Shown: positions 1 through 64,000 of the stretch, in pieces
Layout of the letters: the number at the start of each line of letters is the position of its first letter
How positions within the stretch are numbered: the stretch's first letter is position 1
NCBI GenBank assembly: GCA_030527665.1
Contig: JAUNAK010000003.1
Coordinates: 10,942 to 74,941, forward strand
DNA: 64,000 bases
Direction of reading: 5' to 3'
Source of the DNA: Eubacteriales bacterium
GTDB lineage: Bacteria > Bacillota > Clostridia > Lachnospirales > Lachnospiraceae
Translations under genes and position numbers: made by a program
The notes under the pieces: generated by a model
Seen by the model: the letters and a program-made list of their open reading frames with translations, nothing else
Database searches by the model: none
Told to the model about the DNA's origin: nothing

Positions 1-949
1 CTGCGATCTCCTTCTCCGGGAACGGACGGAATACTCGCAGCTTCAGCACGCCGACCTTCCAGCCCTCCTCGCGAAGTTCATCCACCGCCTGCTTTGCGGT
101 ACCGGCAGCAGAACCCATGATAACCATGATGTAGTCTGCATCTTCGGTACGGTACTCTTCGAACAGACCATACTGACGGCCGGACATCTCTGCAAACTTT
201 CCGGCAACTTCCAGAATGACCTCCTTGGCATTCTCCATTGCTTCTGCCTGTGCCTTTCTGGCTTCCATAACGAAATTGGAAATAGAATACGGACCTACCG
301 CAACCGGTTTGCCCGGATTCAGCAGGAACTCCTCGGGCTCATATGTGCCGGCAAATGCTTTTACGGATTCTGTCTCCAGCAGTTTGATATTCTGAACGGC
401 ATGGCTGGTGATAAAACCATCCTGGCAGATCATGATCGGCAGACGCACGCGCGGATCCTCAGCGATCGGATACGCCTGAATGAAGTTGTCATAAACTTCC
501 TGGTTGTCCTCTGCGTAGATCTGGATCCAGCCGGTATCTCTTGCTCCCATACCGTCGGTATGGTCACAGTTGATGTTCAGCGGACCGGACAGAGTACGGT
601 TTACCAGCGTCAGAGCAACCGGCATACGATTGGACGCTGCCAGAAGCAGTTCCTCCCACATCAGTGCCAGACCGGCGGAAGATGTGGCAGTCATGGTACG
701 GGCACCGGCCGCTTCCGAACCGATTGCCGCAGACATGGCAGAATGTTCACTCTCAACAGGAATGAAGTCGGTGTCCATCTGTCCGTTTGCAATATAGTTG
801 GAAACCAGCTGCGGGATCTCCGTAGACGGAGTGATCGGGAATGCCGGCATCACATCCGGTTCTACCTGACAGATCGCATAGGCAACGGCTTCGTTTCCGG
901 ACATTCTTTCTTTTAATTCTTTGCTTTTTCTAATCTCCAGCTTACTCAC
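1..949 (-). CDS. porA: Pyruvate:ferredoxin oxidoreductase alpha subunit (3' end truncated by window edge)
   Basis: Manual minus-strand translation gives MSGNEAVAYAIRQVEPDVMPAFPITPSTEIPQ...VESEHSAMSAAIG...TATSSAGLALM. A GTG start at 949 overlaps the porD stop (GTGA); an alternative in-frame ATG lies at 904. Confidence 0.92.
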   Translation of the reverse strand, partial: MSKLEIRKSKELKERMSGNEAVAYAICQVEPDVMPAFPITPSTEIPQLVSNYIANGQMDTDFIPVESEHSAMSAAIGSEAAGARTMTATSSAGLALMWEELLLAASNRMPVALTLVNRTLSGPLNINCDHTDGMGARDTGWIQIYAEDNQEVYDNFIQAYPIAEDPRVRLPIMICQDGFITSHAVQNIKLLETESVKAFAGTYEPEEFLLNPGKPVAVGPYSISNFVMEARKAQAEAMENAKEVILEVAGKFAEMSGRQYGLFEEYRTEDADYIMVIMGSAAGTAKQAVDELREEGWKVGVLKLRVFRPFPEKEIA

Positions 950-1254
950 GGTTCAATGCCCTCCTTCATCTCGATTGCATCAAAAGGACATACCGCAGCA
1001 CAGATACCGCAGCCCTTGCAATGATCATAATCAAAATCCACACGCTTGCCGTCTACCACCGGAATAGAAACATCCGGGCATACCGGACAGCAAAGCAGAC
1101 ACTGTTTGCATTTATCCGCATGAAAAACCGGTGTATTGGTTCTCCACTCTCCTGTATTGAACAGTCTGGATGTGCCGCTGCCGAAGAGCTGCATACCCTC
1201 TGTCAGTTCCGTATACGGAATTCTGTCATTTATTTTTTCTACATCTGTACGCAT
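946..1254 (-). CDS. porD: Pyruvate:ferredoxin oxidoreductase delta subunit (2x[4Fe-4S])
   Basis: TGEWRTNTPV motif plus CKQCLLCCPVCP and CKGCGICAAVCP ferredoxin motifs; lies between the gamma and alpha subunit genes. Confidence 0.92.
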   Translation of the reverse strand: MRTDVEKINDRIPYTELTEGMQLFGSGTSRLFNTGEWRTNTPVFHADKCKQCLLCCPVCPDVSIPVVDGKRVDFDYDHCKGCGICAAVCPFDAIEMKEGIEP

Positions 1255-1276
1255 ATACTATCTCTGTCCTTTCTCT

Positions 1277-1852
1277 TCAGGCTCCGACAGCTGCAAAAGC
1301 AGCTTCCAGTGCTTTCATATTTCCGTCGATAACCTCCGGCTTCTTTGCAAACTTATGTGCAAAGGACTCATGCATGTTATCGATAAAAGCCGTTTTCTCC
1401 ATAACCCCGCTGACGGCAACCGTTGCTGCCAGCATCGGTGTATTCGGGAAGTTTTTGCCCAGGGTCTCTTCGGAGATCGCTCTGGCATCTACGGTAACGA
1501 CCTTGCCGGCATAACCGTTCAGCATCGGGCGGATCTCCTCCGCCGGTTTCGGTGTATTCACAATGATCGCTCCCTCTTCCTTCAGACCGTTGGTAACATC
1601 CACGGAGTGCAGTAAGGTCTCATCCACAACGACAACAACATCCGGATAATAGATGTTGGAATGTACGCGGATCGGATCGGTACTGATTCGATTGAATGCC
1701 GTGATCGGTGCTCCCATTCGCTCCGGGCCGTATTCCGGAAATCCCTGCACATTCTGTCCTGTCTTGAAGCAGACATCTGCCAGAAGCAGTGCTGCTGTCT
1801 TGGCACCCTGACCGCCCCGGCCGTGCCATCTGATCTCAAGGGTATTTTTCAT
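1277..1852 (-). CDS. porC: Pyruvate:ferredoxin oxidoreductase gamma subunit
   Basis: EIRWHGRGGQGAKTAA, YGPERMGAP and PNTPMLAA motifs. Confidence 0.93.
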   Translation of the reverse strand: MKNTLEIRWHGRGGQGAKTAALLLADVCFKTGQNVQGFPEYGPERMGAPITAFNRISTDPIRVHSNIYYPDVVVVVDETLLHSVDVTNGLKEEGAIIVNTPKPAEEIRPMLNGYAGKVVTVDARAISEETLGKNFPNTPMLAATVAVSGVMEKTAFIDNMHESFAHKFAKKPEVIDGNMKALEAAFAAVGA

Positions 1853-2084
1853 TTCTGATTCTCCTCATATCCTGTTTATACGGATTTTTCTATTTTTTCT
1901 TTCACGAGCCGGATCCAGTTTTCCAGGGCTCCGCTCTCCGCCTTTGTCTGTTTCAATTCGTTCATCACACAGGTGACAAAAGCTCAACGCTACTATTATA
2001 TCTGTTCGCTCAAAAATGTAAATGGAATTTGTACAATTTTTTTCATCAGATTGTTGAATATTTTTCACTTTTATTAGAAAGAAA

Positions 2085-2106
2085 CAGGAGGGTTTTCACC
2101 CTCCTG
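2085..2106 (-). terminator. Intrinsic terminator downstream of the secreted modular protein gene
   Basis: Hairpin CAGGAGGGT-N4-ACCCTCCTG followed by TTTCTTT on the minus strand. Confidence 0.75.
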
Positions 2107-2163
2107 CTTCTGCAGACAGATCCACCTGCCTGAGCTGCTGCCATGTATTCGTCTGTGGATCTG

Positions 2164-4143
2164 TTATGCATTCTTATAGTTTACGGTTACCGCTCTGGAA
2201 TAGGTGTACACATAATTGCCGTCCTCATCGATGTAGCGGATATAGGCTCTGGCAACATAATCGCTGGAAGCCGATCTGGCCGTAAAGGTTGCCGAGAAGG
2301 AACCATCCTCCTTGTATGCACTCTCTTTAAAGCTTACATTGGTTCTTCCTGCGGTTCCGATGGTAAGCTCCTTGTTTCCCAGCTTTGATTTCTGAATAAA
2401 GATGATACCGTGGGAAACCACCTCGTAGCACTCATCCTTCTCCGTAAACTCACGGAAGAAACCGGTAAGTTTGATCTTCGGAGAAACACTGCCCTTTCCG
2501 GTAAAGATACCTGCAGACGGAGTCATTTTGGAAGCAAGCTTTGCGATCACCTCGGTTCTGGTTACGCCGCAGGAACCACAGCGGTACAGGCGAAGTCCCG
2601 TAGATGTCTTCGATGCTTTCACGATATCGGTACCGTTATCCCATGCATGCGCAAGCTTCGGGATCACCTCTGTATAACTGCTGTCACATGCATTGCACCG
2701 GTAGGTCAGTACACCGTCCTCTTTGCAGGTGGCAGGCTTTGTAACCTCTCCTGCATAGTAATGTCCGCGGGCAGGAACCGCATAGCCGGATGCAAGAAAA
2801 GCATTTTCTCTTGCACAGTAATAATCGCCGGAATATCCATCTTCGGTACAGGTCGGATCAACAGCATTTCTTACTTCAAACGCATGTCCGAATGCAGGAA
2901 CGCTCTCTCCTTCCTGCACGATTTTCTGACAGGTATTGCACCACAGATCCCCGCTGTATCCGTCCTCGGTACAGGATGCTTCTTTTGCATTCCGAAGTTC
3001 GGAATCTTTATGCAGGCACTCTTTCTCCGTAACCTCGATCTCATAAACAGAAGAATCGTTTCCATCCTCGGATACGGTAACCACGCGCACGATCTTCCTG
3101 TCATCTTCTTCCACTGCCGGAAGGACGGTATATGCTGCATTCTCCTCTGCATCCGCAGTAATAACCGCTTCGTCTGCAGCAGCTGCAGCTTCGCCGGTAA
3201 AATGCCTGGAGTCTCCCTTTTCTTCGGCTTCCGTACCGTCTACGTATATAGCATTCAGTTCAGACGATGTCTGCGGTACGACCGTACCCTTCACGCCTTC
3301 CAGTTCGGCTTCTATCAGAGCAACACAATTCGCTTCACCTTCTGCATTTGTCGGGCTCAGAAAGGTAATACGAAGGGTATTTGCCTCTACTGCTTCTGTA
3401 AATGTATACACATATTCACCGCCTAGACCGTTTTCTGCCCTGCTGATCTCGTTCTCTTCATAGCCAACGGAACTGTACTCGGTGCCGTCCATCGAATACT
3501 CAAACCAGATGCCCGCCGGATATACAGCCGTCCGGTTATCCCAGTAATAAACCAGATCCGCGCTGTTGATCTGATGCGGTGCATCCCAGGAAAAAGAGAG
3601 CGATACGATATTGCTGTTGTTTCTGTTATTGTAATTCGACCATCTCTCACTGGTATTATCAACGATCTCTTTATTGCCGTTGACGATCGATGCAAGTTCA
3701 TCTGACTGCAGGGACGGATCTTCAATGCTCTGCGAAAGTACAGCTGCCGGTGCCGCATTGGTTTCACCGGTGATATCATAGGAAGCTTCCGCAACGCGTA
3801 CGCTGCATGTCACCGGAAGCGTCAGGCTGTCATCAATTACAGCGGAACCCTGTACAACGACTATACTGCCGACAGATGCAAACATGGAACGTTCGATTGA
3901 CTCCCAGGTTACCGCAAATTCTCCTGCTGTTTCTCCATTCTGATCCAGTCCGATCACTGTCTTCGGAAGTACGGGCAGCTGAAAAGGAGCCGTTGCTGCA
4001 GAAATATTCAGCAGAGCTTCACATACTCCCTGTTCAATCTCTGCGTTCTGCTCATCCGCAAATCCCGGAACTGCCGCAGATGCTGCAAAGACGGATGCCG
4101 ATACAGCTAAAACAAGCGTTTTTTTCAAGAAATTGTTTTTCAT
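2164..4143 (-). CDS. Secreted modular surface protein (Ig-like/Big_4, F5/8-type-C-like, Cys-rich CTEDG repeats)
   Basis: Signal peptide MKNNFLKKTLVLAVSASVFAASA with an RBS before ATG 4143. Contains LPKTV...VTWE Ig-like repeat, a discoidin-like segment, four H...ATC/SCTEDG...CxxC repeats and a C-terminal ARAYIRY domain. Confidence 0.75.
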   Translation of the reverse strand: MKNNFLKKTLVLAVSASVFAASAAVPGFADEQNAEIEQGVCEALLNISAATAPFQLPVLPKTVIGLDQNGETAGEFAVTWESIERSMFASVGSIVVVQGSAVIDDSLTLPVTCSVRVAEASYDITGETNAAPAAVLSQSIEDPSLQSDELASIVNGNKEIVDNTSERWSNYNNRNNSNIVSLSFSWDAPHQINSADLVYYWDNRTAVYPAGIWFEYSMDGTEYSSVGYEENEISRAENGLGGEYVYTFTEAVEANTLRITFLSPTNAEGEANCVALIEAELEGVKGTVVPQTSSELNAIYVDGTEAEEKGDSRHFTGEAAAAADEAVITADAEENAAYTVLPAVEEDDRKIVRVVTVSEDGNDSSVYEIEVTEKECLHKDSELRNAKEASCTEDGYSGDLWCNTCQKIVQEGESVPAFGHAFEVRNAVDPTCTEDGYSGDYYCARENAFLASGYAVPARGHYYAGEVTKPATCKEDGVLTYRCNACDSSYTEVIPKLAHAWDNGTDIVKASKTSTGLRLYRCGSCGVTRTEVIAKLASKMTPSAGIFTGKGSVSPKIKLTGFFREFTEKDECYEVVSHGIIFIQKSKLGNKELTIGTAGRTNVSFKESAYKEDGSFSATFTARSASSDYVARAYIRYIDEDGNYVYTYSRAVTVNYKNA

Positions 4144-4454
4144 TTCCCTTCTCCTGTGTGTAAAACATAAAATCCCAACTATTACCAATAGCTTTTGACG
4201 TTTCGGATATATTTATTCCGCTTCCGAACCCTCATTATTCCCATTGATATCCTACACCTTTCCTATTATTTGCGCAACTTCTTTTATATGTTTTCCTAAT
4301 TTTCGTAATATATCTCTAAGTAAAAGCCCACCGGACATTCTTTTGCCTGCCTGGCAACTATGAAAAACACGTTTTGCGAGTTTCTCAAGTTGTCGCGGCG
4401 CTCCTTGAATGCTCGTGCCAGCACGGCATTCTCATCGCTGCCCGCACAAACACA

Positions 4455-4490
4455 AAAAGGAATGCCTCTCCTCCGATCGGCATTCCTTTT
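4455..4490 (-). terminator. Intrinsic terminator closing the RiPP-like cluster
   Basis: 12-bp stem AAAAGGAATGCC/GGCATTCCTTTT just after the stop at 4512, with a U-tract on the minus strand. Confidence 0.8.
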
Positions 4491-4511
4491 CCATATTCTG
4501 TACTGTTTCTG

Positions 4512-5624
4512 TTATTCTTCATACTCCCGAATCATAATAACACGGGCATTGTCATTCGTATAATGCTCCGGATAGATCGTCATCTCCATCCCCGGTTCCA
4601 GTCCTTCCAGCTTCGCGGTATAGGTGATACCTCCCAGATACATATTATCTGCCGTCAGCTTATAAAAGATACGAATTGCAGGAAGAGTCTCCCCGCTGAT
4701 ATTGGTGATGGTGATTCCATCTTCTTCAGCCGCTGCTGCCGTAACCTTCTCGCCAAGCATGCCCGCATCGCCGTAAGCGACCGTTACCGCACCGGGATAT
4801 ACCATGGTATCGGCATAGGCTGCCTGATTTTTCTCCAGAACAACTACGCTCTCACCAGCCGGAATCGCCGATGCTTCAAACTGCCAGGCTGCCCCGTCTG
4901 CGATCACTTCAAACTGTACCAGACTGATCAGACGATCTCCGGTATTCTCTATGATTGCAGCAGGCACATTGCTGCATTCTGTATCCAGCATCTGTTCGAT
5001 ATAGATACCTTCATACGGCCGGATTCCTTTCAGCCGCAGCGGTGTGTTTCCAAGCATGCCGTCATATTCCGACGCCTGCATAGAAGCTGTATCTTCTTCG
5101 CTTTCCACAGCCGGATTCTCCGGACTTCCATAGACCGGAAACTGCTCCAGGTCCACTTCATCCATATTGGCTGTTCCATCTGCACTTCTTCCGGTCTGTA
5201 CAGTATTACTGCTGCCGCTTTGCTCCGCTGCATCATCGGTCTCATTTACAGGAGGTGTACTGCTGTCCGGCTTCTGTTCTTCCTGCAGTACGGCAGTTTC
5301 ATCCGTTTTCTCCTGGTCCGATGGCTCGGAAGTTACCCTGATTCCAGTTTCTTCATCCGCGCCGCCAATACTCGTGGAAGAAGTCTCCCCCTTTTCCTGC
5401 TGCAAGGTCTGCTCTGCGGGCGTCTGCACAGCAATGCTGCTGTCTGCGGCAGTATCGATTGTCTGTTTCTCTGCCTCCTGTGCGGGTCTGCCGGCTGCAA
5501 GCTTTACTGCAGCGACAGCGATCACCAGAAGCACAAGAACAAGCACTGCAATTCCAACCGGGGTTTTGACCCATGCCTTGATTTTTTCCATACCTTCCGG
5601 ATTCTGTTCCTTCTTATTGCTCAT
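4512..5624 (-). CDS. Membrane-anchored hypothetical protein (N-terminal TM, acidic linker, C-terminal beta-rich domain)
   Basis: Hydrophobic stretch PVGIAVLVLVLLVIAVAAV, then an E/T/S/D-rich linker and a globular C-terminus; starts 9 nt after the rSAM stop with an AAGGAG RBS. Confidence 0.8.
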   Translation of the reverse strand: MSNKKEQNPEGMEKIKAWVKTPVGIAVLVLVLLVIAVAAVKLAAGRPAQEAEKQTIDTAADSSIAVQTPAEQTLQQEKGETSSTSIGGADEETGIRVTSEPSDQEKTDETAVLQEEQKPDSSTPPVNETDDAAEQSGSSNTVQTGRSADGTANMDEVDLEQFPVYGSPENPAVESEEDTASMQASEYDGMLGNTPLRLKGIRPYEGIYIEQMLDTECSNVPAAIIENTGDRLISLVQFEVIADGAAWQFEASAIPAGESVVVLEKNQAAYADTMVYPGAVTVAYGDAGMLGEKVTAAAAEEDGITITNISGETLPAIRIFYKLTADNMYLGGITYTAKLEGLEPGMEMTIYPEHYTNDNARVIMIREYEE

Positions 5625-5633
5625 GTTTTCTCC

Positions 5634-6794
5634 TTACTCCATCGTTCCGGTATATCCGGACTTTCCTTCTTCCATCTCTTCCAGAACCTGCCTGCACGCA
5701 TCTGTATAGCATTCCGTCATCCGGCATCGGTACAGCGGTTCCTTTTCATAATCCCCGCTCTCGGCAAGCACCATCGCCGCACAGACCCCGCATTTCTTCC
5801 TTGATGCACAGGATGTACATTTTGCAGGCATACGGATTGCAGCCGTTCTCTGTACGATCGTTTTCCATGCACCGGCAAAACCCGTTTCAATAATATCTGC
5901 AGACGGCTGATCCAGCATACCGCAGGAAAGCATCTTTCCTTCCCATGTGACCCAAAAGGAGGATTTTCCCGCATGACAGCGAATGCCTTCCCGCTCCTCT
6001 GTCGTCTCCGTCGTAAAATCCAGACAGCTGTCCTCTGCCAGCATAGTATCCGTCCGTTTTCGGAATGCTTTCGGTCCCATATTGTACAGCTGGTTCCAGG
6101 CACTGTAGTAAGCTGCTGTTTCCGGTGTGAAACGGTCGTTTCTCCCGATATTTTCTCTTCCCTTACGGATCGGCGGAAACAAGTAGGTAACTGTCTGGAT
6201 ATACAGCTCTTCCTCTGCGGCGATCTTCCGAATAGCATGAAAATCCTCTGCATTATACGGAGTAACGGTATAATTCAGTTTTACTTCGATGCCTTCCCGC
6301 TTTAACAGATGTATTCCGCGCATGACCTGATCAAATCCCTGTGGATTGGCACACAGCCTTGCATACGATGCGTTGGAGGCTCCATACAGGGTAATGTTGA
6401 TGCGGATCGGTGGTCTCTCTTTCAGCCAGCTGATCACCTGCTCATCGATCAGCGTACCGTTGCTGTTGATCGTGAGTACAAATCCCATGTCATGCAGTTC
6501 TTCATAGATCTCCCGGAAATCCGGCCGCAGAAAAGGTTCTCCGCCGGTCAGAAGCAGGAACAGCAGCCCTTGTTCCCGGGCCTCTCTTCCGATACGGATC
6601 CACTCCCCGGCAGGCAGAAGATCCCGTCCCATTTCTTCCCGCGTCTTTCGTACATAGCACATTCTACAGTTCATATTGCACATCGGAGTCAGTTCAAACG
6701 TGCCTCCGATCGGAATCTGCAGACGATCCGCTTTTTGATACAGATAGGTATTAAGTCCGGGAAGTTGATACTGTACATTCATCCGCTGTCCCAT
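5634..6794 (-). CDS. Radical SAM/SPASM-domain protein, putative peptide maturase
   Basis: CNMNCRMC (CxxxCxxC), LTGGEPFL and a 7-Cys SPASM pattern (CHAG...SC...CTSC...CGVC...C). An alternative start lies at 6782. Confidence 0.92.
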   Translation of the reverse strand: MGQRMNVQYQLPGLNTYLYQKADRLQIPIGGTFELTPMCNMNCRMCYVRKTREEMGRDLLPAGEWIRIGREAREQGLLFLLLTGGEPFLRPDFREIYEELHDMGFVLTINSNGTLIDEQVISWLKERPPIRINITLYGASNASYARLCANPQGFDQVMRGIHLLKREGIEVKLNYTVTPYNAEDFHAIRKIAAEEELYIQTVTYLFPPIRKGRENIGRNDRFTPETAAYYSAWNQLYNMGPKAFRKRTDTMLAEDSCLDFTTETTEEREGIRCHAGKSSFWVTWEGKMLSCGMLDQPSADIIETGFAGAWKTIVQRTAAIRMPAKCTSCASRKKCGVCAAMVLAESGDYEKEPLYRCRMTECYTDACRQVLEEMEEGKSGYTGTME

Positions 6795-7665
6795 CCTCCT
6801 TCATTTTTTCCTTCAGACACTGCACCGCCTGTTCATCCGGTGTACAGGCCAGCAGATATACCGGAATGTCCCCCGCAAGCGTAATCAGTTCCTGCAGGAT
6901 CCTTTCCTGCAGCTCACGGATCCAGGAATAGACAAACGTCTCACTGAGCATTCGTTTAAAAGCTTCTGTCACATCCAGACGCCGGATCCGGCATTCCTTC
7001 GCCTGCTCCAGAAATACAATTGCCTGTATGGACGCCGAATCATTCCGATAGATTCCGGATGTCCCTGCGTAAGGCAGACCGTACGCCTTCCAGTCTCCGG
7101 CAATTCTGCGCACGCCGGTTCTGTCACCATTGATGATGGTCCATCCCTGCAGTTTTTCCCAAAGCTCTGCCTGCGTACTCTTTCCGGCACCGCTGCGTCC
7201 GGAAAACAGAATTGCCCGGTTTCCTTTACAGATGCATGCGCTGTGCATAATAAAGGCACGCTTCAGATTCAGGATCATGGTCAGTTCCATATGTGTAAAC
7301 AGCCCTAGCGCCGATTCCAGATTGATCTCCGTTCCGATTCCTCTGCACAGCAGCTGAACAGGCCCCGTTCCTTCCTCTGCACGCAGATTGGTCTGCAGAC
7401 AGAAATACGGCTCTCTGCCCACATTGACCCGCTCATATTTCATAAGCGTACTGCCCGTCAGATAATACTGCGATGGCTGATTTTCAAATATTTTATATTC
7501 CTCCGAGGGCCTGTCATCGATCACATCGACCAGTGTCCAGTGTACGATGAAATCCGCCTCCCGGTTATTTTCCTCTTCAAAATCCGCAAAACGCTCCCCG
7601 GATCTCCATGCAAAGGGAGCCTCGATCTCTATGATATAATCGGCGATCCGATATTTTTTATTCAT
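6751..7665 (-). CDS. HPr-kinase-like P-loop protein, putative peptide kinase
   Basis: MHSA...AILFSGRSGAGKSTQ Walker A motif followed by IINGDR, a layout typical of HprK-related/ScmC-like proteins. Its 3' end overlaps the rSAM start; start chosen at MNKKY (alternative 7677). Confidence 0.75.
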   Translation of the reverse strand: MNKKYRIADYIIEIEAPFAWRSGERFADFEEENNREADFIVHWTLVDVIDDRPSEEYKIFENQPSQYYLTGSTLMKYERVNVGREPYFCLQTNLRAEEGTGPVQLLCRGIGTEINLESALGLFTHMELTMILNLKRAFIMHSACICKGNRAILFSGRSGAGKSTQAELWEKLQGWTIINGDRTGVRRIAGDWKAYGLPYAGTSGIYRNDSASIQAIVFLEQAKECRIRRLDVTEAFKRMLSETFVYSWIRELQERILQELITLAGDIPVYLLACTPDEQAVQCLKEKMKEDGTADECTVSTSRT

Positions 7666-7692
7666 ATATTCTCTCATACATAGGTTTTTATG

Positions 7693-7846
7693 CCAAAAAC
7701 TTGTGCAGCTGCAGCGCACTTGCTGCCCGGCAGTATCATCCAAAGTTCCTATTCCAAAATCGTGTACGCCTGCCGCGCACCCGCTGACCCGGCAGCATCA
7801 CCCATGGTTCCTGTTCCCAAATCCTGTGCGCCTGCCGCACACCTGC
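7693..7846. repeat. Imperfect ~62-bp tandem repeat, about 2.5 copies
   Basis: Matching motifs recur at 7693/7754/7816, CCCGGCAG at 7726/7788 and GTTCCT at 7745/7807. Confidence 0.8.
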
Positions 7847-7890
7847 AGCTCGATTCGTATTACGAATACTGCCGCCTATGACAGAACATA

Positions 7891-7910
7891 GCCGGGTCAA
7901 AAGACCCGGC
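7891..7910 (-). terminator. GC-rich stem-loop downstream of the precursor-like peptide gene
   Basis: GCCGGGTC-AAAA-GACCCGGC about 25 nt after the peptide stop. There is no clear U-tract, so it may be a stabiliser or partial terminator. Confidence 0.55.
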
Positions 7911-7934
7911 CATACTCTGATACCTATCCTGTTC

Positions 7935-8210
7935 TCAGGATGTGAACACCTGTACATTATCTCCGCCTGAGTTGTAGCACCAGATGCCGACGGAATTGGC
8001 ATCCTCGACATAGGCATCTCCACAGGCATCCTGGTTACTGTAAGCAATAACAGCACCGTTATCCATCCAGGCACAGCTGTATGGATCTCCCTGTGCGGGT
8101 CCTCCCATACTGCCGCCGCCATTTGAACCTGCACCGCATGCTCCGGCAATGTTTGCCGATAAAGAATACTGCTCAAAATAGACGGCAGGCTTCAGATATT
8201 TCTTCTTCAT
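7935..8210 (-). CDS. 91-aa putative RiPP precursor peptide
   Basis: Strong RBS (GGAAAGGAG). Leader MKKKYLKPAVYFEQYSLSANIAGAC, Gly-rich acidic core with Cys25/46/63/78, C-terminus VQVFTS. Lies in an operon with RRE, kinase-like and rSAM genes. Confidence 0.75.
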   Translation of the reverse strand: MKKKYLKPAVYFEQYSLSANIAGACGAGSNGGGSMGGPAQGDPYSCAWMDNGAVIAYSNQDACGDAYVEDANSVGIWCYNSGGDNVQVFTS

Positions 8211-8225
8211 TTTCTATCTCCTTTC

Positions 8226-11200
8226 CTACCGTGTAAATACTCTTGTGAATGCACTGACAACGCGTGCTGTCCACTCTTTCAGAATCTCTGAATTTCTTTT
8301 GGTCGTGTTATTCTGAATGATAACATCAACAGAGTCTGCGGAAATCGTAGTTCCCTCTACATGTGAATCGGCATCCGGTTCCGTCTGACTGAATGTTGCT
8401 GCATAATCCAGTGTATTGTAACCGGTATTCAGCAGCTGCTCTTTCTGTGCTTCCGTCACACCTGTTACACGAATTTCTGTAATAGCCAGAAGATTATTGC
8501 CCTCATTCTGAATAACCACATGTCCGTCTGATGTCGGTGTGATCGGATAATACAATTCAGCTGTGGAAGTAACGTCGATCGACTTTGTACCCCAGTCGTT
8601 GGTAACCTTTACCCGGGTACTCTTTCCTTCCGGTGCTTTCAATCCGATGAATACATGATTGCTTGTATTGGAATATCCGGCAATCGTAAATGCAATGCAG
8701 TTCGGGTTGGAGAGATAAACCTCATTTTTCGGACCATCTTTCTCATAAACAGATGCATCCGCTGTAGTATACGGTACATTATCCAGATATACCACTCCGT
8801 TTCCGGAAGCCGATTCTTCATCAACATCTCCGACGTTCGGATCATTGAATACATCCAGTGATCCATCGCTGTTGATACTGCTCAGAAGTACATCACGGAC
8901 ATTTGCATAGGCATATTCATTTTCAAATGCCTGATTATACGCGTCATATGCAACTGCGCTGTCCGGATTCTCCTTGTCATCTACATCGATCGGATTATGA
9001 ATACGAATGCCATCCAGATAATATGTCGTTTTTTCTCCCTTTGTATTCGGGAACACCTTCAGTTTTACTTTATACTCTGCATGCTCATCCATTACAAAAC
9101 TGAGTGTCGGAACCACATACAGTCCATCACCGGCTCTGTCATACATATTATCCACATACAGAATCTTTTTCAGTGTTTCTGAATCGTCATCATTCTTCAT
9201 GTAGATTCTTGCATAAATTTTGGGAGAAGAAGTATCTGTCTTGGTGAAGATTTCTACACCGGTTCCCTTGAAGGTAAACTCTGCTTCGGCACCGTTTTCC
9301 ATTGCAGTTGCTCCGTCGTCACTGAATCCCTTCTGATCTTCATAAGATGCATCATAGCCGTATACCGTATTTTCACTGGACTGTACTTCATTTGATATAA
9401 TTTCATTTGCAGAATAATCTCCGCTGTATTTGATTACCGTTTTTCCATTCGCAGAACTGAAATTATCCTCATAGTAAACACTGGTTGCCGGAAGAATCGT
9501 TACTTTTGCAATATTCTCTGCATTACCTTCCGCAGCACTGTTTCCGACAACATACTGCAGAGTATCTACCTGGTCCATAAAGGTATTGGGAGTATATCTG
9601 ATCTTGGTTCCTGCTTCTATTGCTGCCGTTCCACAGGAAAGTCCAAGATCCTGTGCAGCAAACGGATCATCCGAAATATCAACTTCCGCACCGTCACTGC
9701 TTATTTCAGACTTATACTCGCGGATTCCGCCGATACGCGGATTGGTTTCATTCAGAATATCATTTTTCAGAACATCGATATCCACCGGTCTTCCATAATC
9801 AAGAACGACCAGATCATCATGCGCTTCGGAAACCACTTCGTTCTTACATACATAACGATACGACGGAGCAGCTGCTCCCTTTGTTACAGCTGTTGCCTTT
9901 GCGATCTCCAGTTCCGGGCTCTGGTGTCCGTTCTTGTTGATCGTATTGCTTCCCAGTCCAACGGCTTCCCAGGAAGTTACCGACTGCGGCTCCTGACTCT
10001 CTACAAAATATACGTAGTCCGGATCCGTGTCATCATACAGATCCTTCTCAATATAGAAGCTGACACGCTGATCACCTTTCATACTGAATTTGCCGTCTGC
10101 ACTTGTTGTTCCGGTTTTTACCAGTTTGTTATTACTGTTATATACATAATATGCAGTTCCGGCAAAAGGCTCAGCAGATGTATTCTTTCCGGATTTTTTG
10201 TATGCAGTAAACTCAAATTCCAGATCATTCAGCTTATTCTTAAGTTCCGTGTCCGATTCAGAAACCGTATTGGTAACTGCTTTTGTCAGACTTACTACCC
10301 TTTTCTGCGGAAGGTTGAATTTGATCCGGCAGTTGGACAGATTGCCGCCTCGCTCCAGGTAAAATACCTGCAGAGTATGCGGCGTCGTGGAACTTCTCCA
10401 TTCCGTATCACTGGTTCCCAGAGTTGTCCACAGATTCTGCTCGTCTGCATAATTGCGATTTCCCCATCTGTAGGTAATATCTCCGGTCGCAAAGTTAACC
10501 GCTCCCTGTACAGCATCATGAATTCCACCGATGTCAAGTACCAGTTTTCCATCGATGAATACCCATACATCATCATCGCCGGTAAATTCAAAGCTGATCG
10601 GCTGACCATTCTCGTCTCCGTTGATCTTACCATTCTCCGTCATGAAGAACTCTGTAGAAAAGGTCATGCCGAAATGGATGTTGCTTTTTCGGTTTTCACT
10701 ATAACTGTTTCTTGGATAAAACGGGAAAAAGCCGTATCCGTTTCTGCTGCTTCCTGTCAAAGTAGCATTGGAACTTGGGTAACGATTCTGAAAGTGTACA
10801 TCATAGGTTGCTGAATTCAGCTCATAATATCCGGTACGACTGTTGTACTGAAACGGAACCTGCACATTGGTGTATGTATATTTTCCATTGGCACTTGTCG
10901 TTGGATCCAGAATACCAATATTGTCATATTTGATATTGATATTACCGTTTGCATCCAGCGTATCTTCTGCAATACCAAACGTAGGACTTCCGCCGTTGCC
11001 TGTCCAACGGTTGTAGGCATAGTTATTATCCTGACCATTATTGAAGAAAAAGGTTCCCCTCGCATTGGTCTGGGATCTATTGATGTTCGTTGTGTCATAG
11101 TCGAACATATTTACCGAAAAATACGCCGTCTTATCATCAGCGGCCTGCAGCATGGATTCGTTTTCTGCCGTCTCCTCCAGTGTGTCATCTGCCGCTGCCG

Positions 11201-11279
11201 TTACACCGGTGCCCAGCAAAGTCGTACACATCATGGCGAGGGCCAGAGAAAGCGAAAGTATTTTTTTCCTCTTTATCAT
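8226..11279 (-). CDS. Secreted fibro-slime (PA14-related) domain surface protein with Ig-like modules
   Basis: Signal peptide; fibro-slime signature FEFTGDDDVWVFIDGKLVLDIGGIH and QVFYLERG; VDIDVLKND cadherin/Ig-like module; amphipathic C-terminal tail. Start chosen at ATG 11279 (GTG at 11285 also possible). Confidence 0.82.
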   Translation of the reverse strand: MIKRKKILSLSLALAMMCTTLLGTGVTAAADDTLEETAENESMLQAADDKTAYFSVNMFDYDTTNINRSQTNARGTFFFNNGQDNNYAYNRWTGNGGSPTFGIAEDTLDANGNINIKYDNIGILDPTTSANGKYTYTNVQVPFQYNSRTGYYELNSATYDVHFQNRYPSSNATLTGSSRNGYGFFPFYPRNSYSENRKSNIHFGMTFSTEFFMTENGKINGDENGQPISFEFTGDDDVWVFIDGKLVLDIGGIHDAVQGAVNFATGDITYRWGNRNYADEQNLWTTLGTSDTEWRSSTTPHTLQVFYLERGGNLSNCRIKFNLPQKRVVSLTKAVTNTVSESDTELKNKLNDLEFEFTAYKKSGKNTSAEPFAGTAYYVYNSNNKLVKTGTTSADGKFSMKGDQRVSFYIEKDLYDDTDPDYVYFVESQEPQSVTSWEAVGLGSNTINKNGHQSPELEIAKATAVTKGAAAPSYRYVCKNEVVSEAHDDLVVLDYGRPVDIDVLKNDILNETNPRIGGIREYKSEISSDGAEVDISDDPFAAQDLGLSCGTAAIEAGTKIRYTPNTFMDQVDTLQYVVGNSAAEGNAENIAKVTILPATSVYYEDNFSSANGKTVIKYSGDYSANEIISNEVQSSENTVYGYDASYEDQKGFSDDGATAMENGAEAEFTFKGTGVEIFTKTDTSSPKIYARIYMKNDDDSETLKKILYVDNMYDRAGDGLYVVPTLSFVMDEHAEYKVKLKVFPNTKGEKTTYYLDGIRIHNPIDVDDKENPDSAVAYDAYNQAFENEYAYANVRDVLLSSINSDGSLDVFNDPNVGDVDEESASGNGVVYLDNVPYTTADASVYEKDGPKNEVYLSNPNCIAFTIAGYSNTSNHVFIGLKAPEGKSTRVKVTNDWGTKSIDVTSTAELYYPITPTSDGHVVIQNEGNNLLAITEIRVTGVTEAQKEQLLNTGYNTLDYAATFSQTEPDADSHVEGTTISADSVDVIIQNNTTKRNSEILKEWTARVVSAFTRVFTR

Positions 11280-11333
11280 ATCCACCTCTTTCTAACCTTT
11301 CTGAAAAAAGGTCGTAATACATGCATTTTCTTC

Positions 11334-11377
11334 AGTATAACCTGTGTTTCCGTATTCGTCCTCATCCTTTTGGATGA
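11334..11377 (-). promoter_or_regulatory. Putative MalT/LuxR-activated promoter: -10 TATACT plus TCATCC-N4-GGATGA palindrome
   Basis: Minus strand reads TCATCC AAAA GGATGAGG...TATACT. There is no canonical -35, and the MalT-like regulator gene is adjacent. Confidence 0.55.
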
Positions 11378-11409
11378 TTTTTGTGTATTTTTTTACTATT
11401 TTCGCATTT

Positions 11410-13794
11410 TCAGCCCAGTAATTCCTGTTTCTTTCCCATAAAAACAGCCTTTGTTCTGCTGCTGACTCCGAGTTTTTTATATAGATGCTGCAGATGCGTT
11501 TTAACCGTGGAAATCTCGAGACTGTGTTTCTCTGCGATCTGTTTATTGCTGAGTCCTTCCTCCAGATCCGCCAGCAGCAGCTTTTCCGTTGGGGTCAGCC
11601 GCTCCTTGTTCTGAACGGCAGCCATACTGTTCTGTTTCATCTGCCTGCCGGATTTTCGTATCAGGATCCGCAGATATTCCGTCTCCGGTGCCTGCAGAAT
11701 ATTCGAGTAATGATAGGACTTCCTTTTTACATGCGGCTGCTCCTGCTGTTTCTGTGAATCCAGATATGCATGCAGCAGCTCGCTTCCCGTCTCATCATAT
11801 TCCGTATAGAAGCGTCCGTACCGAAAGCGATCGGAAATGGCAAAGGACTGTGCCGTCTCCCGCAGTGCCGATGCATATTGTTTTTTCTGGTGATGCACGA
11901 TTGCCTGCATAAACAGGATCTCTGCGATGATCCGTGAGGAATCCATTTTCTCCGCTTCCGGCCGGATCCTGTCCAGGATCTGTTCAGCAGCTGCATATTG
12001 TTTTTCCCGAAGCAGCAGACGTGTGTATGCAAACAGCGGGTAAAATTCTCCTTCCACGCTCCACTTTGCCAGATTGTTTCCAAATACTTCCCTGAGTTCG
12101 GTATGATATTTCTGACGCTTTATCGGTCCCGCAAATGCAGCTTTGGCCAGTATAAAACGAAGACGTGTCTGCTCATTCTCCTGCATGAGCCTCTCTCCCT
12201 GCTTCTCCCGATCTTTTTCCGCTGCATGTTCTTCCGTAAAACCAAGCTGTCCGTTTATTTTTGCAAGTACCGGTACATACTGCTCCGGCATTTCAGCCGC
12301 ATATTCCTGCAGCCGTTCCCGGTGTTCCTGCGTAATCTCTTTTTCACGAAACGTTTCTGCCAGATACTCCGCTCTGGCAAATTCCAGATATGCCTGTTCC
12401 TTCCTTTCCAGACATTTCTTCCATATTCGGGTATAGCGATTCTGTTCTCTGCGCAGATCGGCAAAAACAAAAGCCATATCCCGCAGCCCCCACAGGCAGG
12501 ACACACTGCTGCCGACCGGGTGATACAGCCGGCACTTCTGTTCATCACTAAAGGATTCCTCCAACAGCCTGAACCAGTCTTTACCGGACATCCAGGGAGA
12601 AGCAAACTGCAGATTGCAGACGGCTTCCCGGGCTTCCGTCTGCTTCATCTTCTGCAGTTTCTGAATACAGGTCTGCAATGCTTTTTGATTTTTCTGCTGT
12701 ACTGCCAGCATTCCCTTCAGATAGAGAAGACGATGATCGGCGCCCTTTTCCTCCCATTTTCCGGCCTTTCGATAATTCAATGAAAGAAACGGGATCTCCG
12801 TATAATGCCGCAGACAGAATGCCTTCCATTCCTTTCCCCCCAGCTTTTCCCAAAGCTTTCCTGCTTCCTGCAGATTCTCCTGTTCTTCATACAGGCGGGC
12901 AATCATTTGCCTCATCTCGTCCGCTTTCTCCGGCTCCCGGGCAGGGCGGAAGATCTCCCAAACGAAAAATTTCTCCTGCTGCCGCCGGCGATAGAAGATC
13001 CCTTTCCGTTCCAGATCTTCACCGGCATCCATACGATTCTCCGAGCTGCAGATCTTCTCTAATGCATACGGAAGAATACCGTCTGCAAGGGACGCAAGCT
13101 GTACACAATATTTCTCATCTTCACTTAAAGATCCCAGTATCTCTTCCTGCAGCAGTACCTGCATCTCATAACCTGTCAGAAGTCCGGAAACAGAAATTTC
13201 CTGCTCCTGTCCCCGGGTTTTCTCCAGCACAGGCAGAAGTGCTGCGATTCCCGGCCAGCCGCCGCTCTTTGCATACACGGTTTTGCTGCTTAAACGACTG
13301 TTCATTTCTTTCAGAAACGAACGCAGTTCCTTCTCTGTAAACGCAAGCATCGGCTGGGTGATCATTCCCATCTCTCCGTGCCACAGCAGTTCCAGAAGCA
13401 GATGATCCGGTTTTTCTCTGCCAGCAAGCAGAATATGATTCTCCTTTGGCAGCCGCCCGATCGTATCACAGATCCTTTTCCGCAGCTTCTCCGGAAGAAG
13501 CATGGAATAATTATCCAAAAACAGACAGCAGCCGGTCCTGTCTTCCGCATCTGTCCCCTGCACCAACATTTCCGCCAGTACCTCCGGAAGCCTTTCCCGG
13601 TCATTTTCCCTCTGCAGATCCAGTTCTTCTGTTCGGAAATTCGCATCTGCCGCCTGCCGAAGAAACATCCGCGCGGCAGTCGTTTTGCCGCAGCAGGCAG
13701 CTCCCTCTAAATAAATAGAAGGAAATCTTTCGATTTCCTTCTGAATAATACTTCCTCTATCCACTTGTAACCGACTGGTCTCAGTCATTTTCAT
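11410..13794 (-). CDS. MalT-like (STAND/LAL) LuxR-family transcriptional regulator
   Basis: N-terminal Walker-A-like GAACCGKTT and SGGWPG motif; C-terminal LuxR HTH LTPTE...GLSNKQIA...STVKTHLQHLYKKLGV. Confidence 0.88.
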   Translation of the reverse strand: MKMTETSRLQVDRGSIIQKEIERFPSIYLEGAACCGKTTAARMFLRQAADANFRTEELDLQRENDRERLPEVLAEMLVQGTDAEDRTGCCLFLDNYSMLLPEKLRKRICDTIGRLPKENHILLAGREKPDHLLLELLWHGEMGMITQPMLAFTEKELRSFLKEMNSRLSSKTVYAKSGGWPGIAALLPVLEKTRGQEQEISVSGLLTGYEMQVLLQEEILGSLSEDEKYCVQLASLADGILPYALEKICSSENRMDAGEDLERKGIFYRRRQQEKFFVWEIFRPAREPEKADEMRQMIARLYEEQENLQEAGKLWEKLGGKEWKAFCLRHYTEIPFLSLNYRKAGKWEEKGADHRLLYLKGMLAVQQKNQKALQTCIQKLQKMKQTEAREAVCNLQFASPWMSGKDWFRLLEESFSDEQKCRLYHPVGSSVSCLWGLRDMAFVFADLRREQNRYTRIWKKCLERKEQAYLEFARAEYLAETFREKEITQEHRERLQEYAAEMPEQYVPVLAKINGQLGFTEEHAAEKDREKQGERLMQENEQTRLRFILAKAAFAGPIKRQKYHTELREVFGNNLAKWSVEGEFYPLFAYTRLLLREKQYAAAEQILDRIRPEAEKMDSSRIIAEILFMQAIVHHQKKQYASALRETAQSFAISDRFRYGRFYTEYDETGSELLHAYLDSQKQQEQPHVKRKSYHYSNILQAPETEYLRILIRKSGRQMKQNSMAAVQNKERLTPTEKLLLADLEEGLSNKQIAEKHSLEISTVKTHLQHLYKKLGVSSRTKAVFMGKKQELLG

Positions 13795-14068
13795 CGGTAT
13801 CTTCCTTTATCAATACATGGTTTGCATCCAGCTTCTCAATGAATGCAAGAATATCTTCTCTGGCAACAGCTTCTTCTACTTCATATTCTTCAAGTACCGC
13901 CCGGATCATCTCATCCATGTCGGTTCCCTTCTGCAGGAGCTTCCACAGCAATACACCGATCTCATTCAATGTGATCAGCCCGTTGAAATCCAATACGGTT
14001 CTTCCGGTCGGAATCACAATATATTCGCCTGCAATCTCTCTTATTATAAAATCATTTTTGATTTTCAT
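13781..14068 (-). CDS. Stand-alone PqqD-family RiPP recognition element (RRE)
   Basis: 95 aa: FIIREIAGEYIVIP...LITLNEIGVLLWKLL...LEEYEVEEAVAREDILAFIEKL. Its stop overlaps the regulator start by 14 nt. Confidence 0.9.
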   Translation of the reverse strand: MKIKNDFIIREIAGEYIVIPTGRTVLDFNGLITLNEIGVLLWKLLQKGTDMDEMIRAVLEEYEVEEAVAREDILAFIEKLDANHVLIKEDTDEND

Positions 14069-14189
14069 TCTGGTGCCGCCTTACATAAACAATACCTTTT
14101 TGCTTCTAACAATTATATCGAATCTCCTATACCCCGTCAACATGAACGAATAGTATGACTTTCACACAAGTTGTTTTCCCTATGTAATC

Positions 14190-14198
14190 TGTTATAAT
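14190..14198 (+). promoter_or_regulatory. Extended -10 promoter of the LRR protein gene
   Basis: TGTTATAAT upstream of an AGGAGG RBS and ATG 14230. Confidence 0.6.
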
Positions 14199-14229
14199 AG
14201 AGCAAAAACAGCAAGGAGGAACGCTGCAT

Positions 14230-16278
14230 ATGCGTTTTCATAAACGTTTCGAATCGATCGCACTATCTACCGTACTTCTTCTGTCTCTGTCTGCTTCTTC
14301 TGTCTATGCAGATGAAGCAGCTGCGGCAGAGATTTCTTCCGTTTCTGTCGAAGCGTCTTCGGAGGATCTGATTCTTCCTGAGACGGACAGCTTTGATGCT
14401 CTTTCTGAGACAGATTCCGATCCTGCATATAAGCCAGCCGCTGCAGACGGCTATGAAGCTTCAGAAATAGAAGATAATACGGCGGCTGATTCTGCATCCG
14501 AAGAAGATGCACTTCTGGCCGCCAATGACAAATGCGGTACTTCTGTAACCTGGAAACTGGACGGTCCTACGCTGACACTCAGCGGTTCCGGTTCCATGTA
14601 TGATTTCAGCAGTTCAACAGCCGTACCATGGGCCTCGAACGCGGATCAGATCACCACGATCATTCTCGAAGACGGCATCACTACCATCGGCAGATATGCC
14701 TTTACCGATCTGCCGGGTCTGCAGACGATCCGTATTCCATCCAGTGTACAGTCCGTCGGTGCCTTCGCTTTCAGCGGATGCAGCAGTCTGGAGGCAGCAC
14801 AGCTCCCCGATACGCTCTCTTTTATCGGTGTACAGGCTTTCTACGGCTGCAGTTCCCTTCGCTCTGTCAACATCCCGGATGCTGTCACAACCATCGGAAG
14901 CAAGACCTTTTACGGATGCAGCAGTCTGGAATCCATGGTTATTCCCAATCGTGTGAAAACACTTGGGTTTAATGCTTTCTATAATTGTTCTTCCTTGAAG
15001 ACATTAACGCTGTCTTCCTCCCTGAAGACGATTGAAGCAGCCACTTTCTATGGCTGTACTTCACTTACGAATCTGGTTATTCCGGAAGGCATCACCTCGC
15101 TGGAAACAGCTGCTTTTAAAGGCTGTTCCGGATTAACGTCGGTCTCCCTGCCCTACACTCTTCGCACTGTCAAAGAACAGGTCTTCTTCGGCTGCGAGAG
15201 TCTGAAGCAGGTCAACCTTCCTGCCGAAATCAAAACGGTCGAAAATGACACCTTTTCCGGATGCACCGCCCTTACATCGATTACGCTGCCTTCCGGCATA
15301 ACTTCGATCGGCGAACGAGCCTTCTTCAACTGTGAAGCACTGGCATCCCTGCAGCTGCCGGCATCTGTTTCTTCCATTGGCGAAGGTGCATTTTTCAATT
15401 GTTCTTCCCTGACTTCTCTGACTTTGCCCAAAGCTCTGAAAGTCATTGATTCTACCGTATTTGCTGCCTGCAGCGGACTGCGTTCGGTTACCCTCTCCGA
15501 TGCCGTGACCGAAATCGGCAAAATGGCCTTTTTCGGCTGTACGTCTCTTTCAGAGATCACTTTCCCTGCATCTCTGACAAGTATCGGAGAAAATGCCTTT
15601 GCAGCAGATACCGGTCTGAAAAAGATCACCTTTAAAGGAAATGCCCCCGCCATGTCCGACGACTGGCTGGAAAATTACTTCAGCGGAAACCAGATTCAGG
15701 CAAATGCGTATTTCCCGTCAAAGAACAAAAGCTGGACAGCAGCGGTTCGCAAAAATTACGGGGCGACAAAGATCACCTGGATCGGCGTCGGTACTGCTTC
15801 GATCACACCGACACCGACTCCCAAACCAACCGCTTCCGTCACACCGACACCGACTGCCAAACCGACAGCTTCCGTTCCGATGTATCGTCTGTACAATCCG
15901 AACAGCGGAGAGCATTTCTATACCGGCAGCCGAGGCGAGAAGGACCATCTCGCAAAGATCGGCTGGAATTATGAGGGAATCGGCTGGAATGCTCCGGCTG
16001 CTTCCAAAACACCGGTATATCGTCTGTACAATGCGAATGCCGGCGACCACCATTACACGACATCCAAAGGTGAACGGGATGCATTGGTCGCTGTTGGCTG
16101 GAAAGCCGAAGGAACCGGCTGGTACTCCGATGATGCCAAAGGCAAAGCCCTGTACCGCCAGTATAATCCGAATGCCGTAACCGGTACGCATAACTACACC
16201 ACCAGCAAATCGGAAAACGATTACCTTGTTAAGGTCGGCTGGAAAGCCGAGGGAATCGGCTGGTACGGCCTGAAATAA
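14230..16278 (+). CDS. BspA-type leucine-rich-repeat surface protein with C-terminal RLYNPN repeats
   Basis: Signal peptide, 14 x 23-aa LRR units (LxxxxLPxxxxxIGxxAFxxCxS), PTPTP linker and three YRLYNPN/YTT modules (DUF5648-like). Confidence 0.9.
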   Translation: MRFHKRFESIALSTVLLLSLSASSVYADEAAAAEISSVSVEASSEDLILPETDSFDALSETDSDPAYKPAAADGYEASEIEDNTAADSASEEDALLAANDKCGTSVTWKLDGPTLTLSGSGSMYDFSSSTAVPWASNADQITTIILEDGITTIGRYAFTDLPGLQTIRIPSSVQSVGAFAFSGCSSLEAAQLPDTLSFIGVQAFYGCSSLRSVNIPDAVTTIGSKTFYGCSSLESMVIPNRVKTLGFNAFYNCSSLKTLTLSSSLKTIEAATFYGCTSLTNLVIPEGITSLETAAFKGCSGLTSVSLPYTLRTVKEQVFFGCESLKQVNLPAEIKTVENDTFSGCTALTSITLPSGITSIGERAFFNCEALASLQLPASVSSIGEGAFFNCSSLTSLTLPKALKVIDSTVFAACSGLRSVTLSDAVTEIGKMAFFGCTSLSEITFPASLTSIGENAFAADTGLKKITFKGNAPAMSDDWLENYFSGNQIQANAYFPSKNKSWTAAVRKNYGATKITWIGVGTASITPTPTPKPTASVTPTPTAKPTASVPMYRLYNPNSGEHFYTGSRGEKDHLAKIGWNYEGIGWNAPAASKTPVYRLYNANAGDHHYTTSKGERDALVAVGWKAEGTGWYSDDAKGKALYRQYNPNAVTGTHNYTTSKSENDYLVKVGWKAEGIGWYGLK

Positions 16279-16313
16279 TACATTTTCATATGCAGAATCA
16301 TTTCCCTTCATAC

Positions 16314-16352
16314 AAAAACCGGAACAGCCGTTTGAGCGGCTGTTCCGTTTTT
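16314..16352. terminator. Bidirectional intrinsic terminator
   Basis: A-tract, GGAACAGCCG/CGGCTGTTCC stem, T-tract; lies between convergent genes. Confidence 0.85.
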
Positions 16353-16400
16353 CTTATTGTTCTTATTGTTTTTATTATTTCTTATATATACCAATAGAAA

Positions 16401-17585
16401 TCACTGTTTCTGTTCACGAAGTCTGGCAACAAATTTTTCCAGGCGGTTCAGTGCTTCCGTCAGATTCTCCAGAGAGTAGGCATAGGACAAACGCAGGAAG
16501 CCTTCTCCGCAGGCACCGAATGCGGTTCCCGGTACGATTGCAACCTTCTCTTCACGAAGAAGCGTCTCGGCGAATTCTTCACTGGACATACCAAATTCCT
16601 CTACACACGGAAATGCATAGAATGCCCCCAGAGGCTCAAAACAGGGAATACCCATATTTTTCAGACGATGCAGGACGTAGCGTCTTCTCTCGTTATAGGA
16701 TTCCCGCATCATCCGTACATCCTCATCGCCGTTGCGCAGGGCTTCCACACAGGCATACTGGCTGGTCGTCGGCGCACACATGATCGCATACTGATGGATC
16801 TTGGTCATCTGCTGGATGATCGGCTGCGGACCGCAGGCATATCCCATTCTCCATCCGGTCATGGCATAGGCTTTGGAAAAACCGTTTACCAGAATGGTTC
16901 TCTCCTGCATACCCGGCAGGGATGCAATGGATACATGACCGTCTGTATAGGTCAGCTCGGAATAGATCTCATCCGAAAGGACATACAAATCATGTCTGAT
17001 AATGACTTCTGCGATGGCTTCCAGATCTTCCTTCCGCATAATTGCGCCGGTCGGATTGTTCGGGAACGGAAGCACCAGAATCTTGGATTTCGGTGTGATG
17101 GCTGCCTCCAGTTCCTCCGGAGTCAGACGGAACTCATTCTCGGCCTTCAGATCAATAATGACCGGAACCGCATTGGCAAGGATCGCACAGGGCTCATAGG
17201 ATACGTAGGACGGCTGCGGAATCAATACCTCTTCCCCGTCATTGATCATAGCGCGGAACATCAGATCGATCGCCTCAGATCCGCCTACCGTGATCAGTAC
17301 TTCATTCAGGGGATCATAGGTAATTCCCTGGGTGCGCTGCAGATAATTACAGATCTCCACACGCAGTTCCTTCAGTCCGGAGTTGGATGTATAAAAGGTA
17401 CGTCCCTGTTCCAGAGAATAAATACCCTCATCACGAATATGCCAGGGTGTATCAAAGTCAGGCTCACCTACACCCAGCGAAATAGCATCGGACATTTCGC
17501 TTACGATATCAAAAAATTTACGGATGCCGGAAGGCTTCATCTCAACGACTTTCCCGGCAAGCTGTTCATGAATTGCTTTGCTCAT
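16401..17585 (-). CDS. PLP-dependent class I/II aminotransferase
   Basis: SGIRKFFD, LGVGEPDF, PNNPTG, SDEIY and NGFSKAYAMTGWRMGY (PLP lysine) motifs; start chosen at MSKAI. Confidence 0.92.
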   Translation of the reverse strand: MSKAIHEQLAGKVVEMKPSGIRKFFDIVSEMSDAISLGVGEPDFDTPWHIRDEGIYSLEQGRTFYTSNSGLKELRVEICNYLQRTQGITYDPLNEVLITVGGSEAIDLMFRAMINDGEEVLIPQPSYVSYEPCAILANAVPVIIDLKAENEFRLTPEELEAAITPKSKILVLPFPNNPTGAIMRKEDLEAIAEVIIRHDLYVLSDEIYSELTYTDGHVSIASLPGMQERTILVNGFSKAYAMTGWRMGYACGPQPIIQQMTKIHQYAIMCAPTTSQYACVEALRNGDEDVRMMRESYNERRRYVLHRLKNMGIPCFEPLGAFYAFPCVEEFGMSSEEFAETLLREEKVAIVPGTAFGACGEGFLRLSYAYSLENLTEALNRLEKFVARLREQKQ

Positions 17586-17684
17586 AGATAACCTCTTTCG
17601 GTCGGCACCGGGTGAAAAACACACTCACCGTCAGCGCCTTGCAGCGAATCTTCTTCAAGAATCGCCTGAATACTCTATTTTCAG

Positions 17685-18176
17685 TTACGGGGATACCATT
17701 TCACGACGATCTTTTGCCTTCGGCGCCATAACCACGCCATGATCCTTATATTTCTTAAGAATGAAATGTGTTGCCGTACTGATGACCGTATCCAGCGTAG
17801 AAAGCTTATTGGTTACGAAACCGGATACCTGTTTCAGTGTCTTGCCTTCCAGTGTGACCAGCAGATCATATCCGCCGGAGATCAGATATACAGAGTTTAC
17901 CTCCGGGTATTTGTAAATACGCTCGGCAATATCGTCGAAACCTTTTCCTCTCTGCGGAGTAACCCGAACCTCGATCAATGCAGAAACCTTCTCGATGTCG
18001 GTCTTGTCCCAGTCGATCATGGTACTGTATCCGCAGATAATGCCTTCCTCTTCCATCCGCTTTACGGAATTTGCAATTTCAATTTCTTCTGCACCCAGAA
18101 GAACTGCCAGATCGGAAATACCGATGTGACTGTTTTTTTCAATAATCGTGAGAATATTATTTTCAAGCGTATTCAT
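17685..18176 (-). CDS. Lrp/AsnC-family transcriptional regulator
   Basis: N-terminal HTH and a RAM domain (VYLISGGYDLLV...TATHFILKKYK); operonic with the aminotransferase. Confidence 0.9.
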   Translation of the reverse strand: MNTLENNILTIIEKNSHIGISDLAVLLGAEEIEIANSVKRMEEEGIICGYSTMIDWDKTDIEKVSALIEVRVTPQRGKGFDDIAERIYKYPEVNSVYLISGGYDLLVTLEGKTLKQVSGFVTNKLSTLDTVISTATHFILKKYKDHGVVMAPKAKDRREMVSP

Positions 18177-18358
18177 TATCAGAACCTCTTTTCTTCATTC
18201 CCTGTTGTACTGCAATTGTTAATACTTATACTTATGTCCGGGAGTCAGACATTAAGTTTAGTATAAGTTTATTTGTTTTTCTTGTAAAGAATAGATATTT
18301 TTATGCTTCAGAGCACCTGCTGCCGGTACTTGTACAGTCTTCGCAGCAATATACTTTC

Positions 18359-20125
18359 TTAGCGAAAGCTCTTCAGCCAGTTGACCAGCGATCCGTGATG
18401 TGTATTATCGGTTACGGTTCGCTTCATCTGTTCGTTTACCGGTCCGTTCCTGCGCATTCTCTCCAGGATACTGATCTGCAGCTCCTCCACGGTCAGTTCC
18501 TCCGGAGCCAGCGGACGTACTCTTGTCTTAAATGCCTCTTCGATCGAATCCTGTGTTAGTTTTTCCAAAGAAAAAGTTCCCTTTTCTGCAGATGCATTCT
18601 CTACAGCTGTGGCTTTTACAACATCTGTTACAGCAGCTGTTTCATTAATGGTATCCTTCTCATTTTCTGCATCTTCCGCTGCTTTTTCCGCCTTCGGCTG
18701 TGTTTCAGCCGGTCTGATTTCCGGAACCGCAGCTGTATTTTCCAGTACAGCCTCTTCTGTTCCGGCTGCTTCTGCAGCATCTGCCGGCACATAGACATCA
18801 CCGCTGTTTACTGCCAGATGAATCTGCACCCAGCCATTTTCCGCCTGTACCTGTGTACCGGTCAGCGTTCCGCGGTAGGCAGCCACACCATCAGCAGGCA
18901 CGGAGATCTGTGCCTCATTGTCATCATTGTTTACAGCAACAATAACATTCTGTCCCGGAATCGTACGGGTGAATGCATACTGCCGGTTTGTCAGGACCCG
19001 CTCCTTATAGACACCATAAGACAAGGCCGGATATACTTTTCGAACCTTTCCCAGTGCAGCCAGACAGCGGGTATACGGATTTTTCTCAAATGCATCCGCA
19101 TACTCATTCAGATCAATGGCCGGACGCAGCGAATCATCGGAACCGCGCATTTTTTTGCCGTCGATACCGAATTCACTTCCATAGTAGATTGACGGAACAC
19201 CCGGCAGTGTATAGCTGAGAATGTGAACCGGTATCATATGTGCCTTGTTGTAAAGCTTGGTATGGATTCGTTCCACATCATGGTTATCGGTAAAATTATA
19301 GAGACCAAGTCCGTTGGGATCATGTCCTGTCATATCCTCCAGACGGCGTACCGTATGGGCGATCTCGAAATAGTTGTGATCGTTATGTCCGGAATACAGA
19401 CCTTTATGCAGGGTATAGTTAGTCACCGCGTGCAGCATGTCACCGCCGACCCAGCGGCTGTAATCGCCGTGGATCACTTCTCCCATGAGCCAGAATTCCG
19501 GCTTCACTTCATTCGCCACACGGCGAAGCATGCGCATGAAATCAAAGTCCAGCACATCGGCTGCATCCAGACGAATGCCGTCGATATCAAATTCACTGAC
19601 CCAGAAACGGATCACATCCGCAATATATCCCTGTACTTCCGGATTTCTCTGATTCAGCTTGGCAAGCAGGTTGTATCCGCCCCAGTTATCATAGGAAAAT
19701 CCATCGTTATATTCATTGTTGTTCCAGAAATTTACATTACAGTACCAGTTCACATACGGAGAATTCTCCCTTTTTTCCCGGATATCCTGAAATGCAAAAA
19801 AATCACGTCCTGTATGATTGAATACACCGTCCAGAACGACACGGATCCCTGCCTTGTGACAGGCATCAACGAAGTTCTTCAGATCCTCGTTGGTTCCCAG
19901 TCGGGAATCCAGCTTCCTGTAATCGGTTGTCTCATATCCGTGACCGACAGATTCAAAAAGCGGTCCGATATACAGAGCCGTACATCCCAGCTTCTGAATA
20001 TGCCCGATCCAGGGGAGAAGTGTGTTCAGCCGGTGCTCCGGCTCACCGTATGCATTGAGCTTAGGTGCTCCTGTCAGTCCCAACGGATAAATATGATAAA
20101 ATACAGCCTCCTGATACCATGCCAT
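18359..20125 (-). CDS. Cytoplasmic GH13 alpha-amylase/cyclomaltodextrinase-like enzyme with C-terminal extension
   Basis: GH13 conserved regions DGVFNH, GIRLDAA, GEVIH and FTDNHD; no signal peptide. Confidence 0.9.
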   Translation of the reverse strand: MAWYQEAVFYHIYPLGLTGAPKLNAYGEPEHRLNTLLPWIGHIQKLGCTALYIGPLFESVGHGYETTDYRKLDSRLGTNEDLKNFVDACHKAGIRVVLDGVFNHTGRDFFAFQDIREKRENSPYVNWYCNVNFWNNNEYNDGFSYDNWGGYNLLAKLNQRNPEVQGYIADVIRFWVSEFDIDGIRLDAADVLDFDFMRMLRRVANEVKPEFWLMGEVIHGDYSRWVGGDMLHAVTNYTLHKGLYSGHNDHNYFEIAHTVRRLEDMTGHDPNGLGLYNFTDNHDVERIHTKLYNKAHMIPVHILSYTLPGVPSIYYGSEFGIDGKKMRGSDDSLRPAIDLNEYADAFEKNPYTRCLAALGKVRKVYPALSYGVYKERVLTNRQYAFTRTIPGQNVIVAVNNDDNEAQISVPADGVAAYRGTLTGTQVQAENGWVQIHLAVNSGDVYVPADAAEAAGTEEAVLENTAAVPEIRPAETQPKAEKAAEDAENEKDTINETAAVTDVVKATAVENASAEKGTFSLEKLTQDSIEEAFKTRVRPLAPEELTVEELQISILERMRRNGPVNEQMKRTVTDNTHHGSLVNWLKSFR

Positions 20126-20485
20126 GTATGTTATTCCTCCTATTTTTGCTTCGGGGTACAGCTTCCCTCCGCTGCTTATCTGCTGTGTCCGTTCATCTTT
20201 CTATGAATACATGCGAACACAGATTTGTATTATACCATGAATTCCCGGAACCTGCCCTTATATTATGTTCTTTTCTTCTCTATCAGAAAAAATGTCGTCT
20301 CTTTTCCCTGTTTTCCCCTAATAATTACGGTATTTATCCCCTGCACTTCTGATAGTACCATTTCCATGCTATACTCGTATAGTCGAGCGCCGAATCGAAA
20401 GAACAGGAATGCGATCTGCAGGACGCTCCTCGTACGGTGCAGGATTAAAACAAAAACAACAAAATAGAAATGAGAGGGTAGAAAC

Positions 20486-21664
20486 ATGAAAAAACTAATG
20501 TCCAGCCTCCCGATGCGTCTGCTGATCTTTGCGATTCTCGGTATGCTTCTGGGTCTGGTACTCCCCGAGGGACCGATGAATTTCTTCGTCACTGTGAAGT
20601 ACATACTGAACCAGATCATCGTATTCTGTGTTCCACTGATCATCATCGGTTTCATTGCTCCGTCCATCACCCAGCTGGGCTCCAATGCCTCAAAACTTCT
20701 GGGCGTGGCAGTCACCATCGCATATCTCTCGTCCATCGGTGCTGCATTTTTTGCCATGCTGGCGGGCTACGGACTGATTCCGCATCTGTCCATCGCTACC
20801 GAAGTGGAGGGTCTGAAGGAACTGCCGGAGGTTGTTTTCCAGCTGAATATTCCGCAGATCATGCCGGTTATGAGTGCACTGGTCTTCTCCATGCTGCTGG
20901 GTCTGGCAGCAACCTGGACCAAAGCAACTGTGATCACCGAAGTTCTGAATGAATTTCAGAAGATCATTCTGGAGGTCGTTAACCGCATTATTATTCCGAT
21001 CCTTCCGGTATTTATCGGCTTTGCTTTCTGTACACTGGCTTATGAAGGTTCCATCACCAAGCAGCTGCCGATCTTCCTGATCGTTATTGTGATCGTTATG
21101 GCCGGTCATTATATCTGGCTGGCACTGCTCTACGGAATCGCCAGTGTATACTCCGGCAAGAGCGGAATGCATATCATCAAAAATTACGGATCCGCTTATC
21201 TGACAGCTGTCGGAACCATGTCCTCCGCTGCCACCCTGGCCGTTGCTCTGCAGTGTGCAAAGAAATCCGAGCCGACACTCCGTGATGACATGGTCGACTT
21301 CGGTATCCCGCTGTTTGCCAACATCCACCTGTGCGGATCGGTACTGACGGAAGTCTTCTTCGTTATGACAATTTCCAAGATCCTGTACGGAAGTCTCCCA
21401 TCCCTGGGGCAGATGATCCTCTTCTGTCTGCTGCTCGGCATCTTTGCCATCGGCGCTCCGGGTGTTCCGGGCGGAACCGTTATGGCTTCTCTTGGTCTGA
21501 TTACCGGCGTTCTTGGCTTTGACGAGACCGGAACCGCACTGATGCTGACCATCTTCGCTCTGCAGGATTCCTTCGGAACGGCCTGCAACGTAACCGGTGA
21601 CGGTGCCCTGACACTGATCCTGACCGGCTTCGTAGAAAAACACGGAATGAAAAAAGCCGCCTGA
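20486..21664 (+). CDS. Dicarboxylate/amino acid:cation symporter (SDF family)
   Basis: Multi-TM protein with TMSSAATL, GAPGVPGG and DSFGTACNVTGD motifs. Confidence 0.9.
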   Translation: MKKLMSSLPMRLLIFAILGMLLGLVLPEGPMNFFVTVKYILNQIIVFCVPLIIIGFIAPSITQLGSNASKLLGVAVTIAYLSSIGAAFFAMLAGYGLIPHLSIATEVEGLKELPEVVFQLNIPQIMPVMSALVFSMLLGLAATWTKATVITEVLNEFQKIILEVVNRIIIPILPVFIGFAFCTLAYEGSITKQLPIFLIVIVIVMAGHYIWLALLYGIASVYSGKSGMHIIKNYGSAYLTAVGTMSSAATLAVALQCAKKSEPTLRDDMVDFGIPLFANIHLCGSVLTEVFFVMTISKILYGSLPSLGQMILFCLLLGIFAIGAPGVPGGTVMASLGLITGVLGFDETGTALMLTIFALQDSFGTACNVTGDGALTLILTGFVEKHGMKKAA

Positions 21665-21685
21665 CCGCCAGATCGTTCCGTACAC

Positions 21686-21725
21686 AAAAAGCTTCGGAAA
21701 ATGCATCGCATTTCCGAAGCTTTTT
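21686..21725. terminator. Bidirectional intrinsic terminator
   Basis: AAAAAGCTTCGGAAA...TTTCCGAAGCTTTTT between convergent genes. Confidence 0.85.
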
Positions 21726-21747
21726 GCATCTGTCTCTCTATTTTCGA

Positions 21748-23034
21748 TCACTGTGCCACACGGATGACATTGCTTACTTTTTTTACAATGGACATGCCGC
21801 GAAGGATCGTCAGTGCATCTTTCAGATTCTTTTCTTTTACCGATTCGGTGATCAGAACCAGCTCTGCAAAATCCTCCTGTTTGCGGCGCTGCACCATCTG
21901 CTCGATGCTGACATTATTGTTGCCGAATACCGCAGCAATACTTGCCAGTACACCGTTTCGATCCTCTACCTTTATGCGGATAAAGTACTTGCTGCAGGTC
22001 TCCTCGTAGGGAACGACAGGCAGCTGTTTGTAGCAGGTACAGCCGATCCTTCCGCAGCAGTTGAAATCGATATTGCGGACGATCTCGAAAATATCACCGA
22101 CTACGGCGCTGGCCGTGGGCAGTTCTCCTGCACCTCGTCCGTAGAACATGGTATCCTGTACCGCATCTCCACGGACAAATACCGCATTGTAGGAATCATT
22201 GACTGCCGCCAGCGGATGACTTTCGTCGATCAGCATCGGATGAACCATGACCTCAATGCCCCTTTCTGTATTTCTGGCAACACCCAGCAGCTTGATCACA
22301 TGTCCCATTTCTTTTGCATACCGGATATCCCTTGCAGTAATACCGGAAATACCCTCGGTATGCACATTGTCAAAGGTTACCCGGGAATTGAAGGCCGCAC
22401 AGGCAAGGATCGCCATTTTTCTGCCTGCATCCAGACCTTCCACATCGGCGGTCGGATCGCTTTCCGCGAATCCCAGTTCCTGTGCCAGCTTCAGAGCATC
22501 CGAAAACTCCATTCCGTCTCTGGTCATTCTTGTAAGAATGAAGTTTGTTGTACCATTGACAATACCCATCACCTCTGCAACATGATTGCCTGCCAGCGCC
22601 AGTTTCAGAGGACCGATGATCGGAATACCGCCGGCAACCGCTGCCTCATAAAACAGATCACAGTGATTTTCTCCTGCTGTGTCCATGAGGATCTGTCCTT
22701 CGGAAGCCAGCAGATCCTTATTGGCTGTAACTACGTTTTTTCCAGCTTTCAGAGCCTTTAAAATATAGGTCTTTGCCGGTTCGATGCCGCCCATTACTTC
22801 AACAACGATGCGAACCTCCGGATCATTGATAATAACATCGATATCATTTGTCAGAATCGACGGATCCGCAACCTTTGCAGCAGCCTTCTCCAGATTGCGC
22901 ACCAGAATATGTGCAACCTCAACAGAGCTTCCAAGCTTCCGTTCCATCTCCTCCTTCTGCATCTCCAGCACCTTGTATACACCGCCGCCGACGGTTCCCA
23001 GACCTAGAATGGCGATTTTTGTAGCTTTTCCCAT
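21748..23034 (-). CDS. hom: Homoserine dehydrogenase with C-terminal ACT domain
   Basis: IAILGLGTVGGG, VVTANK, YEAAVAGGIP, GIVNGTTN and AESDPTADVEG motifs plus an ACT domain; start chosen at MGKATK. Confidence 0.95.
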   Translation of the reverse strand: MGKATKIAILGLGTVGGGVYKVLEMQKEEMERKLGSSVEVAHILVRNLEKAAAKVADPSILTNDIDVIINDPEVRIVVEVMGGIEPAKTYILKALKAGKNVVTANKDLLASEGQILMDTAGENHCDLFYEAAVAGGIPIIGPLKLALAGNHVAEVMGIVNGTTNFILTRMTRDGMEFSDALKLAQELGFAESDPTADVEGLDAGRKMAILACAAFNSRVTFDNVHTEGISGITARDIRYAKEMGHVIKLLGVARNTERGIEVMVHPMLIDESHPLAAVNDSYNAVFVRGDAVQDTMFYGRGAGELPTASAVVGDIFEIVRNIDFNCCGRIGCTCYKQLPVVPYEETCSKYFIRIKVEDRNGVLASIAAVFGNNNVSIEQMVQRRKQEDFAELVLITESVKEKNLKDALTILRGMSIVKKVSNVIRVAQ

Positions 23035-23193
23035 AGTTTTCGTATAACTCCTATTCTTTCTGATTCTGTCTGAACAAATCCACCTGCCGCTGTCCCTCAT
23101 GGAAACATGTTTCGGGAAATGACTTTCCTGACAACCGGCATTTGAATGTGTCAGAATCCATATGTTTTCTGCCTGTAAAATCTGTCTTTCTCA

Positions 23194-23451
23194 TCAGGCA
23201 TCAAAATCAACATGGAAGCTTGCTTCTGCAAAATGAATATCCACATAATGCAGATCAAATTCGCTGTCCATCACATCCATGCATCCCTGATACGAAAGCA
23301 GATCATCTTTTTTGATCAGAAACATGTAGGTGCCGTTTTCTTTCTCATCTACCTCTGCGCTCACATCCTCATAAAACTCTTTTCCGTCGATTTTTCCCGG
23401 ATATCCGGATGCTGCAATTTTTTCTTCAATCAATTTGTATAATTCTTCCAT
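23194..23451 (-). CDS. Small acidic hypothetical protein (85 aa)
   Basis: MEELYKLIEEKIAASGYPGKIDG...; protein-like composition and an RBS-like sequence upstream. Confidence 0.7.
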   Translation of the reverse strand: MEELYKLIEEKIAASGYPGKIDGKEFYEDVSAEVDEKENGTYMFLIKKDDLLSYQGCMDVMDSEFDLHYVDIHFAEASFHVDFDA

Positions 23452-23531
23452 GGTATACCGTACCCTTCTCTGCTTTGTTTGTGCTGTAATTATAGTACAC
23501 TTCCAAGGCAAAAGATACCGTTTTCTGTAAG

Positions 23532-23560
23532 TTGACAATCTTTCAGGGAAGGTCCATACT
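23532..23560 (+). promoter_or_regulatory. SigA-type promoter of the TSUP gene
   Basis: TTGACA-17 nt-CATACT. Confidence 0.6.
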
Positions 23561-23595
23561 CTGCTACGGAGTACAACAGTCAGGAGAATACCACT

Positions 23596-24363
23596 ATGCA
23601 CATTACCATAACACAGCTGCTTATTATCTGCCCCCTGCTTTTTCTGGCAGGTTTTGTCGATGCCATCGCAGGCGGAGGCGGTCTGATCTCACTGCCGGCC
23701 TATATGTTTGCCGGTCTTCCGGTTCATGCCTGCATCGCTACAAACAAGATGAGTTCTTCCATGGGAACCACTCTGGCAACGATACGCTATGCCAAAAGCG
23801 GCTTTATTCCATGGAAACAGGCAGGCTTCTGTGTGATCACGGCATTTATCGGCTCCACTGCCGGTGCCAGGATCGCGCTGTATATTCCGGACAAAGGTTT
23901 CAAGATCTTCATGATGATCGCCCTTCCGGTCATTGCCTTTCATGTTCTCCGTCCCAAAACTTTCCGCAGTGATCTGAAGCCTTATTCCGACCTGCACACG
24001 ACATTGATCGGCTGCGGAACGGCATTTGTCATCGGCCTGTACGATGGATTTTACGGTCCGGGGACCGGTACCTTTCTGCTTCTGCTGCTTACCGGTCTGG
24101 CTCATATGGAACTGACCAAAGCGAACGGAACAACAAAGGTCATCAATCTTACAACAAATGTCGCTGCATTATGCGTCTATCTGCTGAACGGAAAAGTAAT
24201 GATCCCGATTGGAATCATTGCCGGCTGCTTCAATATCGCAGGCAATTACCTGGGTGCACGCACCTTTGAAAAAGGCGGTGCAAAACCAGTAAAACCGGTG
24301 ATGCTGGTCGTACTGGTTCTGTTTTTCCTGAAGATCATCCTGGAATTCTTCCCCCTTGGATAA
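23596..24363 (+). CDS. TauE/SafE (TSUP) family permease
   Basis: AGFVDAIAGGGGLISLP and YDGFYGPGTGTF motifs. Confidence 0.9.
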   Translation: MHITITQLLIICPLLFLAGFVDAIAGGGGLISLPAYMFAGLPVHACIATNKMSSSMGTTLATIRYAKSGFIPWKQAGFCVITAFIGSTAGARIALYIPDKGFKIFMMIALPVIAFHVLRPKTFRSDLKPYSDLHTTLIGCGTAFVIGLYDGFYGPGTGTFLLLLLTGLAHMELTKANGTTKVINLTTNVAALCVYLLNGKVMIPIGIIAGCFNIAGNYLGARTFEKGGAKPVKPVMLVVLVLFFLKIILEFFPLG

Positions 24364-24370
24364 AAAATAT

Positions 24371-24424
24371 AAAAAGACGGTTCCTGCTGCCGGTAATATA
24401 TACCGGCAGTGAGAACCGTCTTTT
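24371..24424. terminator. Bidirectional terminator (two-tier hairpin)
   Basis: AAAGACGGTTC...CTGCCGGTA/TACCGGCAG...GAACCGTCTTT between convergent genes. Confidence 0.8.
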
Positions 24425-24460
24425 CTATATATGTGTTCACAGAGCACACATACCGGATAT

Positions 24461-25264
24461 TTAGTTTTTCTGATCCAGATGTACGTCCAGCTGATTGAAC
24501 GGAACAACGATGTTCTTCTCAGCAAATGCCTTCTCGGCAGCCTCAAGCAGATCGGAATATACGGTCCAATAATCAGCTGACTTGCACCATACACGAAGAG
24601 AGATCTTGGTTCCGTTTCCGGCACCGAAATCCGTGATGCGTGCAAACGGAAGCGGATCTGCAAGTACCAGTGCATTTGCCTTTGCCAGTCCCAGAAGCGT
24701 ATCGGATACCAGCTTCGGATCATTGCCCGCAACAGAGAAATCCAGATCCACACGACGATTATCTGCTTCGGAATAATTGGTAATGGTTCCGGTACTCAGT
24801 GCACTGTTCGGCAGATATACTACCTTGTTATCCAGAGTAACGATCTTTGTATTGCAGATGCGGATATCCTGTACAGATCCCTGCATACCCTGTGCTTCAA
24901 TGTAATCTCCTACACTGAACGGACGAGTGATCAGCAGCATGATGCCGCCTGCCAGATTGCTTAATGTTCCGTTTACAGCCAAACCTGCGGTGACACCAAG
25001 GGAAGCAATTACTGCAGAAAGACCGCTGGTCTCAATTCCCAGATAACCGATCAGGCAGATCAGTACCAGTCCTTTCAGTGCCAGTTTTGCTGCATATCCC
25101 AATGTTCTTGTTAAGGTCTTATCCAGTTTTTCCTTTGCTTCCAGACTTCTCTGCAGTTTACCGCAGACAGAATTGATGATAGCAAAAGATATGATCAGAA
25201 TCACAAGTGCGATCACGACCTTGATTCCGGTTGACAGAACCCAGTTCATAACAATATCTAACAT
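24461..25264 (-). CDS. mscS: Small-conductance mechanosensitive channel
   Basis: GTLSNLAGGIMLLITRPFSVGDYIE and VYLPNS motifs. Confidence 0.9.
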   Translation of the reverse strand: MLDIVMNWVLSTGIKVVIALVILIISFAIINSVCGKLQRSLEAKEKLDKTLTRTLGYAAKLALKGLVLICLIGYLGIETSGLSAVIASLGVTAGLAVNGTLSNLAGGIMLLITRPFSVGDYIEAQGMQGSVQDIRICNTKIVTLDNKVVYLPNSALSTGTITNYSEADNRRVDLDFSVAGNDPKLVSDTLLGLAKANALVLADPLPFARITDFGAGNGTKISLRVWCKSADYWTVYSDLLEAAEKAFAEKNIVVPFNQLDVHLDQKN

Positions 25265-25288
25265 ACTGTCTCCTCCTGTTATTAAATT

Positions 25289-27655
25289 TTATCTGCACTG
25301 AAGAAGTGCACGTTTCAGATATGTGCGGGTTACCTGAATCTTATAGATGTTCTCCCTCAGCGGAAGTGCATCCTTCAGAGCAGCCTTTGCCGTCTCCAGT
25401 GCAGTCTCCTCGGTCAGTTCCTTTCCGATCAGATACTGCTCTGCTTCACGCATGCGAAGCGGAACCGGAGCAACCGCACCCAGTACGATTCTGGCATCGG
25501 TAACCTTGCCGCCGTCCATGGTTACGGAAACAGCTGTGGACAGCAGCGGGAAGTCGATCGATTTTCTGCGTCTGAACTTCATGTAGCAGCTCTTTGTGTT
25601 TTCTTTTGCTTCCGGAAGCAGTACGCCGGTAACGATCTCTCCCTTATTCAGAACAGTAGAGGACTGTACACCAACGGTGAAGAACTTCTCTGCATCGATC
25701 TTTCTCTCTGTTGTTTCAACAACCGCATCCAGAGCGATCAGAGCCGGTGCCAGATCGGACGGGTTAACAGCTACACAGCCGCAGTTGAAGCAGCGGTTGA
25801 TTTCTTCCTGTGCCTGCTCTTTGGTAAATCCTTTGGCATCTTCATGCGCAAAGCTGTATTCTGCCTGCGGATATTTCTCCACAACGCCTGCTTTGGAGCA
25901 CTCCAGACAGGAACGATGGAAGCGGTTCAGTTCCTTGCAGCTGTTAGCTGTACAGGTACATGCCTTCGCTGTTCCTCCCAGATATTCATTCATGGATGCA
26001 GCAGCACGTTTTCCGGCTGCCATTGCCTTTACAACAGAAGACGGGCCGGAAGCAGACTCACCGCCGGCATACAGGCCTGCAACTGCAGTCTTCTGTGTTT
26101 CTTCTTCTACCGCAACGATACGGCCTGTAATTCCGAGATCCGGATCGATATAGCTGAGATCTGCCTTCTGACCTACAGCAAGAATAATGCTGTCTGCCTC
26201 GAAAGTCTGACGCTGTTCTCTGTCATAAACCGGACTGAATCTGCCCTGTGCATCACGGGTAGATGTACAGCGGATCATCTCAAGCCCTTTGATCTTTCCA
26301 TCTTCTACCAGAACCTTATCCGGTCCCCATGTCGGGATGATCTCAACACCGTCTTCCAGTGCATCATGGATATCATCCTCGAAGGCCGGCATCTGCTCAC
26401 GGCTCTCCAGACAGATCATGCGGACACGTTTTGCACCGAGGCGACGGCTTACCATAGCTGCATCGACAGCAACATTTCCTCCGCCGATAACGATCACATC
26501 TTCACCCGGTTTTACACGTTTGCCCATAGCAGTCTCACGAAGAAGCTGCAGAGCCGGAATGGTATATTCCTCTCCGTCCAGACGGATACTTACCGGACTC
26601 CATGCACCGGTGCCCAGGAAAACAGCATCATAATCCTGACGCAGCGTCTTCAGCGTAATATCCTCGCCAACCTTTACGCCGGTACGGAATTCGATTCCCA
26701 TCTTCTCAAACGCATTGACCTGTCTGTCCAGAACCTCATCGGATAAACGATAGGACGGAATACCGTAGCGCATCATACCGCCGACCTTATCCATCTGCTC
26801 AAATACAACAACTGCATGCCCTTCCAGGCGAAGGAAATATGCAGCAGCCAGACCGGCCGGGCCGGCACCGATCACAGCGGCCTTTTTGCCTGTTGCCGGT
26901 TTGATCCGGTTCATCAGTTCGTCGCTGTGTGCCAGCATATAGTCACCAACGGTTCCTTCTACACTGCGAATCGCAACGGATTCATCTACGTTATTTCTGT
27001 TGCAGCCGCCCATACAGGTATGCGGACAGATCCGTCCTGTAACAGCTGCCAGCGGATTGGTCTGCAGAAGGATCTCTGCAGCCGCCTTCTCATCACCACT
27101 GCGAAGTTTTGCAAAATATTCAGGAATTGCATTGCCTGCCGGACAGCTTTCCTGACAAGGTGTATCCTTTACCTTCATCGAGCCGAAAATGGAATGGATC
27201 TCATTCCGTCCGGTCTGTGCGTTACAGAAGCTTCCGCCTTTTCTAAGGCAGTTGAACAGACCATCTACATTTCTATAATACCAGCAGCGCGGCTCCTGGC
27301 AGATATTTCCACCGATGGTACTGTTGTTTCTGATCTGCGGAGATGCAACATTGTACGCTGCCTCTGCAAGCACATTCCAGCCTTCCTTGAGCAGCTCGGA
27401 AGATTCCAGTTCATGAAGAGTGGTCAGTCCTTTAATACGAACACCATTCTCTGTTTTCTCAATTCCTTCCGCATCCGGAATCGAACGAAGGTTAACGATC
27501 ATCTCCGGATACTCTTTGTAAATATTATCTTTGAAGCCGTGGAGCAGGTCGGTTCCGCCTGAGATCACCTTGACTTTTCCGCCGCATGCCTTGAGACTTT
27601 CTACAGCTTCCTCAAAGGAGCCGGCATTTTTAAATCCAAATCTGGGTAATGCCAT
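25289..27655 (-). CDS. Xanthine-dehydrogenase-family FAD subunit (PaoB/HcrB-like) with an inserted GltD-like Fe-S flavoprotein
   Basis: SGGTDL and ASPQIRNNSTIGGN FAD-subunit motifs; insert with CQESCP, GRICPHTC, GAGPAG and GGGNVA; resumes at CVAVNPSDLAPAL and ends in a CO_deh_flav_C-like domain. Confidence 0.85.
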   Translation of the reverse strand: MALPRFGFKNAGSFEEAVESLKACGGKVKVISGGTDLLHGFKDNIYKEYPEMIVNLRSIPDAEGIEKTENGVRIKGLTTLHELESSELLKEGWNVLAEAAYNVASPQIRNNSTIGGNICQEPRCWYYRNVDGLFNCLRKGGSFCNAQTGRNEIHSIFGSMKVKDTPCQESCPAGNAIPEYFAKLRSGDEKAAAEILLQTNPLAAVTGRICPHTCMGGCNRNNVDESVAIRSVEGTVGDYMLAHSDELMNRIKPATGKKAAVIGAGPAGLAAAYFLRLEGHAVVVFEQMDKVGGMMRYGIPSYRLSDEVLDRQVNAFEKMGIEFRTGVKVGEDITLKTLRQDYDAVFLGTGAWSPVSIRLDGEEYTIPALQLLRETAMGKRVKPGEDVIVIGGGNVAVDAAMVSRRLGAKRVRMICLESREQMPAFEDDIHDALEDGVEIIPTWGPDKVLVEDGKIKGLEMIRCTSTRDAQGRFSPVYDREQRQTFEADSIILAVGQKADLSYIDPDLGITGRIVAVEEETQKTAVAGLYAGGESASGPSSVVKAMAAGKRAAASMNEYLGGTAKACTCTANSCKELNRFHRSCLECSKAGVVEKYPQAEYSFAHEDAKGFTKEQAQEEINRCFNCGCVAVNPSDLAPALIALDAVVETTERKIDAEKFFTVGVQSSTVLNKGEIVTGVLLPEAKENTKSCYMKFRRRKSIDFPLLSTAVSVTMDGGKVTDARIVLGAVAPVPLRMREAEQYLIGKELTEETALETAKAALKDALPLRENIYKIQVTRTYLKRALLQCR

Positions 27656-27657
27656 AC

Positions 27658-30048
27658 TTATTCACCAGCCTTTCCAAGTGCATTCAGAATCTTGATCGGA
27701 GAAACTGCCGTTTCATCGATACGAATTCCCAATGCATTATAAATCGCATTTCCAACTGCACCCGGTGTACAGCAGGGAGCAGCCTCACCGACACCGCAGG
27801 CACCATATTCACCGTTTCCTTCATATACTTCCATCGGAAGCGGATCCACATCCGGGAAATCTGCCATTGTCGGGAACTTATAGTCTACAAAGTTGAAGTT
27901 CAGCGGAATTCCGGTAGCATCATCATATACCATTTCCTCATACAGTGCCTCTGCAAGACCCTGTACCTGTCCGCCGGCCAGCTGACCTTCGGCACCTGCC
28001 GGGAACAGAATCGTACCGCCGTCACTGGCTACTGCCATCTTGGTAACCTCGATTTCACCGGTTTCGGTATCGATCTCAACCTCTACAAATACAGCCATGT
28101 ACGCACCGCCGTAGCTCTGCGGATCCAGACGATGTACATACATATTGGTAATCGGGTTCAGAGATGTTCCGTTCTCGAATACATCGATACCCTCATAATA
28201 TTCCGGAATAGTCATTCCGATCTCCGGATTATCCACAACAAAAGCACGGCCATGCTTCATATCCATGGTCTTCGGATCTACGCCAAGCTTCTTTGCCACC
28301 ATGCCAAGGAATTCTTCTTTTACCTTGTGTGCACAGTGACGTACAGACTCTGCAAGAACAAAGGAAACCGAGCTGTCTGTCTGAACAACATCTTTCAGAC
28401 CGGTTTCTGTATCCTGCTGATAGATCCAGCGGATATTGTCAAAATCCACACCCAGATTTTCTGCACAGGACAGAACCGCACAGGTATTGGATCCACCGCC
28501 TACTTCTACCGTCGGCGCATCCAGAATAACCGTACCATCCGGATTCAGTTTGATCTGTACCTGGATCGGTCCGCGGCGAACTTCCTGGAACTCGGTATGC
28601 CATGTATAGTTCAGAGAAACACCCATACCACGCTTCTTGGTACCGTCGATCAGTTCACCCTTGCCGGCAGCATGACGTTTATCCCAGCCAAAGAACTCCG
28701 CACCATCACGAATAACTTTCTCAACACAGTTATACGGCGGTGTCCATCCATGACAGGAGATATTTTTTACCCAGATCTCAACCGGGTCGATATTCAGTTT
28801 CTCAGCAAGTGCATCTATGCCGCGTCCGAAGATATTGTTCATCTGGATATTTCCGATGGAACGCATGATACTTGCCGGAATGATATTGGTATAGACTGCT
28901 CTTCCGGTATGACGGACAGACGGGATCGCAGCGATCATGCACTCGATCCACTCCGGTGCAACATACTTAACCGCACCAAGAGAAGCATCCGCATAAGCAC
29001 CGGTATTTGCAAGAATATTAAAATCCACGCCAATGATCGTGCCATCGTTCATTGCAGCAAGCTTTACTGTATGATACATACCGGTACGGGTATCATGAAA
29101 ATGCTCTTTACGAGTCTGTGTATAGCGAACCGGTCTCTCCACTTTTCTGGACATCAATGCAGATGCAAGGAAAAACATCTGCTCACCGGTATTGGCTCTT
29201 CCGTGCTGACCGCCTTCATACGGAGTAATTACACGGATATCCTTCATCGGAAGCCCGAGCATATCACGCAGGAAGATACGGCTCTGATCAACGGCATAGG
29301 AATCACAGATCATCAGCAGCTCGTCTTTCCTGGACCAGTCACACATACAGTTCCAGTAATCCAGCGCACACTGCTGCGGATTCTTGTAATCGCAGGAAAC
29401 TTCTACAACAACGTCCGCCTCTTCGCACGCCTTGTCCACATCTCCCCAGTTTACATTTGTATCCGGTCCCCACATCGGGTAATTCGGAATAAAGTTGTTG
29501 TCCGGGTTGATATCCGGATGAAGTACCGGAGCATCCGGCTTCATGGCGTCCTCGATAGTCAGACAGAACGGAAGAACCTCCCATTCAATATCCAGAAGCT
29601 TCATTGCCTCTTCAACAGCTTCCACTGTCTCACCGGCAATGGCACATCCCATCTCATCACCTACCCACTGTGCGGTGTCTGACAGTACATGACGGTCCTC
29701 ACATCCCAGGTTCCAGGCTTTGTTTTTATCGGTCGTATTGGTTGCGTCGGTCCACTCCGAGTTGAATGCCGGCATTGCAAGAACCTCCGGATCATCATAG
29801 CGAAGTACGCCTACGATTCCCGGAACAGCCTCTGCACGGGTGGTATCCAGACTTTTGATTCTGGCATGCGGATACGGACTGCGAAGCATCTTCATATACA
29901 CCATATCCGGATGATTTCTCTTCAGTGCCAGATCTTCTGCATACGGTGCCGTTCCGCTTGCTTTTGCATAGGCATCGGTCCTCTTGTGATAGGTACCGAT
30001 ATAATCACGTTTTACTCTGGGGACGAATACTCTTTTGTTGTTTTCCAT
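27658..30048 (-). CDS. Xanthine-dehydrogenase-family molybdopterin-binding large subunit
   Basis: LRSPYPHARIKSLD, GQLAGGQVQGLAEALYE, NFVDYKFPT and GVGE motifs. Confidence 0.9.
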   Translation of the reverse strand: MENNKRVFVPRVKRDYIGTYHKRTDAYAKASGTAPYAEDLALKRNHPDMVYMKMLRSPYPHARIKSLDTTRAEAVPGIVGVLRYDDPEVLAMPAFNSEWTDATNTTDKNKAWNLGCEDRHVLSDTAQWVGDEMGCAIAGETVEAVEEAMKLLDIEWEVLPFCLTIEDAMKPDAPVLHPDINPDNNFIPNYPMWGPDTNVNWGDVDKACEEADVVVEVSCDYKNPQQCALDYWNCMCDWSRKDELLMICDSYAVDQSRIFLRDMLGLPMKDIRVITPYEGGQHGRANTGEQMFFLASALMSRKVERPVRYTQTRKEHFHDTRTGMYHTVKLAAMNDGTIIGVDFNILANTGAYADASLGAVKYVAPEWIECMIAAIPSVRHTGRAVYTNIIPASIMRSIGNIQMNNIFGRGIDALAEKLNIDPVEIWVKNISCHGWTPPYNCVEKVIRDGAEFFGWDKRHAAGKGELIDGTKKRGMGVSLNYTWHTEFQEVRRGPIQVQIKLNPDGTVILDAPTVEVGGGSNTCAVLSCAENLGVDFDNIRWIYQQDTETGLKDVVQTDSSVSFVLAESVRHCAHKVKEEFLGMVAKKLGVDPKTMDMKHGRAFVVDNPEIGMTIPEYYEGIDVFENGTSLNPITNMYVHRLDPQSYGGAYMAVFVEVEIDTETGEIEVTKMAVASDGGTILFPAGAEGQLAGGQVQGLAEALYEEMVYDDATGIPLNFNFVDYKFPTMADFPDVDPLPMEVYEGNGEYGACGVGEAAPCCTPGAVGNAIYNALGIRIDETAVSPIKILNALGKAGE

Positions 30049-30051
30049 GAT

Positions 30052-30675
30052 TTATTCCCCCTTCTCTGCTTCTTCTTTCATCATCTCGGCAGCACGAAGC
30101 GTTGCACGGATGACAGCCGGATAGGTACCGCAGCGGCACAGATTGCCGGATAATGCATGCCGGATCTCCTCCTCGGTCGGATCCGGATTCTCGTTCAGCA
30201 GCCCTTTTGCAGCCATGACAAATCCCGGTGTACACATACCGCACTGCATGGTCGTTCCGTATCCCGGCTCACACTGCTCCGCAAATGCACGAACCAGAAC
30301 ATCTTCCTTGCCAAGTCCCTCGATCGTCGTTACTTCATGTCCATCGGCAGCCATTGCCACCATCAGACAGGATAGTGTAGCCTTTCCGTCCAGCAATACG
30401 GTACATGCACCGCACTCACCGGAATCACAGGAAATCTTGGTTCCCAGCAGTCCCATACCCTCTCTCAGCAGATGAGCAAGTGTATGCTGTGGTTCGAAGT
30501 CCTTTCCCATGTAAAAAGTACGCCATTTACCATTGATTTTGATCTTAATTGCACCATCCTGTACTGATCCGCAATTGTTTTCCTGCATATTCAATATACC
30601 CTCAGCTCCTTTCACACACGTATCTATATTTTCAGAATGGAATAACACCTTTTCTATTCTTTTAGTATTATCCAA
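30052..30675 (-). CDS. Xanthine-dehydrogenase-family 2x[2Fe-2S] small subunit
   Basis: GTKISCDSGECGACTV, QCGMCTPG and GNLCRCG motifs. Confidence 0.92.
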   Translation of the reverse strand: MDNTKRIEKVLFHSENIDTCVKGAEGILNMQENNCGSVQDGAIKIKINGKWRTFYMGKDFEPQHTLAHLLREGMGLLGTKISCDSGECGACTVLLDGKATLSCLMVAMAADGHEVTTIEGLGKEDVLVRAFAEQCEPGYGTTMQCGMCTPGFVMAAKGLLNENPDPTEEEIRHALSGNLCRCGTYPAVIRATLRAAEMMKEEAEKGE

Positions 30676-30766
30676 ACATACCCTCTTCAGCTTATCACGC
30701 AGTGAATATTGCGTCTATTGTGTGCAAGCGCCAATTTTCTTCATGTATTTTATGCTTCATAAACAA

Positions 30767-30813
30767 AAGAATCCGGTAAAGCACATAAAACGCAGTGCTT
30801 TTACCGGATTCTT
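30767..30813 (-). terminator. Intrinsic terminator-like hairpin
   Basis: AGAATCCGGTAAAGCAC/GTGCTTTTACCGGATTCT stem downstream of the DUF3786-like gene. Confidence 0.7.
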
Positions 30814-30869
30814 CCTGTTTCTTATTTATCTCAGTCGAGAAGACTCCCTCTTCTGCAAGTGGTGAGCAA

Positions 30870-31616
30870 TTACAAGATCATCTCAGCCTCTTCCGCTTTC
30901 AGCTCAATGATTCGATCCTGCAGTCGTTCCAGTACCAGATTGGCTGCATAATACAAGGTCTCATAAAACAGATATCTGCAGATATCCCGATCAAAATAGA
31001 TCGTCAGCTTCGGCGGAAATTCCTCATCAGAAGCATAGAAGCTGAACCGCATGGAGATTTCTCCGAACAGAGGGATCTGATAGGCCGCATCTCCCTTTCC
31101 GGCAGGAACTCCCTGCAGTTCCTCTGCGGCTTTTTTCAGTCTTTCCAGATTCTGATCAAACAGAGCCTCTGTACGTGCGTGGAATCCCTCTCCCAGAATC
31201 GTTGAGGAACCACCGCGTACCCGGTTCAGACTTTCCAGTGAACAATACTCTCCGGAAAGAACGACCGGCGCTTCCGTATGGCAAAGCAGATCACAGATGG
31301 TAAGTACCTCATTGCAGGAAGCTTCCTTCCAGCCATCCCCTGCCATCTCCGATACATGCACCGTCCTATTCCCTGCAGCAGCTGCTTCTGCAGCCTCACC
31401 GGTGGATCCGCCTATGCCTTCTGCATTTCCCGGCACACTCTCCATCACCGGCTCCCGCCTTCCCAGACGATACACTCTTCCGCAGAACGGAATAAAAATG
31501 AACTGCTCATCATTTTCCAGCTGTAGGCGGTCAATGCACTTCCGCTGGTCGTAGGTCAAAAAGCGTTCCAGTGCCTGCTGCTTAAAAACATCATAATTGG
31601 ACTTTCTCTCTTCCAT
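30870..31616 (-). CDS. DUF3786-like hypothetical protein
   Basis: FCGRVYRL...GDAAYQIPLF...FYASDEEFPPKL...LFYE pattern, recognised by eye. Confidence 0.7.
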   Translation of the reverse strand: MEERKSNYDVFKQQALERFLTYDQRKCIDRLQLENDEQFIFIPFCGRVYRLGRREPVMESVPGNAEGIGGSTGEAAEAAAAGNRTVHVSEMAGDGWKEASCNEVLTICDLLCHTEAPVVLSGEYCSLESLNRVRGGSSTILGEGFHARTEALFDQNLERLKKAAEELQGVPAGKGDAAYQIPLFGEISMRFSFYASDEEFPPKLTIYFDRDICRYLFYETLYYAANLVLERLQDRIIELKAEEAEMIL

Positions 31617-31633
31617 GTTTCCCCTCGATCCGA

Positions 31634-34003
31634 TTATTTTTCGATCACCGGTGTCCAGTATTCATTATTGTAAATATCGGTGAATTTATACGTAATTCGA
31701 ACATTTCCTTCACCGACAGCGACATTGCTGATCTCCATCGTATCGGTTACCGTCATCGGCTCTCCCAGATAATAGCTGTCCTGATACGTACCGTCATAGC
31801 TGTAGAAATCACAGAGGAATTCCAGCTTATCACCTGCCTGCAGTTCTCCGTCAGCCTTGGCTGCTGCCGCGGTCTCACCGTTTACATAGTCCGAGACTGA
31901 TCCGGCAATGTATCCATAGGGATGATCCTGATCAAATACCAGAAGCAGGTTCACACGACTGCCGTTCAGCATGGCAGGAACATGACCGGTAATCGTATAC
32001 TTGTCACCGTCTTCCACGGTTCCTTCATAATAATAGGCAACCGGCTGTCCATTGATTGCCAGCCAGGTCTTGTCCGTCTCCGGAACCAGTTTGCCGTCTT
32101 CATCAAAGGAAAATGTATTATCCAGTCCCAGATCCACATAGCCTTCGCCGTCATCATAGAACATGTTCATGGCAACATCTGTCACCAACGCCCACTGCTC
32201 CTCCGGAAGGCTCATGGATACCGATCCATCGGAAGCATTTTCCCAGATCAGTTTGGAAGCATCCAGCTGATGCTCAGCAATATATACAGCGGTCTCTTCC
32301 GTACCGAGACTTCTTCCGGAGAAGAAATCCGCGGTTCCGTCGGTTCCGACAAGCGATCCCAGACCGTTTCCAAGCAGCTGCTCCAGAATCTGCATCGTCA
32401 TATCATTTCCTGCAGTTCCTGAGGATGAACCATTTCCAAGAAGCATCTCAAATGGTGAACCGCTGTTTCCCATGCCGCCGGCAACCGCCTGACCGGATGC
32501 CTGCAGAGAAGCATACTCACGGATACAGCTGTTATACTCATCGTCCAGTCCGATCGCATTGTTGATGGCAATTGCCTGATCTACGGTAGACAGTTTTTTG
32601 TTCGGGAAATAGATCGAAACGCCGTACGCGCGATCCATATTCGATGCCGTCCGGTTATACTTAACCGCTCCGCGCACTGCCTGAATCAGTTCTTCGGAGG
32701 ATTCTGTATTCATCCGATTGGCAAGATCCACCAGGTCCACCTGATCGATTTTTGAAGAAACCGCAAACTCTCTGGATCCCTGACGGGCTGTGGCAACCTG
32801 CTGGTACTGGTCGTTTTTGATCAGATCCGCAGTCTCTCTGGAAAAGCTCTTCAGCTTATCCGGAACGGTGTTGGAAAATTCCGCAAGATCCACGATGGAC
32901 AGTGTTGTTTTCTGTCCCCGGCAGCGGGCATTGCATTCTTCCACAAAGCTGTCAATGATCACCTTTCCGAGCGATACGGTATCCATGGACGGATCCTTGC
33001 CGTAAGCATTGAGCCATGTGGTATAGTACCAGCCGATACCCGGTTCGGTCTCTTCGGATGCGATCATATAATCCGCGTATGCATCCAGCATTTTTGCATT
33101 CTCCGCACAGGCCATCAGACAGGCATCAAAACCGATAAAATCGAATTTCATTCCGGCATTGCTCAGAGCCTTGCTGATTCCCGCAAGATTCATGGCACCT
33201 GCAGATGCTTTTTTCTCGTCATAGCCATAGCCGGTAACAGAACCGCCGCCGTGATCCCAGAGGATCAGATCATTCCGGTTAGCCGGAAAATTGGTCTTAC
33301 AGTAATTGATAAACTCTGTCAGTGTGGCAGGATCGGTCATAGTCTTGTTTCCCATATCCGATTCAAGTGTTATAAGCTTTCCGCCTTTTACCTGATAGAT
33401 CTGGTTCACCTGATTACTGATTCCGGAGATCTTCCATCCTTTGCAGCCGCCGGTATAAACAACTACATTTACATTATCTCCATAGGAAGCATTCGCCATC
33501 TCCTTCAGATCGTTGGAAGCCATACCGCTTCTCGACTCCAGATCCGTTCCGCACATGTACACCATGATCGTCGTCACATCACTGCCGTCCCCTTTGATCT
33601 CGGTATACCGTGCACGGCTGCCCTCTGCTACTGACAGATCTGGCTGCTGTGCAGCGGAAGCCACCGTACTTCCTGTATCTGTATTTCCGGAAGTATTCTG
33701 TGAATACGCTGTTCCCTGCGTGTTTCCTGTCTCCTGCTGTGCAGTATACGCCTGGTCAGAACCGGAACCCGAACCGCCAAGCAGTGTTGCGGCACCTCCG
33801 CCTCCTCCCAGCAGTACAACGATCAATGCAATAATAATACCCAGCGGACTTCCTCCGCCGGATCCTCCGGAACGTCCCGGCTTGTTCGAATTGTTCTGCG
33901 GACTGCCGACCGGTCCCGTTCCCAGTCCGCTGCCCCGGCGATGCACACCGGCGGAATTGTCTGTCACGCGCTTCTCACGGCTGCGTGGTCTGTTGTTATC
34001 CAT
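31634..34003 (-). CDS. Membrane-anchored clostripain-family (C11) cysteine peptidase
   Basis: IMVYMCGTDLES, catalytic WDHGGG and GFDACLM motifs, ASEETEPG; N-terminal TM segment. Start chosen at MDNNRPRS. Confidence 0.9.
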   Translation of the reverse strand: MDNNRPRSREKRVTDNSAGVHRRGSGLGTGPVGSPQNNSNKPGRSGGSGGGSPLGIIIALIVVLLGGGGGAATLLGGSGSGSDQAYTAQQETGNTQGTAYSQNTSGNTDTGSTVASAAQQPDLSVAEGSRARYTEIKGDGSDVTTIMVYMCGTDLESRSGMASNDLKEMANASYGDNVNVVVYTGGCKGWKISGISNQVNQIYQVKGGKLITLESDMGNKTMTDPATLTEFINYCKTNFPANRNDLILWDHGGGSVTGYGYDEKKASAGAMNLAGISKALSNAGMKFDFIGFDACLMACAENAKMLDAYADYMIASEETEPGIGWYYTTWLNAYGKDPSMDTVSLGKVIIDSFVEECNARCRGQKTTLSIVDLAEFSNTVPDKLKSFSRETADLIKNDQYQQVATARQGSREFAVSSKIDQVDLVDLANRMNTESSEELIQAVRGAVKYNRTASNMDRAYGVSIYFPNKKLSTVDQAIAINNAIGLDDEYNSCIREYASLQASGQAVAGGMGNSGSPFEMLLGNGSSSGTAGNDMTMQILEQLLGNGLGSLVGTDGTADFFSGRSLGTEETAVYIAEHQLDASKLIWENASDGSVSMSLPEEQWALVTDVAMNMFYDDGEGYVDLGLDNTFSFDEDGKLVPETDKTWLAINGQPVAYYYEGTVEDGDKYTITGHVPAMLNGSRVNLLLVFDQDHPYGYIAGSVSDYVNGETAAAAKADGELQAGDKLEFLCDFYSYDGTYQDSYYLGEPMTVTDTMEISNVAVGEGNVRITYKFTDIYNNEYWTPVIEK

Positions 34004-34186
34004 ATGTTTTTTCTCCCTTCCTCTCATTTTGAGCTGCTGCCCAAAACAAGTACATAACAATTGCTATAAAAGTGAAACGCCCACGTCATGTCTCCATGGC
34101 AGTGGGCGAACTCGCACGCAAATTTACTTACATGATTTGCGTATTAATTACCTCATTGTATCAGCCCGATATAAAAAGCTGAGCCA

Positions 34187-34570
34187 TTAATACCTATGCA
34201 GGATCTCCAGCTCCACACCATTCGGATCCCTGATCAGAATATTACGGAAATTCAGTTTTTCAACATCTGCAGGAGCAGCAAAAATCTCCGCACCGTATGC
34301 CTTTGCCTTCTCATATACCGCATCAACATCTTCAACAGAAAAGGCCAAATGACGGTAGATTCCCATTGTCTTGACAGACGGATGCAGTTCACCGGCAGGA
34401 TCATCATAATCGATCAGCTCCAGCATCGCCCCGTCATTCAGTTCAAAATAATGCAGCCGATGATCCCCCATATCCACGTCATGGAGTCTCTTTAATCCAA
34501 GAACTTCCGAATAAAATTTCTCGGAAGCCTCCAAATCCGTAACATTGATCGTAATATGATCGATTCTCAT
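34187..34570 (-). CDS. VOC/glyoxalase-family protein
   Basis: IDHITINVTDLEASEKFY, HLAFSV and DPNGVELE motifs. Confidence 0.9.
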   Translation of the reverse strand: MRIDHITINVTDLEASEKFYSEVLGLKRLHDVDMGDHRLHYFELNDGAMLELIDYDDPAGELHPSVKTMGIYRHLAFSVEDVDAVYEKAKAYGAEIFAAPADVEKLNFRNILIRDPNGVELEILHRY

Positions 34571-34589
34571 ATTCTTCTCCTTTTTCAAA

Positions 34590-34761
34590 GCGTAACTTCT
34601 GTTGTGCAGGCAGTCCGGATGCCAAAAGCAGGTGCTCTGAAGCCGCCGGTACTTAGTGAGTGCAAGCCCTGGCGCAGCACGAGCTTAGTACCGCTGCGTG
34701 CTGAAGGCAGCGGGAGCGTGCCTGCGTTGGTACCAGACTGCCTGTACAACAGTTCATACGC
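34590..34761. repeat. 172-bp palindromic intergenic element (MITE-like repeat or structured RNA)
   Basis: About 29-bp imperfect terminal inverted repeats (34590-34618 / 34733-34761) plus nested internal stems. Confidence 0.6.
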
Positions 34762-34772
34762 CCCTTTGTTCT

Positions 34773-35612
34773 TTATTCGTTGACGTGTCTTGCTCCTGCA
34801 AGAATATCCTCGATAATATCCCCCTCGGAATCATCCTGATCGATGATAATGGAATTCTCCGGAATTCCCATTGCCTTAGCTTCTGCAAGGATCTCCTTCA
34901 GCGGAATGCTTCCTTCTCCGACAATGGTGAAGCAGCTGTCACGATTTTCCGGGCATGCATCCGGACGGATATCCTTCAGATGAACCAGTTTCAGACGATC
35001 GGCATGGGTTCTCATATACTCGACAGGATTCTTTCCTGCGAATTTTGCCCATCCCATATCCATCTCCAGCATCAGATCCGGGCATTCTCTCAGAAGATAA
35101 TCCAGTGCGGTATCTCCGTTCTCGTCGTAGCACTCGATCTCATGATTATGATAGCAGAGGGTAATACCGGCTTTCGCCAGTTCCTCGGAAGCATACCGCA
35201 TGGAAGGTACATAGTCCTTCATCTTCTCCAGTCCGACCATCAGACTGAGCACATAGTATTTCACATTATTTTCTTTGCCGAAAGCAACCAGCTTCGGAAC
35301 CAGTACTTCTACGGTTTTCGGTGTAGCACCAAGTGCCATGACATGTACGCTGACGATCTCAAAGCCGTCTTCTCTTGCTTTTGCGCATCTTGCTGCCGCA
35401 ACATCTTCATTCCAGATGCCGCCTGCCATCTTCTTGATGATCTCTTCCGGAATCTGGAACGGCATTTCCTGCGGTTCCTCTCCTGTTTCTGCTTCAAAAG
35501 CAATACACGGCTCCAGTGATCCGATCATTCCCTCTTTCAGACGGGCCATGGTTTTGTCATAATCCTCATACAAAGCAAATTTCGGTCCAAATGTATTTAC
35601 ACCAATTTTCAT
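34773..35612 (-). CDS. Sugar-phosphate isomerase/epimerase (AP-endonuclease-2 TIM barrel)
   Basis: CYHNHEIE, EMDMGW, VHLKD and VGEGSIP motifs; start chosen at MKIGVN. Confidence 0.88.
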   Translation of the reverse strand: MKIGVNTFGPKFALYEDYDKTMARLKEGMIGSLEPCIAFEAETGEEPQEMPFQIPEEIIKKMAGGIWNEDVAAARCAKAREDGFEIVSVHVMALGATPKTVEVLVPKLVAFGKENNVKYYVLSLMVGLEKMKDYVPSMRYASEELAKAGITLCYHNHEIECYDENGDTALDYLLRECPDLMLEMDMGWAKFAGKNPVEYMRTHADRLKLVHLKDIRPDACPENRDSCFTIVGEGSIPLKEILAEAKAMGIPENSIIIDQDDSEGDIIEDILAGARHVNE

Positions 35613-35926
35613 GTTTTTCCTCCGTTCTTTCGGAAATTCCTGCAGGAATCGATCTTGTGGAAAGCAAGTTTTATTCTGCACAGAATATCGATACACTATC
35701 TTTTATATTTTATTATATTTACTATCAAAAGAAAAGACTCTTTGCGAGAGCCCCTCTCCTCCCATACTGTTTGCAAGAGACCCTCTCCTTACTTTCCTCT
35801 CTTTACAGGGAATATCCCCTAAAATCTCACCTGCGAGTGAAGTCTCACATGACTGTTATGCAATGCTCTGAAATCACGAGAATGCCCTGACGTAACGCGA
35901 ATGCAGTGACGATTTTCAGCACAAAA

Positions 35927-36007
35927 AAGATACGGCATATCCTCGATCGTCCTTCCCGCCCGGCCTTCCGGCTTTTTGGGGGACGGCGATCGTATATGCC
36001 GTATCTT
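35927..36007. terminator. 81-nt nested hairpin downstream of the Na/Pi cotransporter
   Basis: 14-bp outer stem AAGATACGGCATAT/ATATGCCGTATCTT with inner stems; gives a U-tract on the minus strand. Confidence 0.6.
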
Positions 36008-36069
36008 ATCTGAAATTATGCTATTTCGTATTGATTCCTTTTAAGGATCCGATTTGCTGTGCAAACCCT

Positions 36070-37719
36070 TTATGCTTCTGCAAACGAATCCTTGTTCACA
36101 TTCGCACAAGCAAAAGCAACGTTGATCGCATGGTCGGAACATCTCTCCAGATCGGTTGCCATATCGGTGAAGATTACACCGCCGGCCGGATCACAGGATG
36201 CCTTCATCAGGCGACGGATATGCGAGTTGACAACTTCGATCTGCAGGTCATCGACCAGCTGCTCCAGACGATCTGCCTCACCCAGTCTGTCATAGTCTTC
36301 ATGCTCAAAAATACTCATGGATACAAGGATCGATTCCATGGATGCATCTGCCAGCTTCTTCAGCTCGGCAAGTCCGGTTTCGGTGATCACTGCTTTTCTG
36401 CTTCGCATCTGCTGCTGGTACTCAACGATATTCTCCGCATGATCGGAAATACGTTCGATATCGGATACAACAAGGATCATCTGAGAAATATCCTCGTTTG
36501 CCTTCTCGGAATAATTCTCCGCCTTCAATGCGATCAGTTTCTCCTGAATGGCATCGGTCAGAATATCTACGGTCTCCTCATCTTCCAGAACCCGCTCTGC
36601 CAGCTTGTCATCCATATTGAAGAAGGCATCGATGGCATCCTGCAGACTGTCTGTTGCGATCTTGCCCATACGGGAGATCTCCATACGTGCCTGCTGCAGT
36701 GCCACGGAAGACGGGAATGAGGTTCCGGTCTGCACCATGTAGTGGATCCTGCGGTCCTCGATCTTCTTGCTCTCTGCTGCCTTCATCGGAATAATGAGCT
36801 TGGACAGCTTTACGATTGCTCCTGCCAGCGGCATCTCGATCAATACGGCAAGCAGCGCAAAGATCGTATGTGTATTTGCCACCTGACGTCCGATACTTCC
36901 CGGTGTCAGATTCTGAATGAACTCCAGGAACTGCGGGAAGAGATTGATCAGAAGGATCATGATCACTGCACGGATCACATTGAACAGTAGATTCAGTACA
37001 GCGGTTCTTTTACCATTTCTGTTTGTCGTCAGGGAAGCCAGAATATTCGGTGTAACCGAACCGATCGCTGCACCGATCACCAGATAGACCGCCATATGAT
37101 AGCTGATCAGCCCCTGGATCGCAAAGGTCTGAAAAATAACGACTGATGAAGAGGAACTCTGCAGCAGAGCAGTAAAGATAATTCCAAATACAACGGCAAT
37201 AGCCGGATTCTCCAATGTCGAAAGGAAGGAAATAAACTCCTGGCTTGCCGACAGCGGAACAATGGCTTCCTTGATCACGGAAATACCGAAAAACAGCATA
37301 CCGAAGCCCATGATAATGCAGCCGATATACTTGATCGTATTTTTCTTCAGGAAGAGGAACATGATCGCACCGATAAAAAGAATGAACGGTGCATATGCGC
37401 CCAGGTTGAAAGCGGTGATCTGTGCGGTGATGGTCGTACCGATATTGGCACCCATGATTACACCGATTGCCTGCAGCAATGTCATCATTCCCGAGTTAAC
37501 AAAGCTGATTACCATCATGTCGGTAGCCGAAGAACTCTGCACCAGCAAAGTTACAAGAATACCGACGAGAACCGCAAGGAAGCGGTTGGCTGTCGCATGC
37601 TCCAGGATCACACGCATCTTATCTCCCGCAGCACTCTTCAGACCGGAGGACATGATACTCATTCCGTACAGGAAGAGACCTACGCCGCCCATCAATGAAA
37701 AAAACTCATAAACAGTCAT
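36070..37719 (-). CDS. Na/Pi cotransporter family protein with PhoU-like C-terminal domains
   Basis: LVQSSSAT, GANIGTTITAQ, LLQSSSS motifs and DIERISDHAENI / DLERCSDHA PhoU repeats. Confidence 0.92.
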   Translation of the reverse strand: MTVYEFFSLMGGVGLFLYGMSIMSSGLKSAAGDKMRVILEHATANRFLAVLVGILVTLLVQSSSATDMMVISFVNSGMMTLLQAIGVIMGANIGTTITAQITAFNLGAYAPFILFIGAIMFLFLKKNTIKYIGCIIMGFGMLFFGISVIKEAIVPLSASQEFISFLSTLENPAIAVVFGIIFTALLQSSSSSVVIFQTFAIQGLISYHMAVYLVIGAAIGSVTPNILASLTTNRNGKRTAVLNLLFNVIRAVIMILLINLFPQFLEFIQNLTPGSIGRQVANTHTIFALLAVLIEMPLAGAIVKLSKLIIPMKAAESKKIEDRRIHYMVQTGTSFPSSVALQQARMEISRMGKIATDSLQDAIDAFFNMDDKLAERVLEDEETVDILTDAIQEKLIALKAENYSEKANEDISQMILVVSDIERISDHAENIVEYQQQMRSRKAVITETGLAELKKLADASMESILVSMSIFEHEDYDRLGEADRLEQLVDDLQIEVVNSHIRRLMKASCDPAGGVIFTDMATDLERCSDHAINVAFACANVNKDSFAEA

Positions 37720-37869
37720 ATCAATTCTCCTACTATTTGGTTTTTGATGCCGTTATTACTATAGCACCTTTTTGCGGATGCCGCAGTTATTTTTTTCATC
37801 TAATACAGAAGACTTACTTCCTATTTTCATAAAAAGCAGCCGATTCCCTTCGGAATCCCCTTGCTTTCA

Positions 37870-39006
37870 TTAAAACGGCGGCCTGGAAAGCACTTCCGCA
37901 GCTTCCTCCAGAAGATCCCGGATCTGCAGATGCTGCGGGCAGATCTCCTCGCAGGAGCCGCACTTGATACAGTCTTCCGGTTTTCCGTTATCCCTGATTG
38001 CATGCTGATACATTCCGAAAGCAGGGAAATCCTGTCTGCGTTTTTTCACGTTCCAGGCAGAGAAAATATCCGGGATCGCGATCTGCTGCGGGCAGTCCTT
38101 CGTACAGTATCTGCAGCCGGTACAGGGAATCTGTCCTTCTTCACGCAGATATCTGCCGATATCCAGCAGTGTCTGCATCTCGTTCTCATCCAATGGTTTC
38201 GGCTCCACCATGCAGGAAAGATTGCTTTCCATCTGCTCCATATTGCTCATACCCGAAAGCACCATGAACATCTGATCAAAATGCTCGGCAAACCGAAGCG
38301 CATAGCTTGCATAATCCGCGCCGGAATCTCCGATCAATGCATCCAGCCTTGCCTTCTGGGAATCCGGCAGATTGATCAGACTTCCGCCCTTTACCGGCTC
38401 CATAACCAGTACGGGTACACCATGCTTTACACAAACCTCATAGCAGGCACGGCTCTGTACCGTTTCCTCCTCATAATCCAGATAATTGAACTGGATCTGT
38501 ACGACCTCGATCTCCGGATGATCCGTCAGGATCTTATCCAGAAACTCCGCATTGTCATGGAAGGAAAGGCCTACATGATGAACCTTGCCCTCTTTCTTCA
38601 GTTCCTGTGCCACTTCATAGGCCCGGGCATTCTGATACTGGTCATAGCAGCCACGTCCCTGGGCATGCATCAGATAGAAATCAAAATAGTCCACTCCACA
38701 GCATTCCAGCTGCTTTTCAAACAGCGGACGAATGTCTTCTTCCTTCTGGAAATAGTTCTGAGACAGCTTGTTGGTCAGAATGAAGGCTTCTCTCGGATAC
38801 CGTCTTACCAGACACTCCCGAATGGCGATCTCACTCTTCTCATCCAGATATCCGTGTGCGGTGTCAAAATAATTCAGTCCTGCATCCATAAAGCGGTCCA
38901 CCATCCGGCGGAATGTTTCATAGTCCACTTCCCCCTGCTTCATCGGAAGACGCATGCATCCAAATCCAAATCTTCCTTTTACTTCGTTAAAAAACCTGTT
39001 CTCCAT
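37870..39006 (-). CDS. Aldo/keto reductase with C-terminal Fe-S domain
   Basis: GFGCMRLP, YFDTAHGY, GLSFHD, VMEPVKGG motifs; CTGCRYC and CIKCGSCEEICPQ. Confidence 0.9.
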   Translation of the reverse strand: MENRFFNEVKGRFGFGCMRLPMKQGEVDYETFRRMVDRFMDAGLNYFDTAHGYLDEKSEIAIRECLVRRYPREAFILTNKLSQNYFQKEEDIRPLFEKQLECCGVDYFDFYLMHAQGRGCYDQYQNARAYEVAQELKKEGKVHHVGLSFHDNAEFLDKILTDHPEIEVVQIQFNYLDYEEETVQSRACYEVCVKHGVPVLVMEPVKGGSLINLPDSQKARLDALIGDSGADYASYALRFAEHFDQMFMVLSGMSNMEQMESNLSCMVEPKPLDENEMQTLLDIGRYLREEGQIPCTGCRYCTKDCPQQIAIPDIFSAWNVKKRRQDFPAFGMYQHAIRDNGKPEDCIKCGSCEEICPQHLQIRDLLEEAAEVLSRPPF

Positions 39007-39144
39007 ACTTACCTCCTATCTTGTCTCTTACCTATACATAGCTGCACCCGGCCTCCATCCTGCCGGATCCTTCTGCAAGCTTCCTGCTTTATTTTTTTCT
39101 GCATATCCATATGCAGAATTCCGGCATCTGCCTTCCATTCGCCC

Positions 39145-40506
39145 TTATGCATCTCTCCCGGAATGAAGTCGCTTGTCCGCTGCCTTCAGACTATAGGCAC
39201 AGATCGGCACGATATAGGCAACAGCAGCTACCCAGGCCGCCTGATCCGCAAAACAGATCGCCGTATATCCCAGACTGCCGATCAGCAGTGTACAGACCGC
39301 GATTCGCGCGAACATCTCCATTACACCTGCGAACATGGCTCTCCCCGAAAATCCCAGACTCTGTGTAGCCATCCGGACAATATTCAGAATTCCGAGCAGC
39401 CAGTAAAAATAGCCCATGCAGCGAAGATATTTCGCTGATGCCGCCAGAACCGCCTCCGCCTGATAGGCATCCGCCCGGATAAACAGCCGGGACATTGCCG
39501 TTCCACCAAAGATCAGGAGCAGACCGGAAAGAATTCCGTAGCTGACGCCGATCGTTACCCCTTTCTTCAGTCCTTCGCGAACACGATCCATTTTGCCTGC
39601 ACCAAAATTCTGACTTCCGAAAACCGATACACCGGTTGCCAGTGCATCAAATGGCCCCATTGTCAGACTCTTGATTCGAATACCAACCGTAAAACCGGAT
39701 ACATAACAGCTTCCCAGTGCATTATTTGCCGACTGCATGACCATATTGCCGATACCGGTAATGGAAAACTGCAGTCCGACCGGAACGCCGACTCCCAGCA
39801 TTTCCTTCACTCTCGCTTTGACCAGATGACACTCTTCTTTTTTCGGACGCAGGATCGCAAATTTCTTCCATATAATAACCAATCCGCCGATACCGCTGAC
39901 TGCCTGCGCGATCACCGTTGCGGCCGCCGCACCGGCACAACCCAGCTGCAGGACCAGAATACAGAGCAGATCCAGCAGCACATTTAATATGGTAGAAAAG
40001 ACCAGCAGATAGAATGGTGTTCTGGAATCACCGACCGCCCGCAGCAGACTTGCATCCAGATTATATAAAATCGTAAACGGAAGTCCGAAAAACAGAATCA
40101 GCAGATAGCTGTATGCATCCGGATAGATCTCCGCAGGCACCTTCAGCACATGCAGAATCGATGCACACAGAACGGTACAGAGTGTTGTCACCAGAACGGC
40201 CAGTCCGGCAGCCAGTACCAGCGAATGGAACACACAGCTTCGCATCTCCCGGTATTTCCCGGCCCCGAAATACTTGGCTGTCGGTACTCCGAATCCGCTG
40301 CTCAGACCGATGCAGAATCCCAGCACCATGAACTGCACACTGCTGGAAGCCCCCAGACCGGCAATTGCCGTCGTTCCGAGATACCGTCCGACGATCACTG
40401 CATCTGTCAGGTTATAGACCTGCTGCAGCAGATTTCCTATAAAAACAGGAAAAGCAAACCGCAGGATCAAAGGCAGTATTTTTCCTGTTGTCATATCATT
40501 TGTCAT
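39145..40506 (-). CDS. MATE family efflux transporter
   Basis: GNLLQQVYNLTDAVIVG, RAVGDSRTP and GSQNFGAGK motifs. Confidence 0.92.
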   Translation of the reverse strand: MTNDMTTGKILPLILRFAFPVFIGNLLQQVYNLTDAVIVGRYLGTTAIAGLGASSSVQFMVLGFCIGLSSGFGVPTAKYFGAGKYREMRSCVFHSLVLAAGLAVLVTTLCTVLCASILHVLKVPAEIYPDAYSYLLILFFGLPFTILYNLDASLLRAVGDSRTPFYLLVFSTILNVLLDLLCILVLQLGCAGAAAATVIAQAVSGIGGLVIIWKKFAILRPKKEECHLVKARVKEMLGVGVPVGLQFSITGIGNMVMQSANNALGSCYVSGFTVGIRIKSLTMGPFDALATGVSVFGSQNFGAGKMDRVREGLKKGVTIGVSYGILSGLLLIFGGTAMSRLFIRADAYQAEAVLAASAKYLRCMGYFYWLLGILNIVRMATQSLGFSGRAMFAGVMEMFARIAVCTLLIGSLGYTAICFADQAAWVAAVAYIVPICAYSLKAADKRLHSGRDA

Positions 40507-40517
40507 TTCATTTCCTC

Positions 40518-42080
40518 TTACATCAGCGGTGCCATGATCTTCAGAACGCCGCCCATAACTTTATATGTAATCTTTTCTTTTTTGATCGTTTCCGGTGTTA
40601 CCTCCCTGCATTTTGCAAGTGTATCCTGAAAATCCTTCTCCATATCCGCAATGCAGGAAGTTTTATACATATAGGCCGCACACTCAAAATGATGATACAG
40701 ACTTCGGTAATCCATATTGATCGTACCGACAACTCCCTTTTCATCATCACTGACAAATACCTTTGCATGCACAAAGCCCGGCGTATATTCATAGAGTTTC
40801 ACACCTGCATGTATCAGTTCTCTGTAATGTGTCTTGGCAAGTGCATAGGCATAGGTCTTGTCCGGAATCCCCGGAAGAATGATTCGTACATCAACACCGC
40901 GCATTGCCGCATATTTCAGCGCATTTTCCAGTTCGTTATCCAGAATCAGATACGGTGTCATGATATGCACATAGGTTTTAGCCCGGTTCAGGATATCCAT
41001 GTACACATTTTCCCCTACCTTGTCGTTATCCAGAGGGGAATCGCAATACGGGATCACATATCCATCCGACCTTTCTGCTTTGCAGCCTTTTGCAATTGGT
41101 TCCCAGGCATCATCTGCTTCATCGATATTCCACATCTGCAGAAACATCAGCGTAAAGCTGCGGACGGCTTCACCCCTGAGCATAACGGCGGTATCCTTCC
41201 AGTGTCCGTAGTGCTCTACACGGTTGATATATTCATCCGCCAGATTAATGCCTCCGGTAAATGCCGTTTTTCCGTCGATCACGAGGATCTTCCGATGATC
41301 CCGGTAATTGTACTGGGTAGACATAAACGGCATCAACGGTTCAAAAGGCTTGCACTGGATTCCAAGTTTCTTCATCCGCTGCGGATAATCATGCGGCAGA
41401 AGCACCGCCTCGCACATGCCGTCGTACATAACCCGGACATCCACCCCCTGTGCGGCCTTTTCCGCCAGTATTTTCAGTATACGTCCCCACATGTATCCCT
41501 CATCAATAATGAAAAACTCCATGAAGATAAATTCCTCTGCCTTCTGCAGTTCTTCCAGCATTTTTTCAAAGGTGTTTTCTCCCAGAGGAAAGTATACGGC
41601 TTCTGTATTTTTATAAAGAGGAAAACAACCGCTCCGGTTCAGATAGCGACAGAGATCATCGGTAGCGGACCCTTCGATCTCCGGATCAGCAAACACCTCC
41701 GGATCCTGTTCCAGCATGCCTTTGCTTTTCCCGATCAGCCCGTTGACTCTTCGCATGGTCATTCGATGTCCCAGATCCGTCCGTGTATACCAGAGCAGGA
41801 TCGTGGCAGGAATCGGAAACAAAGTGATCAGAAACATCCACGTCAGCTTTGCGGTCGCGTCCATCTCACAGTTAAATAGATAGATCACCATTCCGACCGC
41901 AAAAACATACTGAACGACAGTCAGCCATTTAAAATACTCTCCGAACCAGCGGAAAAATGCCACAATGACCATCAATTCCAGCAAAAGCAGCAGAAAAGCC
42001 ATTCCGAACCGGCTGAATACGATTCGAAGCAGTCCTTTTTTCTTATGAGGGATCAGCTGCAAAATTTCATTCTCATCCAT
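40518..42080 (-). CDS. cls: Cardiolipin synthase
   Basis: Two HKD motifs (HRKILVIDG, HAKVFVSD) and N-terminal TM segments; start chosen at MDENEI. Confidence 0.92.
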   Translation of the reverse strand: MDENEILQLIPHKKKGLLRIVFSRFGMAFLLLLLELMVIVAFFRWFGEYFKWLTVVQYVFAVGMVIYLFNCEMDATAKLTWMFLITLFPIPATILLWYTRTDLGHRMTMRRVNGLIGKSKGMLEQDPEVFADPEIEGSATDDLCRYLNRSGCFPLYKNTEAVYFPLGENTFEKMLEELQKAEEFIFMEFFIIDEGYMWGRILKILAEKAAQGVDVRVMYDGMCEAVLLPHDYPQRMKKLGIQCKPFEPLMPFMSTQYNYRDHRKILVIDGKTAFTGGINLADEYINRVEHYGHWKDTAVMLRGEAVRSFTLMFLQMWNIDEADDAWEPIAKGCKAERSDGYVIPYCDSPLDNDKVGENVYMDILNRAKTYVHIMTPYLILDNELENALKYAAMRGVDVRIILPGIPDKTYAYALAKTHYRELIHAGVKLYEYTPGFVHAKVFVSDDEKGVVGTINMDYRSLYHHFECAAYMYKTSCIADMEKDFQDTLAKCREVTPETIKKEKITYKVMGGVLKIMAPLM

Positions 42081-42322
42081 ACACTCTACTCCCACCTGCA
42101 ATGTCTTACGGATACATCATCCAGGTACTCTCTTCCTTATATGTAATTCCGTATATTCTCTTTCGCATTCATATCTTCACTGCATTTCAGCAGCAAGTCC
42201 TTTCTTCCACTGCCGAATTACGAAACATTTATACCTCTTCACTGTAACATAAAACCTGTATTCCCGAAACTGACAGTTGAAAGAAGTTATTTTCGTTTCG
42301 ATACTCTCCATATAAGCAAAGA

Positions 42323-42362
42323 ACGCGGATCGAAGCGCATTTCCTGCGCCGCGATCCGCGGT
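42323..42362 (-). terminator. Terminator-like hairpin
   Basis: CGCGGATCG..GCGCA-loop-TGCGC..CGATCCGCG downstream of the second Na/Pi cotransporter. Confidence 0.6.
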
Positions 42363-42433
42363 TCTGACTGTCTTATTCGATTATTCTTTACACGGAATAT
42401 ATTCTCCGATTCGGATGCATAAAAGCTGTACGA

Positions 42434-44281
42434 TTATTCCGCATCCTCTGCAGCATGCCGTTCTTTCTCTGCCATAACCGGAATCGCCTGCAGCCTGGAA
42501 TAATATTTCACTCTTGTATTCTTGTATGCTTCCTGGAATGCGGAATCCGTGGAATGATGCAGCTGGTGAATATATTCATGCTCATGACCACGGATCTCTG
42601 ATTCTGACAGCTCAGTCAGGTAAATGGAAATATCCGAACACTGGTCAGAGATGGATTCCAGACTGGCAAGTACGTTCTGGAACTGGATACCGCAGTATAC
42701 ATCGCAGGCATTGTGTGCCATACGAGTCACATGACGGGTATTCAGATCGGCTGCCATATCATCAACGACCTCTTCCAGCGGTTCGATCCGTGCTGCCGTA
42801 ACCAGATCACGGTTGCGGACAGCCTGAATAGCAAGATTCAGAATCTCATCGACAGCATCCATAATTACACGAAGCTCGGTAACCGCCGTCTCGGAAAAAT
42901 CCCGATCCACACGTTTCAGTTCCTTCAGTGCACGGGTGATCTCAACAGAAAGATCACCGATCCTCTCAATGCAGACACTGACCTTCAGCTGATAATTCTG
43001 CCGGCGGAAATCACGGTCACGTTTGATATACGGCGTAAGCTGCACCAGATAATGACCGATCGCATCGGTCAGTCGATCCAGTTCATGCTCTCTTCGGTCG
43101 ATATCCGCTTCCCGGGAATCCTTGAACTCGTATACCTGCTGTGTGCAGTCACTGTAATTCTGGTATGCCGTATCCAGCATACGCTTTACAAGCATGGACA
43201 CCTGATCCAGTGCCATGATCGGACTGGTCAGAAGCAGCGGATCCAGTGCATACATCTCACTGTCGGCATCATCCGCATGCTTATCGGATGTACCTTTATC
43301 CGGAACGATCTTCTCGGTAATTCCGGCCAGCAGATTACTGAACGGGAGCAGACAGACAGCCGGAATAATTCGGAACAGACCATGTACGTTGGCAACGCCT
43401 CCGGAATTTAATGATCCGTACCAGATCGTATCATTCAGCAGTCCCGTCATTCTTCCCGCAACCAGCAGAACGACCATCAGCAATGCTGCCAGAATATTGT
43501 AAACCACATGAACCATTGCCGTACGAATCTGTTCCGGTCTGGCACCGATACGGCTTACCAGATAGGTCGTCAGACAGTCACCGATATTTACACCAATGAT
43601 AACTGCAAATACACCATTAAAGGTAACACCAACCGAGCTTGCCACCGACTGTACGATACCGACGACTGCCGAAGAACTCTGGATCACGCCGGTAACTACT
43701 ACACCGGACAGGAATCCCAGCAGATAATTGCTGGCAAATGCTGTCAGCAGATGACTGAGTGTATCGCCGAATACGGAGACAGCATCGCTCATGAAGATCA
43801 GACCCATAAAGAGAACACCAAAGCCGCAGGCCACATTGCCCATGTTCTTCTTTGATTCTCTTTTGGTCGTCATCAGTATGACCATACCGATGATCAATGC
43901 CAGCGGAGCCAGGTTATCTGCTTTAAAGAAATACATGATACTGTTTTCCGCTGACTGCAGGTCCATCAGTCGAATGACCTGCGCAGTAATTGCGGTACCG
44001 ACATTGGCACCAAGTACGATTCCCACCGACTGCTGAAAGGTCAGGAATCCTGCACCGACCAGACCGACGGTCAGCACGATCGTTGCCGTAGAACTCTGAA
44101 TTACACAGGTAACCAGCATTCCCAGCAGGAAAGCAAACACCGGCTTGTTTGTTACTTTCGCCAGCGCGGCTTTCATTGCACCACCGGAATTGGACTTCAA
44201 TCCATCTCCCATGACACGCATACCGTATAGGAACATGGCAAGTCCGCCCAGCAGCGCAATAATGTGATATATAAGAGCCAT
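42434..44281 (-). CDS. Second Na/Pi cotransporter with PhoU-like domains
   Basis: VIQSSTAT, GANVGTAITAQ, IQSSSA and CIERIGD motifs. Confidence 0.9.
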   Translation of the reverse strand: MALIYHIIALLGGLAMFLYGMRVMGDGLKSNSGGAMKAALAKVTNKPVFAFLLGMLVTCVIQSSTATIVLTVGLVGAGFLTFQQSVGIVLGANVGTAITAQVIRLMDLQSAENSIMYFFKADNLAPLALIIGMVILMTTKRESKKNMGNVACGFGVLFMGLIFMSDAVSVFGDTLSHLLTAFASNYLLGFLSGVVVTGVIQSSSAVVGIVQSVASSVGVTFNGVFAVIIGVNIGDCLTTYLVSRIGARPEQIRTAMVHVVYNILAALLMVVLLVAGRMTGLLNDTIWYGSLNSGGVANVHGLFRIIPAVCLLPFSNLLAGITEKIVPDKGTSDKHADDADSEMYALDPLLLTSPIMALDQVSMLVKRMLDTAYQNYSDCTQQVYEFKDSREADIDRREHELDRLTDAIGHYLVQLTPYIKRDRDFRRQNYQLKVSVCIERIGDLSVEITRALKELKRVDRDFSETAVTELRVIMDAVDEILNLAIQAVRNRDLVTAARIEPLEEVVDDMAADLNTRHVTRMAHNACDVYCGIQFQNVLASLESISDQCSDISIYLTELSESEIRGHEHEYIHQLHHSTDSAFQEAYKNTRVKYYSRLQAIPVMAEKERHAAEDAE

Positions 44282-44459
44282 TTCATCCTCCAAGAATTGT
44301 TTCTCTTAATTGTTCGCTGTTTCAACGGGATATTATAGCACAGTTTTTTCAATTCTAAAGGATATTTTTTTAACGAACGGCAGAAAATTTTAAGGACATC
44401 TTCGGCCTTTGTGCATTTTTCCGTACACCATCGGAGTGAAATAGGAGTGATTTAGGCAT

Positions 44460-46856
44460 TTATCCAATCACTCTGGAAATGGTGACCAGCCGCACTTCAT
44501 TGGGCTGCAGCTCCAGACTGAGTCGAAGGCATCCCCGATGGATGATCTGCTCTTCCAGTGTGATCTCCGGCACGGAGATCTGCTTCAGATATTCGATTTC
44601 CTCAAAAGACAGCTCATTATAGCAGTCCATCGCATTCCAGTACTTCAGAACATTTCCTTTTTCCTTATTTAATATCTGATTCTTGATTTTAAATCGATCG
44701 TTGTCTTTTAACCCGTTGATCAGAATCTCAGCTTCAAACGGTTCTTCATCACTGAACAGAGAATCCAGATCCTTGGGGCCGTAGTTTTCTCCCTCCGTAA
44801 TGTAGTAACGGGCTGACAGACGTTTATTATTCCAAAGCAGAATATAATATTCATTTCGTGAATCTGCGGTCACCAGTATATTGTCACGTTTCAGCAACCG
44901 ATATTTTCCCATCTGACGCAGGAAGGTATATACAAAATACACCGGCTTTCGAAGTCCGTCGACAGACAGAATTCCGGCACTGCCATTCAGAACCTTCTCT
45001 GTATCATAGGCGATGCCGATCTGATCCGTAGCGATCCACAATGCCATGGAATCACACAGATCGTATCCCCGCATGATCATCTCTGCGGTTACGCTGCTGC
45101 GGAATTCACTGTCCTGCAGATAATTTCGGTTGGACATACTGAAATTCCACTCGGTAAGCACCAGTTCGCCCTGAAAGTTGTTCTCCTGCAGCACTTCCCT
45201 CAGAATCTGCAGATTTTTCTGAAACTCCACCGGATTATTGGAGAGCTTCCGAAACGGTTCATGGAAAGAAGTCAGGGCATCCTCTCCGTTTGGATTATTA
45301 TAAGGAAAAGAAATACAGGTAAGAATATCCGGCTGGTGCCGGCATTTCATATAGCTGCCGATGATCTGATTCAGAAACTCTCTGTCATTCAGCACATACA
45401 TGCCCGGACCGGCTACCTTGGCCCCAGGAATCTCTCTCCGGATAATATCCACTCCCCGATCCCATACCTGTGTACTCTTATAGGCCGGAGTAATATAATA
45501 TGGCTTTTCATTAAGGAAGAAACCGAACTCAAAGATCCATTCCGAAACGACTGCGCTGCCGTACTTCTTCAGCATATGCCGGATCATCATGGTCAGAAAA
45601 TGTTCCCATTCCTCCGGTGATTCAAACTCCAGCGAATCGAACTTTTTGTACAGCGGCTTGCTCTCATCATCCCAGATCACCTCCGCGCGCTGTCCAAGGT
45701 CAATAAACAGCTTGATATGGTTGGCAACGCAGAAATCCAGCAGAGAATCCAGCCATACAAAACTGAATTTTCTGAGTTCCCTGTTCCAGATAATGACATC
45801 TTCCGAACAGATATTCCAGATACGGATATATTCGATTCCAAGATTTTTCTGCAGATACAGAATATCCCTCTGTACTCTGGCATTATTCAGAAATTTGGCC
45901 GCCCCTACGTTCAGAATTTTATTCTCCCATTTCTTCTGGAAGTGTTCCTCAGAAAAAGAGATATGCATCTGACTCTTTGAAGCGGGCTCATTCTGCACAT
46001 CCGGTACATCGTAGAACTGCTTCAATCGATTGGACAGTATCTTCTGTTCTTTCTTCTCCTCCTCATTATTTCTGTACAGCTTTCGAAACTCTGAAGGGAG
46101 CATATCAAACGTCTCTCGGAATGCACTGCTCATGGCAGATGCATTGGAGAAACCGTTATCGATCGCAATATTGGTGATCGCCTTATCTGTTTTGATCAGT
46201 TCGTTTCGTACCTTCAGCAGACGAACCTTCTTTACATAGGAAACAAAAGACTCACCGGTCATTTCCATGAAGGTTCTGGACAATGTCGATGGAGAAACAT
46301 ACAGCTTATCCGAGAGATTCTTCAGACTGATCTTCTCCGTGCTGCGCAGATAGATATAATCCAGGATTCGCTGTACACGCATATAGCGGGTCATTCCGGG
46401 CATATCTCCTTCGCCGTTGTCGATCACAAAATTATCCAGCAGCACCTTCTGCATAAGCAGACACTCAGACATAAACGTCAGGGAATCCTTTCCATGCAAG
46501 GCAAGGGCCTTCAGAACAGCTTCCAGACTGGTCTGCAGCTCCCGGTACTTCACCCCGCTTTCCTGCATACTGTCACAAAAGAAAAACAGGGAATCCCGAT
46601 TCTTATGGCAGCACAAAGCATAATAATCCATATTGATCAGTACGCCGATGTTCTGGGAGTCTCCCTGCAGGACATATTCCTCTCCTCGTTCCAGAATCGT
46701 AAACTCGCCGGAAAGGTATGTTTTCTGTTCGTTCACAACGATCCGACCGGCGATGCAGTAAACAAGGAGCAATCGATCCGGTTCCGCCATGTCATATATG
46801 GTTTCATCGATCATTTTTATCTCAATATGCAACAGATTCTGATGTACTTCGTTCAT
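44460..46856 (-). CDS. AraC-family regulator fused to a GH39-like domain
   Basis: AraC HTH (LYVSPSTLSRTF...IAIDNGFSNASAMSSAFRETFDMLPSEFR) followed by a GH39-like barrel (YIRIWN, LDSLLDF, LTEWN, GLRKPVY). Start chosen at MNEVH. Confidence 0.82.
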   Translation of the reverse strand: MNEVHQNLLHIEIKMIDETIYDMAEPDRLLLVYCIAGRIVVNEQKTYLSGEFTILERGEEYVLQGDSQNIGVLINMDYYALCCHKNRDSLFFFCDSMQESGVKYRELQTSLEAVLKALALHGKDSLTFMSECLLMQKVLLDNFVIDNGEGDMPGMTRYMRVQRILDYIYLRSTEKISLKNLSDKLYVSPSTLSRTFMEMTGESFVSYVKKVRLLKVRNELIKTDKAITNIAIDNGFSNASAMSSAFRETFDMLPSEFRKLYRNNEEEKKEQKILSNRLKQFYDVPDVQNEPASKSQMHISFSEEHFQKKWENKILNVGAAKFLNNARVQRDILYLQKNLGIEYIRIWNICSEDVIIWNRELRKFSFVWLDSLLDFCVANHIKLFIDLGQRAEVIWDDESKPLYKKFDSLEFESPEEWEHFLTMMIRHMLKKYGSAVVSEWIFEFGFFLNEKPYYITPAYKSTQVWDRGVDIIRREIPGAKVAGPGMYVLNDREFLNQIIGSYMKCRHQPDILTCISFPYNNPNGEDALTSFHEPFRKLSNNPVEFQKNLQILREVLQENNFQGELVLTEWNFSMSNRNYLQDSEFRSSVTAEMIMRGYDLCDSMALWIATDQIGIAYDTEKVLNGSAGILSVDGLRKPVYFVYTFLRQMGKYRLLKRDNILVTADSRNEYYILLWNNKRLSARYYITEGENYGPKDLDSLFSDEEPFEAEILINGLKDNDRFKIKNQILNKEKGNVLKYWNAMDCYNELSFEEIEYLKQISVPEITLEEQIIHRGCLRLSLELQPNEVRLVTISRVIG

Positions 46857-47095
46857 TTCTATCCCCCATAAGGACATTTTCCGCCTATTCGCTCGAATTT
46901 CAACCAATTCAGCTAATAGACCACCCATCGTCCTGCAATTTTCAGTATATCATATCGTGCATAAAAGTTTATATTTTTTTTATTTTGCACATTTCTATTT
47001 CATAAATTTGCGATTCATACTATTCGAATCCAACATCATCTGTTACAATTCCATATGTATTATGCATCTACTAATTCAATAAAGGAGACGTTGTA

Positions 47096-48463
47096 ATGGA
47101 AAACAAAACAAGTTTCAAACACCTTCTGTCCTACAGCCTTGGTGAAGTCGGCTGTCAGGCAAGCTGGTACATGGTCAACACCTATCTGATGCTGTTCTAC
47201 ACCGATGTTGTTGGTCTGTCCGCAGCAGCAATTTCCATGATCATGCTGATCGCCCGTGTATGGGACGCTGTCAACGATCCGATGATGGGATCCATCGCTG
47301 ACCGTACAAACACCAAGTGGGGTAAATTCAGACCGTATCTGTTCGCAGCTCCGCCGTTCCTGGCAATCTTTAACATCCTGACCTTTACTGTATTCCCGGT
47401 TCAGGGAACAGCAAAAGTTATCATCTGTCTGATTACCTATGTTGGTACCGGTATGATGTATACAGCAGTATCCATCGCTTACCAGTCCCTGCAGCATGTA
47501 ACTGCTATTGATTCTCACGTTCGTATGAACCTTGCTACCGCTCGTGGTATCGGTGGTGCAGTAGTTGGTATCATCCTTTCTGCAGTAGCTATGCCGACGA
47601 TCCTGTACTTCTCCAAATCCGATGTTGCTAACGCTACCGGATATTTCTGGTTCACCGTTATTCTTTCCATCGTAATGGTTCCGCTGTTCTGGCTCTGCGC
47701 ACTGGGCTGCAAAGAGACCTACACCGAGCAGCTTCACTCCGGTGCAGCCGCTGAGAAGATGGGCTTTGTTAAATCCCTTCGTGAGATCGTTAAAAATGAC
47801 CAGCTGATGATGGTCGTTCTGGCAACCGTTCTGGGTGCTATGTGTATCTCCGGTCGTATGGGTATCCTGACCTACTACATCATCTATGTTGTTGGTGATT
47901 TCACAGTTATCGCTCAGGTATTCTCCGTAATGACAATTCTGCAGCTGATTGCAACCATCACTCTTCCGGTTGGTATCAAGATCTTCGGTAAGAAAGGTTA
48001 CATGATCGTTCTGAACATCATCATGATGATCGGCTTCGGTCTTCTGTTCATCAATCCGGAGTGCAACAAAACCTATCTTCTGGTTGTTTCCGGTATCTGT
48101 GGTTGGACAAACTCCGCAGCTGCTATCTGCCCGGGTATGGTTTCCGACTCCATCGAGTACGGCGACTGGAAACTTGGCAGACGTCAGGAAGGTATCGCAG
48201 CTTCCATGCTGAGCTTCGGTGTTAAGATCTCCACTGCTATCTCCGGTTCCGCAGGTGTTCTTCTTCTTGCAGCTGCTGGTTATGTTGCAGGTGCTGAGCA
48301 GACACCGGCTGCTAAACAGGGTATCAACATCGTTGTTAACCTGGTTCCGCTTGTACTCGTATTCATCAGTATCGTTCCGCTGTTCTTCTACAAGCTGAAC
48401 GATAAGAAAGTTGCTGAGATCCGTGCAGACCTTGACAAGGGTGTTCATGCATACGACAAATAA
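47096..48463 (+). CDS. Glycoside-pentoside-hexuronide (GPH):cation symporter
   Basis: WDAVNDPMMGSIADRTNTKWGKFRP and DSIEYGDWKLGRRQEG motifs. Confidence 0.93.
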   Translation: MENKTSFKHLLSYSLGEVGCQASWYMVNTYLMLFYTDVVGLSAAAISMIMLIARVWDAVNDPMMGSIADRTNTKWGKFRPYLFAAPPFLAIFNILTFTVFPVQGTAKVIICLITYVGTGMMYTAVSIAYQSLQHVTAIDSHVRMNLATARGIGGAVVGIILSAVAMPTILYFSKSDVANATGYFWFTVILSIVMVPLFWLCALGCKETYTEQLHSGAAAEKMGFVKSLREIVKNDQLMMVVLATVLGAMCISGRMGILTYYIIYVVGDFTVIAQVFSVMTILQLIATITLPVGIKIFGKKGYMIVLNIIMMIGFGLLFINPECNKTYLLVVSGICGWTNSAAAICPGMVSDSIEYGDWKLGRRQEGIAASMLSFGVKISTAISGSAGVLLLAAAGYVAGAEQTPAAKQGINIVVNLVPLVLVFISIVPLFFYKLNDKKVAEIRADLDKGVHAYDK

Positions 48464-48486
48464 TTAAAAGAATGAATATTCTTCAG

Positions 48487-48518
48487 AAAGCTCCTCCGCA
48501 TTGCGGAGGAGCTTTTTT
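48487..48518 (+). terminator. Intrinsic terminator
   Basis: AAAGCTCCTCCGCA-T-TGCGGAGGAGCTTTTTT. Confidence 0.85.
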
Positions 48519-48819
48519 CATCTCCTGCAGCAAGCAAGTCCGCCTCTTACCAGAGGCATCCAGTGAAGTCGGAACAATCCCCCGACAAAGTGACTCTCCT
48601 GTTTTCCGCAGTCAGGATCGACCGTGCAATTTCTATACCATTTCTACTTTTTCCCACACAATTTTCCGGTAATCGCCCATTTCTTCTTGTAAATTTATAG
48701 CTTTCGCAATATTTCCGTAATTTTTAAGGAATAGAATGGGAACCGTCTTTTGCAGGAATATTTCCTGCCAATACCGTGCAGCTGACGCTGCACAAAAAAA
48801 GAAGAAATGAGGTAATACC

Positions 48820-49752
48820 ATGAAAACACTTGAAAAGATCAGCGATGCATTCGGCAAATACATGGCTGTGATCGTACTCGTCGTTGCCGCACTCTCTCTT
48901 TTCGTACCGAAATCCACACTCTGGATTCAGACAAGCTGGGTAAACTACCTGCTCATGATCGTTATGTTCGGTATGGGACTTACTTTAAAGCTTTCCGATT
49001 TCAAGATCGTCTTCACCAGACCGCGTGATGTTCTGATCGGATGTCTGGCGCAGTTCACCCTGATGCCGATCCTGGCATTTATTCTCGGCAAGCTCTTCGG
49101 TCTGGATGCTGCCCTGCTTGCAGGTGTCATCCTTGTCGGAACCTGCCCGGGAGGTACTTCCAGCAACGTTATCACCTACCTCAGTGACGGTGATGTAGCA
49201 CTTTCCGTTGGTATGACTGCAGTCAACACCCTGCTTGCTCCGTTCCTGACACCGGCAATCACCTATCTGCTGCTCCGTACCACCGTACATGTAGATATCG
49301 TCAGCATGTTCCTCTCCATCGTAAAAGTCGTTATTATTCCGATCGCACTTGGTTTCATCATTAACCGTTTCTGGGGCAAATACACCGAGAAACTGGTAAA
49401 AGTACTTCCGATGGTCTCCGTTATTGCCATTACTCTTATCGTAGCTGCTGTTGTATCTCATAACGCAGAAAAGATCCTCTCCACAGGACTGATCGTATTC
49501 GCTGTCGTTATCCTTCACAACCTGCTCGGCTATGCATGCGGCTTCGGTCTTGGTCAGATCCTCCATCTTCCGCTCTCCAGAAAGAAAGCTCTTTCTATTG
49601 AGATCGGTATGCAGAACTCCGGTCTGGCAACCTCTCTTGCAGGTACCGCATTCCCGGATCTTGCAATGGCTACCGTACCGGGAGCGATCTTCTCTGTATG
49701 GCATAATATCTCCGGAGCTGTTCTGGCAAGCATCCTTCGCCGTATCAAATAA
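48820..49752 (+). CDS. Bile acid:sodium symporter (BASS/PanS-like) transporter
   Basis: MFGMGLTL, GTCPGGTSSNV, SIEIGMQNSGLA and FSVWHNISG motifs. Confidence 0.92.
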   Translation: MKTLEKISDAFGKYMAVIVLVVAALSLFVPKSTLWIQTSWVNYLLMIVMFGMGLTLKLSDFKIVFTRPRDVLIGCLAQFTLMPILAFILGKLFGLDAALLAGVILVGTCPGGTSSNVITYLSDGDVALSVGMTAVNTLLAPFLTPAITYLLLRTTVHVDIVSMFLSIVKVVIIPIALGFIINRFWGKYTEKLVKVLPMVSVIAITLIVAAVVSHNAEKILSTGLIVFAVVILHNLLGYACGFGLGQILHLPLSRKKALSIEIGMQNSGLATSLAGTAFPDLAMATVPGAIFSVWHNISGAVLASILRRIK

Positions 49753-49817
49753 ATAAACCGAAAGGAATCTCAGGAAAAAGCCTGTCACTTTACTTCTCTG
49801 CATTCCTTTGCATAAAA

Positions 49818-49896
49818 AAGGACCGCACGAATTTTAATATGTCCCCTCCCTACCGGTTTATCGGTAATGAGGGGACGTATCATTCATGCGGTCCTT
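49818..49896. terminator. 79-nt nested hairpin between convergent BASS and etfA genes
   Basis: Stems AAGGACCGCA/TGCGGTCCTT, GTCCCCTC/GAGGGGAC and TACCG/CGGTA. Confidence 0.65.
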
Positions 49897-49905
49897 CTAT
49901 TATAT

Positions 49906-50949
49906 TCAGGCGTTCTGTTTTTCCTTCATTGCTGTGATCAGCTGCGGAACAATCTTTTTCCAGTCTCCTACCAGGCCGTAATCGGCAACTTCAAAGATCG
50001 GAGCATCTTCATCCTTATTGATGGCGATGATCAGATCAGACTCTTCCATTCCGGCTACATGCTGGATCGCACCGGAGATACCGATTGCAAAATAGATCTG
50101 CGGACGAACGGTCTTGCCGGTCTGTCCAACCTGATAATCCATCGGAAGCCATCCGTTCTCTACAACCGCACGGGAGCAGGATACCATACCGCCCTTAAAG
50201 CAGCCGGCCAGTTCCTCCAGCTGTTTGAAGTTTTCGGCACTTCCCACACCACGACCGCCGGATACAAGAACTTTTGCATCCATGATATTCTCTACATTTC
50301 CCACAGCCTTTACAACATCGAGGATCTCAACCACACGGTTGTTGTCTTTGAGTTCCGGATTGAAATGAATTACTTCCGCTTTACGCTCTGTATCCTTCGG
50401 CAGTTTCTGCATAACACCCGGACGAACGGTTGCCATCTGCGGACGGTTGTCCGGGCAGGCGATCGTTGCAATAGTATTGCCGCCGAATGCCGGACGGGTC
50501 ATCAGCAGCTGGTTGTGCTTCTGTTCTTTTCCGGGGCGTGCAACAAGCGGGAAATCACCGATTTCCAGACTTGTACAGTCTGCAGTCAGTCCTGTTTTTA
50601 CACGGGCGGAAACGGTCGGTCCCAGATCACGTCCGATCGCGGTAGCTCCTACCAGCATGATCTCCGGTTTATAGGTATTGATCACTGCTGCCATTGCCTG
50701 TGCATAAGGCTCGGTTCTGTATACTTCCAGTTTCGGATCATCTACAACGATGACCTTGTCTGCTCCATATGCACCAAGTTCATCTGTAAGAGATTCAACA
50801 CCTGTTCCGAGAAGGACAGCCGTTACCTCGGTTTCCAGTGCAGCTGCCAGTTCTCTGGCCTTTCCGATCAGTTCGAATGCGATGGGACTCAGCTGATTAT
50901 CCACCTGCTGTGCGTAAATATATACGCCTTTATATTCTTCTAAATTCAT
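49906..50949 (-). CDS. etfA: Electron transfer flavoprotein alpha subunit
   Basis: TGLTADCT, RPAFGG and QVGQTGKTVRPQIYFAIGISGAIQH motifs; start chosen at MNLEEY. Confidence 0.95.
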   Translation of the reverse strand: MNLEEYKGVYIYAQQVDNQLSPIAFELIGKARELAAALETEVTAVLLGTGVESLTDELGAYGADKVIVVDDPKLEVYRTEPYAQAMAAVINTYKPEIMLVGATAIGRDLGPTVSARVKTGLTADCTSLEIGDFPLVARPGKEQKHNQLLMTRPAFGGNTIATIACPDNRPQMATVRPGVMQKLPKDTERKAEVIHFNPELKDNNRVVEILDVVKAVGNVENIMDAKVLVSGGRGVGSAENFKQLEELAGCFKGGMVSCSRAVVENGWLPMDYQVGQTGKTVRPQIYFAIGISGAIQHVAGMEESDLIIAINKDEDAPIFEVADYGLVGDWKKIVPQLITAMKEKQNA

Positions 50950-50977
50950 TTGAATTCCTCCTGCCTGCTTGCGGTCA

Positions 50978-51760
50978 TTAAATGATGTGTTTTTCTGCAA
51001 ATTTCCCCATCAGGTACTCTACAGCTTCCTTCGGATCCAGGTTTACTTTCTCGCCTTTTCCTTTCGGTACTTTATCGGAAGCCTTTGCGATCTTGGTCGG
51101 AGAACCCTTCAGACCAATATTGGCATCATCCAGATCCTTCAGATCATCTCTTCCCCATACGGTGATTTCTTTGTCAAAAGCATCAAAAATGCCGCCCGGT
51201 GTCATATACCGGGGCTCATTCAGCTCGGAAAGTGCAGTGATCAGGCAGGGCATCTGTGCTTTCAGCATATGATATCTGTCCTCATACTGACGTTTAACAA
51301 CAACGGAATCTCCTTCGATCTTGATATCCTCAGCATAGGAGATAACCGGCAGTCCCAGATGCTCGGCAATCTGCGGACCGACCTGTGCGGTATCACCGTC
51401 AATGGCCTGACGGCCGGTAATGATCAGATCATACTCCAGATTGCGTAATCCGGCTGCAATGGTCGAGGATGTAGCCCATGTATCTGCACCGCCCAGACAG
51501 CGGTCGGTGATCAGAACCGCCTCATCTGCACCCATGGCAAGAGCTTCCCGCAGCACTGCTTCTGCCTTCGGAATACCCATTGTCAGAACGGTAACCTTTG
51601 CACCGTTTGCATCCTTGATCCGCAATGCCGCCTCCAGTCCGGCTTTATCATCCGGATTCATAATTGCCAGCATGGACGCTCTGTCAAGCGTACCATCCGG
51701 ATTAAAACGAACGCCATCCTTTGTATCGGGAACCTGTTTAATACATACAACGATATTCAT
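50978..51760 (-). CDS. etfB: Electron transfer flavoprotein beta subunit
   Basis: MNIVVCIKQVPD, GADTWATS and GRQAIDGDTAQVGP motifs. Confidence 0.95.
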   Translation of the reverse strand: MNIVVCIKQVPDTKDGVRFNPDGTLDRASMLAIMNPDDKAGLEAALRIKDANGAKVTVLTMGIPKAEAVLREALAMGADEAVLITDRCLGGADTWATSSTIAAGLRNLEYDLIITGRQAIDGDTAQVGPQIAEHLGLPVISYAEDIKIEGDSVVVKRQYEDRYHMLKAQMPCLITALSELNEPRYMTPGGIFDAFDKEITVWGRDDLKDLDDANIGLKGSPTKIAKASDKVPKGKGEKVNLDPKEAVEYLMGKFAEKHII

Positions 51761-51783
51761 GTATATGATCTCCTTTCATCCTA

Positions 51784-52938
51784 TCACTTCAGCAGTGCAC
51801 CGGAGATTACCATACGCTGAACCTCGGAGGTTCCCTCGTAGATCTCGGTGATCTTCGCATCACGCATCATACGCTCCACATCATATTCACGGATATATCC
51901 GTAACCGCCGAAGAGCTGTACACATTTGCTTGTAACGGCAGTAGCAGCCTCTGATGCAAACAGCTTTGCCTGTGCAGCCTCTACAGAATATACTTTCTGC
52001 GTTGCTTTTGCCATAGCAGCTTTATATACGAGCAGTCTTGCTGCCTCTACACGGGTCGCCATGTCAGCCAGCTGGAACTGTGTATTCTGCTGTGCAGCGA
52101 TCGAGCGGCCGAACTGTTTTCTCTCTTTGGTATAGGCAATGGTCTTATCCAGCGCCCCCTGTGCGATACCAAGTGCCTGTGCAGCAATACCGATGCGTCC
52201 GCCATCCAGTGTATGCATGGCGATCGGGAAACCTCTGCCTTCCGGTCCCAACAGTGCATCAGCAGGAATACGGCAATCCTCGAAGATCAGTTCATAGGTT
52301 GCGGAACCGCGGATACCCATCTTCTTCTCTTTGGTTCCAAAAGAAAATCCCGGTGTTCCTTTTTCAACAATAAAGGCTGAGAAATTTTTCTTCTTGCGTC
52401 CGCGTTTATCCTCTGTTACAGATGTAATAGCAATGACAATATAGATATCCGCTTCCTTACCGTTAGTAATAAAGCATTTAGAACCATTCAGTATCCACTC
52501 GTCACCGTCACGTACTGCTTTTGTCTGCGCTCCCTGTGCGTCGGTTCCTGCACCGGGTTCTGTCAGTGCAAAAGCTCCAAGCAATTCACCATTGCAAAGT
52601 TTCGGCAGATATTTCTGCTTCTGTTCTTCCGTACCATAGGTAAGGATCGGATCGATACAAAGAGAGGTATGTGCCGAAACAACAACCGCAGTTGTTCCGC
52701 ATGCCTTTGCCATCTCTTCCACACACATAATATAGGTCAGCGGATCACAGCCCTGTCCGCCGTATTCCTTCGGAACAGGAATTCCGAAGAATCCGCTCTT
52801 CTGCATCTTGGTAACTGTATCACGCGGAAATTTCTCGGTCTCATCTACCTCCTGTGCATGAGGTGCAACCTCTGTCTCAGCGAACTGTCTGAACAGATCG
52901 CGGGCCATCTGGTGTTTTTTGTCTAATGTAAAATCCAT
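51784..52938 (-). CDS. bcd: Butyryl-CoA dehydrogenase
   Basis: GAFALTEPGAGTDA, KMGIRGS, TLDGGRIGIAAQ and EIYEGTSEVQ motifs, in operon context. Confidence 0.95.
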   Translation of the reverse strand: MDFTLDKKHQMARDLFRQFAETEVAPHAQEVDETEKFPRDTVTKMQKSGFFGIPVPKEYGGQGCDPLTYIMCVEEMAKACGTTAVVVSAHTSLCIDPILTYGTEEQKQKYLPKLCNGELLGAFALTEPGAGTDAQGAQTKAVRDGDEWILNGSKCFITNGKEADIYIVIAITSVTEDKRGRKKKNFSAFIVEKGTPGFSFGTKEKKMGIRGSATYELIFEDCRIPADALLGPEGRGFPIAMHTLDGGRIGIAAQALGIAQGALDKTIAYTKERKQFGRSIAAQQNTQFQLADMATRVEAARLLVYKAAMAKATQKVYSVEAAQAKLFASEAATAVTSKCVQLFGGYGYIREYDVERMMRDAKITEIYEGTSEVQRMVISGALLK

Positions 52939-53082
52939 AAATATTTCCTCCTGGAATATTGCATGCAGCTGACACAGGATCTATGTCAGCTGCTTCTGTT
53001 CTTATATGATCATCGGGAATCAAATCGATGCCATTATGCCTTTCTTCCTACGGAGAAAGGATTCCTGGCCGCATCTGCTGCA

Positions 53083-53955
53083 TTACAGCTGATCTACCGG
53101 TGTCTTTGTACGATCCGCATTATATACATAGAAACCCTTTCCACTCTTCATTCCAAGGCTTCCGCCGCGCACCATCTTGCGAAGAAGCGGACACGCACGA
53201 TATTTGCTGTCACCGGTCTCTTTATAGAGAACATCCATAATTGCCAGACAAACATCCAGACCGACCAGATCTCCGAGCTCCAGCGGTCCCATCGGGTGGT
53301 TTGCCCCCAGCTTCATTGCCGCATCGATTCCGGCGATATCGGATACTCCCTCCATTTTCAGGAACGCACCCTCATTGATCATCGGGATCAGAATACGGTT
53401 AACAACAAATCCCGGAGCCTCATTTACCTGTACCGGTGTCTTACCGATCTTCTCAGCGATTTCCTTGATTCTGGCAACAATATCTGCAGGTGTATTGCCG
53501 CCTGCAATAACCTCTACCAGTTTCATACGATCTGCCGGATTAAAGAAATGCATGCCGATCAGCGGATGGCTGATTCCCTGGCCGATCTCGGTAATGGACA
53601 AGGATGAGGTATTGGATGCAAAGATGGTTTCCGGTTTACAGATCACATCCAGTTCCGTGAAGGTTGCCTTCTTTACTTCCATCTTCTCGAATGCAGCTTC
53701 TACGATCAGATCACAATCCGCGCAAAGCTCCTCTTTCAGTCCCGGTGTGATCTTTGCAAGGATCGCATCTACATTTTCCTGTGTCATTTTTCCTTTGGAA
53801 ACAAGACGTGCATATCCTTTTTCGATCTTTGCTTTTCCGCCTTCTGCCCATTCCTGCTTGATGTCGCAAAGTGCTACCTCAAATCCCTCTGTCTGTGCAA
53901 ACGCTTTTGCAATTCCCTGGCCCATTGTACCGGCACCGATAATACCAACTTTCAT
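53083..53955 (-). CDS. hbd: 3-hydroxybutyryl-CoA dehydrogenase
   Basis: GAGTMGQG, ASNTSSLSI, GMHFFNP and GANHPMGP motifs. Confidence 0.95.
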   Translation of the reverse strand: MKVGIIGAGTMGQGIAKAFAQTEGFEVALCDIKQEWAEGGKAKIEKGYARLVSKGKMTQENVDAILAKITPGLKEELCADCDLIVEAAFEKMEVKKATFTELDVICKPETIFASNTSSLSITEIGQGISHPLIGMHFFNPADRMKLVEVIAGGNTPADIVARIKEIAEKIGKTPVQVNEAPGFVVNRILIPMINEGAFLKMEGVSDIAGIDAAMKLGANHPMGPLELGDLVGLDVCLAIMDVLYKETGDSKYRACPLLRKMVRGGSLGMKSGKGFYVYNADRTKTPVDQL

Positions 53956-53980
53956 CGTTTTTTTCCTCCTGTCTCCGCTT

Positions 53981-54808
53981 TTATCGATTTTTAAACGGAA
54001 CTGTTTTCAGTTTCTGATCCTTCGGAGCAAGGAAATTTCCCATTCCCGCTCTCTGGTCTTCCGTCTCAAAGCAGTCACCGAATAGTTTCTCTTCGATCAC
54101 GATTGCCTGATCAATATCTGTCTGCAGGCCTTCGTTGATTGCTTTCTTGCAGTTGCGAACTGCAATCGGCGCATTTCTGGCAATACCTGCCGCGATCTTC
54201 TGCGCACCTGCCATCAGATTTTCCTGTGCAGTTGCTGTCACATTGCCGGCTTCGTCCACAGCAGCACTGTAGATCTCATTTACCAGCCCGATCCGATATG
54301 CCTCCTGTGCCTTGATATTGCGTGCGGTATAGATCATCTGCTTGGCAATACCTACTCCGACGATTCTTGCCAGACGCTGTGTTCCTCCGAATCCCGGTGT
54401 AATTCCCAGACCTGCTTCCGGCTGTCCGAACACGGCATTATCCGAGCAGATGCGGATATCACAGCTCATGGCGATCTCGCAGCCGCCTCCCAGTGCAAAT
54501 CCGTTTACAGCGGCAATTACCGGAACCGGAAGTGTCTCCAGCTTGCGGAAAACATCATTTCCTTTTTTGCCGAAAGCTTCGCCCTCTGCCTTGGTCAATG
54601 TGGACATTTCACCGATATCCGCACCGGCAACAAAGGATTTTTCTCCGGCACCGGTAAGGATCACAGCACGAACCACTTCAAGATCGATCGCATCCAGCGT
54701 CTGATCCAGTTCCTCCAGAACCTGACTGTTCAGAGCATTCAAAGCACGGGGACGATTGATCGTAATTACTGCAACTGCGTTATTTACTTCATATGTTATA
54801 AATTCCAT
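53981..54808 (-). CDS. crt: Crotonase (enoyl-CoA hydratase)
   Basis: FVAGADI, GFALGGGCE and QPEAGLGITPGFGGTQRL motifs; start chosen at MEFITY. Confidence 0.95.
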   Translation of the reverse strand: MEFITYEVNNAVAVITINRPRALNALNSQVLEELDQTLDAIDLEVVRAVILTGAGEKSFVAGADIGEMSTLTKAEGEAFGKKGNDVFRKLETLPVPVIAAVNGFALGGGCEIAMSCDIRICSDNAVFGQPEAGLGITPGFGGTQRLARIVGVGIAKQMIYTARNIKAQEAYRIGLVNEIYSAAVDEAGNVTATAQENLMAGAQKIAAGIARNAPIAVRNCKKAINEGLQTDIDQAIVIEEKLFGDCFETEDQRAGMGNFLAPKDQKLKTVPFKNR

Positions 54809-54831
54809 GTGCTGTCTCCTTCGTTTCCTTT

Positions 54832-56025
54832 TTATTCTCTTGTTACAACTGTGGAGCAGCCCATGCCGCCGCCGATGCACAGAGTTGCAAGTCCTGTCTT
54901 GGCATCCTTCTTAGCCATCTCATGCAGCAGTGTTACCATGATACGGCAGCCGGATGCGCCTACCGGATGTCCGAGTGCGATTGCGCCGCCGTTCGGATTC
55001 AGCTGCTCATCCTTGAAGCCAAGCTCCTTCTGTACGGCAATCGACTGTGCAGCAAACGCCTCATTTGCTTCGATAATATCGAACTGATCGATCGTAAGTC
55101 CTGTTTTCTTCATTACTTTCTTCGTGGATGCAACCGGTCCGACACCCATGATGGCCGGATCTACGCCGCCAAGAGCACCTGCCACCCAGTATGCCATCGG
55201 TGTCGTACCAAGTTCTTTTGCCTTTTCTTCACTCATGAGTACGATAGCAGCTGCACCGTCGTTGATTCCGGATGCATTGCCTGCAGTTACCAGTCCGCCC
55301 TGCTTACCGGAGCAGCATTTCAGTCTTGCAAGCGATTCTGCTGTTGTTCCCGGACGCGGTCCTTCATCCTTTGTAAACATGATCTGTTCTTTTGTCTTCT
55401 TGTCTACACCGATCTGCACCGGAACGATCTCGTCGTCAAAAGCACCTGCTGCAATCGCTGCCTCGCATTTCTGCTGGCTGTGTGCAGCAAAAGCATCCAG
55501 TTCTTCACGGGTGATTCCCCACTGCTCACAGACATTCTCGGCTGTGATCATCATGTGATAATCGTTAAATGCATCCCACAGGGCATCGTTAACCATGGTA
55601 TCAACAACTTTTCCGTTATTCATGCGATAGCCGAAACGTCCCTGCATCAGTGCATACGGAGCCATGGACATATTCTCTACGCCGCCTGCTACGACGATAT
55701 CTGCATCTCCTTCACGAATCATCTGTGCTGCAAGGTTGATACAGTTCAAACCGGATCCGCATACAACATTGATCGTAACCGCTGTAGACTCAACTGGAAG
55801 TCCTGCTTTCAATGCCGCCTGACGTGCAACGTTCTGTCCCTGTCCTGCCTGGATAACGCAGCCCATATATACATGTTCTACCTGTTCAGCCGGTACACCT
55901 GCCCTTTTCAGTGCTTCCCGGATCACAATAGAACCCAGCTCCGCTGCCGGAACCTTGCTCAATCCGCCGCCCATTTTTCCGATTGCTGTACGACATGCTC
56001 CTGCGAGTACTACTTTTTTAGCCAT
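54832..56025 (-). CDS. thlA: Acetyl-CoA acetyltransferase (thiolase)
   Basis: VVCGSGL, NEAFAAQ, GGAIALGHPVG and LCIGGGMG motifs. Confidence 0.96.
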   Translation of the reverse strand: MAKKVVLAGACRTAIGKMGGGLSKVPAAELGSIVIREALKRAGVPAEQVEHVYMGCVIQAGQGQNVARQAALKAGLPVESTAVTINVVCGSGLNCINLAAQMIREGDADIVVAGGVENMSMAPYALMQGRFGYRMNNGKVVDTMVNDALWDAFNDYHMMITAENVCEQWGITREELDAFAAHSQQKCEAAIAAGAFDDEIVPVQIGVDKKTKEQIMFTKDEGPRPGTTAESLARLKCCSGKQGGLVTAGNASGINDGAAAIVLMSEEKAKELGTTPMAYWVAGALGGVDPAIMGVGPVASTKKVMKKTGLTIDQFDIIEANEAFAAQSIAVQKELGFKDEQLNPNGGAIALGHPVGASGCRIMVTLLHEMAKKDAKTGLATLCIGGGMGCSTVVTRE

Positions 56026-56110
56026 TACGAATTCCTCCTTATATTTTCCTGCTATGCGTTCATATATGTTTTTTTCATGCGCAAAACCCTTTGCTGCATC
56101 AGCTAATTAA

Positions 56111-56139
56111 ATTGTGCTCCTGCGAAACGTCATTGTCAA
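56111..56139 (-). promoter_or_regulatory. Putative SigA promoter of the thl operon
   Basis: Minus strand TTGACA (56139-56134), 17-nt spacer, CACAAT (56116-56111). Confidence 0.55.
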
Positions 56140-56174
56140 TCTATTAACAAGGTAATTTGTCAATAAAATAACAA
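56133..56174. promoter_or_regulatory. Two tandem Rex-like operators
   Basis: TTGTCAATCTATTAACAA (56133-56150) and TTGTCAATAAAATAACAA (56157-56174), compared with the clostridial Rex consensus TTGTTAA-N4-TTAACAA. Confidence 0.75.
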
Positions 56175-56516
56175 CCTTTCTTTTGTCTATTTTATACAAT
56201 TTTCTTCGCAAAGCTTCATCTCCCATCCACAAATGAACCATTTATTTCCCCTGGAGCTGTCCCCTTCTGCAGGCAGCAGATTCGACTTACAGTCCTGCGT
56301 GCAGAATTTCCTTACCGAATCCACATTTTTATCAACAATGTTTTTGCCGTCATCCCTCTCGCACTCCCAAACAGCGAATTTTCTCCCTATTCTGACAATT
56401 GTGATTCAATTTTTATTTTGGAATCGTTTTCACCAAGGAATATTTGTTATCATTTCCATTTTGTGCTAAAATAAAACACGAAATTCAGTCTACAATAACG
56501 GGAAAGGAAGTATGCC

Positions 56517-57290
56517 TTGATCATCACTGAAAAAATACTCTATCCGGCATTTACGGGAGATGAAGAACGAAAACTGTATATCTATCTTCCCCCGGAATAT
56601 GATTCGAATCCTGACCGTAGATATCCGGTCTTATATATGTTTGACGGACACAATGTATTTTTTGATACCCATGCCACCTATGGAAAAAGCTGGGGACTCG
56701 GAGACTACCTGGACCGCACCGGAACACCGCTGATCGTCGCTGCTCTGGAATGTCACCACGGTCCCAACGGAGAACGCATCAGCGAATACTCCCCGTACCG
56801 CTTTTCGGATGAAACATTCGGAACAGTCATCGGCCGGGGTGATGAAACCATGCAGTACTTTCTGCATGAACTGAAACCGCGCATCGATCGTACATACCGA
56901 ACCCATCCCGATCGGGAGCATACCTTTATCGCCGGTTCCTCTATGGGAGGTCTTATGTCCCTCTATGCCGTTTTGCATTACAACGCCTACTTTTCCCGAT
57001 GCGCTGCCCTGTCTCCGTCTATTTTTCTCTGCTACAAGAAAATGCAGACGCTGATCCGAACCTGCAGAACAGCTCCGGATACGACCATATACATGGACCT
57101 CGGTACAGAGGAAATGACGATGGAAGGCGGTTCGGCAAATGCTTTTGCCAATTTCGGTAAGCTGATCATCAACAAGGATATTGCGCTTACGCAGCGTGTC
57201 ATTGCCGGCGGCCGGCACTGCGAAGCATCCTGGGAGAAGCAGATCCCGATTTTTATCAACGTACTTCTGTATGAAAACCCGCAATACTAA
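56517..57290 (+). CDS. Putative esterase (alpha/beta hydrolase)
   Basis: YPVLYMFDGHNVF, nucleophile GSSMGG, HCEASW; TTG start with RBS. Confidence 0.88.
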   Translation: MIITEKILYPAFTGDEERKLYIYLPPEYDSNPDRRYPVLYMFDGHNVFFDTHATYGKSWGLGDYLDRTGTPLIVAALECHHGPNGERISEYSPYRFSDETFGTVIGRGDETMQYFLHELKPRIDRTYRTHPDREHTFIAGSSMGGLMSLYAVLHYNAYFSRCAALSPSIFLCYKKMQTLIRTCRTAPDTTIYMDLGTEEMTMEGGSANAFANFGKLIINKDIALTQRVIAGGRHCEASWEKQIPIFINVLLYENPQY

Positions 57291-57313
57291 ACACTGTAAA
57301 AGGAACCACAACA

Positions 57314-58522
57314 ATGAAGAATTTTATATTCATTTCACCGAATTTCCCGGAAAACTACTATTTATTCTGCATGCATCTGAAAAACAACGGCATGAACGTA
57401 CTGGGAATCGGAGATCAGCCCTATGATGAACTGCTTCCGCAGCTGAAGGAAAGTCTTACCGAGTACTACAAGGTCGACTCTCTGGAAAATTATGACGATG
57501 TGTATCGTGCCTGTGCATATTTTGCCTTCAAATACGGCCGCATCGACTGGCTGGAATCCAACAACGAATACTGGCTGATGCAGGATGCTTCCCTTCGCAC
57601 CGATTTCAATATTCCCACCGGTTTTCACACGGAGGATATGACCTGCATCAAATATAAAAGTGCCATGAAGGCAAACTATGCGGTTGCAGGCATTCCGACC
57701 GCCAGATACCATCTGGTACAGGCAAAAGACGACTGTCTGGAATTCATTCGGGAGGTCGGCTATCCGGTCGTTGTAAAACCGGATAACGGTGTGGGTGCTT
57801 CCCATACCTATAAATTGAAATGTGAGAATGATCTGGATGCTTTTCTGTCTGAACGCGCTGCGGAATATCCGGATGTACCTTTCATTATGGAAGAATATGT
57901 CAACGCAACGGTCAACAGTTACGATGCCATTGTCAACCTTGATGGCGAAGTTCTGTTTGAGACCGGCAACGTCACACTGGATTCCATCATGGATACCGTG
58001 AATGATGAAGGCAATTCTCTCTGCTATATCCGCAAGGATCTGCCGGAAGATATCCGTGAGGCAGGACGGAAGACACTGAAAGCCTTCCATGTACGTGGAA
58101 GATTTATTCATCTGGAGTTTTTCCGTCTGAATGAAGACCAGGAAGGTCTGGGAAAGAAGGGGGCCATTGTCGGTCTGGAAGTAAATATGCGTCCGGCAGG
58201 CGTTTTCCTTCCGGATATGATGAACTATGCACATACGACCGATGTTTATAAGATCTGGGCTGACATGGTCGTCTTCGGACACTCCGAGACCGCGCAGGGA
58301 GAACATAAATACTGTGCATTTATCGGCCGCAGAGACAGCAAAGATTACAAACTTACCGATGAGACAGCCAGAGAACTCTATCCGGAAAATATCATCCGTG
58401 TTTTCCGCCTCCCCGAGGCGATGGCTGCCGCTATGGGCAATGTCATTACCATCGCTTCCTTTACGGAGGAAGAGGATATGATGGCCTTCCTGAAAGCAAT
58501 GGGGGAAATCAATGGAAATTAA
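57314..58522 (+). CDS. ATP-grasp domain protein (carboxylate-amine ligase-like)
   Basis: GYPVVVKPDNGVGA, MEEYV, FIHLEFF and EVNMRP motifs. Confidence 0.88.
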   Translation: MKNFIFISPNFPENYYLFCMHLKNNGMNVLGIGDQPYDELLPQLKESLTEYYKVDSLENYDDVYRACAYFAFKYGRIDWLESNNEYWLMQDASLRTDFNIPTGFHTEDMTCIKYKSAMKANYAVAGIPTARYHLVQAKDDCLEFIREVGYPVVVKPDNGVGASHTYKLKCENDLDAFLSERAAEYPDVPFIMEEYVNATVNSYDAIVNLDGEVLFETGNVTLDSIMDTVNDEGNSLCYIRKDLPEDIREAGRKTLKAFHVRGRFIHLEFFRLNEDQEGLGKKGAIVGLEVNMRPAGVFLPDMMNYAHTTDVYKIWADMVVFGHSETAQGEHKYCAFIGRRDSKDYKLTDETARELYPENIIRVFRLPEAMAAAMGNVITIASFTEEEDMMAFLKAMGEINGN

Positions 58523-59228
58523 ATATTATAAAGACTACAGTCTTTCCATGGGAAGGGATATGGAAGTGAAAACCTGGGGACATGCCGGATTCCCGGTGCT
58601 TTTCATCCCCTGTCAGGATGGAAGATTCTATGATTTCGAGAACTACCGGATGGTGGACACCATGGCTCCCTGGATCGAGAGCGGCCAGATTACGGTTTAC
58701 TCCATCGATACCGTTGACCGGGAGACCTGGTCCGATCCCCATGCCGATCCACGCAAAAAGGCAGAGCTCTATGAGCGCTGGCTCACCTTTATCTGTGATG
58801 AGCTTGTTCCTTTTGCCGGGGGCAAAATGATGGTCATGGGCTGCAGCCTGGGTGCAACACATGCTGCGATCCTCTATTACAGATGTCCGGACCTGTTCAC
58901 AAAGCTGCTGGCGATCAGCGGAATCTATACTTCGACTTTTGGCTTTGGCGATTACCATGACGATCTGACCTATTTCTACTCTCCGATCGATTTTCTGGCA
59001 AATATGCCGGCTGATCACCCGTATATCGAGCTGTATAACCAGGGGAAATCCGTGCTCTGCTCCGGGCAGGGTGCCTGGGAGATGCCGGAATACACGAAGC
59101 GTATGAAACAGATCCTCGAGTCCAAAGGTATTCATACCTGGGTAGATCTCTGGGGCTATGATGTCAATCATGACTGGCCCTGGTGGTACAAGATGGTGGA
59201 TTATTTCATGCATTATCTGTTTTCTTAA
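58512..59228 (+). CDS. Putative esterase (alpha/beta hydrolase)
   Basis: GHAGFPVLFIP, GCSLGA and VNHDWPWW motifs; overlaps the ATP-grasp stop. Confidence 0.85.
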   Translation: MEIKYYKDYSLSMGRDMEVKTWGHAGFPVLFIPCQDGRFYDFENYRMVDTMAPWIESGQITVYSIDTVDRETWSDPHADPRKKAELYERWLTFICDELVPFAGGKMMVMGCSLGATHAAILYYRCPDLFTKLLAISGIYTSTFGFGDYHDDLTYFYSPIDFLANMPADHPYIELYNQGKSVLCSGQGAWEMPEYTKRMKQILESKGIHTWVDLWGYDVNHDWPWWYKMVDYFMHYLFS

Positions 59229-59247
59229 ACACTTTCTGCAATTGAAC

Positions 59248-59279
59248 AAAAAAGATCGGCCGTGAGGCCGATCTTTTTT
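59248..59279. terminator. Bidirectional intrinsic terminator
   Basis: AAAAAAGATCGGCC-GTGA-GGCCGATCTTTTTT. Confidence 0.9.
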
Positions 59280-59282
59280 GTA

Positions 59283-61592
59283 TTAGTTATTATTATCAAA
59301 TGCATTTCTGTAGCGGTACAGAATGATCGACATCTGGAATCGCAGACACTTTCCATTAGGCTGGAATTTGCCGCTGCTGTATCCTTTTACAAGTCCTGCC
59401 GACTCGCACCAGTTTACAGCTTTCACCATATTGGCAGTAAGTCCATCCTGTCCTGCTTTTACATCCGGGAAGGAGCTGACTGCAGCAGCTTCCGGTTTAT
59501 CTGCATATTTCCAAAGCATAACTGCAACCTGTGCTCTTGTTACCGGATCATTCGGTTTGAAGGTTCCATCCGCATATCCATTGATGATTCCTTCAGAAGT
59601 TGCCCATGCCAAAGCTTTGTATGTGTCAGATTCTTTTGCATACTTTGCATCAGAAAATGCTTTTACAGTTTCAGCTTCCGGTCTGCCGGCATATCTCCAG
59701 AGGAAGATCACGAAATCCTTGCGGGATGTTTCATTAAAGGAACCAAAATAAACACGATCATAACCCTTTGTGATTCCTGCATCAGCCATCCAGTTAATAG
59801 AGTCTGCAATGTTCTTTGTAATGGTATTTCCTGCACTATCGGAAACACCGACAACTGCATCGTAGAAATTAACAGTAAGGCTGCAGCTTGCTGAAGCTCC
59901 ATTGGCTGCAGCTGCGGTAATTACGCAGTTTCCGTAACGATGTGCTGTTACAAGACCATTTTCATCGACAGTAGCAACACTTTCATCATCCGATGTCCAG
60001 GTAACGGTTTTATCAGCTGTATTCTCCGGAAGTACGGCTGCTGCCAGCTGGTATGTACTGTTAGTTACCATAGATACTGCTTCGTCGCTGATCGTGATCG
60101 ATGCCGGTACGACTTTCTCATATGCTGCAAATACTTCCAGATAACGATTGCTTGCCAGTCCGGAAATATCTGCTGCCAGATTCTCTCCTACTGCTGCGCC
60201 TGCTTCTGTACGAACAACTTTGTAAGATGCATTTCCAACTGTCCAGCCGATCTGACGATATGTCTCGCCTTCGATCGTTACATCTGCACCTGCAATGGCA
60301 CCTGTAGGAATCGATGCAACAGGATCCGTCGACTCAACTGTATTTCCTGTCTTATACGGTCTGTACATTCCTCTGGATTCAACCCAGGTATAGATCTTGT
60401 ACATTCCCTTGTAAGTAGTCTCTTTCCAGCCTGCATACAGTGTGATATCACCGGTCACCTCTGCTGCAAAATCATATGCTGCTGTCAGCTCTGCATCTGT
60501 GAACCAGCCGGTGAATGTATAGTCCTCTTTTACCGGTACTGTCGGTTCTGCTGCTTTTTCTCCCTGTGCTACGACCTGCTCCGCTGTCTCACTGCCACCA
60601 TTACCCTCAAAGCGAACGGTAAAGGATTTATTTTCTACTTTCTCGTATGCTGCAAATACTTCCAGATAACGATTGCTTGCCAGTCCGGAAATATCAGCTG
60701 CCAGATTCTCTCCTACTGCTGCGCCTGCTTCTGTACGAACAACTTTGTAAGATGCATTTCCAACTGTCCAGCCGATCTGACGATATGTCTCGCCTTCGAT
60801 CGTTACATCTGCACCTGCAATGGCACCTGTAGGAATCGATGCAACAGGATCCGTCGACTCAACTGTATTTCCTGTCTTATACGGTCTGTACATTCCTCTG
60901 GACTCAACCCAGGTATAGATCTTGTACATTCCCTTGTAAGTAGTCTCTTTCCAACCAGCATACAATGTAATATCACCGGTTACCTCTGCTGCAAAATCAT
61001 AAGGAACGGTCAGTTCTTCATCTGCAAACCATCCGGTGAATGTATATCCTTCTCTTACCGGAGTTTCCGGAGCAGCTGGCGTCTCGCCCTCTGCAATGAC
61101 CTGTGCCGGTACCTCGCTGCCTCCATTGCCTGCAAAGCTAACCGTATATTCAGAAGACAGCACAGTTACTGTCACGCCCTCATAACTGTATACACCACGC
61201 GAACTGTCATAGGTTCTGGTACCCAGATCAACCACTGTATCCTTGTAGCCTTCCGCTTTGATCGTAAAGGCAATATGTTCTTCCTGCTCATCGCTGATAT
61301 ACAAGGTACCATTATTCACTGCCCAGATATAGCTCTGGTATCTTACATTTCGATCCAGTGCATCCGCTTTCGCATACACAGAACTGTCTGTACTGATTTC
61401 TGTGATTGCATTCAGCCATTCATCGGCATCCGCAAATTGTAACTGGTAAAAAAGCCGATAGTAATTACCTGATTTCACATCGACTACTTCTGCCTGTGGT
61501 GTATTTGTTTCTGCGATTGCAGCAACGGAATTGCTCAAAGCCATTACCATCACAAGAAGCAGAACACCAATTTTTCTTGTTATTCTTTTCAT
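59283..61592 (-). CDS. SLH-domain surface protein with InlB B-repeats, Big_2 domain and duplicated module
   Basis: Signal peptide; two YTFTGWF...VTGDITLYAGW repeats; VTWTSDDESVATVD Big_2 domain; three SLH motifs (e.g. GYADGTFKPNDPVTRAQ). Confidence 0.88.
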   Translation of the reverse strand: MKRITRKIGVLLLVMVMALSNSVAAIAETNTPQAEVVDVKSGNYYRLFYQLQFADADEWLNAITEISTDSSVYAKADALDRNVRYQSYIWAVNNGTLYISDEQEEHIAFTIKAEGYKDTVVDLGTRTYDSSRGVYSYEGVTVTVLSSEYTVSFAGNGGSEVPAQVIAEGETPAAPETPVREGYTFTGWFADEELTVPYDFAAEVTGDITLYAGWKETTYKGMYKIYTWVESRGMYRPYKTGNTVESTDPVASIPTGAIAGADVTIEGETYRQIGWTVGNASYKVVRTEAGAAVGENLAADISGLASNRYLEVFAAYEKVENKSFTVRFEGNGGSETAEQVVAQGEKAAEPTVPVKEDYTFTGWFTDAELTAAYDFAAEVTGDITLYAGWKETTYKGMYKIYTWVESRGMYRPYKTGNTVESTDPVASIPTGAIAGADVTIEGETYRQIGWTVGNASYKVVRTEAGAAVGENLAADISGLASNRYLEVFAAYEKVVPASITISDEAVSMVTNSTYQLAAAVLPENTADKTVTWTSDDESVATVDENGLVTAHRYGNCVITAAAANGASASCSLTVNFYDAVVGVSDSAGNTITKNIADSINWMADAGITKGYDRVYFGSFNETSRKDFVIFLWRYAGRPEAETVKAFSDAKYAKESDTYKALAWATSEGIINGYADGTFKPNDPVTRAQVAVMLWKYADKPEAAAVSSFPDVKAGQDGLTANMVKAVNWCESAGLVKGYSSGKFQPNGKCLRFQMSIILYRYRNAFDNNN
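60112..61045. repeat. 525-bp internal direct duplication in the SLH protein gene
   Basis: 60121-60427 is nearly identical to 60646-60952; the adjoining B-repeat part is more diverged. Confidence 0.92.
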
Positions 61593-61879
61593 TCATTCTT
61601 CCTTTCTTACTGCCCGAAATTATCGTCATGTAACGATAGTTAATTATATACAACTTCCATTAGTAGATATTAACAGAAAATCTTTTTTTGTCAATTAATA
61701 TAAAGTTATTTTTTAACTTTCTTATGAAAATTCCATTTCTTAATCAAATTGCTCGATCAATAAAAAATGCTGTCCGGCATGATTGCACAAGCAGCCATGC
61801 CGGACAGCGTTTTCCAAATCGTTTCACACGAAATTTGTTTTTATTCTTCTCTTATCAAATTTGTTTTTATTTTCTTGTT

Positions 61880-62638
61880 TTACGGCTCGAAAAATTCGAT
61901 CATCTTCTGAATAGCAAAATCCATATAATCCGGATTTGAAAATGGATGATCGGCATTTTCCACAGCCACCAGTTCGATCACGTTGTTTTCTGAAAATGCT
62001 TCCGCAACAGCAAACGGAGCCATATCATCCTTTGTTCCATGAATCATCAGAATATTATCCGCATACTCCAGATAGTCATTTTGACTGACGTCATGTTCTT
62101 TCAATTCTTCCAGAAACTCTTTGGATATTTTAATTTTACGGTCAAATCCTCGAAGGATCTCTTTTCCCTTATTCAGCTTGTTCCAATCCTCATCTGTAAT
62201 ATGCTGCGCCATGGCATCATACATACAGATTGCCGGACAGCGAAACGCTGTTCTGTCAAAAGGATCTTCTGCCTTTTCATCGATATAGCGAAGAGTTACA
62301 TATGCACCAAAACTGGAGGAATAATTATAGATCTTTTCCGCATGCATCTCCTCTTTCACATAATTTTTCACCTGCTCCAGATATGTAATGCATTCCTCCA
62401 GTATCAGCTTGTTGCGGGCATCCTTTCCATGACAAGGCCAGTCAAAACACACAACTCCGTAGCCTTTGTATTTGGTAGTGATCCGATCCGCAAACTTTTC
62501 AATTGCCTTGTTATCCTTATTTCCGCCGAATCCATACGTAGCTATCACAATATGGGTCAGACTGCGGATATCCTTATTGTAATAGAGCTTGCAGCGAATA
62601 CTGAAGCCATGTTCATTTATATCAAAATATTTCTCCAT
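61880..62638 (-). CDS. Alpha/beta-fold hydrolase
   Basis: YGFGGNKD, FDWPCHG, SSSFGA, IHGTKDDMAP and ADHPF motifs. Confidence 0.85.
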   Translation of the reverse strand: MEKYFDINEHGFSIRCKLYYNKDIRSLTHIVIATYGFGGNKDNKAIEKFADRITTKYKGYGVVCFDWPCHGKDARNKLILEECITYLEQVKNYVKEEMHAEKIYNYSSSFGAYVTLRYIDEKAEDPFDRTAFRCPAICMYDAMAQHITDEDWNKLNKGKEILRGFDRKIKISKEFLEELKEHDVSQNDYLEYADNILMIHGTKDDMAPFAVAEAFSENNVIELVAVENADHPFSNPDYMDFAIQKMIEFFEP

Positions 62639-62662
62639 CTCGCTCTTCCTATTCCTATCTGA

Positions 62663-62746
62663 TCATATATCTATTTACGCATCTATTTGTATATCCATTT
62701 GCGTATCTGTTTATACACCTGCTTGTGCATCTATTTATATATCTGT
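62663..62746. repeat. Seven imperfect 12-bp tandem repeats straddling the LysR stop codon
   Basis: Units begin at 62663, 62675, 62687, 62699, 62711, 62723 and 62735; consensus approximately TT(A/G)TRYATCTRT. Confidence 0.85.
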
Positions 62747-63619
62747 TTTTAACCTCTTCACAGCATATTCCGCAAATTTCCGCACCGCAGGAGATGCCGT
62801 TTCCAGTGACAGCGCAGCAATTCCCATCTGCAGAGAATACTTTGGCTCAATAGGAATCGCACGCAGCCTGCGCTCTTCCCCGCATCTCCACAGACTTGCC
62901 TGATTGATCATACTGATTCCCAATCCTCGCTCTACCATATCCAACAGAATATAGCTATCAAAGGTAGACAGATACACATCCGGCACGATTCCATGCTGTC
63001 CGAGGATCTCCACAACATCATAATCGAAACCATGCTCGGTCATGATAAAGCGTTCACCGGCAAACTTTTCAACAGGAAAACAAACAGCTCCTGCCATCGC
63101 ATGCGTATCCGGAACCACCGCCAGCATCGGATCCTCCTGGAGCGGGATCCAGTCATATCTGCCGGTCATCGTCGAATTATTGAAAAACGCCAGATCTGCC
63201 TTTCCCTCCTGAAGACGCTGTACGATATCCTTCTGCGTTCCTTCATATAAATTGATTCTGACCTGTGGAAAATCCTTCTGAAAAGCCCCGATCAGTTCCG
63301 GCATCCACGCAGATGCAAGACTGTGGTAGGAAGCCAGATTGATCGTACCATATATTTTCCCGTTCAGATCTGCCGAGACCTGCAGCAGTGTATTCTCCTG
63401 TGCGACCAGACGTCGGATCACAGGAAGTACCGTTTCTCCAGCTGCTGTCAGGGTCACACCCTTTTTCCCTCGAAAAAAAAGTGTCAGCTGCAGCTCCTCT
63501 TCCAATGCGTGGATCAACTGACTGATTCCAGACGATGTATATCCAAGAGCTTCCGCAGCCATGCGGATACTTCCGGTCTCGGCGGCCGTTATAAATGCCC
63601 GATATCGTGCTGTATCCAT
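62735..63619 (-). CDS. LysR-family transcriptional regulator
   Basis: GSIRMAAEALGYTSSGISQLIHALEEELQLTLFFR HTH and a substrate-binding domain. Confidence 0.95.
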   Translation of the reverse strand: MDTARYRAFITAAETGSIRMAAEALGYTSSGISQLIHALEEELQLTLFFRGKKGVTLTAAGETVLPVIRRLVAQENTLLQVSADLNGKIYGTINLASYHSLASAWMPELIGAFQKDFPQVRINLYEGTQKDIVQRLQEGKADLAFFNNSTMTGRYDWIPLQEDPMLAVVPDTHAMAGAVCFPVEKFAGERFIMTEHGFDYDVVEILGQHGIVPDVYLSTFDSYILLDMVERGLGISMINQASLWRCGEERRLRAIPIEPKYSLQMGIAALSLETASPAVRKFAEYAVKRLKTDI

Positions 63620-63689
63620 ATGTATCCTCTCCTTTTTCGGTTGTCCAAAATATTTTCCGCATGTCAGAGAACCACACTTGCCTTTTCTG

Positions 63690-63740
63690 CTGCTCTGCCG
63701 GTTCGGTCTGCTCTGCCAGTTTTGTCTGCTCTGTCAAAAC
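63690..63740. repeat. Three imperfect 18-bp tandem repeats upstream of lysR
   Basis: CTGCTCTG(C/T) recurs at 63690, 63708 and 63726. Confidence 0.75.
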
Positions 63741-63963
63741 CATCTGCGAAGCAAATACATGCTCTATGCTAAGTTTTACTTAATGTATCCTAAACAAACC
63801 GTAGTTTTACTTCATTATCTTCCGATTATAAAATAAAGATAGAAAGTACACAAGTACAATATTTTTCGTAACCGGTGCCTGCGCTTCCTGCTTCAAACAC
63901 AGGAAGTATATCCGACAGACACTCTGAAAAAAGCATATTTCTATCTTTTTGGGGGGTATTCTT

Positions 63964-64000
63964 ATGATTATGATGAAAGCAGCCGCAGCAAAAATGAATG
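63964..64000 (+). CDS. Possible 5' end of a gene divergent from lysR (truncated by window edge)
   Basis: GGGGGT RBS-like sequence, then ATG ATT ATG ATG AAA..., open to the window end. Confidence 0.3.
   Translation, partial: MIMMKAAAAKMN

Follow-up and report, generated by a model that had tools for sequence, protein, structure and literature searches.

INTRODUCTION

The linear polyphosphorylated peptide (LPP) and paeninodin-type lasso clusters of Bacillota (PMC13381572; PMC9266682) have a discrete lasso-type PqqD RiPP recognition element (RRE), an HprK-like kinase, and a precursor with an N-terminal [Y/W]xxPx[LVIFA] leader, the element bound by discrete lasso and LPP RREs (PMC13381572). The locus described here shares these three components, as well as a conserved Ser as the likely phosphorylation site (C-terminal, as in paeninodin-type precursors) and frequent placement in or near capsule/EPS loci; in some of its relatives, a SpI-like peptidase, an NTP_transf_5 gene, and an MsbA-like exporter are adjacent. 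However, it has no lasso cyclase and no B2 protease, and the cassette studied has no SpI peptidase, NTP transferase, or exporter. It adds a radical SAM (rSAM)/SPASM enzyme, a four-Cys core, a giant secreted protein, and a tethered Ig-like protein. The LPP paper mentions no radical SAM enzyme.

The SynChlorMet cassette (ScmC/ScmD/ScmE/ScmF; NCBIfam TIGR04248-04251, Pfam PF27840) and the GeoRSP system (TIGR04302/04303) contain the same three kinds of component: a PqqD-like protein, an HprK-like ScmC protein, and rSAM/SPASM enzymes. Homologues of the kinase-like gene studied here are assigned to PF27840 ScmC, but all equivalog scores are far below cut-off (ScmC, 17 against 125; ScmD, 17 against 100; ScmE, 82 against 400; GeoRSP rSAM, 69 against 400; GeoRSP PqqD, 40 against 100). 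We found no published function for those cassettes in the literature searched, and they are not known to include a large secreted protein.

In the maturation of quinohemoprotein amine dehydrogenase (QHNDH; QhpC/QhpD/QhpE/QhpF with QhpA/B), a small (~80-aa) four-Cys polypeptide with an N-terminal leader, QhpC, is crosslinked in the cytoplasm by the rSAM/SPASM enzyme QhpD; the leader is then cleaved, and the peptide is exported by an ABC transporter to join Sec-exported large subunits (PMC7876137). The genes lie in one operon whose order varies between species. The resemblance to our locus is an analogy of logic only. There is no detectable sequence relationship beyond the rSAM superfamily, the hosts are Gram positive, the partner is an adhesin-like surface protein with variable heads and not a dehydrogenase, there are an additional kinase-like enzyme and a separate RRE, and the core has no dedicated protease or exporter.

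Sactipeptide and ranthipeptide maturases (SkfB, CteB, PapB, and StsB) and the protein thioether system CrpA/CrpC, in which an rSAM/SPASM enzyme acts on a Cys-rich protein (PMC13692751), also combine an rSAM with a 7-Cys SPASM domain and a Cys-bearing substrate. SkfB and CteB are among the nearest solved structures to our rSAM, there are weak hits to StsB and PapB, and 2 of 60 peptides touch the StsA model. However, scores are far below the family cut-offs, the RRE is separate rather than fused, the substrate is much longer, and thioether chemistry is only inferred for our locus.

RESULTS

Structure of the locus

The window analyzed is a stretch of 64,000 nt from a gut Lachnospiraceae-like bacterium (GCA_030527665.1, contig JAUNAK010000003.1, positions 10,942 to 74,941). 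An earlier note, made from the sequence alone, described seven co-oriented genes at 4512-14068 as a candidate undescribed RiPP system. That observation is correct: all seven open reading frames (ORFs) exist on the minus strand, between a strong promoter-like site and a hairpin terminator, and their domains are as the note described (Table 1). The terminator that the note placed at 4455-4490 is real, being an 11- to 13-bp stem at 4454-4491 followed by a U-run, and the divergent gene at 14230 is present. The true start of the HprK-like gene is the ATG at 7665, not the TTG at 7743.

Table 1. Features of the locus (window coordinates; aa, amino acids)
Feature	Coordinates	Strand	Observations
Sigma-70-like promoter (TTGACG, 17-nt spacer, TATAAT) upstream of the PqqD gene	14112..14140	-	11 of 12 hexamer matches, the best in the region; a consensus match only
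Stand-alone PqqD-type RRE, 95 aa	13781..14068	-	PF05402, 64 bits; best NCBIfam hits are GeoRSP PqqD and lasso PqqD chaperones, all below cut-off
Large ATP-binding LuxR (MalT/LAL-like) regulator, 794 aa	11410..13794	-	GerE HTH at residues 732-786, 52 bits; partial MalT match at 594-788; Walker A motif GAACCGKT
Sec-secreted large protein, 1019 aa: signal peptide, fibro-slime/PA14-like head, conserved C-terminal module, acidic linker, amphipathic C-terminal tail	8226..11285	-	TIGR02148 at residues 230-321, 54.6 bits against a cut-off of 45; Sec-type signal peptide MDMIKRKKILSLSLALAMMCTTLLGTGVTAAA read from the translation
Conserved C-terminal ~460-aa module of the large protein (residues 556-1019)	8229..9620	-	No Pfam family; only a weak PDB profile hit to a glycosidase beta-sandwich
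Precursor-like peptide, 91 aa	7935..8210	-	YxxP leader (MKKKYLKPAVYFEQYSLSANIA); Cys25/46/63/78; C-terminal VFTS; AF2 pLDDT 56
Strong hairpin directly after the peptide gene (possible attenuator or RNA-stabilizing stem)	7882..7919	-	dG -34.1 kcal/mol, z -6.95; 0 of 200 shuffles fold as well; no clear U-tract
Two tandem 59-nt copies in the peptide-to-kinase spacer; unexplained	7726..7846	-	83% identical; unique to this locus within the genome; no Rfam match
HprK-like P-loop protein of the ScmC family, 304 aa, putative peptide Ser kinase	6751..7665	-	Weak hits to HprK_rel_A/B and ScmC (TIGR04352, TIGR04355, TIGR04249)
rSAM/SPASM enzyme with no fused RRE, 382-386 aa	5634..6782/6794	-	PF04055, 96 bits; best NCBIfam equivalog is AhbD, 115 bits against 500
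Membrane-anchored protein, 370 aa: N-in TM helix, low-complexity linker, C-terminal 185-aa tandem Ig/FnIII-like domain (4515-5069) predicted to face outward	4512..5624	-	AF2 pLDDT 95.1, all-beta; Foldseek top hits are IL-17RA, factor XIII barrels, and RbmA
Rho-independent terminator ending the operon	4441..4498	-	Stem AAAGGAAUGCC...GGCAUUCCUUU followed by UUGUGUUUG; dG -24 kcal/mol, z -4.13

The genes are closely spaced. The PqqD and LuxR genes overlap by 14 nt, 124 nt separate LuxR from the large-protein gene, and 15 nt separate the large-protein gene from the peptide gene. The peptide-to-HprK spacer is 269 nt and contains the strong hairpin. HprK and rSAM overlap, and 9 nt separate rSAM from the membrane-protein gene.

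Six of the seven genes form a conserved module

Comparison with 85 related loci showed that six of the seven genes form a conserved module in gut Clostridia. The rSAM family has more than 5,000 relatives. Of five genomic contexts looked up, all five showed peptide, ScmC, rSAM, and the unknown protein, four showed the large protein, and three showed PqqD (the remaining contigs are cut at an end). Among 80 rSAM-anchored genome loci, PqqD was present in 64, the large-protein module in 58, the peptide in 61, the HprK-like gene in 74, and the Ig-like protein in 68. Among the 37 loci with long flanks, 33 had the peptide and 28 had all six core genes; four or five of the 37 lacked a detectable peptide or large protein. 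The six genes occur in six different orders. Intestinibacter bartlettii DSM 16795 is a culturable carrier. Because the same gene set recurs in dozens of genomes, the grouping is far beyond chance.

In contrast, the MalT-like regulator, which the note listed with the other genes, is not core. It was found in only 3 of the 80 loci, and after PqqD in L028 and L029 (L numbers designate individual loci in our comparison), and is a lineage-specific accessory. An MsbA-like exporter (21/80), an S24/S26-like peptidase (10/80), and an NTP transferase (9/80) sit beside the module in some relatives, a further correction to the note, which had remarked on the absence of a leader protease and an ABC exporter; neither an exporter nor a peptidase is part of the conserved core.

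The peptide family

A single-sequence search found no homologue of the peptide, and no Pfam or NCBIfam model covers it. However, a profile search found 2,109 clusters at 50% identity in 1.84 billion representatives, aligned over their full length with the same motifs. The peptides are ~70 to 96 aa long. In family alignments, Y5, P8, C78, and S91 were invariant, and E13, A22, C25, C63, Y79, and F89 were conserved at ≥90%. Y5 and P8 form the [Y/W]xxPx[LVIFA] motif; position +5 after the Tyr was hydrophobic in 67 of 67 peptides, and the first Cys lay 19 to 20 residues after the Tyr in 62 of 67. Exactly four Cys were present in 53 of 68 peptides, 68 of 68 ended in Ser, and 64 of 68 had F at -3; the same pattern held in 149 metagenomic representatives. 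The core between the conserved Cys is highly variable, and AF2 found no autonomous fold.

The enzymes

The nearest solved structures to the RRE are lasso B1 proteins, TbiB1 (5v1u) and 9x90_B/9x8z_B. In the rSAM, C35/C39/C42 (CxxxCxxC) and seven C-terminal Cys arranged as a SPASM motif (C-x17-C ... CxxCx5CxxC ... C) were invariant in 27 homologues. The enzyme falls below the cut-off of every NCBIfam equivalog, and its nearest solved structures are BlsE, SkfB, PqqE, and CteB. In the HprK-like protein, the P-loop SG.GKST, the NGDR motif, and a His were ≥95% conserved in 82 homologues, and its gene precedes and overlaps the rSAM gene in 77 loci. HprK-like paralogues also occur in non-RiPP contexts, for example, in a pdu/BMC operon of the same genome.

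The surface proteins

The note called the large protein a fibro-slime surface protein, but its conserved, system-specific part is the C-terminal ~460 aa, not the fibro-slime head. This module was found in 64 ORFs in all searched loci, behind heads of different kinds (fibro-slime here; VWA, Flg_new, or BNR elsewhere). The window protein is 43% identical over its full length to that of L026 but about 32% identical, over the C-terminal half only, to the VWA-headed proteins of L028 and L030. C-terminal tails are of the type W..hh..h+.hF.R(W). Exactly one module-bearing protein was found per genome in 7 of 7 genomes. The peptide gene usually starts 4 to 20 nt after the large-protein gene or overlaps it (median gap of 14 nt, with many 4-nt overlaps). 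Of the homologues of the Ig-like protein, 74 of 74 have a TM segment or lipobox, with a charge of +3.8 before it and -0.9 after it.

DISCUSSION

The note's interpretation, that the locus makes a radical-crosslinked and possibly phosphorylated peptide that is surface associated rather than a classic bacteriocin, is supported. It withstood the checks that had been set for it that we could make from sequence: homologous rSAM and kinase genes do co-occur with a similar peptide, and no characterized non-RiPP function was found for the family in NCBIfam, Pfam, PDB, or the literature searched. The peptide also has what a substrate of an RRE and a kinase should have, and the idea of a surface-associated product is strengthened because the large secreted protein is a core, translationally coupled partner and the "membrane protein" is an outward-facing tandem Ig-like protein. 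We found no published description of the module.

What our data show is that the six genes travel together in many genomes and in several gene orders and that the peptide gene is normally translationally coupled to the large-protein gene. The rest is inferred, including the chemistry, the export route, and any physical association of the products. We consider the following explanation somewhat more likely than not. The stand-alone RRE would bind the invariant N-terminal YxxPx(L/I/V/F) leader and present the peptide to the rSAM/SPASM enzyme, which would install intramolecular crosslinks in the otherwise unstructured core, most likely thioethers from the four conserved Cys; because the rSAM falls below the cut-off of every curated family, C-C bonds, epimerization, or other reactions are also possible. 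The HprK-like enzyme would (poly)phosphorylate a Ser, most likely the invariant C-terminal Ser, which is the residue that HprK-like lasso kinases phosphorylate in their precursors (PMC9266682). However, in LPPs the homologous kinase phosphorylates Ser3 of the core, so the target Ser is uncertain. The matured peptide would then leave the cell by a route not encoded in this cassette, which has neither a leader peptidase nor an exporter; an orphan MsbA-like exporter elsewhere in the genome is a candidate. Outside the cell it would act stoichiometrically with the Sec-exported large protein and the outward-facing Ig-like protein as a subunit, adaptor, or anchor, which is the logic by which QhpC becomes the small subunit of QHNDH. 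Coupling to the large protein rests on gene linkage only. The HprK-like paralogues in non-RiPP contexts and the long-flank loci without a detectable peptide or large protein also count against this explanation. In this genome the MalT-like regulator would add lineage-specific control.

It is possible, although less likely, that the system makes a free-standing secreted RiPP, such as a bacteriocin or signaling peptide that is crosslinked or phosphorylated, released, and acts on other cells or on a receptor, in which case the large protein and the Ig-like protein would be immunity, receptor, or sensing components rather than structural partners. The enzyme set is that of classical RiPPs, a hairpin follows the peptide gene as with many precursor genes, exporters and peptidases lie next to some loci as in LPP clusters (PMC13381572), the core between the conserved Cys is highly variable, as in many bacteriocins, and a LuxR-type regulator is present in this lineage. 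However, translational coupling to a 1,000- to 2,500-aa secreted protein in most lineages implies equimolar synthesis, which is unusual for a diffusible product, and there is one dedicated large protein per genome. In addition, adhesin- or enzyme-like heads are not known immunity proteins, exporter and peptidase are not core, and a core of about 65 residues with a conserved C-terminal CY(N)...FxS is long for a bacteriocin-type RiPP.

We regard as unlikely the possibility that the rSAM/SPASM enzyme modifies the large protein itself before Sec export, perhaps in its C-terminal module or tail, with the small peptide being a chaperone, a decoy, or an unrelated small protein. SPASM enzymes can act on full-length secreted proteins, as the anaerobic sulfatase-maturating enzyme (anSME) does. 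They can also act on Cys-rich proteins (PMC13692751), and the module and tail are conserved and specific to this system. But the module has no conserved Cys (the window protein has a single, nonconserved Cys there). It is the peptide, not the large protein, that carries the YxxP motif at a fixed distance from its first conserved Cys, the invariant Cys, and the terminal Ser. Furthermore, rSAM/HprK/PqqD triads also occur with YxxP peptides and no large protein, in L111 and L019. Least likely of all is that the linkage has no functional meaning, the small ORF being an unmodified protein or not a real gene and the enzymes serving another, unseen substrate. The failed single-sequence search and the lack of a curated family would fit this view, but the profile search found a large family, and the peptide is retained next to the enzymes in six different gene orders. 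Its gene also has a strong RBS (GGAAAGGAG) 8 nt upstream of the ATG.

The gene cluster

The earlier note had described seven co-oriented, tightly spaced or overlapping genes, bounded by a divergent gene and a terminator, and this observation was correct in every particular. Coordinates are collected in the table below. The PqqD protein matched PF05402 (64 bits). Its best NCBIfam hits were the GeoRSP and lasso PqqD chaperones, all below cut-off, and its nearest solved relatives were the lasso B1 proteins TbiB1 and 9x90_B/9x8z_B. The large protein has a Sec-type signal peptide and a fibro-slime domain (TIGR02148, 54.6 bits against a cut-off of 45).

The spacer between the peptide gene and the HprK-like gene is unusually long (269 nt; roughly 30-90 nt in other loci) and contains a -34 kcal/mol hairpin (z -6.95) and two tandem copies of a 59-nt sequence. 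These copies are unique to this locus in the genome. An Rfam scan of 4000-14600 gave no matches; no riboswitch explains the long spacer or its repeat. The cluster is flanked by two further secreted surface proteins, and the region looks like a surface-protein island.

Features of the window, of the source genome, and of related loci (L, locus; G, genome; C, contig)
Feature	Location	Strand	Description
PqqD gene	window 13781-14068	-	95 aa
Regulator gene	window 11410-13794	-	794 aa; overlaps the PqqD gene by 14 nt; Walker A motif, TPR/MalT-like region, and GerE HTH
Large-protein gene	window 8226-11285	-	1019 aa
Peptide gene	window 7935-8210	-	91 aa; ATG fifteen bases after the large-protein stop codon, behind a GGAAAGGAG ribosome-binding site
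Tandem copies	window 7726-7846		two 59-nt copies, 83% identical
HprK-like gene	window 6751-7665	-	the ATG at 7665 is the start supported by homologue alignments
rSAM gene	window 5634-6782/6794	-	overlaps the end of the HprK-like gene
Membrane-protein gene	window 4512-5624	-	370 aa; starts 9 nt after the rSAM gene
Sigma-70-like promoter	window 14140-14112		11/12 match
Hairpin with a U-run	window 4454-4491		dG -24 kcal/mol, z -4.1
Flanking surface protein	window 2164-4188	-	674 aa; Cys-rich CxxC-type repeats
Divergent flanking surface protein	window 14230-16278	+	682 aa; leucine-rich repeats, ending in three ~45-aa YRLYNPN...GW repeats
HprK-like paralogue	source genome, C129:23257-23985	-	242 aa
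Orphan MsbA-like exporter gene beside CpsB; NTP_transf_5 and LCP genes at the start of C23	source genome, C122:55297-57899 and C23:115-3277
LPP-like cluster, same genus as the window (L014)	G012:C12:1-11208		LCP, metallophosphoesterase, SpI/S26-like peptidase, LytTR regulator, sensor kinase, rSAM, HprK-like, MsbA-like ABC, PqqD, CpsB
Two adjacent YxxP ORFs in a congener (L019)	L019 6417-7230 (G004:C47)		115 and 123 aa
Fusibacillus kribbianus locus (L111)	G614:C44:14000-30000		second copy of the module and an adjacent variant cluster
Inserted secreted protein	L030 7294-9057; L111 5780-7417		~545-590 aa; faint Exo_endo_phos match

Conservation of the gene set

The rSAM enzyme has more than 5000 relatives, of which more than 120 are over 50% identical. 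Five genomic contexts were inspected for three of these proteins. All five had the order small 78-94-aa protein, PF27840 ScmC, radical SAM, and then an unannotated 272-306-aa protein; four of the five also had an upstream 1000-1200-aa protein. Three also had PqqD, the other two contigs being cut at an end. Two of those three had a GerE regulator next to PqqD, whereas in the third (locus L030) the regulator lay several kb downstream.

We then used an rSAM alignment to retrieve 80 loci from species-representative genomes. The carriers were Lachnospiraceae, Oscillospiraceae (Faecousia, Vescimonas), Acutalibacteraceae, Peptostreptococcaceae (Intestinibacter bartlettii DSM 16795, Terrisporobacter muris), Anaeromassilibacillus, and others. 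Iterated HMM searches with the window's proteins on six-frame ORFs of these loci found PqqD in 64 of the 80, the C-terminal module of the large protein in 58, the peptide in 61, the HprK-like protein in 74, the C-terminal domain of the membrane protein in 68, and the LuxR regulator in 3. Many of these contigs are truncated. Among the 37 loci with long flanks, 28 had all six core genes, and each gene was present in 32-36. The six genes occurred in six different orders, which argues for selection on the set and not for inheritance of one frozen operon.

The peptide family

A word-indexed search with the peptide alone found only itself. However, we rejected the possibility that it is an orphan ORF because the positional homologues aligned, and a profile of 60 sequences then found 2109 clusters at 50% identity (737 at E<=1e-10) among 1.84 billion representatives. 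All top hits were 78-109 aa long and aligned end to end.

Y5 and P8 were invariant (60/60 peptides in the family alignment), and position +5 after the Tyr was hydrophobic in 67/67. E13, A22, C25, C63, C78-Y79, and F89 were conserved at 90% or more. The first Cys lay 19-20 residues after the Tyr in 62/67 peptides, and 53/68 peptides had exactly four Cys. All 68 of 68 peptides ended in Ser, and 64/68 had Phe at -3. No Pfam or NCBIfam model matched, although 2 of 60 members weakly touched the StsA sactipeptide model. We considered whether the N terminus might be a lipoprotein or Sec signal, but rejected this reading because E13 is conserved, there is no hydrophobic core, and the position of the Cys relative to "IA" varies. 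AlphaFold2 with the family alignment gave a pLDDT of 56 and a pTM of 0.29. No autonomous fold is predicted, as expected for a substrate that acquires its structure from cross-links.

The YxxPx(L/I/V/F) element is the motif that discrete lasso-type RREs recognize, and it is shared by the recently described LPP precursors (PMC13381572). A strictly conserved C-terminal Ser is the hallmark of precursors in clusters with an HprK-like kinase, where that Ser is (poly)phosphorylated (PMC9266682). In LPPs, however, the kinase targets Ser3 of the core, and so the C-terminal Ser is only a candidate site here.

The putative modifying enzymes

In 27 rSAM homologues, the cysteines of the CxxxCxxC site (C35, C39, and C42) and seven C-terminal cysteines were invariant. 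The seven are arranged C-x17-C ... CxxCx5CxxC ... C, which is a SPASM arrangement, and there is no room for a fused RRE. The protein matched PF04055 (96 bits), and PF13186 was precomputed for one homologue. These are the features of rSAM/SPASM peptide maturases of the sacti- and ranthipeptide kind. Nevertheless, the protein fell below the curated cut-off of every NCBIfam equivalog. Its nearest solved relatives were BlsE, SkfB, PqqE, and CteB, and these results leave its type of reaction open.

Scores of the cassette's rSAM, PqqD, and HprK-like proteins against NCBIfam equivalog models and their curated cut-offs
Model	Score	Cut-off
AhbD	115	500
ScmE	82.4	400
GeoRSP rSAM/SPASM	69	400
ScmF	62.1	400
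StsB	59	625
PapB	51	340
GeoRSP PqqD	39.8	100
ScmD	17.3	100
ScmC	16.9	125

In 82 homologues of the HprK-like protein, the P-loop (SG.GKST), an NGDR motif, and a His were at least 95% conserved, which fits an active NTP-using enzyme. However, the fold is not specific to RiPPs. The paralogue on contig C129 of the same genome, 34% identical to the cassette's protein over the P-loop half, sits inside a pdu-type microcompartment (diol-dehydratase/BMC) operon, between a PduO-like adenosyltransferase and a PHP phosphatase and near diol dehydratase and its reactivase. HprK-like homologues within the genus were likewise not in orthologous cassettes but in capsule loci, LPP-like clusters, or a pdu operon; thus, the kinase fold alone is not diagnostic.

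The large protein and the Ig-like protein

The large protein is homologous over its whole length to a fibro-slime-headed protein in related locus L026 (43% identity), but it matches the VWA-headed proteins of loci L028 and L030 only over residues ~560-1019. Across the loci the heads are VWA, Listeria-Bacteroides repeats, a BNR/sialidase-like propeller with Big_2, or fibro-slime, whereas the ~460-aa C-terminal module is constant. That module has no Pfam family, and profile searches against PDB and Pfam gave only weak, sub-threshold beta-sandwich hits (a glycosidase beta-sandwich). All these proteins have N-terminal signal peptides, and many end in an acidic linker followed by a short amphipathic aromatic/basic tail, for example, ...EWTARVVSAFTRVFTR and ...TWIQNIISDFKKLFGRW. 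We considered whether the module might be a general sorting signal used by many proteins. This reading was rejected for now because each of seven genomes examined contained exactly one protein with the module, as did the window's genome, which indicates a dedicated partner.

The conserved part of the membrane protein is its C-terminal 185 residues, for which AlphaFold2 gave a confident all-beta model (pLDDT 95). Its Foldseek neighbors were tandem FnIII/Ig-like modules: IL-17RA, factor XIII barrels, and RbmA. All 74 homologues have an N-terminal TM helix or a lipobox. Because the mean net charge is +3.8 before and -0.9 after the hydrophobic segment, the domain is predicted to face outward.

Linkage of the peptide to the large protein

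The peptide gene follows the large-protein gene in 57 of 66 cases, with a median gap of 14 nt, and many pairs overlap by 4 nt. In the remaining orders, the peptide gene follows the gene for the Ig-like protein. The HprK-like gene precedes the rSAM gene in 77 loci. In some loci (L030 and L111), a secreted protein of ~545-590 aa, which may be an optional accessory enzyme, is inserted between the peptide gene and the ScmC gene. The pattern points to equimolar, cotranslated production of the peptide and a giant secreted protein, and it is not the pattern of a typical bacteriocin precursor.

The closest precedent in logic is QHNDH (PMC7876137). The leader-bearing, four-Cys QhpC is cross-linked in the cytoplasm by the rSAM/SPASM enzyme QhpD, is then trimmed and exported by an ABC transporter, and assembles with Sec-exported subunits; the genes lie in an operon whose order varies between species. 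That the peptide described here is likewise a stoichiometric subunit of an exported complex is inferred from genetic evidence only, namely, the translational coupling and the 1:1 count per genome. rSAM/SPASM thioethers on a Cys-rich protein have also just been shown for CrpA/CrpC (PMC13692751).

Interpretation

The earlier note had inferred that the locus makes a radical-cross-linked and possibly phosphorylated peptide and had suggested a surface-associated, structural, or signaling product rather than a classic bacteriocin, and this interpretation was supported. The locus is a previously undescribed, conserved variant of an rSAM-type RiPP system whose product is genetically tied to a surface protein. 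We found no description of it in NCBIfam, Pfam, PDB, or the searchable literature, in which searches on SynChlorMet, on ScmC, and on HprK together with radical SAM returned nothing on this system. Our analysis establishes the gene content, the family-wide conservation and linkage, the motifs of the peptide, and, from structure prediction and charge bias, the fold and topology of the Ig-like partner. In contrast, binding of the RRE to the leader, cross-linking of the Cys residues (including any thioethers), phosphorylation of Ser, export, and physical association with the large protein are inferences.

If this reading is right, RiPP-type maturation (RRE, rSAM/SPASM, and HprK-like kinase) extends from free peptides to a component of large surface proteins in abundant gut Clostridia. 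Three protein families without a Pfam or NCBIfam model are defined: the YxxP/four-Cys/FxS peptide, the ~460-aa C-terminal module, and the tethered tandem Ig-like protein. The uncharacterized ScmC-type "SynChlorMet-like" enzyme triad gains a concrete candidate substrate that can be tested, and it is linked to the recently described LPP and paeninodin kinase systems. Because the large proteins carry adhesin-type heads (VWA, fibro-slime, and BNR), the module may affect how these commensals attach to mucus, fiber, or other cells. Cultured carriers exist: Intestinibacter bartlettii DSM 16795, Terrisporobacter muris DSM 29186, and Anaeromassilibacillus senegalensis.

A more far-reaching possibility, which we consider unlikely but which the data do not rule out, is that this is a previously unrecognized kind of Gram-positive surface-protein assembly or anchoring system. 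In this view, a radical-SAM-cross-linked, phosphorylated peptide of ~65 residues would be a stoichiometric subunit or adaptor. It would join one giant, head-swappable adhesin or enzyme, through its conserved C-terminal module and amphipathic tail, to the membrane- or lipid-tethered tandem Ig-like protein. RiPP chemistry would then be used to build a cell-surface structure rather than a diffusible natural product.

Relation to lasso, LPP, SynChlorMet, and GeoRSP systems

The cassette shares with paeninodin-type lasso clusters a discrete B1-type PqqD RRE, a precursor with a YxxP leader, and an HprK-like kinase together with a conserved C-terminal Ser on the precursor, although phosphorylation is only inferred. 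However, neither an Asn-synthetase-like macrolactam cyclase (C) nor a transglutaminase-like leader protease (B2) was found among the seven window proteins or among the recurrent neighbor families in the 80 loci. The SynChlorMet and GeoRSP equivalog models all scored below their cut-offs, but homologues of the kinase-like protein do fall in the broader Pfam family PF27840 ScmC.

Of the LPP core set (SpI-like [SipW-type] peptidase, RRE, HprK kinase, NTP transferase, and MsbA-like exporter), the window cassette has only the RRE and the kinase. The peptide family shares YxxPx(h) and a following h-E-x-F with the LPP leader consensus YxxPxVLxHQxIxFETxxS, but with shorter spacing and no conserved HQ or T-x-x-S. 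Recurrent extra neighbors of the module among the 80 loci were an MsbA-like ABC exporter (21 loci), Wzz (16), CpsB (12), LCP (12), an S24/S26-like peptidase (10), and NTP_transf_5 (9). Apart from the capsule genes, this is the LPP core set, and LPP clusters are themselves embedded in capsule loci (PMC13381572); that paper does not mention radical SAM enzymes.

Sister clusters were seen in three places. L014, an LPP-like cluster embedded in a capsule locus, also contains a two-component system and an rSAM/SPASM enzyme (36% identical); no precursor was found in this stretch. In L019, the two tandem ORFs with YxxP leaders (MAVIDLYKKPMII... and MEMYRKPEIM...) lie next to an HprK-like gene and PqqD genes and are likely LPP-type precursors. 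In L111, Fusibacillus kribbianus carries a second copy of the present module, consisting of the large protein, the peptide, a 545-aa protein, HprK, and an rSAM that is split into two ORFs (possibly a pseudogene). Next to it is a different cluster of PqqD, rSAM, a 106-aa YxxP peptide, HprK, and an S26 peptidase, and an intact rSAM-HprK-Ig-like-PqqD set lies on another contig (locus L031). Thus, the window's module is one branch of a wider family built on an RRE, an HprK-like protein, often an rSAM, and a YxxP precursor. What distinguishes this branch is the four-Cys FxS peptide, the large protein, and the Ig-like protein.

The window cassette itself has no peptidase and no exporter. The genome does hold, on other contigs, an orphan MsbA-like gene, 65% identical to the L014 exporter, directly beside CpsB with no RRE, kinase, or rSAM nearby, and an NTP_transf_5 gene, but only a weak peptidase match. 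These genes may be remnants of an LPP-like locus, or the exporter may act in trans on the cassette's peptide; this is only a candidate route.

Distribution

Housekeeping neighbors of the cassette are about 82% identical to Lachnospiraceae proteins, but none of 20 same-genus genomes has an orthologous cassette. A search with the peptide profile was positive in 2 of 201 genomes of the host's order and in 1 of 401 genomes of the host's class, although the initial filter may miss short peptides. An rSAM search at the class level found only relatives that were 34-39% identical. The module is therefore rare and patchy around this host, which is consistent with horizontal spread. Two module-bearing contigs (loci L074 and L087) are assigned to Bacteroidaceae bins although all other carriers are Clostridia, which is probably a binning or labeling error rather than true presence in Bacteroidota. 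The large-protein gene is the most AT-rich stretch of the locus (GC 0.42-0.45 against about 0.50).

Follow-up and report, generated by a model that had tools for sequence, protein, structure and literature searches.

In the window, i.e. the whole stretch of 64,000 nucleotides analysed here, a gene for an HprK-like P-loop phosphotransferase lies in a cassette with genes for a precursor-type peptide, a radical SAM/SPASM (rSAM) enzyme and a stand-alone PqqD protein. The best reading of the kinase, which the comparative analysis makes moderately probable, is that it phosphorylates the C-terminal Ser91 of the neighbouring peptide. It would be one of two enzymes of a peptide-maturation cassette, in which the PqqD protein would hold the 91-aa precursor by its invariant YxxP leader, and the four conserved Cys would be the target of the rSAM enzyme. 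The kinase would transfer one or more ATP-derived phosphates to the side-chain hydroxyl of Ser91, with the use of Lys162, His141 and Asp181. We infer substrate, site, phosphate donor, number of phosphates, timing with respect to the rSAM reaction and fate of the product alike. The features of the region are the following.

4512 to 5624, minus strand: membrane-anchored protein of 370 aa (p370), found in 54 of 80 related loci
5634 to 6794, minus strand: radical SAM/SPASM enzyme (Pfam Radical_SAM, 4.6e-27; broad SPASM-family matches)
6751 to 7665, minus strand: HprK/PEPCK-fold P-loop phosphotransferase of 304 aa, an open reading frame with a start backed by homology
7666 to 7934, minus strand: structured spacer between peptide and kinase genes, with a hairpin of 17 bp (7882-7919) and ~60-nt direct repeats (7726-7846)
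7935 to 8210, minus strand: precursor-type peptide of 91 aa, with YxxP leader (Y5 to P8), Cys 25, 46, 63 and 78, and C-terminal F89-T-S91
7938 to 7940, minus strand: codon of Ser91, the last before the stop and the proposed phosphorylation site
8226 to 11285, minus strand: secreted 1019-aa protein with a fibro-slime domain (TIGR02148, 1.1e-14), directly upstream of the peptide
11410 to 13794, minus strand: MalT/LuxR-type regulator (GerE, 6.3e-14; MalT, 1.8e-20)
13781 to 14068, minus strand: stand-alone PqqD-type RiPP recognition element (RRE; Pfam PqqD, 1.4e-17), presumed from its sequence to bind the YxxP leader

The open reading frame of the kinase gene spans 6751-7743 (minus strand); homology favours initiation from the ATG at 7665, the alignments of relatives beginning at MNKKYRIADY. 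A beta-rich N-terminal domain (about residues 1-135) is followed by the C-terminal P-loop domain. With a Pfam release that predates PF27840, no match was obtained for the protein at E <= 0.01, hence none to Hpr_kinase_C (PF07475). A single-sequence search of the PDB returned zinc-finger matches, which were rejected as spurious and caused by a GREPYFC stretch, and a profile search against PDB sequences gave weak PEPCK and P-loop matches only, so that a comparison of folds was needed. With the AF2 model (pLDDT 92.4, pTM 0.90), the top 50 Foldseek matches were exclusively PEPCKs (ATP-PEPCK) and HprK/P (probability 1.0, E 2e-6 to 2e-5), the best full-length ones being PEPCKs. By its predicted fold and its collinear His, Walker A and Asp, the protein belongs to the PEPCK/HprK-like P-loop superfamily, together with HprK/P and ATP-dependent PEP carboxykinase, from which it differs by its N-terminal domain, its gene context and the missing Hpr_kinase_C match. 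The same genome encodes a bona fide HprK/P elsewhere (Hpr_kinase_C, 2.9e-71), to which homology was detectable by profile-profile comparison (hhalign, E 5.8e-5) and by fold only. We collected 1137 homologues of the kinase, and the precomputed tag PF27840 was present on all 120 listed, the window's own protein included. Matches to the family profile were found in 540 species-representative genomes, and the wider superfamily had matches in 38% of the sampled Clostridia set.

The earlier note had read from the letters an HxA, a Walker A motif and a GDR in place of DD. These are confirmed by the translation of 7123-7245 (minus strand), HSACICKGNRAILFSGRSGAGKSTQAELWEKLQGWTIINGD, which holds H-S-A, the Walker A motif GRSGAGKST and N-G-D-R, located as follows.

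7243 to 7245, minus strand: codon of His141, counterpart of the catalytic His in HprK/P and lasso-tailoring kinases (hhalign to the genome's own HprK/P)
7174 to 7200, minus strand: Walker A, G156-RSGAGKS-T164, including Lys162, with positions invariant across kinase clades
7120 to 7131, minus strand: N179-G180-D181-R182, the position of DD, where the first Asp is replaced by Gly and a clade-specific Arg follows

Among 93 homologues, H141, G161, K162, T164, Q165, N179, G180 and D181 were invariant, and every kinase clade examined kept G159, G161, K162 and T164, as well as H141 and D181. Where the genome's own HprK/P reads TDD, Gly180 aligned with the first Asp and Asp181 with the second. The motif is thus His141-Lys162-Gly180-Asp181, and not the His-Lys-Asp-Asp of lasso-tailoring kinases, each residue of which is reported to be essential; a D158A/D159A double mutant of the pseudomycoidin kinase PsmK is inactive. 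In the rSAM-linked clade, Gly180 was present in 82/82 sequences and Arg182 in 79/82, whereas the sister clade devoid of rSAM has D180 and S/T182 instead. These clade groupings come from a tree rooted on HprK/P, whose outgroup branch measures about 5 substitutions per site and whose root position was not used. G-D was also found in short kinases encoded beside PqqD and/or an S24/S26-type peptidase (L093, L095 and L099), and in a natural RRE-kinase fusion from a genome of the same family (L103), so that the Gly is not limited to the rSAM-linked clade. The change of Asp180 to Gly, with Arg182 beside the catalytic Asp, may make room for the carboxylate that is left free when Ser is the very last residue, a point to which we give low weight.

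The genetic context is widely conserved too. The stop codon of the kinase gene (6751-6753) lies inside the rSAM open reading frame, whose start is the ATG at 6794 or 6782, and the resulting overlap of 32-44 nt bears out the linkage of the two genes proposed in the earlier note. The rSAM gene adjoined the kinase gene in 73/80 related loci and, in a class-wide sample, the kinase was within 1.5 kb of an rSAM orthologue in 14/15 loci. The survey of 80 loci, which looked for counterparts of the cassette genes of the window, gave rSAM, PqqD, p370 and fibro-slime as recurrent neighbours among Lachnospiraceae, Oscillospiraceae and Peptostreptococcaceae, the arrangement being fibro-slime, peptide, kinase, rSAM, p370, PqqD. 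One carrier, with locus L015, is the cultured Intestinibacter bartlettii DSM 16795. The cassette is conserved across gut and rumen Clostridia. A fibro-slime homologue was upstream of the peptide in 63/80 loci, and PqqD, which has weak matches to the GeoRSP and lasso PqqD models, was present in 49/80, mostly right after the p370 gene. The MalT/LuxR regulator (5/80 loci) separates PqqD from the other cassette genes in the window's lineage only. In p370, the C-terminal ~185 aa are conserved and form two beta-sandwich (FN3/Ig-like) domains in the AF2 model (pLDDT 93.4), for which Foldseek gave weak matches to tandem beta-sandwich proteins only; judging from this model, p370 is probably not an enzyme. 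Since the other conserved proteins of the cassette look non-enzymatic, two enzymes are left for two conserved features of the peptide. The cassette of the window contains no lasso cyclase (Asn-synthetase-like) or B1/B2 leader peptidase, and no protease or peptidase, exporter or nucleotidyltransferase (NTP-transferase) was found in it.

More distant clusters were studied by searching the regions around kinase matches with our own HMM and regular expressions for peptides. In the sister clusters lacking rSAM, the peptides have a YxxP leader and no Cys; Ser was terminal in 7/17 of them and present among the last five residues in about 15/17. Cys therefore tracks the rSAM enzyme, and Ser the kinase. 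In distant rSAM-linked clusters with short peptides, 4/5 of the peptides were Ser-terminated, and one ended in LPCR. LPP-like clusters (LPP being the linear, multiply phosphorylated peptide family of Bacillota), in which a kinase accompanies PqqD and/or an S24/S26-type peptidase, were matched by the kinase-family profile at E about 1e-35; they belong to sister clades. In G015 (L104), the sole rSAM cassette without a kinase, the peptide open reading frame runs at its 3' end into a serine-recombinase gene that overlaps it; this locus is probably truncated, and unfit as a control.

This context bears on whether the protein is a peptide Ser kinase at all. It could instead be a nucleotide-dependent scaffold or chaperone of the rSAM/RRE complex, or its substrate could lie elsewhere, among small molecules, sugars or the surface proteins encoded alongside. 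H-K-G-D has lost the first Asp of an essential pair, and the best full-length structural matches are to PEPCKs, enzymes that act on small molecules. ScmC-type proteins, which have no known function, point the same way, as does a 242-aa paralogue in the same genome, encoded inside a diol-dehydratase operon without peptide or RRE, which indicates that the fold also serves outside RiPP contexts. However, invariant His141, Lys162, Thr164 and Asp181 are unexpected in a non-catalytic protein, the kinase strictly co-occurs with a leader-bearing peptide and an RRE, and G-D is shared with the short kinases and the fusion mentioned above. Against surface proteins as substrates, in particular, those of the cassette reside outside the cytoplasm, and the kinase lacks a signal peptide. 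We thus consider a role other than peptide phosphorylation rather unlikely.

The peptide, for its part, points to the terminal residue. Its gene has a strong ribosome-binding site and its product ends in QVFTS-stop, in agreement with the terminal Ser reported in the earlier note; the spacer that separates it from the kinase gene has a fold z-score of -4.5, and its repeat is unique in this genome. Over 69 peptides of the family, conservation was 100% for Y5 and P8, 97% for C25, 99% for C63, 100% for C78, 96% for F89 and 97% for S91. The invariant Y5 and P8 make up, by sequence, a YxxP leader as in LPP peptides. A C-terminal Ser, as in the substrates of lasso-tailoring kinases, was found in 63/69 peptides (59/69 with an exact F-x-Ser end), and five more had a single additional residue beyond it, against a background of ~6%. 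Orthologues are thus not often paired with peptides lacking the terminal Ser, a pairing that, by the earlier note, would have refuted the proposal. Apart from this Ser, no hydroxyl position of the peptide exceeds 65% conservation, the value of the next-best one.

Another Ser of the same peptide might nevertheless be the target, close to where leader and core meet (S16 or S18), the terminal one being kept, for example, for recognition by the rSAM enzyme or a surface protein. There is a precedent in LppK, which modifies Ser3 of the core right after the leader cleavage site (PMC13381572), and the junction often reads L-S-Q-S-I-A in cassette peptides. Yet it is poorly conserved (position 18, Ser 48% and Ser/Thr 65%; position 20, Ser 32%) by comparison with S91, so that a target at the junction appears very unlikely.

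Comparison with characterised systems supports phosphorylation of Ser91. The statement, made when the kinase was first noticed, that an HPr-kinase homologue of paeninodin type acts on the C-terminal Ser of its precursor agrees with the literature: PadeK and ThcoK do so on linear precursors, as does PsmK. The kinase has the same HprK-like P-loop fold as these three, including the catalytic residues His, Lys and Asp, and its cassette resembles their context, namely a linear leader-bearing precursor, a conserved C-terminal Ser and a kinase gene beside a discrete PqqD-type RRE. In contrast to theirs, the cassette lacks a lasso cyclase and a B2 protease and has a radical SAM/SPASM partner, and the kinase has H-K-G-D for H-K-D-D and an additional N-terminal beta domain of ~135 aa. 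The precursor is about 90 aa long, with four Cys and a YxxP leader, whereas paeninodin-type leaders are typically WxxP. LppK, too, is an HprK-like kinase; its RiPP cluster is not of the lasso type and has a discrete RRE and a leader with YxxP. It phosphorylates Ser3 of the core, just past the leader cleavage site (Popov et al., Nat Commun 2026, PMC13381572), unlike the C-terminal target proposed here. The cassette is not an LPP cluster, the RRE being the sole common gene, and peptidase, NTP-transferase and exporter being absent.

Genes for an HprK-related protein also stand beside PqqD-like and rSAM/SPASM genes in curated NCBIfam cassettes, SynChlorMet (ScmC/D/E/F) and GeoRSP (with HprK-related kinase B). 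ScmC and HprK-related kinases A/B were the only curated families matched by the kinase and its clade relatives, all below cut-off: the kinase scored 16.9 to 22.7 bits versus cut-offs of 125 to 200 (ScmC TIGR04249, 16.9 vs 125; HprK-related kinase A TIGR04352, 22.7 vs 200; HprK-related kinase B TIGR04355, 17.5 vs 200). We take these families to come from other phyla, and know of no demonstrated activity or function for them. The "new combination" of modifications claimed in the earlier note was therefore overstated as regards gene content, but it stands in that no experimental characterisation of HprK-like plus rSAM/SPASM plus PqqD cassettes was found in the searched literature, nor any paper on this kinase family or on this pairing of a peptide kinase with rSAM.

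Taken together, phosphorylation of Ser91 is favoured by the fold and the conserved catalytic residues, by the tight and widespread synteny with peptide, rSAM and PqqD and the RRE-kinase fusion, by the near-invariant terminal F-x-Ser and the Ser-rich tails kept without rSAM, and by the characterised relatives (PadeK/ThcoK, PsmK, LppK), which phosphorylate Ser on leader-bearing precursors. Counted against it are H-K-G-D in the place of a motif found essential, with the inactive PsmK double mutant, the core Ser3 target of LppK, the 5/69 peptides extended past Ser and the distant one ending in LPCR, scores far under the curated cut-offs, and a cassette without protease, exporter or nucleotidyltransferase.

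As to the fate of the phosphate, ThcoK, PsmK and LppK put several phosphates on one Ser, and in pseudomycoidin and LPP clusters a nucleotidyltransferase decorates the phospho-Ser. A Ser91 phosphate that is only transient, either a leaving or activating group (e.g. elimination to a C-terminal dehydroalanine, then an amide) or a consumed handle, so that the mature product is phosphate-free, would fit the absence of that nucleotidyltransferase and the example of class III/IV lanthipeptide synthetases, which phosphorylate Ser/Thr and then eliminate the phosphate, but is highly improbable given that the conserved genes of the cassette include none resembling a lyase, and that the mono- to tetra-phosphates made by characterised HprK-like RiPP kinases are stable. 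Returning to a lasting phosphorylation of Ser91, one may speculate that the product is an rSAM cross-linked peptide of ~70 residues whose C-terminal Ser (poly)phosphate is a handle coupling it, covalently or not, to the fibro-slime protein, the membrane-anchored beta-sandwich protein or an envelope polymer. It would, in that case, form an integral part of the clostridial cell surface and not be a free antibiotic, H-K-G-D and Arg182 being a variant specialised for a carboxylate-bearing terminal Ser; we regard this whole scenario as quite unlikely.

As far as is known, it is only through HprK-like kinases that Ser of lasso and LPP peptides becomes (poly)phosphorylated. If our reading is true, this clade extends their Ser phosphorylation chemistry to radical-SAM-modified peptides, and its H-K-G-D with the adjoining Arg is a test of which "essential" residues of H-K-D-D are truly required. 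The abundance of the cassette among gut and rumen bacteria, its lack of protease and exporter genes and its association with large secreted proteins suggest that the product may be a component of the cell surface or matrix rather than a bacteriocin.

The reading frame of the HprK-like kinase runs on the minus strand from a TTG at 7743 to 6751. Its homologues align from the ATG at 7665 (MNKKYRIADY...), so that the best gene model is 6751-7665, encoding 304 aa. The earlier note had described in this protein an H-x-A motif, a Walker A loop and G-D-R, together with a translational link to the radical SAM/SPASM (rSAM) gene and a neighbouring peptide with a terminal Ser. This was confirmed in all details. 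The motifs are all present in the translation of 7123-7245, and the kinase stop codon (6751-6753) lies within the rSAM reading frame, giving an overlap of 32-44 nt according to whether rSAM starts at ATG 6794 or 6782. The 91-aa peptide, whose gene lies upstream of a spacer and has a strong ribosome-binding site, ends in QVFTS before its stop codon.

Features of the window
4512-5624, minus strand: p370, a 370-aa protein with a single N-terminal membrane anchor, a low-complexity linker and a conserved C-terminal region of about 185 aa
7123-7245, minus strand: kinase motif region, translated as HSACICKGNRAILFSGRSGAGKSTQAELWEKLQGWTIINGD, holding H-x-A, the Walker A loop and G-D-R
7666-7934, minus strand: structured spacer between peptide and kinase genes, 269 nt, fold z-score -4.5
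7726-7846, minus strand: two to three direct repeats of about 60 nt in the spacer, present nowhere else in the genome
7882-7919, minus strand: 17-bp hairpin in the spacer, after the peptide stop codon, without a U-tract
11410-14068, minus strand: genes for the PqqD-type RiPP recognition element (RRE) and a 794-aa MalT/LuxR-type regulator

The kinase had no match in Pfam, and its NCBIfam matches were all sub-threshold: HprK-related kinase A (22.7 bits for a cut-off of 200), kinase B and ScmC. A large protein collection contained 1137 homologues, and all those among the matches listed carried the precomputed tag PF27840. The AlphaFold model (93 homologues) reached a pLDDT of 92.4 and a pTM of 0.90, and its top 50 PDB matches were all ATP- or GTP-dependent PEP carboxykinases or HPr kinase/phosphorylases, with probability 1.0. 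A genuine HprK/P is encoded in the same genome (match 2.9e-71). Profile comparison with it aligned His141 of the kinase with the catalytic His, Lys162 with the Walker A Lys and Gly180-Asp181 with the ‘DD’ pair; no substitution occurs among the 93 homologues at H141, G161, K162, T164, Q165, N179, G180 or D181. The genome also encodes a second HprK-like protein, a 242-aa paralogue with an ‘NDD’ motif (L084:8258-8986, minus strand, i.e. about 23257-23985 of contig C129 in genome G000). Its gene is part of a diol-dehydratase/reactivase operon, where the adjoining genes encode a PduO-type adenosyltransferase and a PHP phosphatase. Neither PqqD nor peptide was found in its neighbourhood, so that use of the HprK-like fold extends beyond peptide substrates. 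The paralogue may phosphorylate a small molecule in B12 or 1,2-propanediol metabolism.

When one genome per species was scanned, 540 kinase loci emerged. Neighbourhoods were compared in the best 80 of these, all of them clostridial (Lachnospiraceae, Oscillospiraceae, Peptostreptococcaceae and others). The recurrent order was secreted fibro-slime protein (63 loci), peptide, kinase (80), rSAM/SPASM (73), p370 (54) and PqqD (49). PqqD lies directly 3′ of the p370 gene in most relatives. In the window it lies 6 kb upstream, separated by the fibro-slime gene and the MalT/LuxR-type regulator, which was found in only 5 of the 80 loci. The conserved C-terminal half of p370 was confidently modelled as two beta-sandwich domains, with weak FN3/Ig-like matches and weak similarity to the IL-17 receptor, factor XIII barrels and the biofilm scaffold RbmA. 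Structure comparison of the modelled 185 or so residues revealed no catalytic fold, and p370 is unlikely to be an enzyme. This would leave rSAM and the kinase as the two enzymes of the cassette, together with a leader-binding protein and two extracytoplasmic ones; neither a protease nor an exporter is present. The spacer may set the peptide-to-enzyme ratio, either by stabilising the mRNA or by attenuation.

With an HMM trained on the initial set of peptides, 69 were detected in the window and in 66 of the 80 loci. Frequent pairing with peptides lacking a terminal Ser, which the earlier note had held to speak against phosphorylation at this site, was not observed: 63 of 69 end in Ser, against a background of 6% for long ORFs of the same loci, and 59 have an exact F-x-Ser end. 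Invariant or nearly invariant columns comprise Y5, K7, P8, E13 and F15 in the leader, four Cys (C25, C46, C63, C78), and Y79, F89 and S91 at the C-terminus. S91 is 97% conserved, every other Ser/Thr position in the alignment being at most 65%.

We then compared sister clades. Among 399 evenly sampled genomes of the class, a profile search gave kinase-superfamily matches in 153, and an rSAM orthologue in just 13 (15 loci). In 14 of these 15 loci a kinase lay within 1.5 kb.

Loci compared
L104:8013-11483 (genome G015, contig C32): gene content of the sole rSAM-orthologue locus without kinase in the class-wide sample
L105-L143, e.g. L112:6887-7978, L124:3309-4461 and L128:2776-4355: clade (i) loci

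In the G015 locus the peptide ORF overlaps at its 3′ end with a serine-recombinase gene, and relaxase- and ParB-like genes come next; a mobile element has probably truncated this cassette. Clade (i) consists of kinases of about 290 aa with an ‘NDD’ motif, usually near a PqqD gene and without rSAM. Their peptides (53-65 aa) are Cys-free, with the same YxKP...ENIAA leader as the cassette peptides, Ser/Thr-rich tails and conserved P-K-T-[IV]-Y-K or [IV]-Y-T-x-x-S-I-S motifs; Ser is terminal in 7 of 17 and within the last five residues in about 15. The L112 cluster, the one viewed closely, adjoins secreted and SLH-type proteins and capsule chain-length genes. Clade (ii) kinases (about 240 aa) in some cases adjoin PqqD and/or an S24/S26-type peptidase, the layout of the linear, multiply phosphorylated peptide (LPP) family described in 2026. 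Group (iii) is a natural RRE-kinase fusion of 386 aa with an ‘NGD’ motif (L103:6307-7488, minus strand; G233, same family as the window genome). Its cluster is LPP-like: the peptide has 127 aa and a YTKP leader, and further genes encode a second PqqD, a peptidase of S24/S26 type (SpI-like), an ABC exporter and an NTP-transferase-like protein. Distant rSAM-linked clusters encode short Cys-rich peptides, 4 of 5 with a terminal Ser. Since the sister peptides lacking rSAM have no Cys and keep Ser, Cys tracks rSAM, and Ser at or near the C-terminus tracks the kinase. This pattern, the strongest evidence in our analysis, suggests from sequence comparison that the kinase reads the terminal Ser.

Characterised relatives phosphorylate Ser. 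Linear lasso precursors are the substrates of PadeK and ThcoK, which can attach up to four phosphates to the hydroxyl of a conserved Ser at the C-terminus, and PsmK catalyses the same reaction. LppK belongs to a non-lasso cluster in which the RRE is discrete and the leader carries YxxP; it places between one and four phosphates on Ser3 of the core peptide (PMC13381572), which shows that the target Ser need not be C-terminal. The kinase studied here would carry out chemistry of this type, an ATP-dependent, leader-guided transfer of phosphate to the precursor Ser. (Poly)phosphorylation of Ser91, the site proposed in the earlier note, is the best explanation, to which we give somewhat better than even chances. 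The evidence supports the note's interpretation in part: it is favoured by the conserved terminal Ser and its tracking with the kinase, but the catalytic motif is altered. In lasso-tailoring kinases all four His-Lys-Asp-Asp residues are reported essential, and the D158A/D159A mutant of PsmK is inactive, whereas the first Asp is Gly in 82/82 kinases of the rSAM-linked clade. The kinase studied here cannot therefore be assigned to the lasso-kinase family. This leaves room for another metal arrangement, another donor or a non-catalytic role. G-D is not confined to this clade, as it also occurs in some short kinases adjoining PqqD and/or an S24/S26-type peptidase and in the RRE-kinase fusion. The clade further has Gln165 in 82/82 (His elsewhere) and Arg182 in 79/82 (Ser/Thr in the NDD clade). 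An attractive reading of these sequences is that, with a negative charge lost and Arg182 gained beside the catalytic Asp, the active site would be well matched to a strictly terminal Ser and its free carboxylate. Two caveats concern the proposed site: one residue follows F-x-Ser in 5 of the 69 peptides, and LppK modifies Ser3.

The earlier note expected a new combination of modifications. At the genomic level the combination is not new: NCBIfam has models for HprK-related proteins encoded next to PqqD and rSAM/SPASM, as SynChlorMet and GeoRSP, systems that reportedly originate in the literature with Haft and Basu in 2011; our literature search found no paper on this kinase clade or on any RiPP combining rSAM and an HprK-like kinase. 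These kinases form a very widespread, uncharacterised RiPP HprK-like clade whose catalytic motif is altered and whose partner is a radical SAM enzyme.

Follow-up and report, generated by a model that had tools for sequence, protein, structure and literature searches.

A conserved 91-residue protein of gut and rumen Clostridia as candidate precursor of a radical SAM/SPASM, PqqD and ScmC/HprK-like cassette

We propose that a 91-residue protein encoded in the window (the whole 64,000-nt stretch of DNA analysed here, to which all coordinates refer) is the ribosomal precursor of a cassette in which a PqqD protein for recognition is joined by a radical SAM/SPASM enzyme and a ScmC/HprK-like protein. 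Judging from the sequences of this locus and its relatives, we assign this reading a probability of roughly 0.7. The gene, its family, the conservation pattern and the fixed neighbourhood are observed, and it is from these that we infer every biochemical step of the proposed pathway. It should be noted that the core, at 67 residues, is long for a RiPP, which speaks against a plain RiPP reading. The features of the locus are as follows.

4512..5624, minus strand: membrane-anchored p320-type protein, 370 aa; a TM helix at the N-terminus leads through a disordered acidic/Ser-rich linker to an all-beta C-terminal domain of ~180 aa (AF2)
5634..6794, minus strand: radical SAM/SPASM enzyme, 386 aa; PF04055 at 4.6e-27, CxxxCxxC at residues 39-46
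6751..7665, minus strand: ScmC/HprK-like P-loop protein of 304 aa when read from ATG 7665 (7743 is where the longest ORF opens)
7882..7919, minus strand: 17-bp GC-rich hairpin, 15 nt past the peptide stop codon
7935..8210, minus strand: gene of the precursor-like peptide (91 codons and a stop); family of ~121 full-length homologues
7938..8138, minus strand: putative core, residues 25-91; acidic, with four invariant Cys (25, 46, 63, 78)
8139..8210, minus strand: putative leader region, residues 1-24, MKKKYLKPAVYFEQYSLSANIAGA; conservation in the family is highest here
8218..8224, minus strand: Shine-Dalgarno sequence AAAGGAG, 7 nt 5' of the ATG and right behind the stop of the upstream 1019-aa gene
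8226..11285, minus strand: secreted fibro-slime/PA14-like protein, 1019 aa; TIGR02148 at 1.1e-14, directly upstream of the peptide
11410..13794, minus strand: MalT/LuxR-type regulator, 794 aa; at this locus only, absent from related cassettes
13781..14068, minus strand: discrete PqqD-family RRE, 95 aa; PF05402 at 1.4e-17

The peptide gene and its family

The minus-strand ORF 7935-8210 encodes the 91-residue product MKKKYLKPAVYFEQYSLSANIAGACGAGSNGGGSMGGPAQGDPYSCAWMDNGAVIAYSNQDACGDAYVEDANSVGIWCYNSGGDNVQVFTS. Its length is no evidence for a gene, because 20 kb here hold 137 ORFs of at least 40 aa; the weight is carried instead by its family, on the strength of which we take the peptide gene to be genuine and not a chance ORF. 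Searched exhaustively with HMMER, 1.84 billion representatives yielded 125 matches at E<=1e-3, about 121 of them full-length (80-113 aa), and a 5.8-billion database holds at least 143 clusters at 90% identity; one family member is indexed in 296 blocks (164 contigs). Two long sequences, P0006 and P0030 (730 and 1815 aa), were rejected as spurious: they match repeatedly to residues 36-70 and look like surface proteins with Ig-like repeats. The hosts are gut and rumen Clostridia, among which the family is frequent, with genera including Terrisporobacter, Faecalicatena, Fusibacillus, Mediterraneibacter and Faecousia. The first-pass annotation had mentioned a set of unannotated clostridial proteins of the form MKKxYxKP...IAxC...CY...FxS, and the HMMER family with its consensus, MKKxYxKPxxxxExFxLSQxIAxxCG...CxW...C...CYNNPxGxxxIFxS, bears this out.

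Seven positions are invariant in the family (M1, Y5, P8, C25, C46, C63 and C78), and six more are conserved at 90% or above (K2, K7, E13, Y79, F89 and S91). The S91 column is Ser in 111/121 sequences, and 104/121 end in Ser. The features named beforehand as decisive, namely YxKP in the leader, four Cys and a terminal Ser, are thus all conserved across ~121 homologues. No Pfam or NCBIfam model matched the family, and annotation pipelines and RiPP miners are therefore likely to miss it. The peptide profile gave zero matches to PDB sequences even at E <= 10, Foldseek with the low-confidence peptide model found no fold match, and a word-indexed protein search with the single peptide as query returned only itself. 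The family motif strings (CYNNP, CYNTP and three leader strings) were likewise absent from the full-text literature searched.

Residues ~1-24 most likely form a leader, to judge from their conservation. This basic segment carries Y5-x-K7-P8, E13, an aromatic position 15 (Y here, F in 108/121 members), L17 and I21-A22; position 10 is I/L/V/F in 108/121. AF2, run with 107 sequences, predicts it as extended, with pLDDT 87 and 78 over residues 1-20, falling at 22-29. In related loci, a module of the form [Y/W]xxP...E/QxF...[IV]AxxC precedes very different cores in proteins of 77-170 aa, nearly all of which end in Ser, and this combination of a constant recognition part with variable cores argues that the N-terminal module acts as a leader. 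The peptide family is one clade of this wider set of 77-170-aa proteins with a [Y/W]xxP start and a Ser end, so that the Y-versus-W discrimination between leaders, reported recently in lasso and linear polyphosphorylated peptide (LPP) systems, extends into radical SAM pathways as well.

The core has a median net charge of -6 in the family, and residues 26-91 of our peptide contain seven D/E and zero K/R/H. Its conserved motifs are the aromatic positions 48 and 57, C78-Y-N-x-P and the C-terminal F89-x-S91, and AF2 gives it no confident fold (pLDDT 37-61). Four aromatic triads had been listed (W48-M-D, Y57-S-N, W77-C-Y and Y79-N-S); all are present in the sequence, but the family preserves only the last of them as a triad, in the form Y79-N-[NAST]. 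At positions 48 and 57 just the aromatic character is kept, and W77 is not conserved.

Cys25/46/63/78, the VQVFTS ending, the strong ribosome-binding site and the downstream hairpin were all found on re-reading the sequence as previously described. The stop codon of the 1019-aa gene (TAG, 8228-8226) abuts the AAAGGAG of the peptide (8224-8218). The hairpin, folded within an 81-nt stretch, has an energy of -36.1 kcal/mol (z = -5.5), equalled by 0/200 shuffles, and hairpins (z < -2) lie downstream of the peptide gene in 21/26 homologous loci. A clear U-tract is lacking, so the element may act to attenuate transcription or as a stabiliser; it probably keeps the transcript of the peptide and its upstream gene above that of the enzymes.

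The cassette and a proposed maturation pathway

Using an alignment of the radical SAM enzyme as seed, we gathered 70 related loci, among which the peptide is found in 30, ScmC in 51, PqqD in 55, an ABC exporter in 25 and an NTP transferase in 19. The gene order in these relatives is large protein, peptide, ScmC, radical SAM, p320 and PqqD, and the cassettes often continue after PqqD with an MsbA-like exporter and the NTP transferase. In the window, PqqD and the peptide are 5.5 kb apart, PqqD being upstream with the regulator and the large gene in between, whereas in relatives it follows the radical SAM gene; this counts against our reading. The exporter and PF14907 homologues of this genome are unlinked to the cassette and reside in capsule/EPS loci.

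The PqqD protein shares 44-47% identity with the in-cassette PqqD of relatives, and its best PDB matches are TbiB1, PbaB1 and LppB. Crystallography and mutagenesis have demonstrated that lasso B1 and LppB proteins bind [Y/W]xxPx[LVI] leaders (PMC13381572). The proposal that YxxP serves here as an RRE-binding leader motif is supported, as Y5-L-K-P8-A-V10 fits and the nearest solved PqqD relatives bind such leaders (PMC13381572). Based on this homology and conservation, the basic N-terminus of ~24 residues would act as the leader in a first step, with Y5-x-K7-P8-x-V10 docking into the discrete PqqD as lasso and LPP leaders dock into B1 and LppB.

The radical SAM enzyme has a complete SPASM Cys pattern, lacks a fused N-terminal RRE and is 48-50% identical to the cassette enzymes of relatives. 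Its best PDB sequence matches are SkfB, BlsE and SuiB, with SkfB the closest solved relative, and it scores far under every NCBIfam cut-off (for example, 50.9 versus 340 for PapB and 58.6 versus 625 for StsB). In a second step, the RRE could present the acidic 67-residue core to this RRE-less enzyme, which would cross-link it through its four invariant Cys, the bonds most likely being sacti- or ranthi-type thioethers.

The hits of the ScmC/HprK-like protein to the HprK_rel_A, HprK_rel_B and ScmC profiles are all below cut-off, PF27840 (ScmC) is recorded on its homologues, and hhalign aligns it with the genome's own HprK/P at E = 1.5e-5. Matches of the single sequence to the PDB were to zinc fingers only and were rejected as spurious. 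In the alignment to HprK/P, the ScmC-like protein keeps the His, Walker-A Lys and one Asp and has NGDR for TDDV; these three residues are invariant in a 38-sequence alignment of the ScmC-like family, and the first Asp is Gly in 52/54 sequences. Lasso precursors are phosphorylated at their conserved C-terminal Ser by HprK-like kinases, and for ThcoK each of the four residues making up the His-Lys-Asp-Asp motif was reported to be essential (PMC9266682). Kinase activity of the ScmC-like protein is therefore uncertain, because NGDR stands in place of the DD of HprK/P.

With this reservation, a third step would have the ScmC/HprK-like protein act on the near-invariant Ser91, a likely phosphorylation resembling that of paeninodin precursors by PadeK and ThcoK, although the lost catalytic Asp weakens this assignment. 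Related loci without ScmC within 8 kb conserve the terminal Ser as well, so presence and absence of the two do not establish a link between them. In a fourth step, in relatives, the phosphate might be extended by the PF14907 nucleotidyltransferase and the product exported by the MsbA-like ABC transporter.

We did not find a leader peptidase in the cassette, a further point against our reading, nor any SpI/S26-type peptidase among the called genes of related cassettes. The p320-type protein, conserved in 25/70 loci, shows no sign of filling this role: its model has no PDB fold match at E <= 1e-3 in Foldseek, and it has no Pfam domain.

Relation to known peptide systems

The label 'lasso-type', which the peptide had initially been given, holds for the leader motif and the RRE and fails for the product. 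Neither a lasso cyclase (the Asn-synthetase-like C protein) nor a B2 transglutaminase-like leader peptidase is found among the cassette genes, in the window or in related loci; the radical SAM/SPASM enzyme stands in their place, and we reject a lasso peptide. The literature searched on lasso mining in rumen and other anaerobes covers true lasso clusters only.

The paeninodin/pseudomycoidin type (PadeA/PadeK, ThcoK, PsmK/PsmN) nonetheless resembles the cassette in these respects: a [Y/W]xxP leader with a discrete PqqD-type RRE (PMC9266682, PMC6993621, PMC13381572), an HprK-like protein in the cluster with a strictly conserved C-terminal Ser on the precursor, and a PF14907-type nucleotidyltransferase, an ABC exporter (both here in related cassettes) and a link to capsule/EPS. 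It differs in that our cassette has the radical SAM/SPASM enzyme instead of cyclase and B2, a 67-residue core with four Cys, and a ScmC-type kinase-like protein from which the first Asp of His-Lys-Asp-Asp has been lost.

LPP clusters (lppA-K-B-S-D-N; Popov et al., Nat Commun 2026, PMC13381572) have as their core set a SpI-like leader peptidase, a discrete RRE, a kinase resembling HprK, an NTP transferase and an exporter resembling MsbA (PMC13381572). They share with our system a Bacillota host, large linear precursors (35-200 aa in LPP) with an N-terminal YxxPx[VIL] and variable C-terminal parts, and a polysaccharide-locus neighbourhood. However, the SpI-type leader peptidase is not found here, where the RRE and HprK-like protein are present, and the LPP leader YxxPxVLxHQxIxFETxxS has only YxxPx[VIL] in common with YxKPxxxxExFxLSQxIAxxCG. 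LPP are phosphorylated on core Ser3, whereas the conserved Ser here is the last residue, and a radical SAM enzyme is missing from LPP clusters. Since both the leader consensus and the core gene set differ, we do not assign the family to the LPP.

Sactipeptides and ranthipeptides (SkfB, PapB, CteB) are likewise made with a SPASM/twitch-group radical SAM enzyme and an RRE from a Cys-containing core. Unlike theirs, the RRE here is discrete and not fused; the spacing between Cys is 15-21 residues, the cassette also has a kinase-like protein and a large secreted partner, and scores to the maturase families lie far below cut-off.

The SynChlorMet (SCM) cassette/GeoRSP (ScmC, ScmD, ScmE/F) has a ScmC-type HprK-like protein, a PqqD homologue and a radical SAM/SPASM enzyme in common with ours. 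Scores against the equivalog cut-offs are low (ScmC 16.9/125, ScmD 17.3/100, ScmE 82.4/400), and our cassette has one radical SAM enzyme, not two, and a candidate precursor. Given PF27840 on the homologues and the missed equivalog cut-offs, membership holds at the superfamily level only. To our knowledge, SCM/GeoRSP is defined by comparative genomics only and is uncharacterised, and we know of no precursor for it in the TIGRFAMs description. Literature searches for HprK with SPASM and RiPP, and for SynChlorMet/ScmC, gave nothing relevant, and we found no description in the literature searched that combines a radical SAM/SPASM enzyme, a leader-binding PqqD and a kinase-like protein.

The large secreted partner and alternative roles

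The 1019-aa protein starts with a fibro-slime/PA14-like part and ends in a conserved module of ~500 aa, for which the PDB gave no match. Over its full length it shares 33-35% identity with the proteins encoded upstream of the peptide in loci L019, L021 and L023. Of the 23 loci with such a homologue, 22 have it directly upstream of the peptide, separated by -1 to +50 nt; its N-terminal adhesin domain is of either the PA14/fibro-slime or the VWA kind. That a large secreted adhesin-like protein constantly accompanies the peptide suggests a role at the cell surface and not in antibiosis, and fits a protein subunit as well as a free peptide.

The pairing raises the alternative that the peptide is a small cross-linked subunit or partner of the upstream protein, still modified by the radical SAM enzyme, PqqD and ScmC, with a structural or cofactor-like function at the cell surface. 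QhpC offers a precedent: this gamma subunit of quinohemoprotein amine dehydrogenase has ~80-110 aa, a leader and four Cys, receives its cross-links from the radical SAM/SPASM enzyme QhpD, is carried out by an ABC pump and ends up buried inside a larger extracytoplasmic protein. The likeness is one of logic only, with no sequence relationship detected to QhpC, QhpD or QhpA/B and no QhpA/B/E/G homologues, and QhpD-type models are not among the best 25 NCBIfam matches. The upstream position of the large gene, whose stop the peptide ribosome-binding site abuts, agrees with a subunit, as do the confinement of conservation to the C-terminal ~500 aa behind a variable adhesin N-terminus, the hairpin that would make large gene and peptide one highly expressed unit, and the beta-sandwich membrane protein likewise conserved in the cassette. 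However, 7/30 peptide loci have no large-protein homologue in the stretch covered, which is short in some (L048, L050, L055, L056, L058, L082, L084), and in L046 the large protein is downstream. The four invariant Cys of the 67-residue core would suit a cross-linked subunit, but AF2 does not fold that core. We regard this alternative as unlikely.

A more elaborate reading, which we offer as speculation and consider improbable, is that the cassette yields a surface component and no diffusible antibiotic. The peptide would become an acidic mini-protein, cross-linked by the radical SAM enzyme and phosphorylated on its C-terminal Ser, then joined to an envelope glycopolymer through the PF14907 transferase and the capsule/LCP machinery, and would serve as partner or anchor of the upstream anchor-less adhesin and the membrane-tethered beta-sandwich protein.

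It is very improbable that the peptide is instead an accessory (for immunity, regulation or as a chaperone) and that another small ORF is the true substrate of the radical SAM enzyme. Other small ORFs do occur in some related loci, but the close clade has no other conserved one between the cassette genes, the peptide itself carries the RRE-type leader motif, and the ORF at the equivalent position in the distant clade carries the same leader module. Hardly credible is an ordinary secreted protein or lipoprotein with MKKK...IAGAC as its Sec/lipoprotein signal and disulfide-bonded Cys, unrelated to the adjoining radical SAM enzyme: the Lys-rich start and the superficially lipobox-like IAGAC would agree with it, but residues 6-20 lack a hydrophobic h-region and contain the invariant or near-invariant K7, P8 and E13, on account of which we reject a signal peptide, position -3 to the Cys is Ala and not Leu/Val/Ile, the N-terminal module co-varies with PqqD/radical SAM/ScmC neighbourhoods in 30 loci, and related cassettes have a dedicated ABC exporter.

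We return to the peptide as the probable precursor of the cassette, which would provide a concrete, conserved candidate substrate for its set of radical SAM/SPASM enzyme, lasso/LPP-type RRE and ScmC/HprK-like protein. With invariant residues (Y5, P8 and the four Cys) and S91 to alter, this hypothesis is directly open to test. A role at the surface, if borne out, would bear on how gut anaerobes build their envelope or biofilm, and should the glycopolymer-linked surface component prove true, it would represent a new route of adhesin display in Gram-positive gut bacteria, built from RiPP enzymes.

A family of four-cysteine peptides

The 91-aa peptide described in the first-pass annotation, with its four cysteines and VQVFTS ending, is matched by a minus-strand ORF, and the ribosome-binding site and downstream hairpin described with it are also present (the 81-nt stretch bearing the hairpin has a folding energy of -36.1 kcal/mol, z = -5.5).

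Genes and signals around the peptide ORF, in window coordinates
13781-14068, minus: PqqD (RRE)
11410-13794, minus: MalT/LuxR regulator
8226-11285, minus: secreted fibro-slime/PA14-like protein, 1019 aa
8224-8218, minus: Shine-Dalgarno AAAGGAG, 7 nt 5' of the peptide ATG and immediately past the TAG of the 1019-aa gene
7935-8210, minus: peptide ORF, 91 aa; Cys25, Cys46, Cys63, Cys78; C-terminal VQVFTS
7882-7919, minus: 17-bp hairpin, starting 15 nt past the peptide stop codon
6751-7665, minus: HprK-like (ScmC-like) protein
5634-6794, minus: radical SAM (rSAM)/SPASM enzyme
4512-5624, minus: 370-aa membrane protein

ORFs of at least 40 aa number 137 in 20 kb of the window, meaning that lengths like the peptide's are frequent by chance, and the case for the peptide therefore depends on homologues. 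A word-indexed protein search with the single peptide as query returned only the peptide itself. With phmmer, 1.84 billion cluster representatives yielded 125 proteins at E <= 1e-3, about 121 of which are 80-113 aa long and align end to end, and a profile search of a 5.8-billion-protein collection gave 143 clusters of the family, none carrying a Pfam domain or a protein name. Pfam, NCBIfam and PDB searches with the peptide gave no match, and the family's motifs do not occur in the full texts of the literature searched. The peptide thus belongs to a genuine family that has gone without annotation. The matches and their consensus, MKKxYxKPxxxxExFxLSQxIAxxCG...GxP...D...CxW...F...C...CYNNPxGxxxIFxS, confirm the MKKxYxKP...IAxC...CY...FxS family suggested in the first-pass annotation.

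In the alignment of 121 members, M1, Y5, P8 and all four cysteines (C25, C46, C63, C78) are invariant and conservation is 90% or higher at K2, K7, E13, Y79, F89 and S91, so that the YxKP motif, the cysteines and the terminal Ser all proved to be conserved. Position 48 is aromatic (W/F/Y) in 120/121 members and position 57 (F/W/Y) in 121/121; of the aromatic triads proposed earlier, Y79-N-x is kept, while the others are not conserved as such. The C-terminal Ser is present in 104 members, the remainder being mostly extended one or two residues beyond it. From residue 26, the peptide's core has no basic and seven acidic residues.

A probable leader module with interchangeable cores

An AlphaFold2 model of the peptide from a 107-sequence alignment (mean pLDDT 59.6; no fold match) is confident over residues 1-20 (87 and 78 per ten-residue block), which lack regular secondary structure, and has a pLDDT of 37-61 in the core. 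The leader end proposed near NIAGAC agrees with the conservation boundary and with the drop in pLDDT at residues 22-29. The model fits a leader followed by a non-globular core that would require cross-links, and it is also compatible with a core that forms a small disulfide-stabilised fold. Conservation of K7, P8 and E13 excludes a Sec or lipoprotein signal peptide. No leader peptidase gene is encoded in the cassette.

At the equivalent position in loci with distant rSAM enzymes lie proteins of 77-170 aa, matched by no Pfam or NCBIfam model, which share the N-terminal module and have unrelated cores. The module reads MKxYxKP...ExF...[IV]AxxC in some of these loci and M(K/E)xxW(E/Q)xPR(I/V)xVQxFxxNEYVAAC in many others, and almost all of the proteins end in Ser (...NPNAS, ...HPNRS, ...HPNHS, ...WETAKS, ...YFWS). 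A constant N-terminal module joined to interchangeable cores is the behaviour expected of a leader. At the first position of the motif, the alternation of Y and W parallels that described by Popov et al. (2026) between the YxxP leaders of LPPs and the WxxP leaders of paeninodin-type lasso peptides, with their RREs (PMC13381572).

Precursor-like proteins of 122-170 aa, encoded between PqqD and rSAM in L051-L093 (L-numbers denote fetched DNA stretches), form a sister family, for example at L077:7480-7881, L071:5143-5577, L088:7466-7888 and L062:7379-7891. Its WxxP leader is M-K-K-x-W-E-x-P-R-I-x-V-Q-x-F-x-x-N-E-Y-V-A-A-C, and its members end in ...NPNAS, ...HPNRS or ...HPNHS.

Cassette composition and distribution

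On contigs carrying the family, the recurring order is a ~1000-aa secreted protein, the peptide, ScmC (PF27840), the rSAM enzyme, a ~320-aa protein (p320) and PqqD, often followed by an ABC_membrane+ABC_tran exporter and PF14907 (NTP_transf_5). All six cassette proteins of relatives are homologous to their window counterparts, with identities of 33-35% for the large protein across its full length, 48-50% for rSAM, 35-44% for ScmC, 44-47% for PqqD and 34-36% for the C-terminal domain of p320. A scan seeded with the rSAM alignment and covering 185,579 species genomes gave 70 loci, mostly in Lachnospiraceae, Oscillospiraceae, Acutalibacteraceae, Erysipelotrichaceae and Peptostreptococcaceae, with named isolates including Terrisporobacter muris, Fusibacillus kribbianus, Faecalicatena contorta and Coprococcus catus, although the C. 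catus locus showed no recognisable peptide ORF. HMM scans of their ORFs found rSAM in 70, PqqD in 55, ScmC in 51, the peptide in 30, p320 and ABC in 25 each, the large protein in 23 and the NTP transferase in 19. Within the window's own order the system is rare, at 7/401 genomes, which indicates a patchy distribution.

Of the 23 loci that have a large protein, 22 carry its gene just 5' of the peptide, ending 1-50 nt before the peptide start, and hairpins lie 3' of the peptide gene in 21/26 loci; from this recurrence, the large gene and the peptide look like a highly expressed unit. The large protein has a variable N-terminal part (PA14/fibro-slime or VWA) and a conserved C-terminal module of ~500 aa with no PDB relative. 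The 370-aa protein, counterpart of p320, is modelled by AlphaFold2 with a TM helix, a ~140-aa disordered linker and a confident all-beta C-terminal domain; a fold search gave no significant match, and no signs of a protease were seen.

The window's genome carries its PF14907 transferase and a homologue of the cassette exporter (an ABC exporter, 44% identity) on other contigs. The former (G000:C23, L101 112-7042) adjoins LytR_cpsA_psr, VanZ, pyruvyl transferase and GT2 glycosyltransferase, and the latter (G000:C122, L102 4427-12519) adjoins CpsB/CapC and two genes with P-loop ATPase (ParA/MinD-like) domains; judged by these neighbours, both are capsule/EPS-type loci. A capsule-locus association, noted by Popov et al. 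for LPP and paeninodin clusters (PMC13381572), is common to those clusters and to these two loci.

Several further features of the neighbourhoods were observed. None of the related cassettes seen has the MalT/LuxR regulator, whose start is overlapped by PqqD by 14 nt. A 674-aa secreted protein 3' of the cassette (2164-4188, minus) has repeated C-T-E-D-G-...-C-x-x-C motifs; a 591-aa secreted protein (L025:5310-7085), inserted between peptide and ScmC, has this repeat too and a matching C-terminal region (BLASTP E = 2e-7), and L047, L086 and L087 have a gap of similar length there (about 1.7-1.8 kb). Tandem double cassettes occur (L019/L020 14232-20270; L065 10381-13168; L025 10355-13517), the second having its own ScmC and rSAM and a divergent peptide, such as an 83-aa ...GYGGYFYS or a 100-aa ...GAFWTS. 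Several metagenome-contig cassettes (L019-L022, 1-6600) adjoin Mor, DUF1659, DUF2922, YvrJ, Amidase_2, DnaB/SSB or IstB genes, which suggests carriage on or near a mobile or prophage-like element. rSAM homologues on contigs of MAGs labelled Bacteroidaceae/Bacteroidales (L072, L078, L079, L084) could reflect mis-binning or horizontal transfer.

Candidate modifications and relation to known systems

The closest solved sequence relatives of PqqD are TbiB1 (5v1u, E = 3e-4), PbaB1 (9x90), LppB (9x8z) and TfuB1, each an RRE that either was crystallised with a [Y/W]xxP leader or has been shown to bind one (PMC13381572). The rSAM enzyme has a complete SPASM Cys pattern and its CxxxCxxC at residues 39-46, which leaves no space for a fused RRE. 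Every one of its NCBIfam matches (AhbD, NirJ2, ScmE, MftC, PapB and others) scores far below the cut-off, and the enzyme's nearest solved sequences are SkfB, BlsE and SuiB. Because the four cysteines are invariant, the most economical guess is that it would form thioethers on them.

By hhalign (E = 1.5e-5), the ScmC-like protein can be aligned to the HprK/P of this genome, its invariant His, Walker-A GxGKST and invariant Asp falling onto their counterparts and NGDR occupying the place of TDDV. Lasso-tailoring kinases phosphorylate the precursor's conserved C-terminal Ser and have a His-Lys-Asp-Asp motif, all four residues of which are reported essential (PMC9266682). With three of the four kept, a kinase activity on Ser91 is plausible but not secure. 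It should be noted that the terminal Ser also occurs in related loci showing no ScmC within 8 kb, so presence and absence are no proof of a link between the two.

Leader conservation, the relatives of PqqD and the fixed cassette support the earlier proposal that the peptide is the substrate delivered by the RRE. The peptide, with its lasso/LPP-type leader and conserved terminal Ser, is the probable precursor in a radical SAM pathway that depends on an RRE. The absence of cyclase and B2 protease shows that it is not a lasso peptide; nor is it an LPP, since its leader is different and the cassette has an rSAM enzyme but lacks an SpI peptidase. The cassette also scores below the cut-offs of both the SCM and ranthipeptide families. 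The peptide is distinctive in having a long, acidic, four-cysteine core and in being paired constantly with a large secreted protein that resembles an adhesin, which leaves room for the product to be a QhpC-like cross-linked subunit or to have an envelope-anchoring role.
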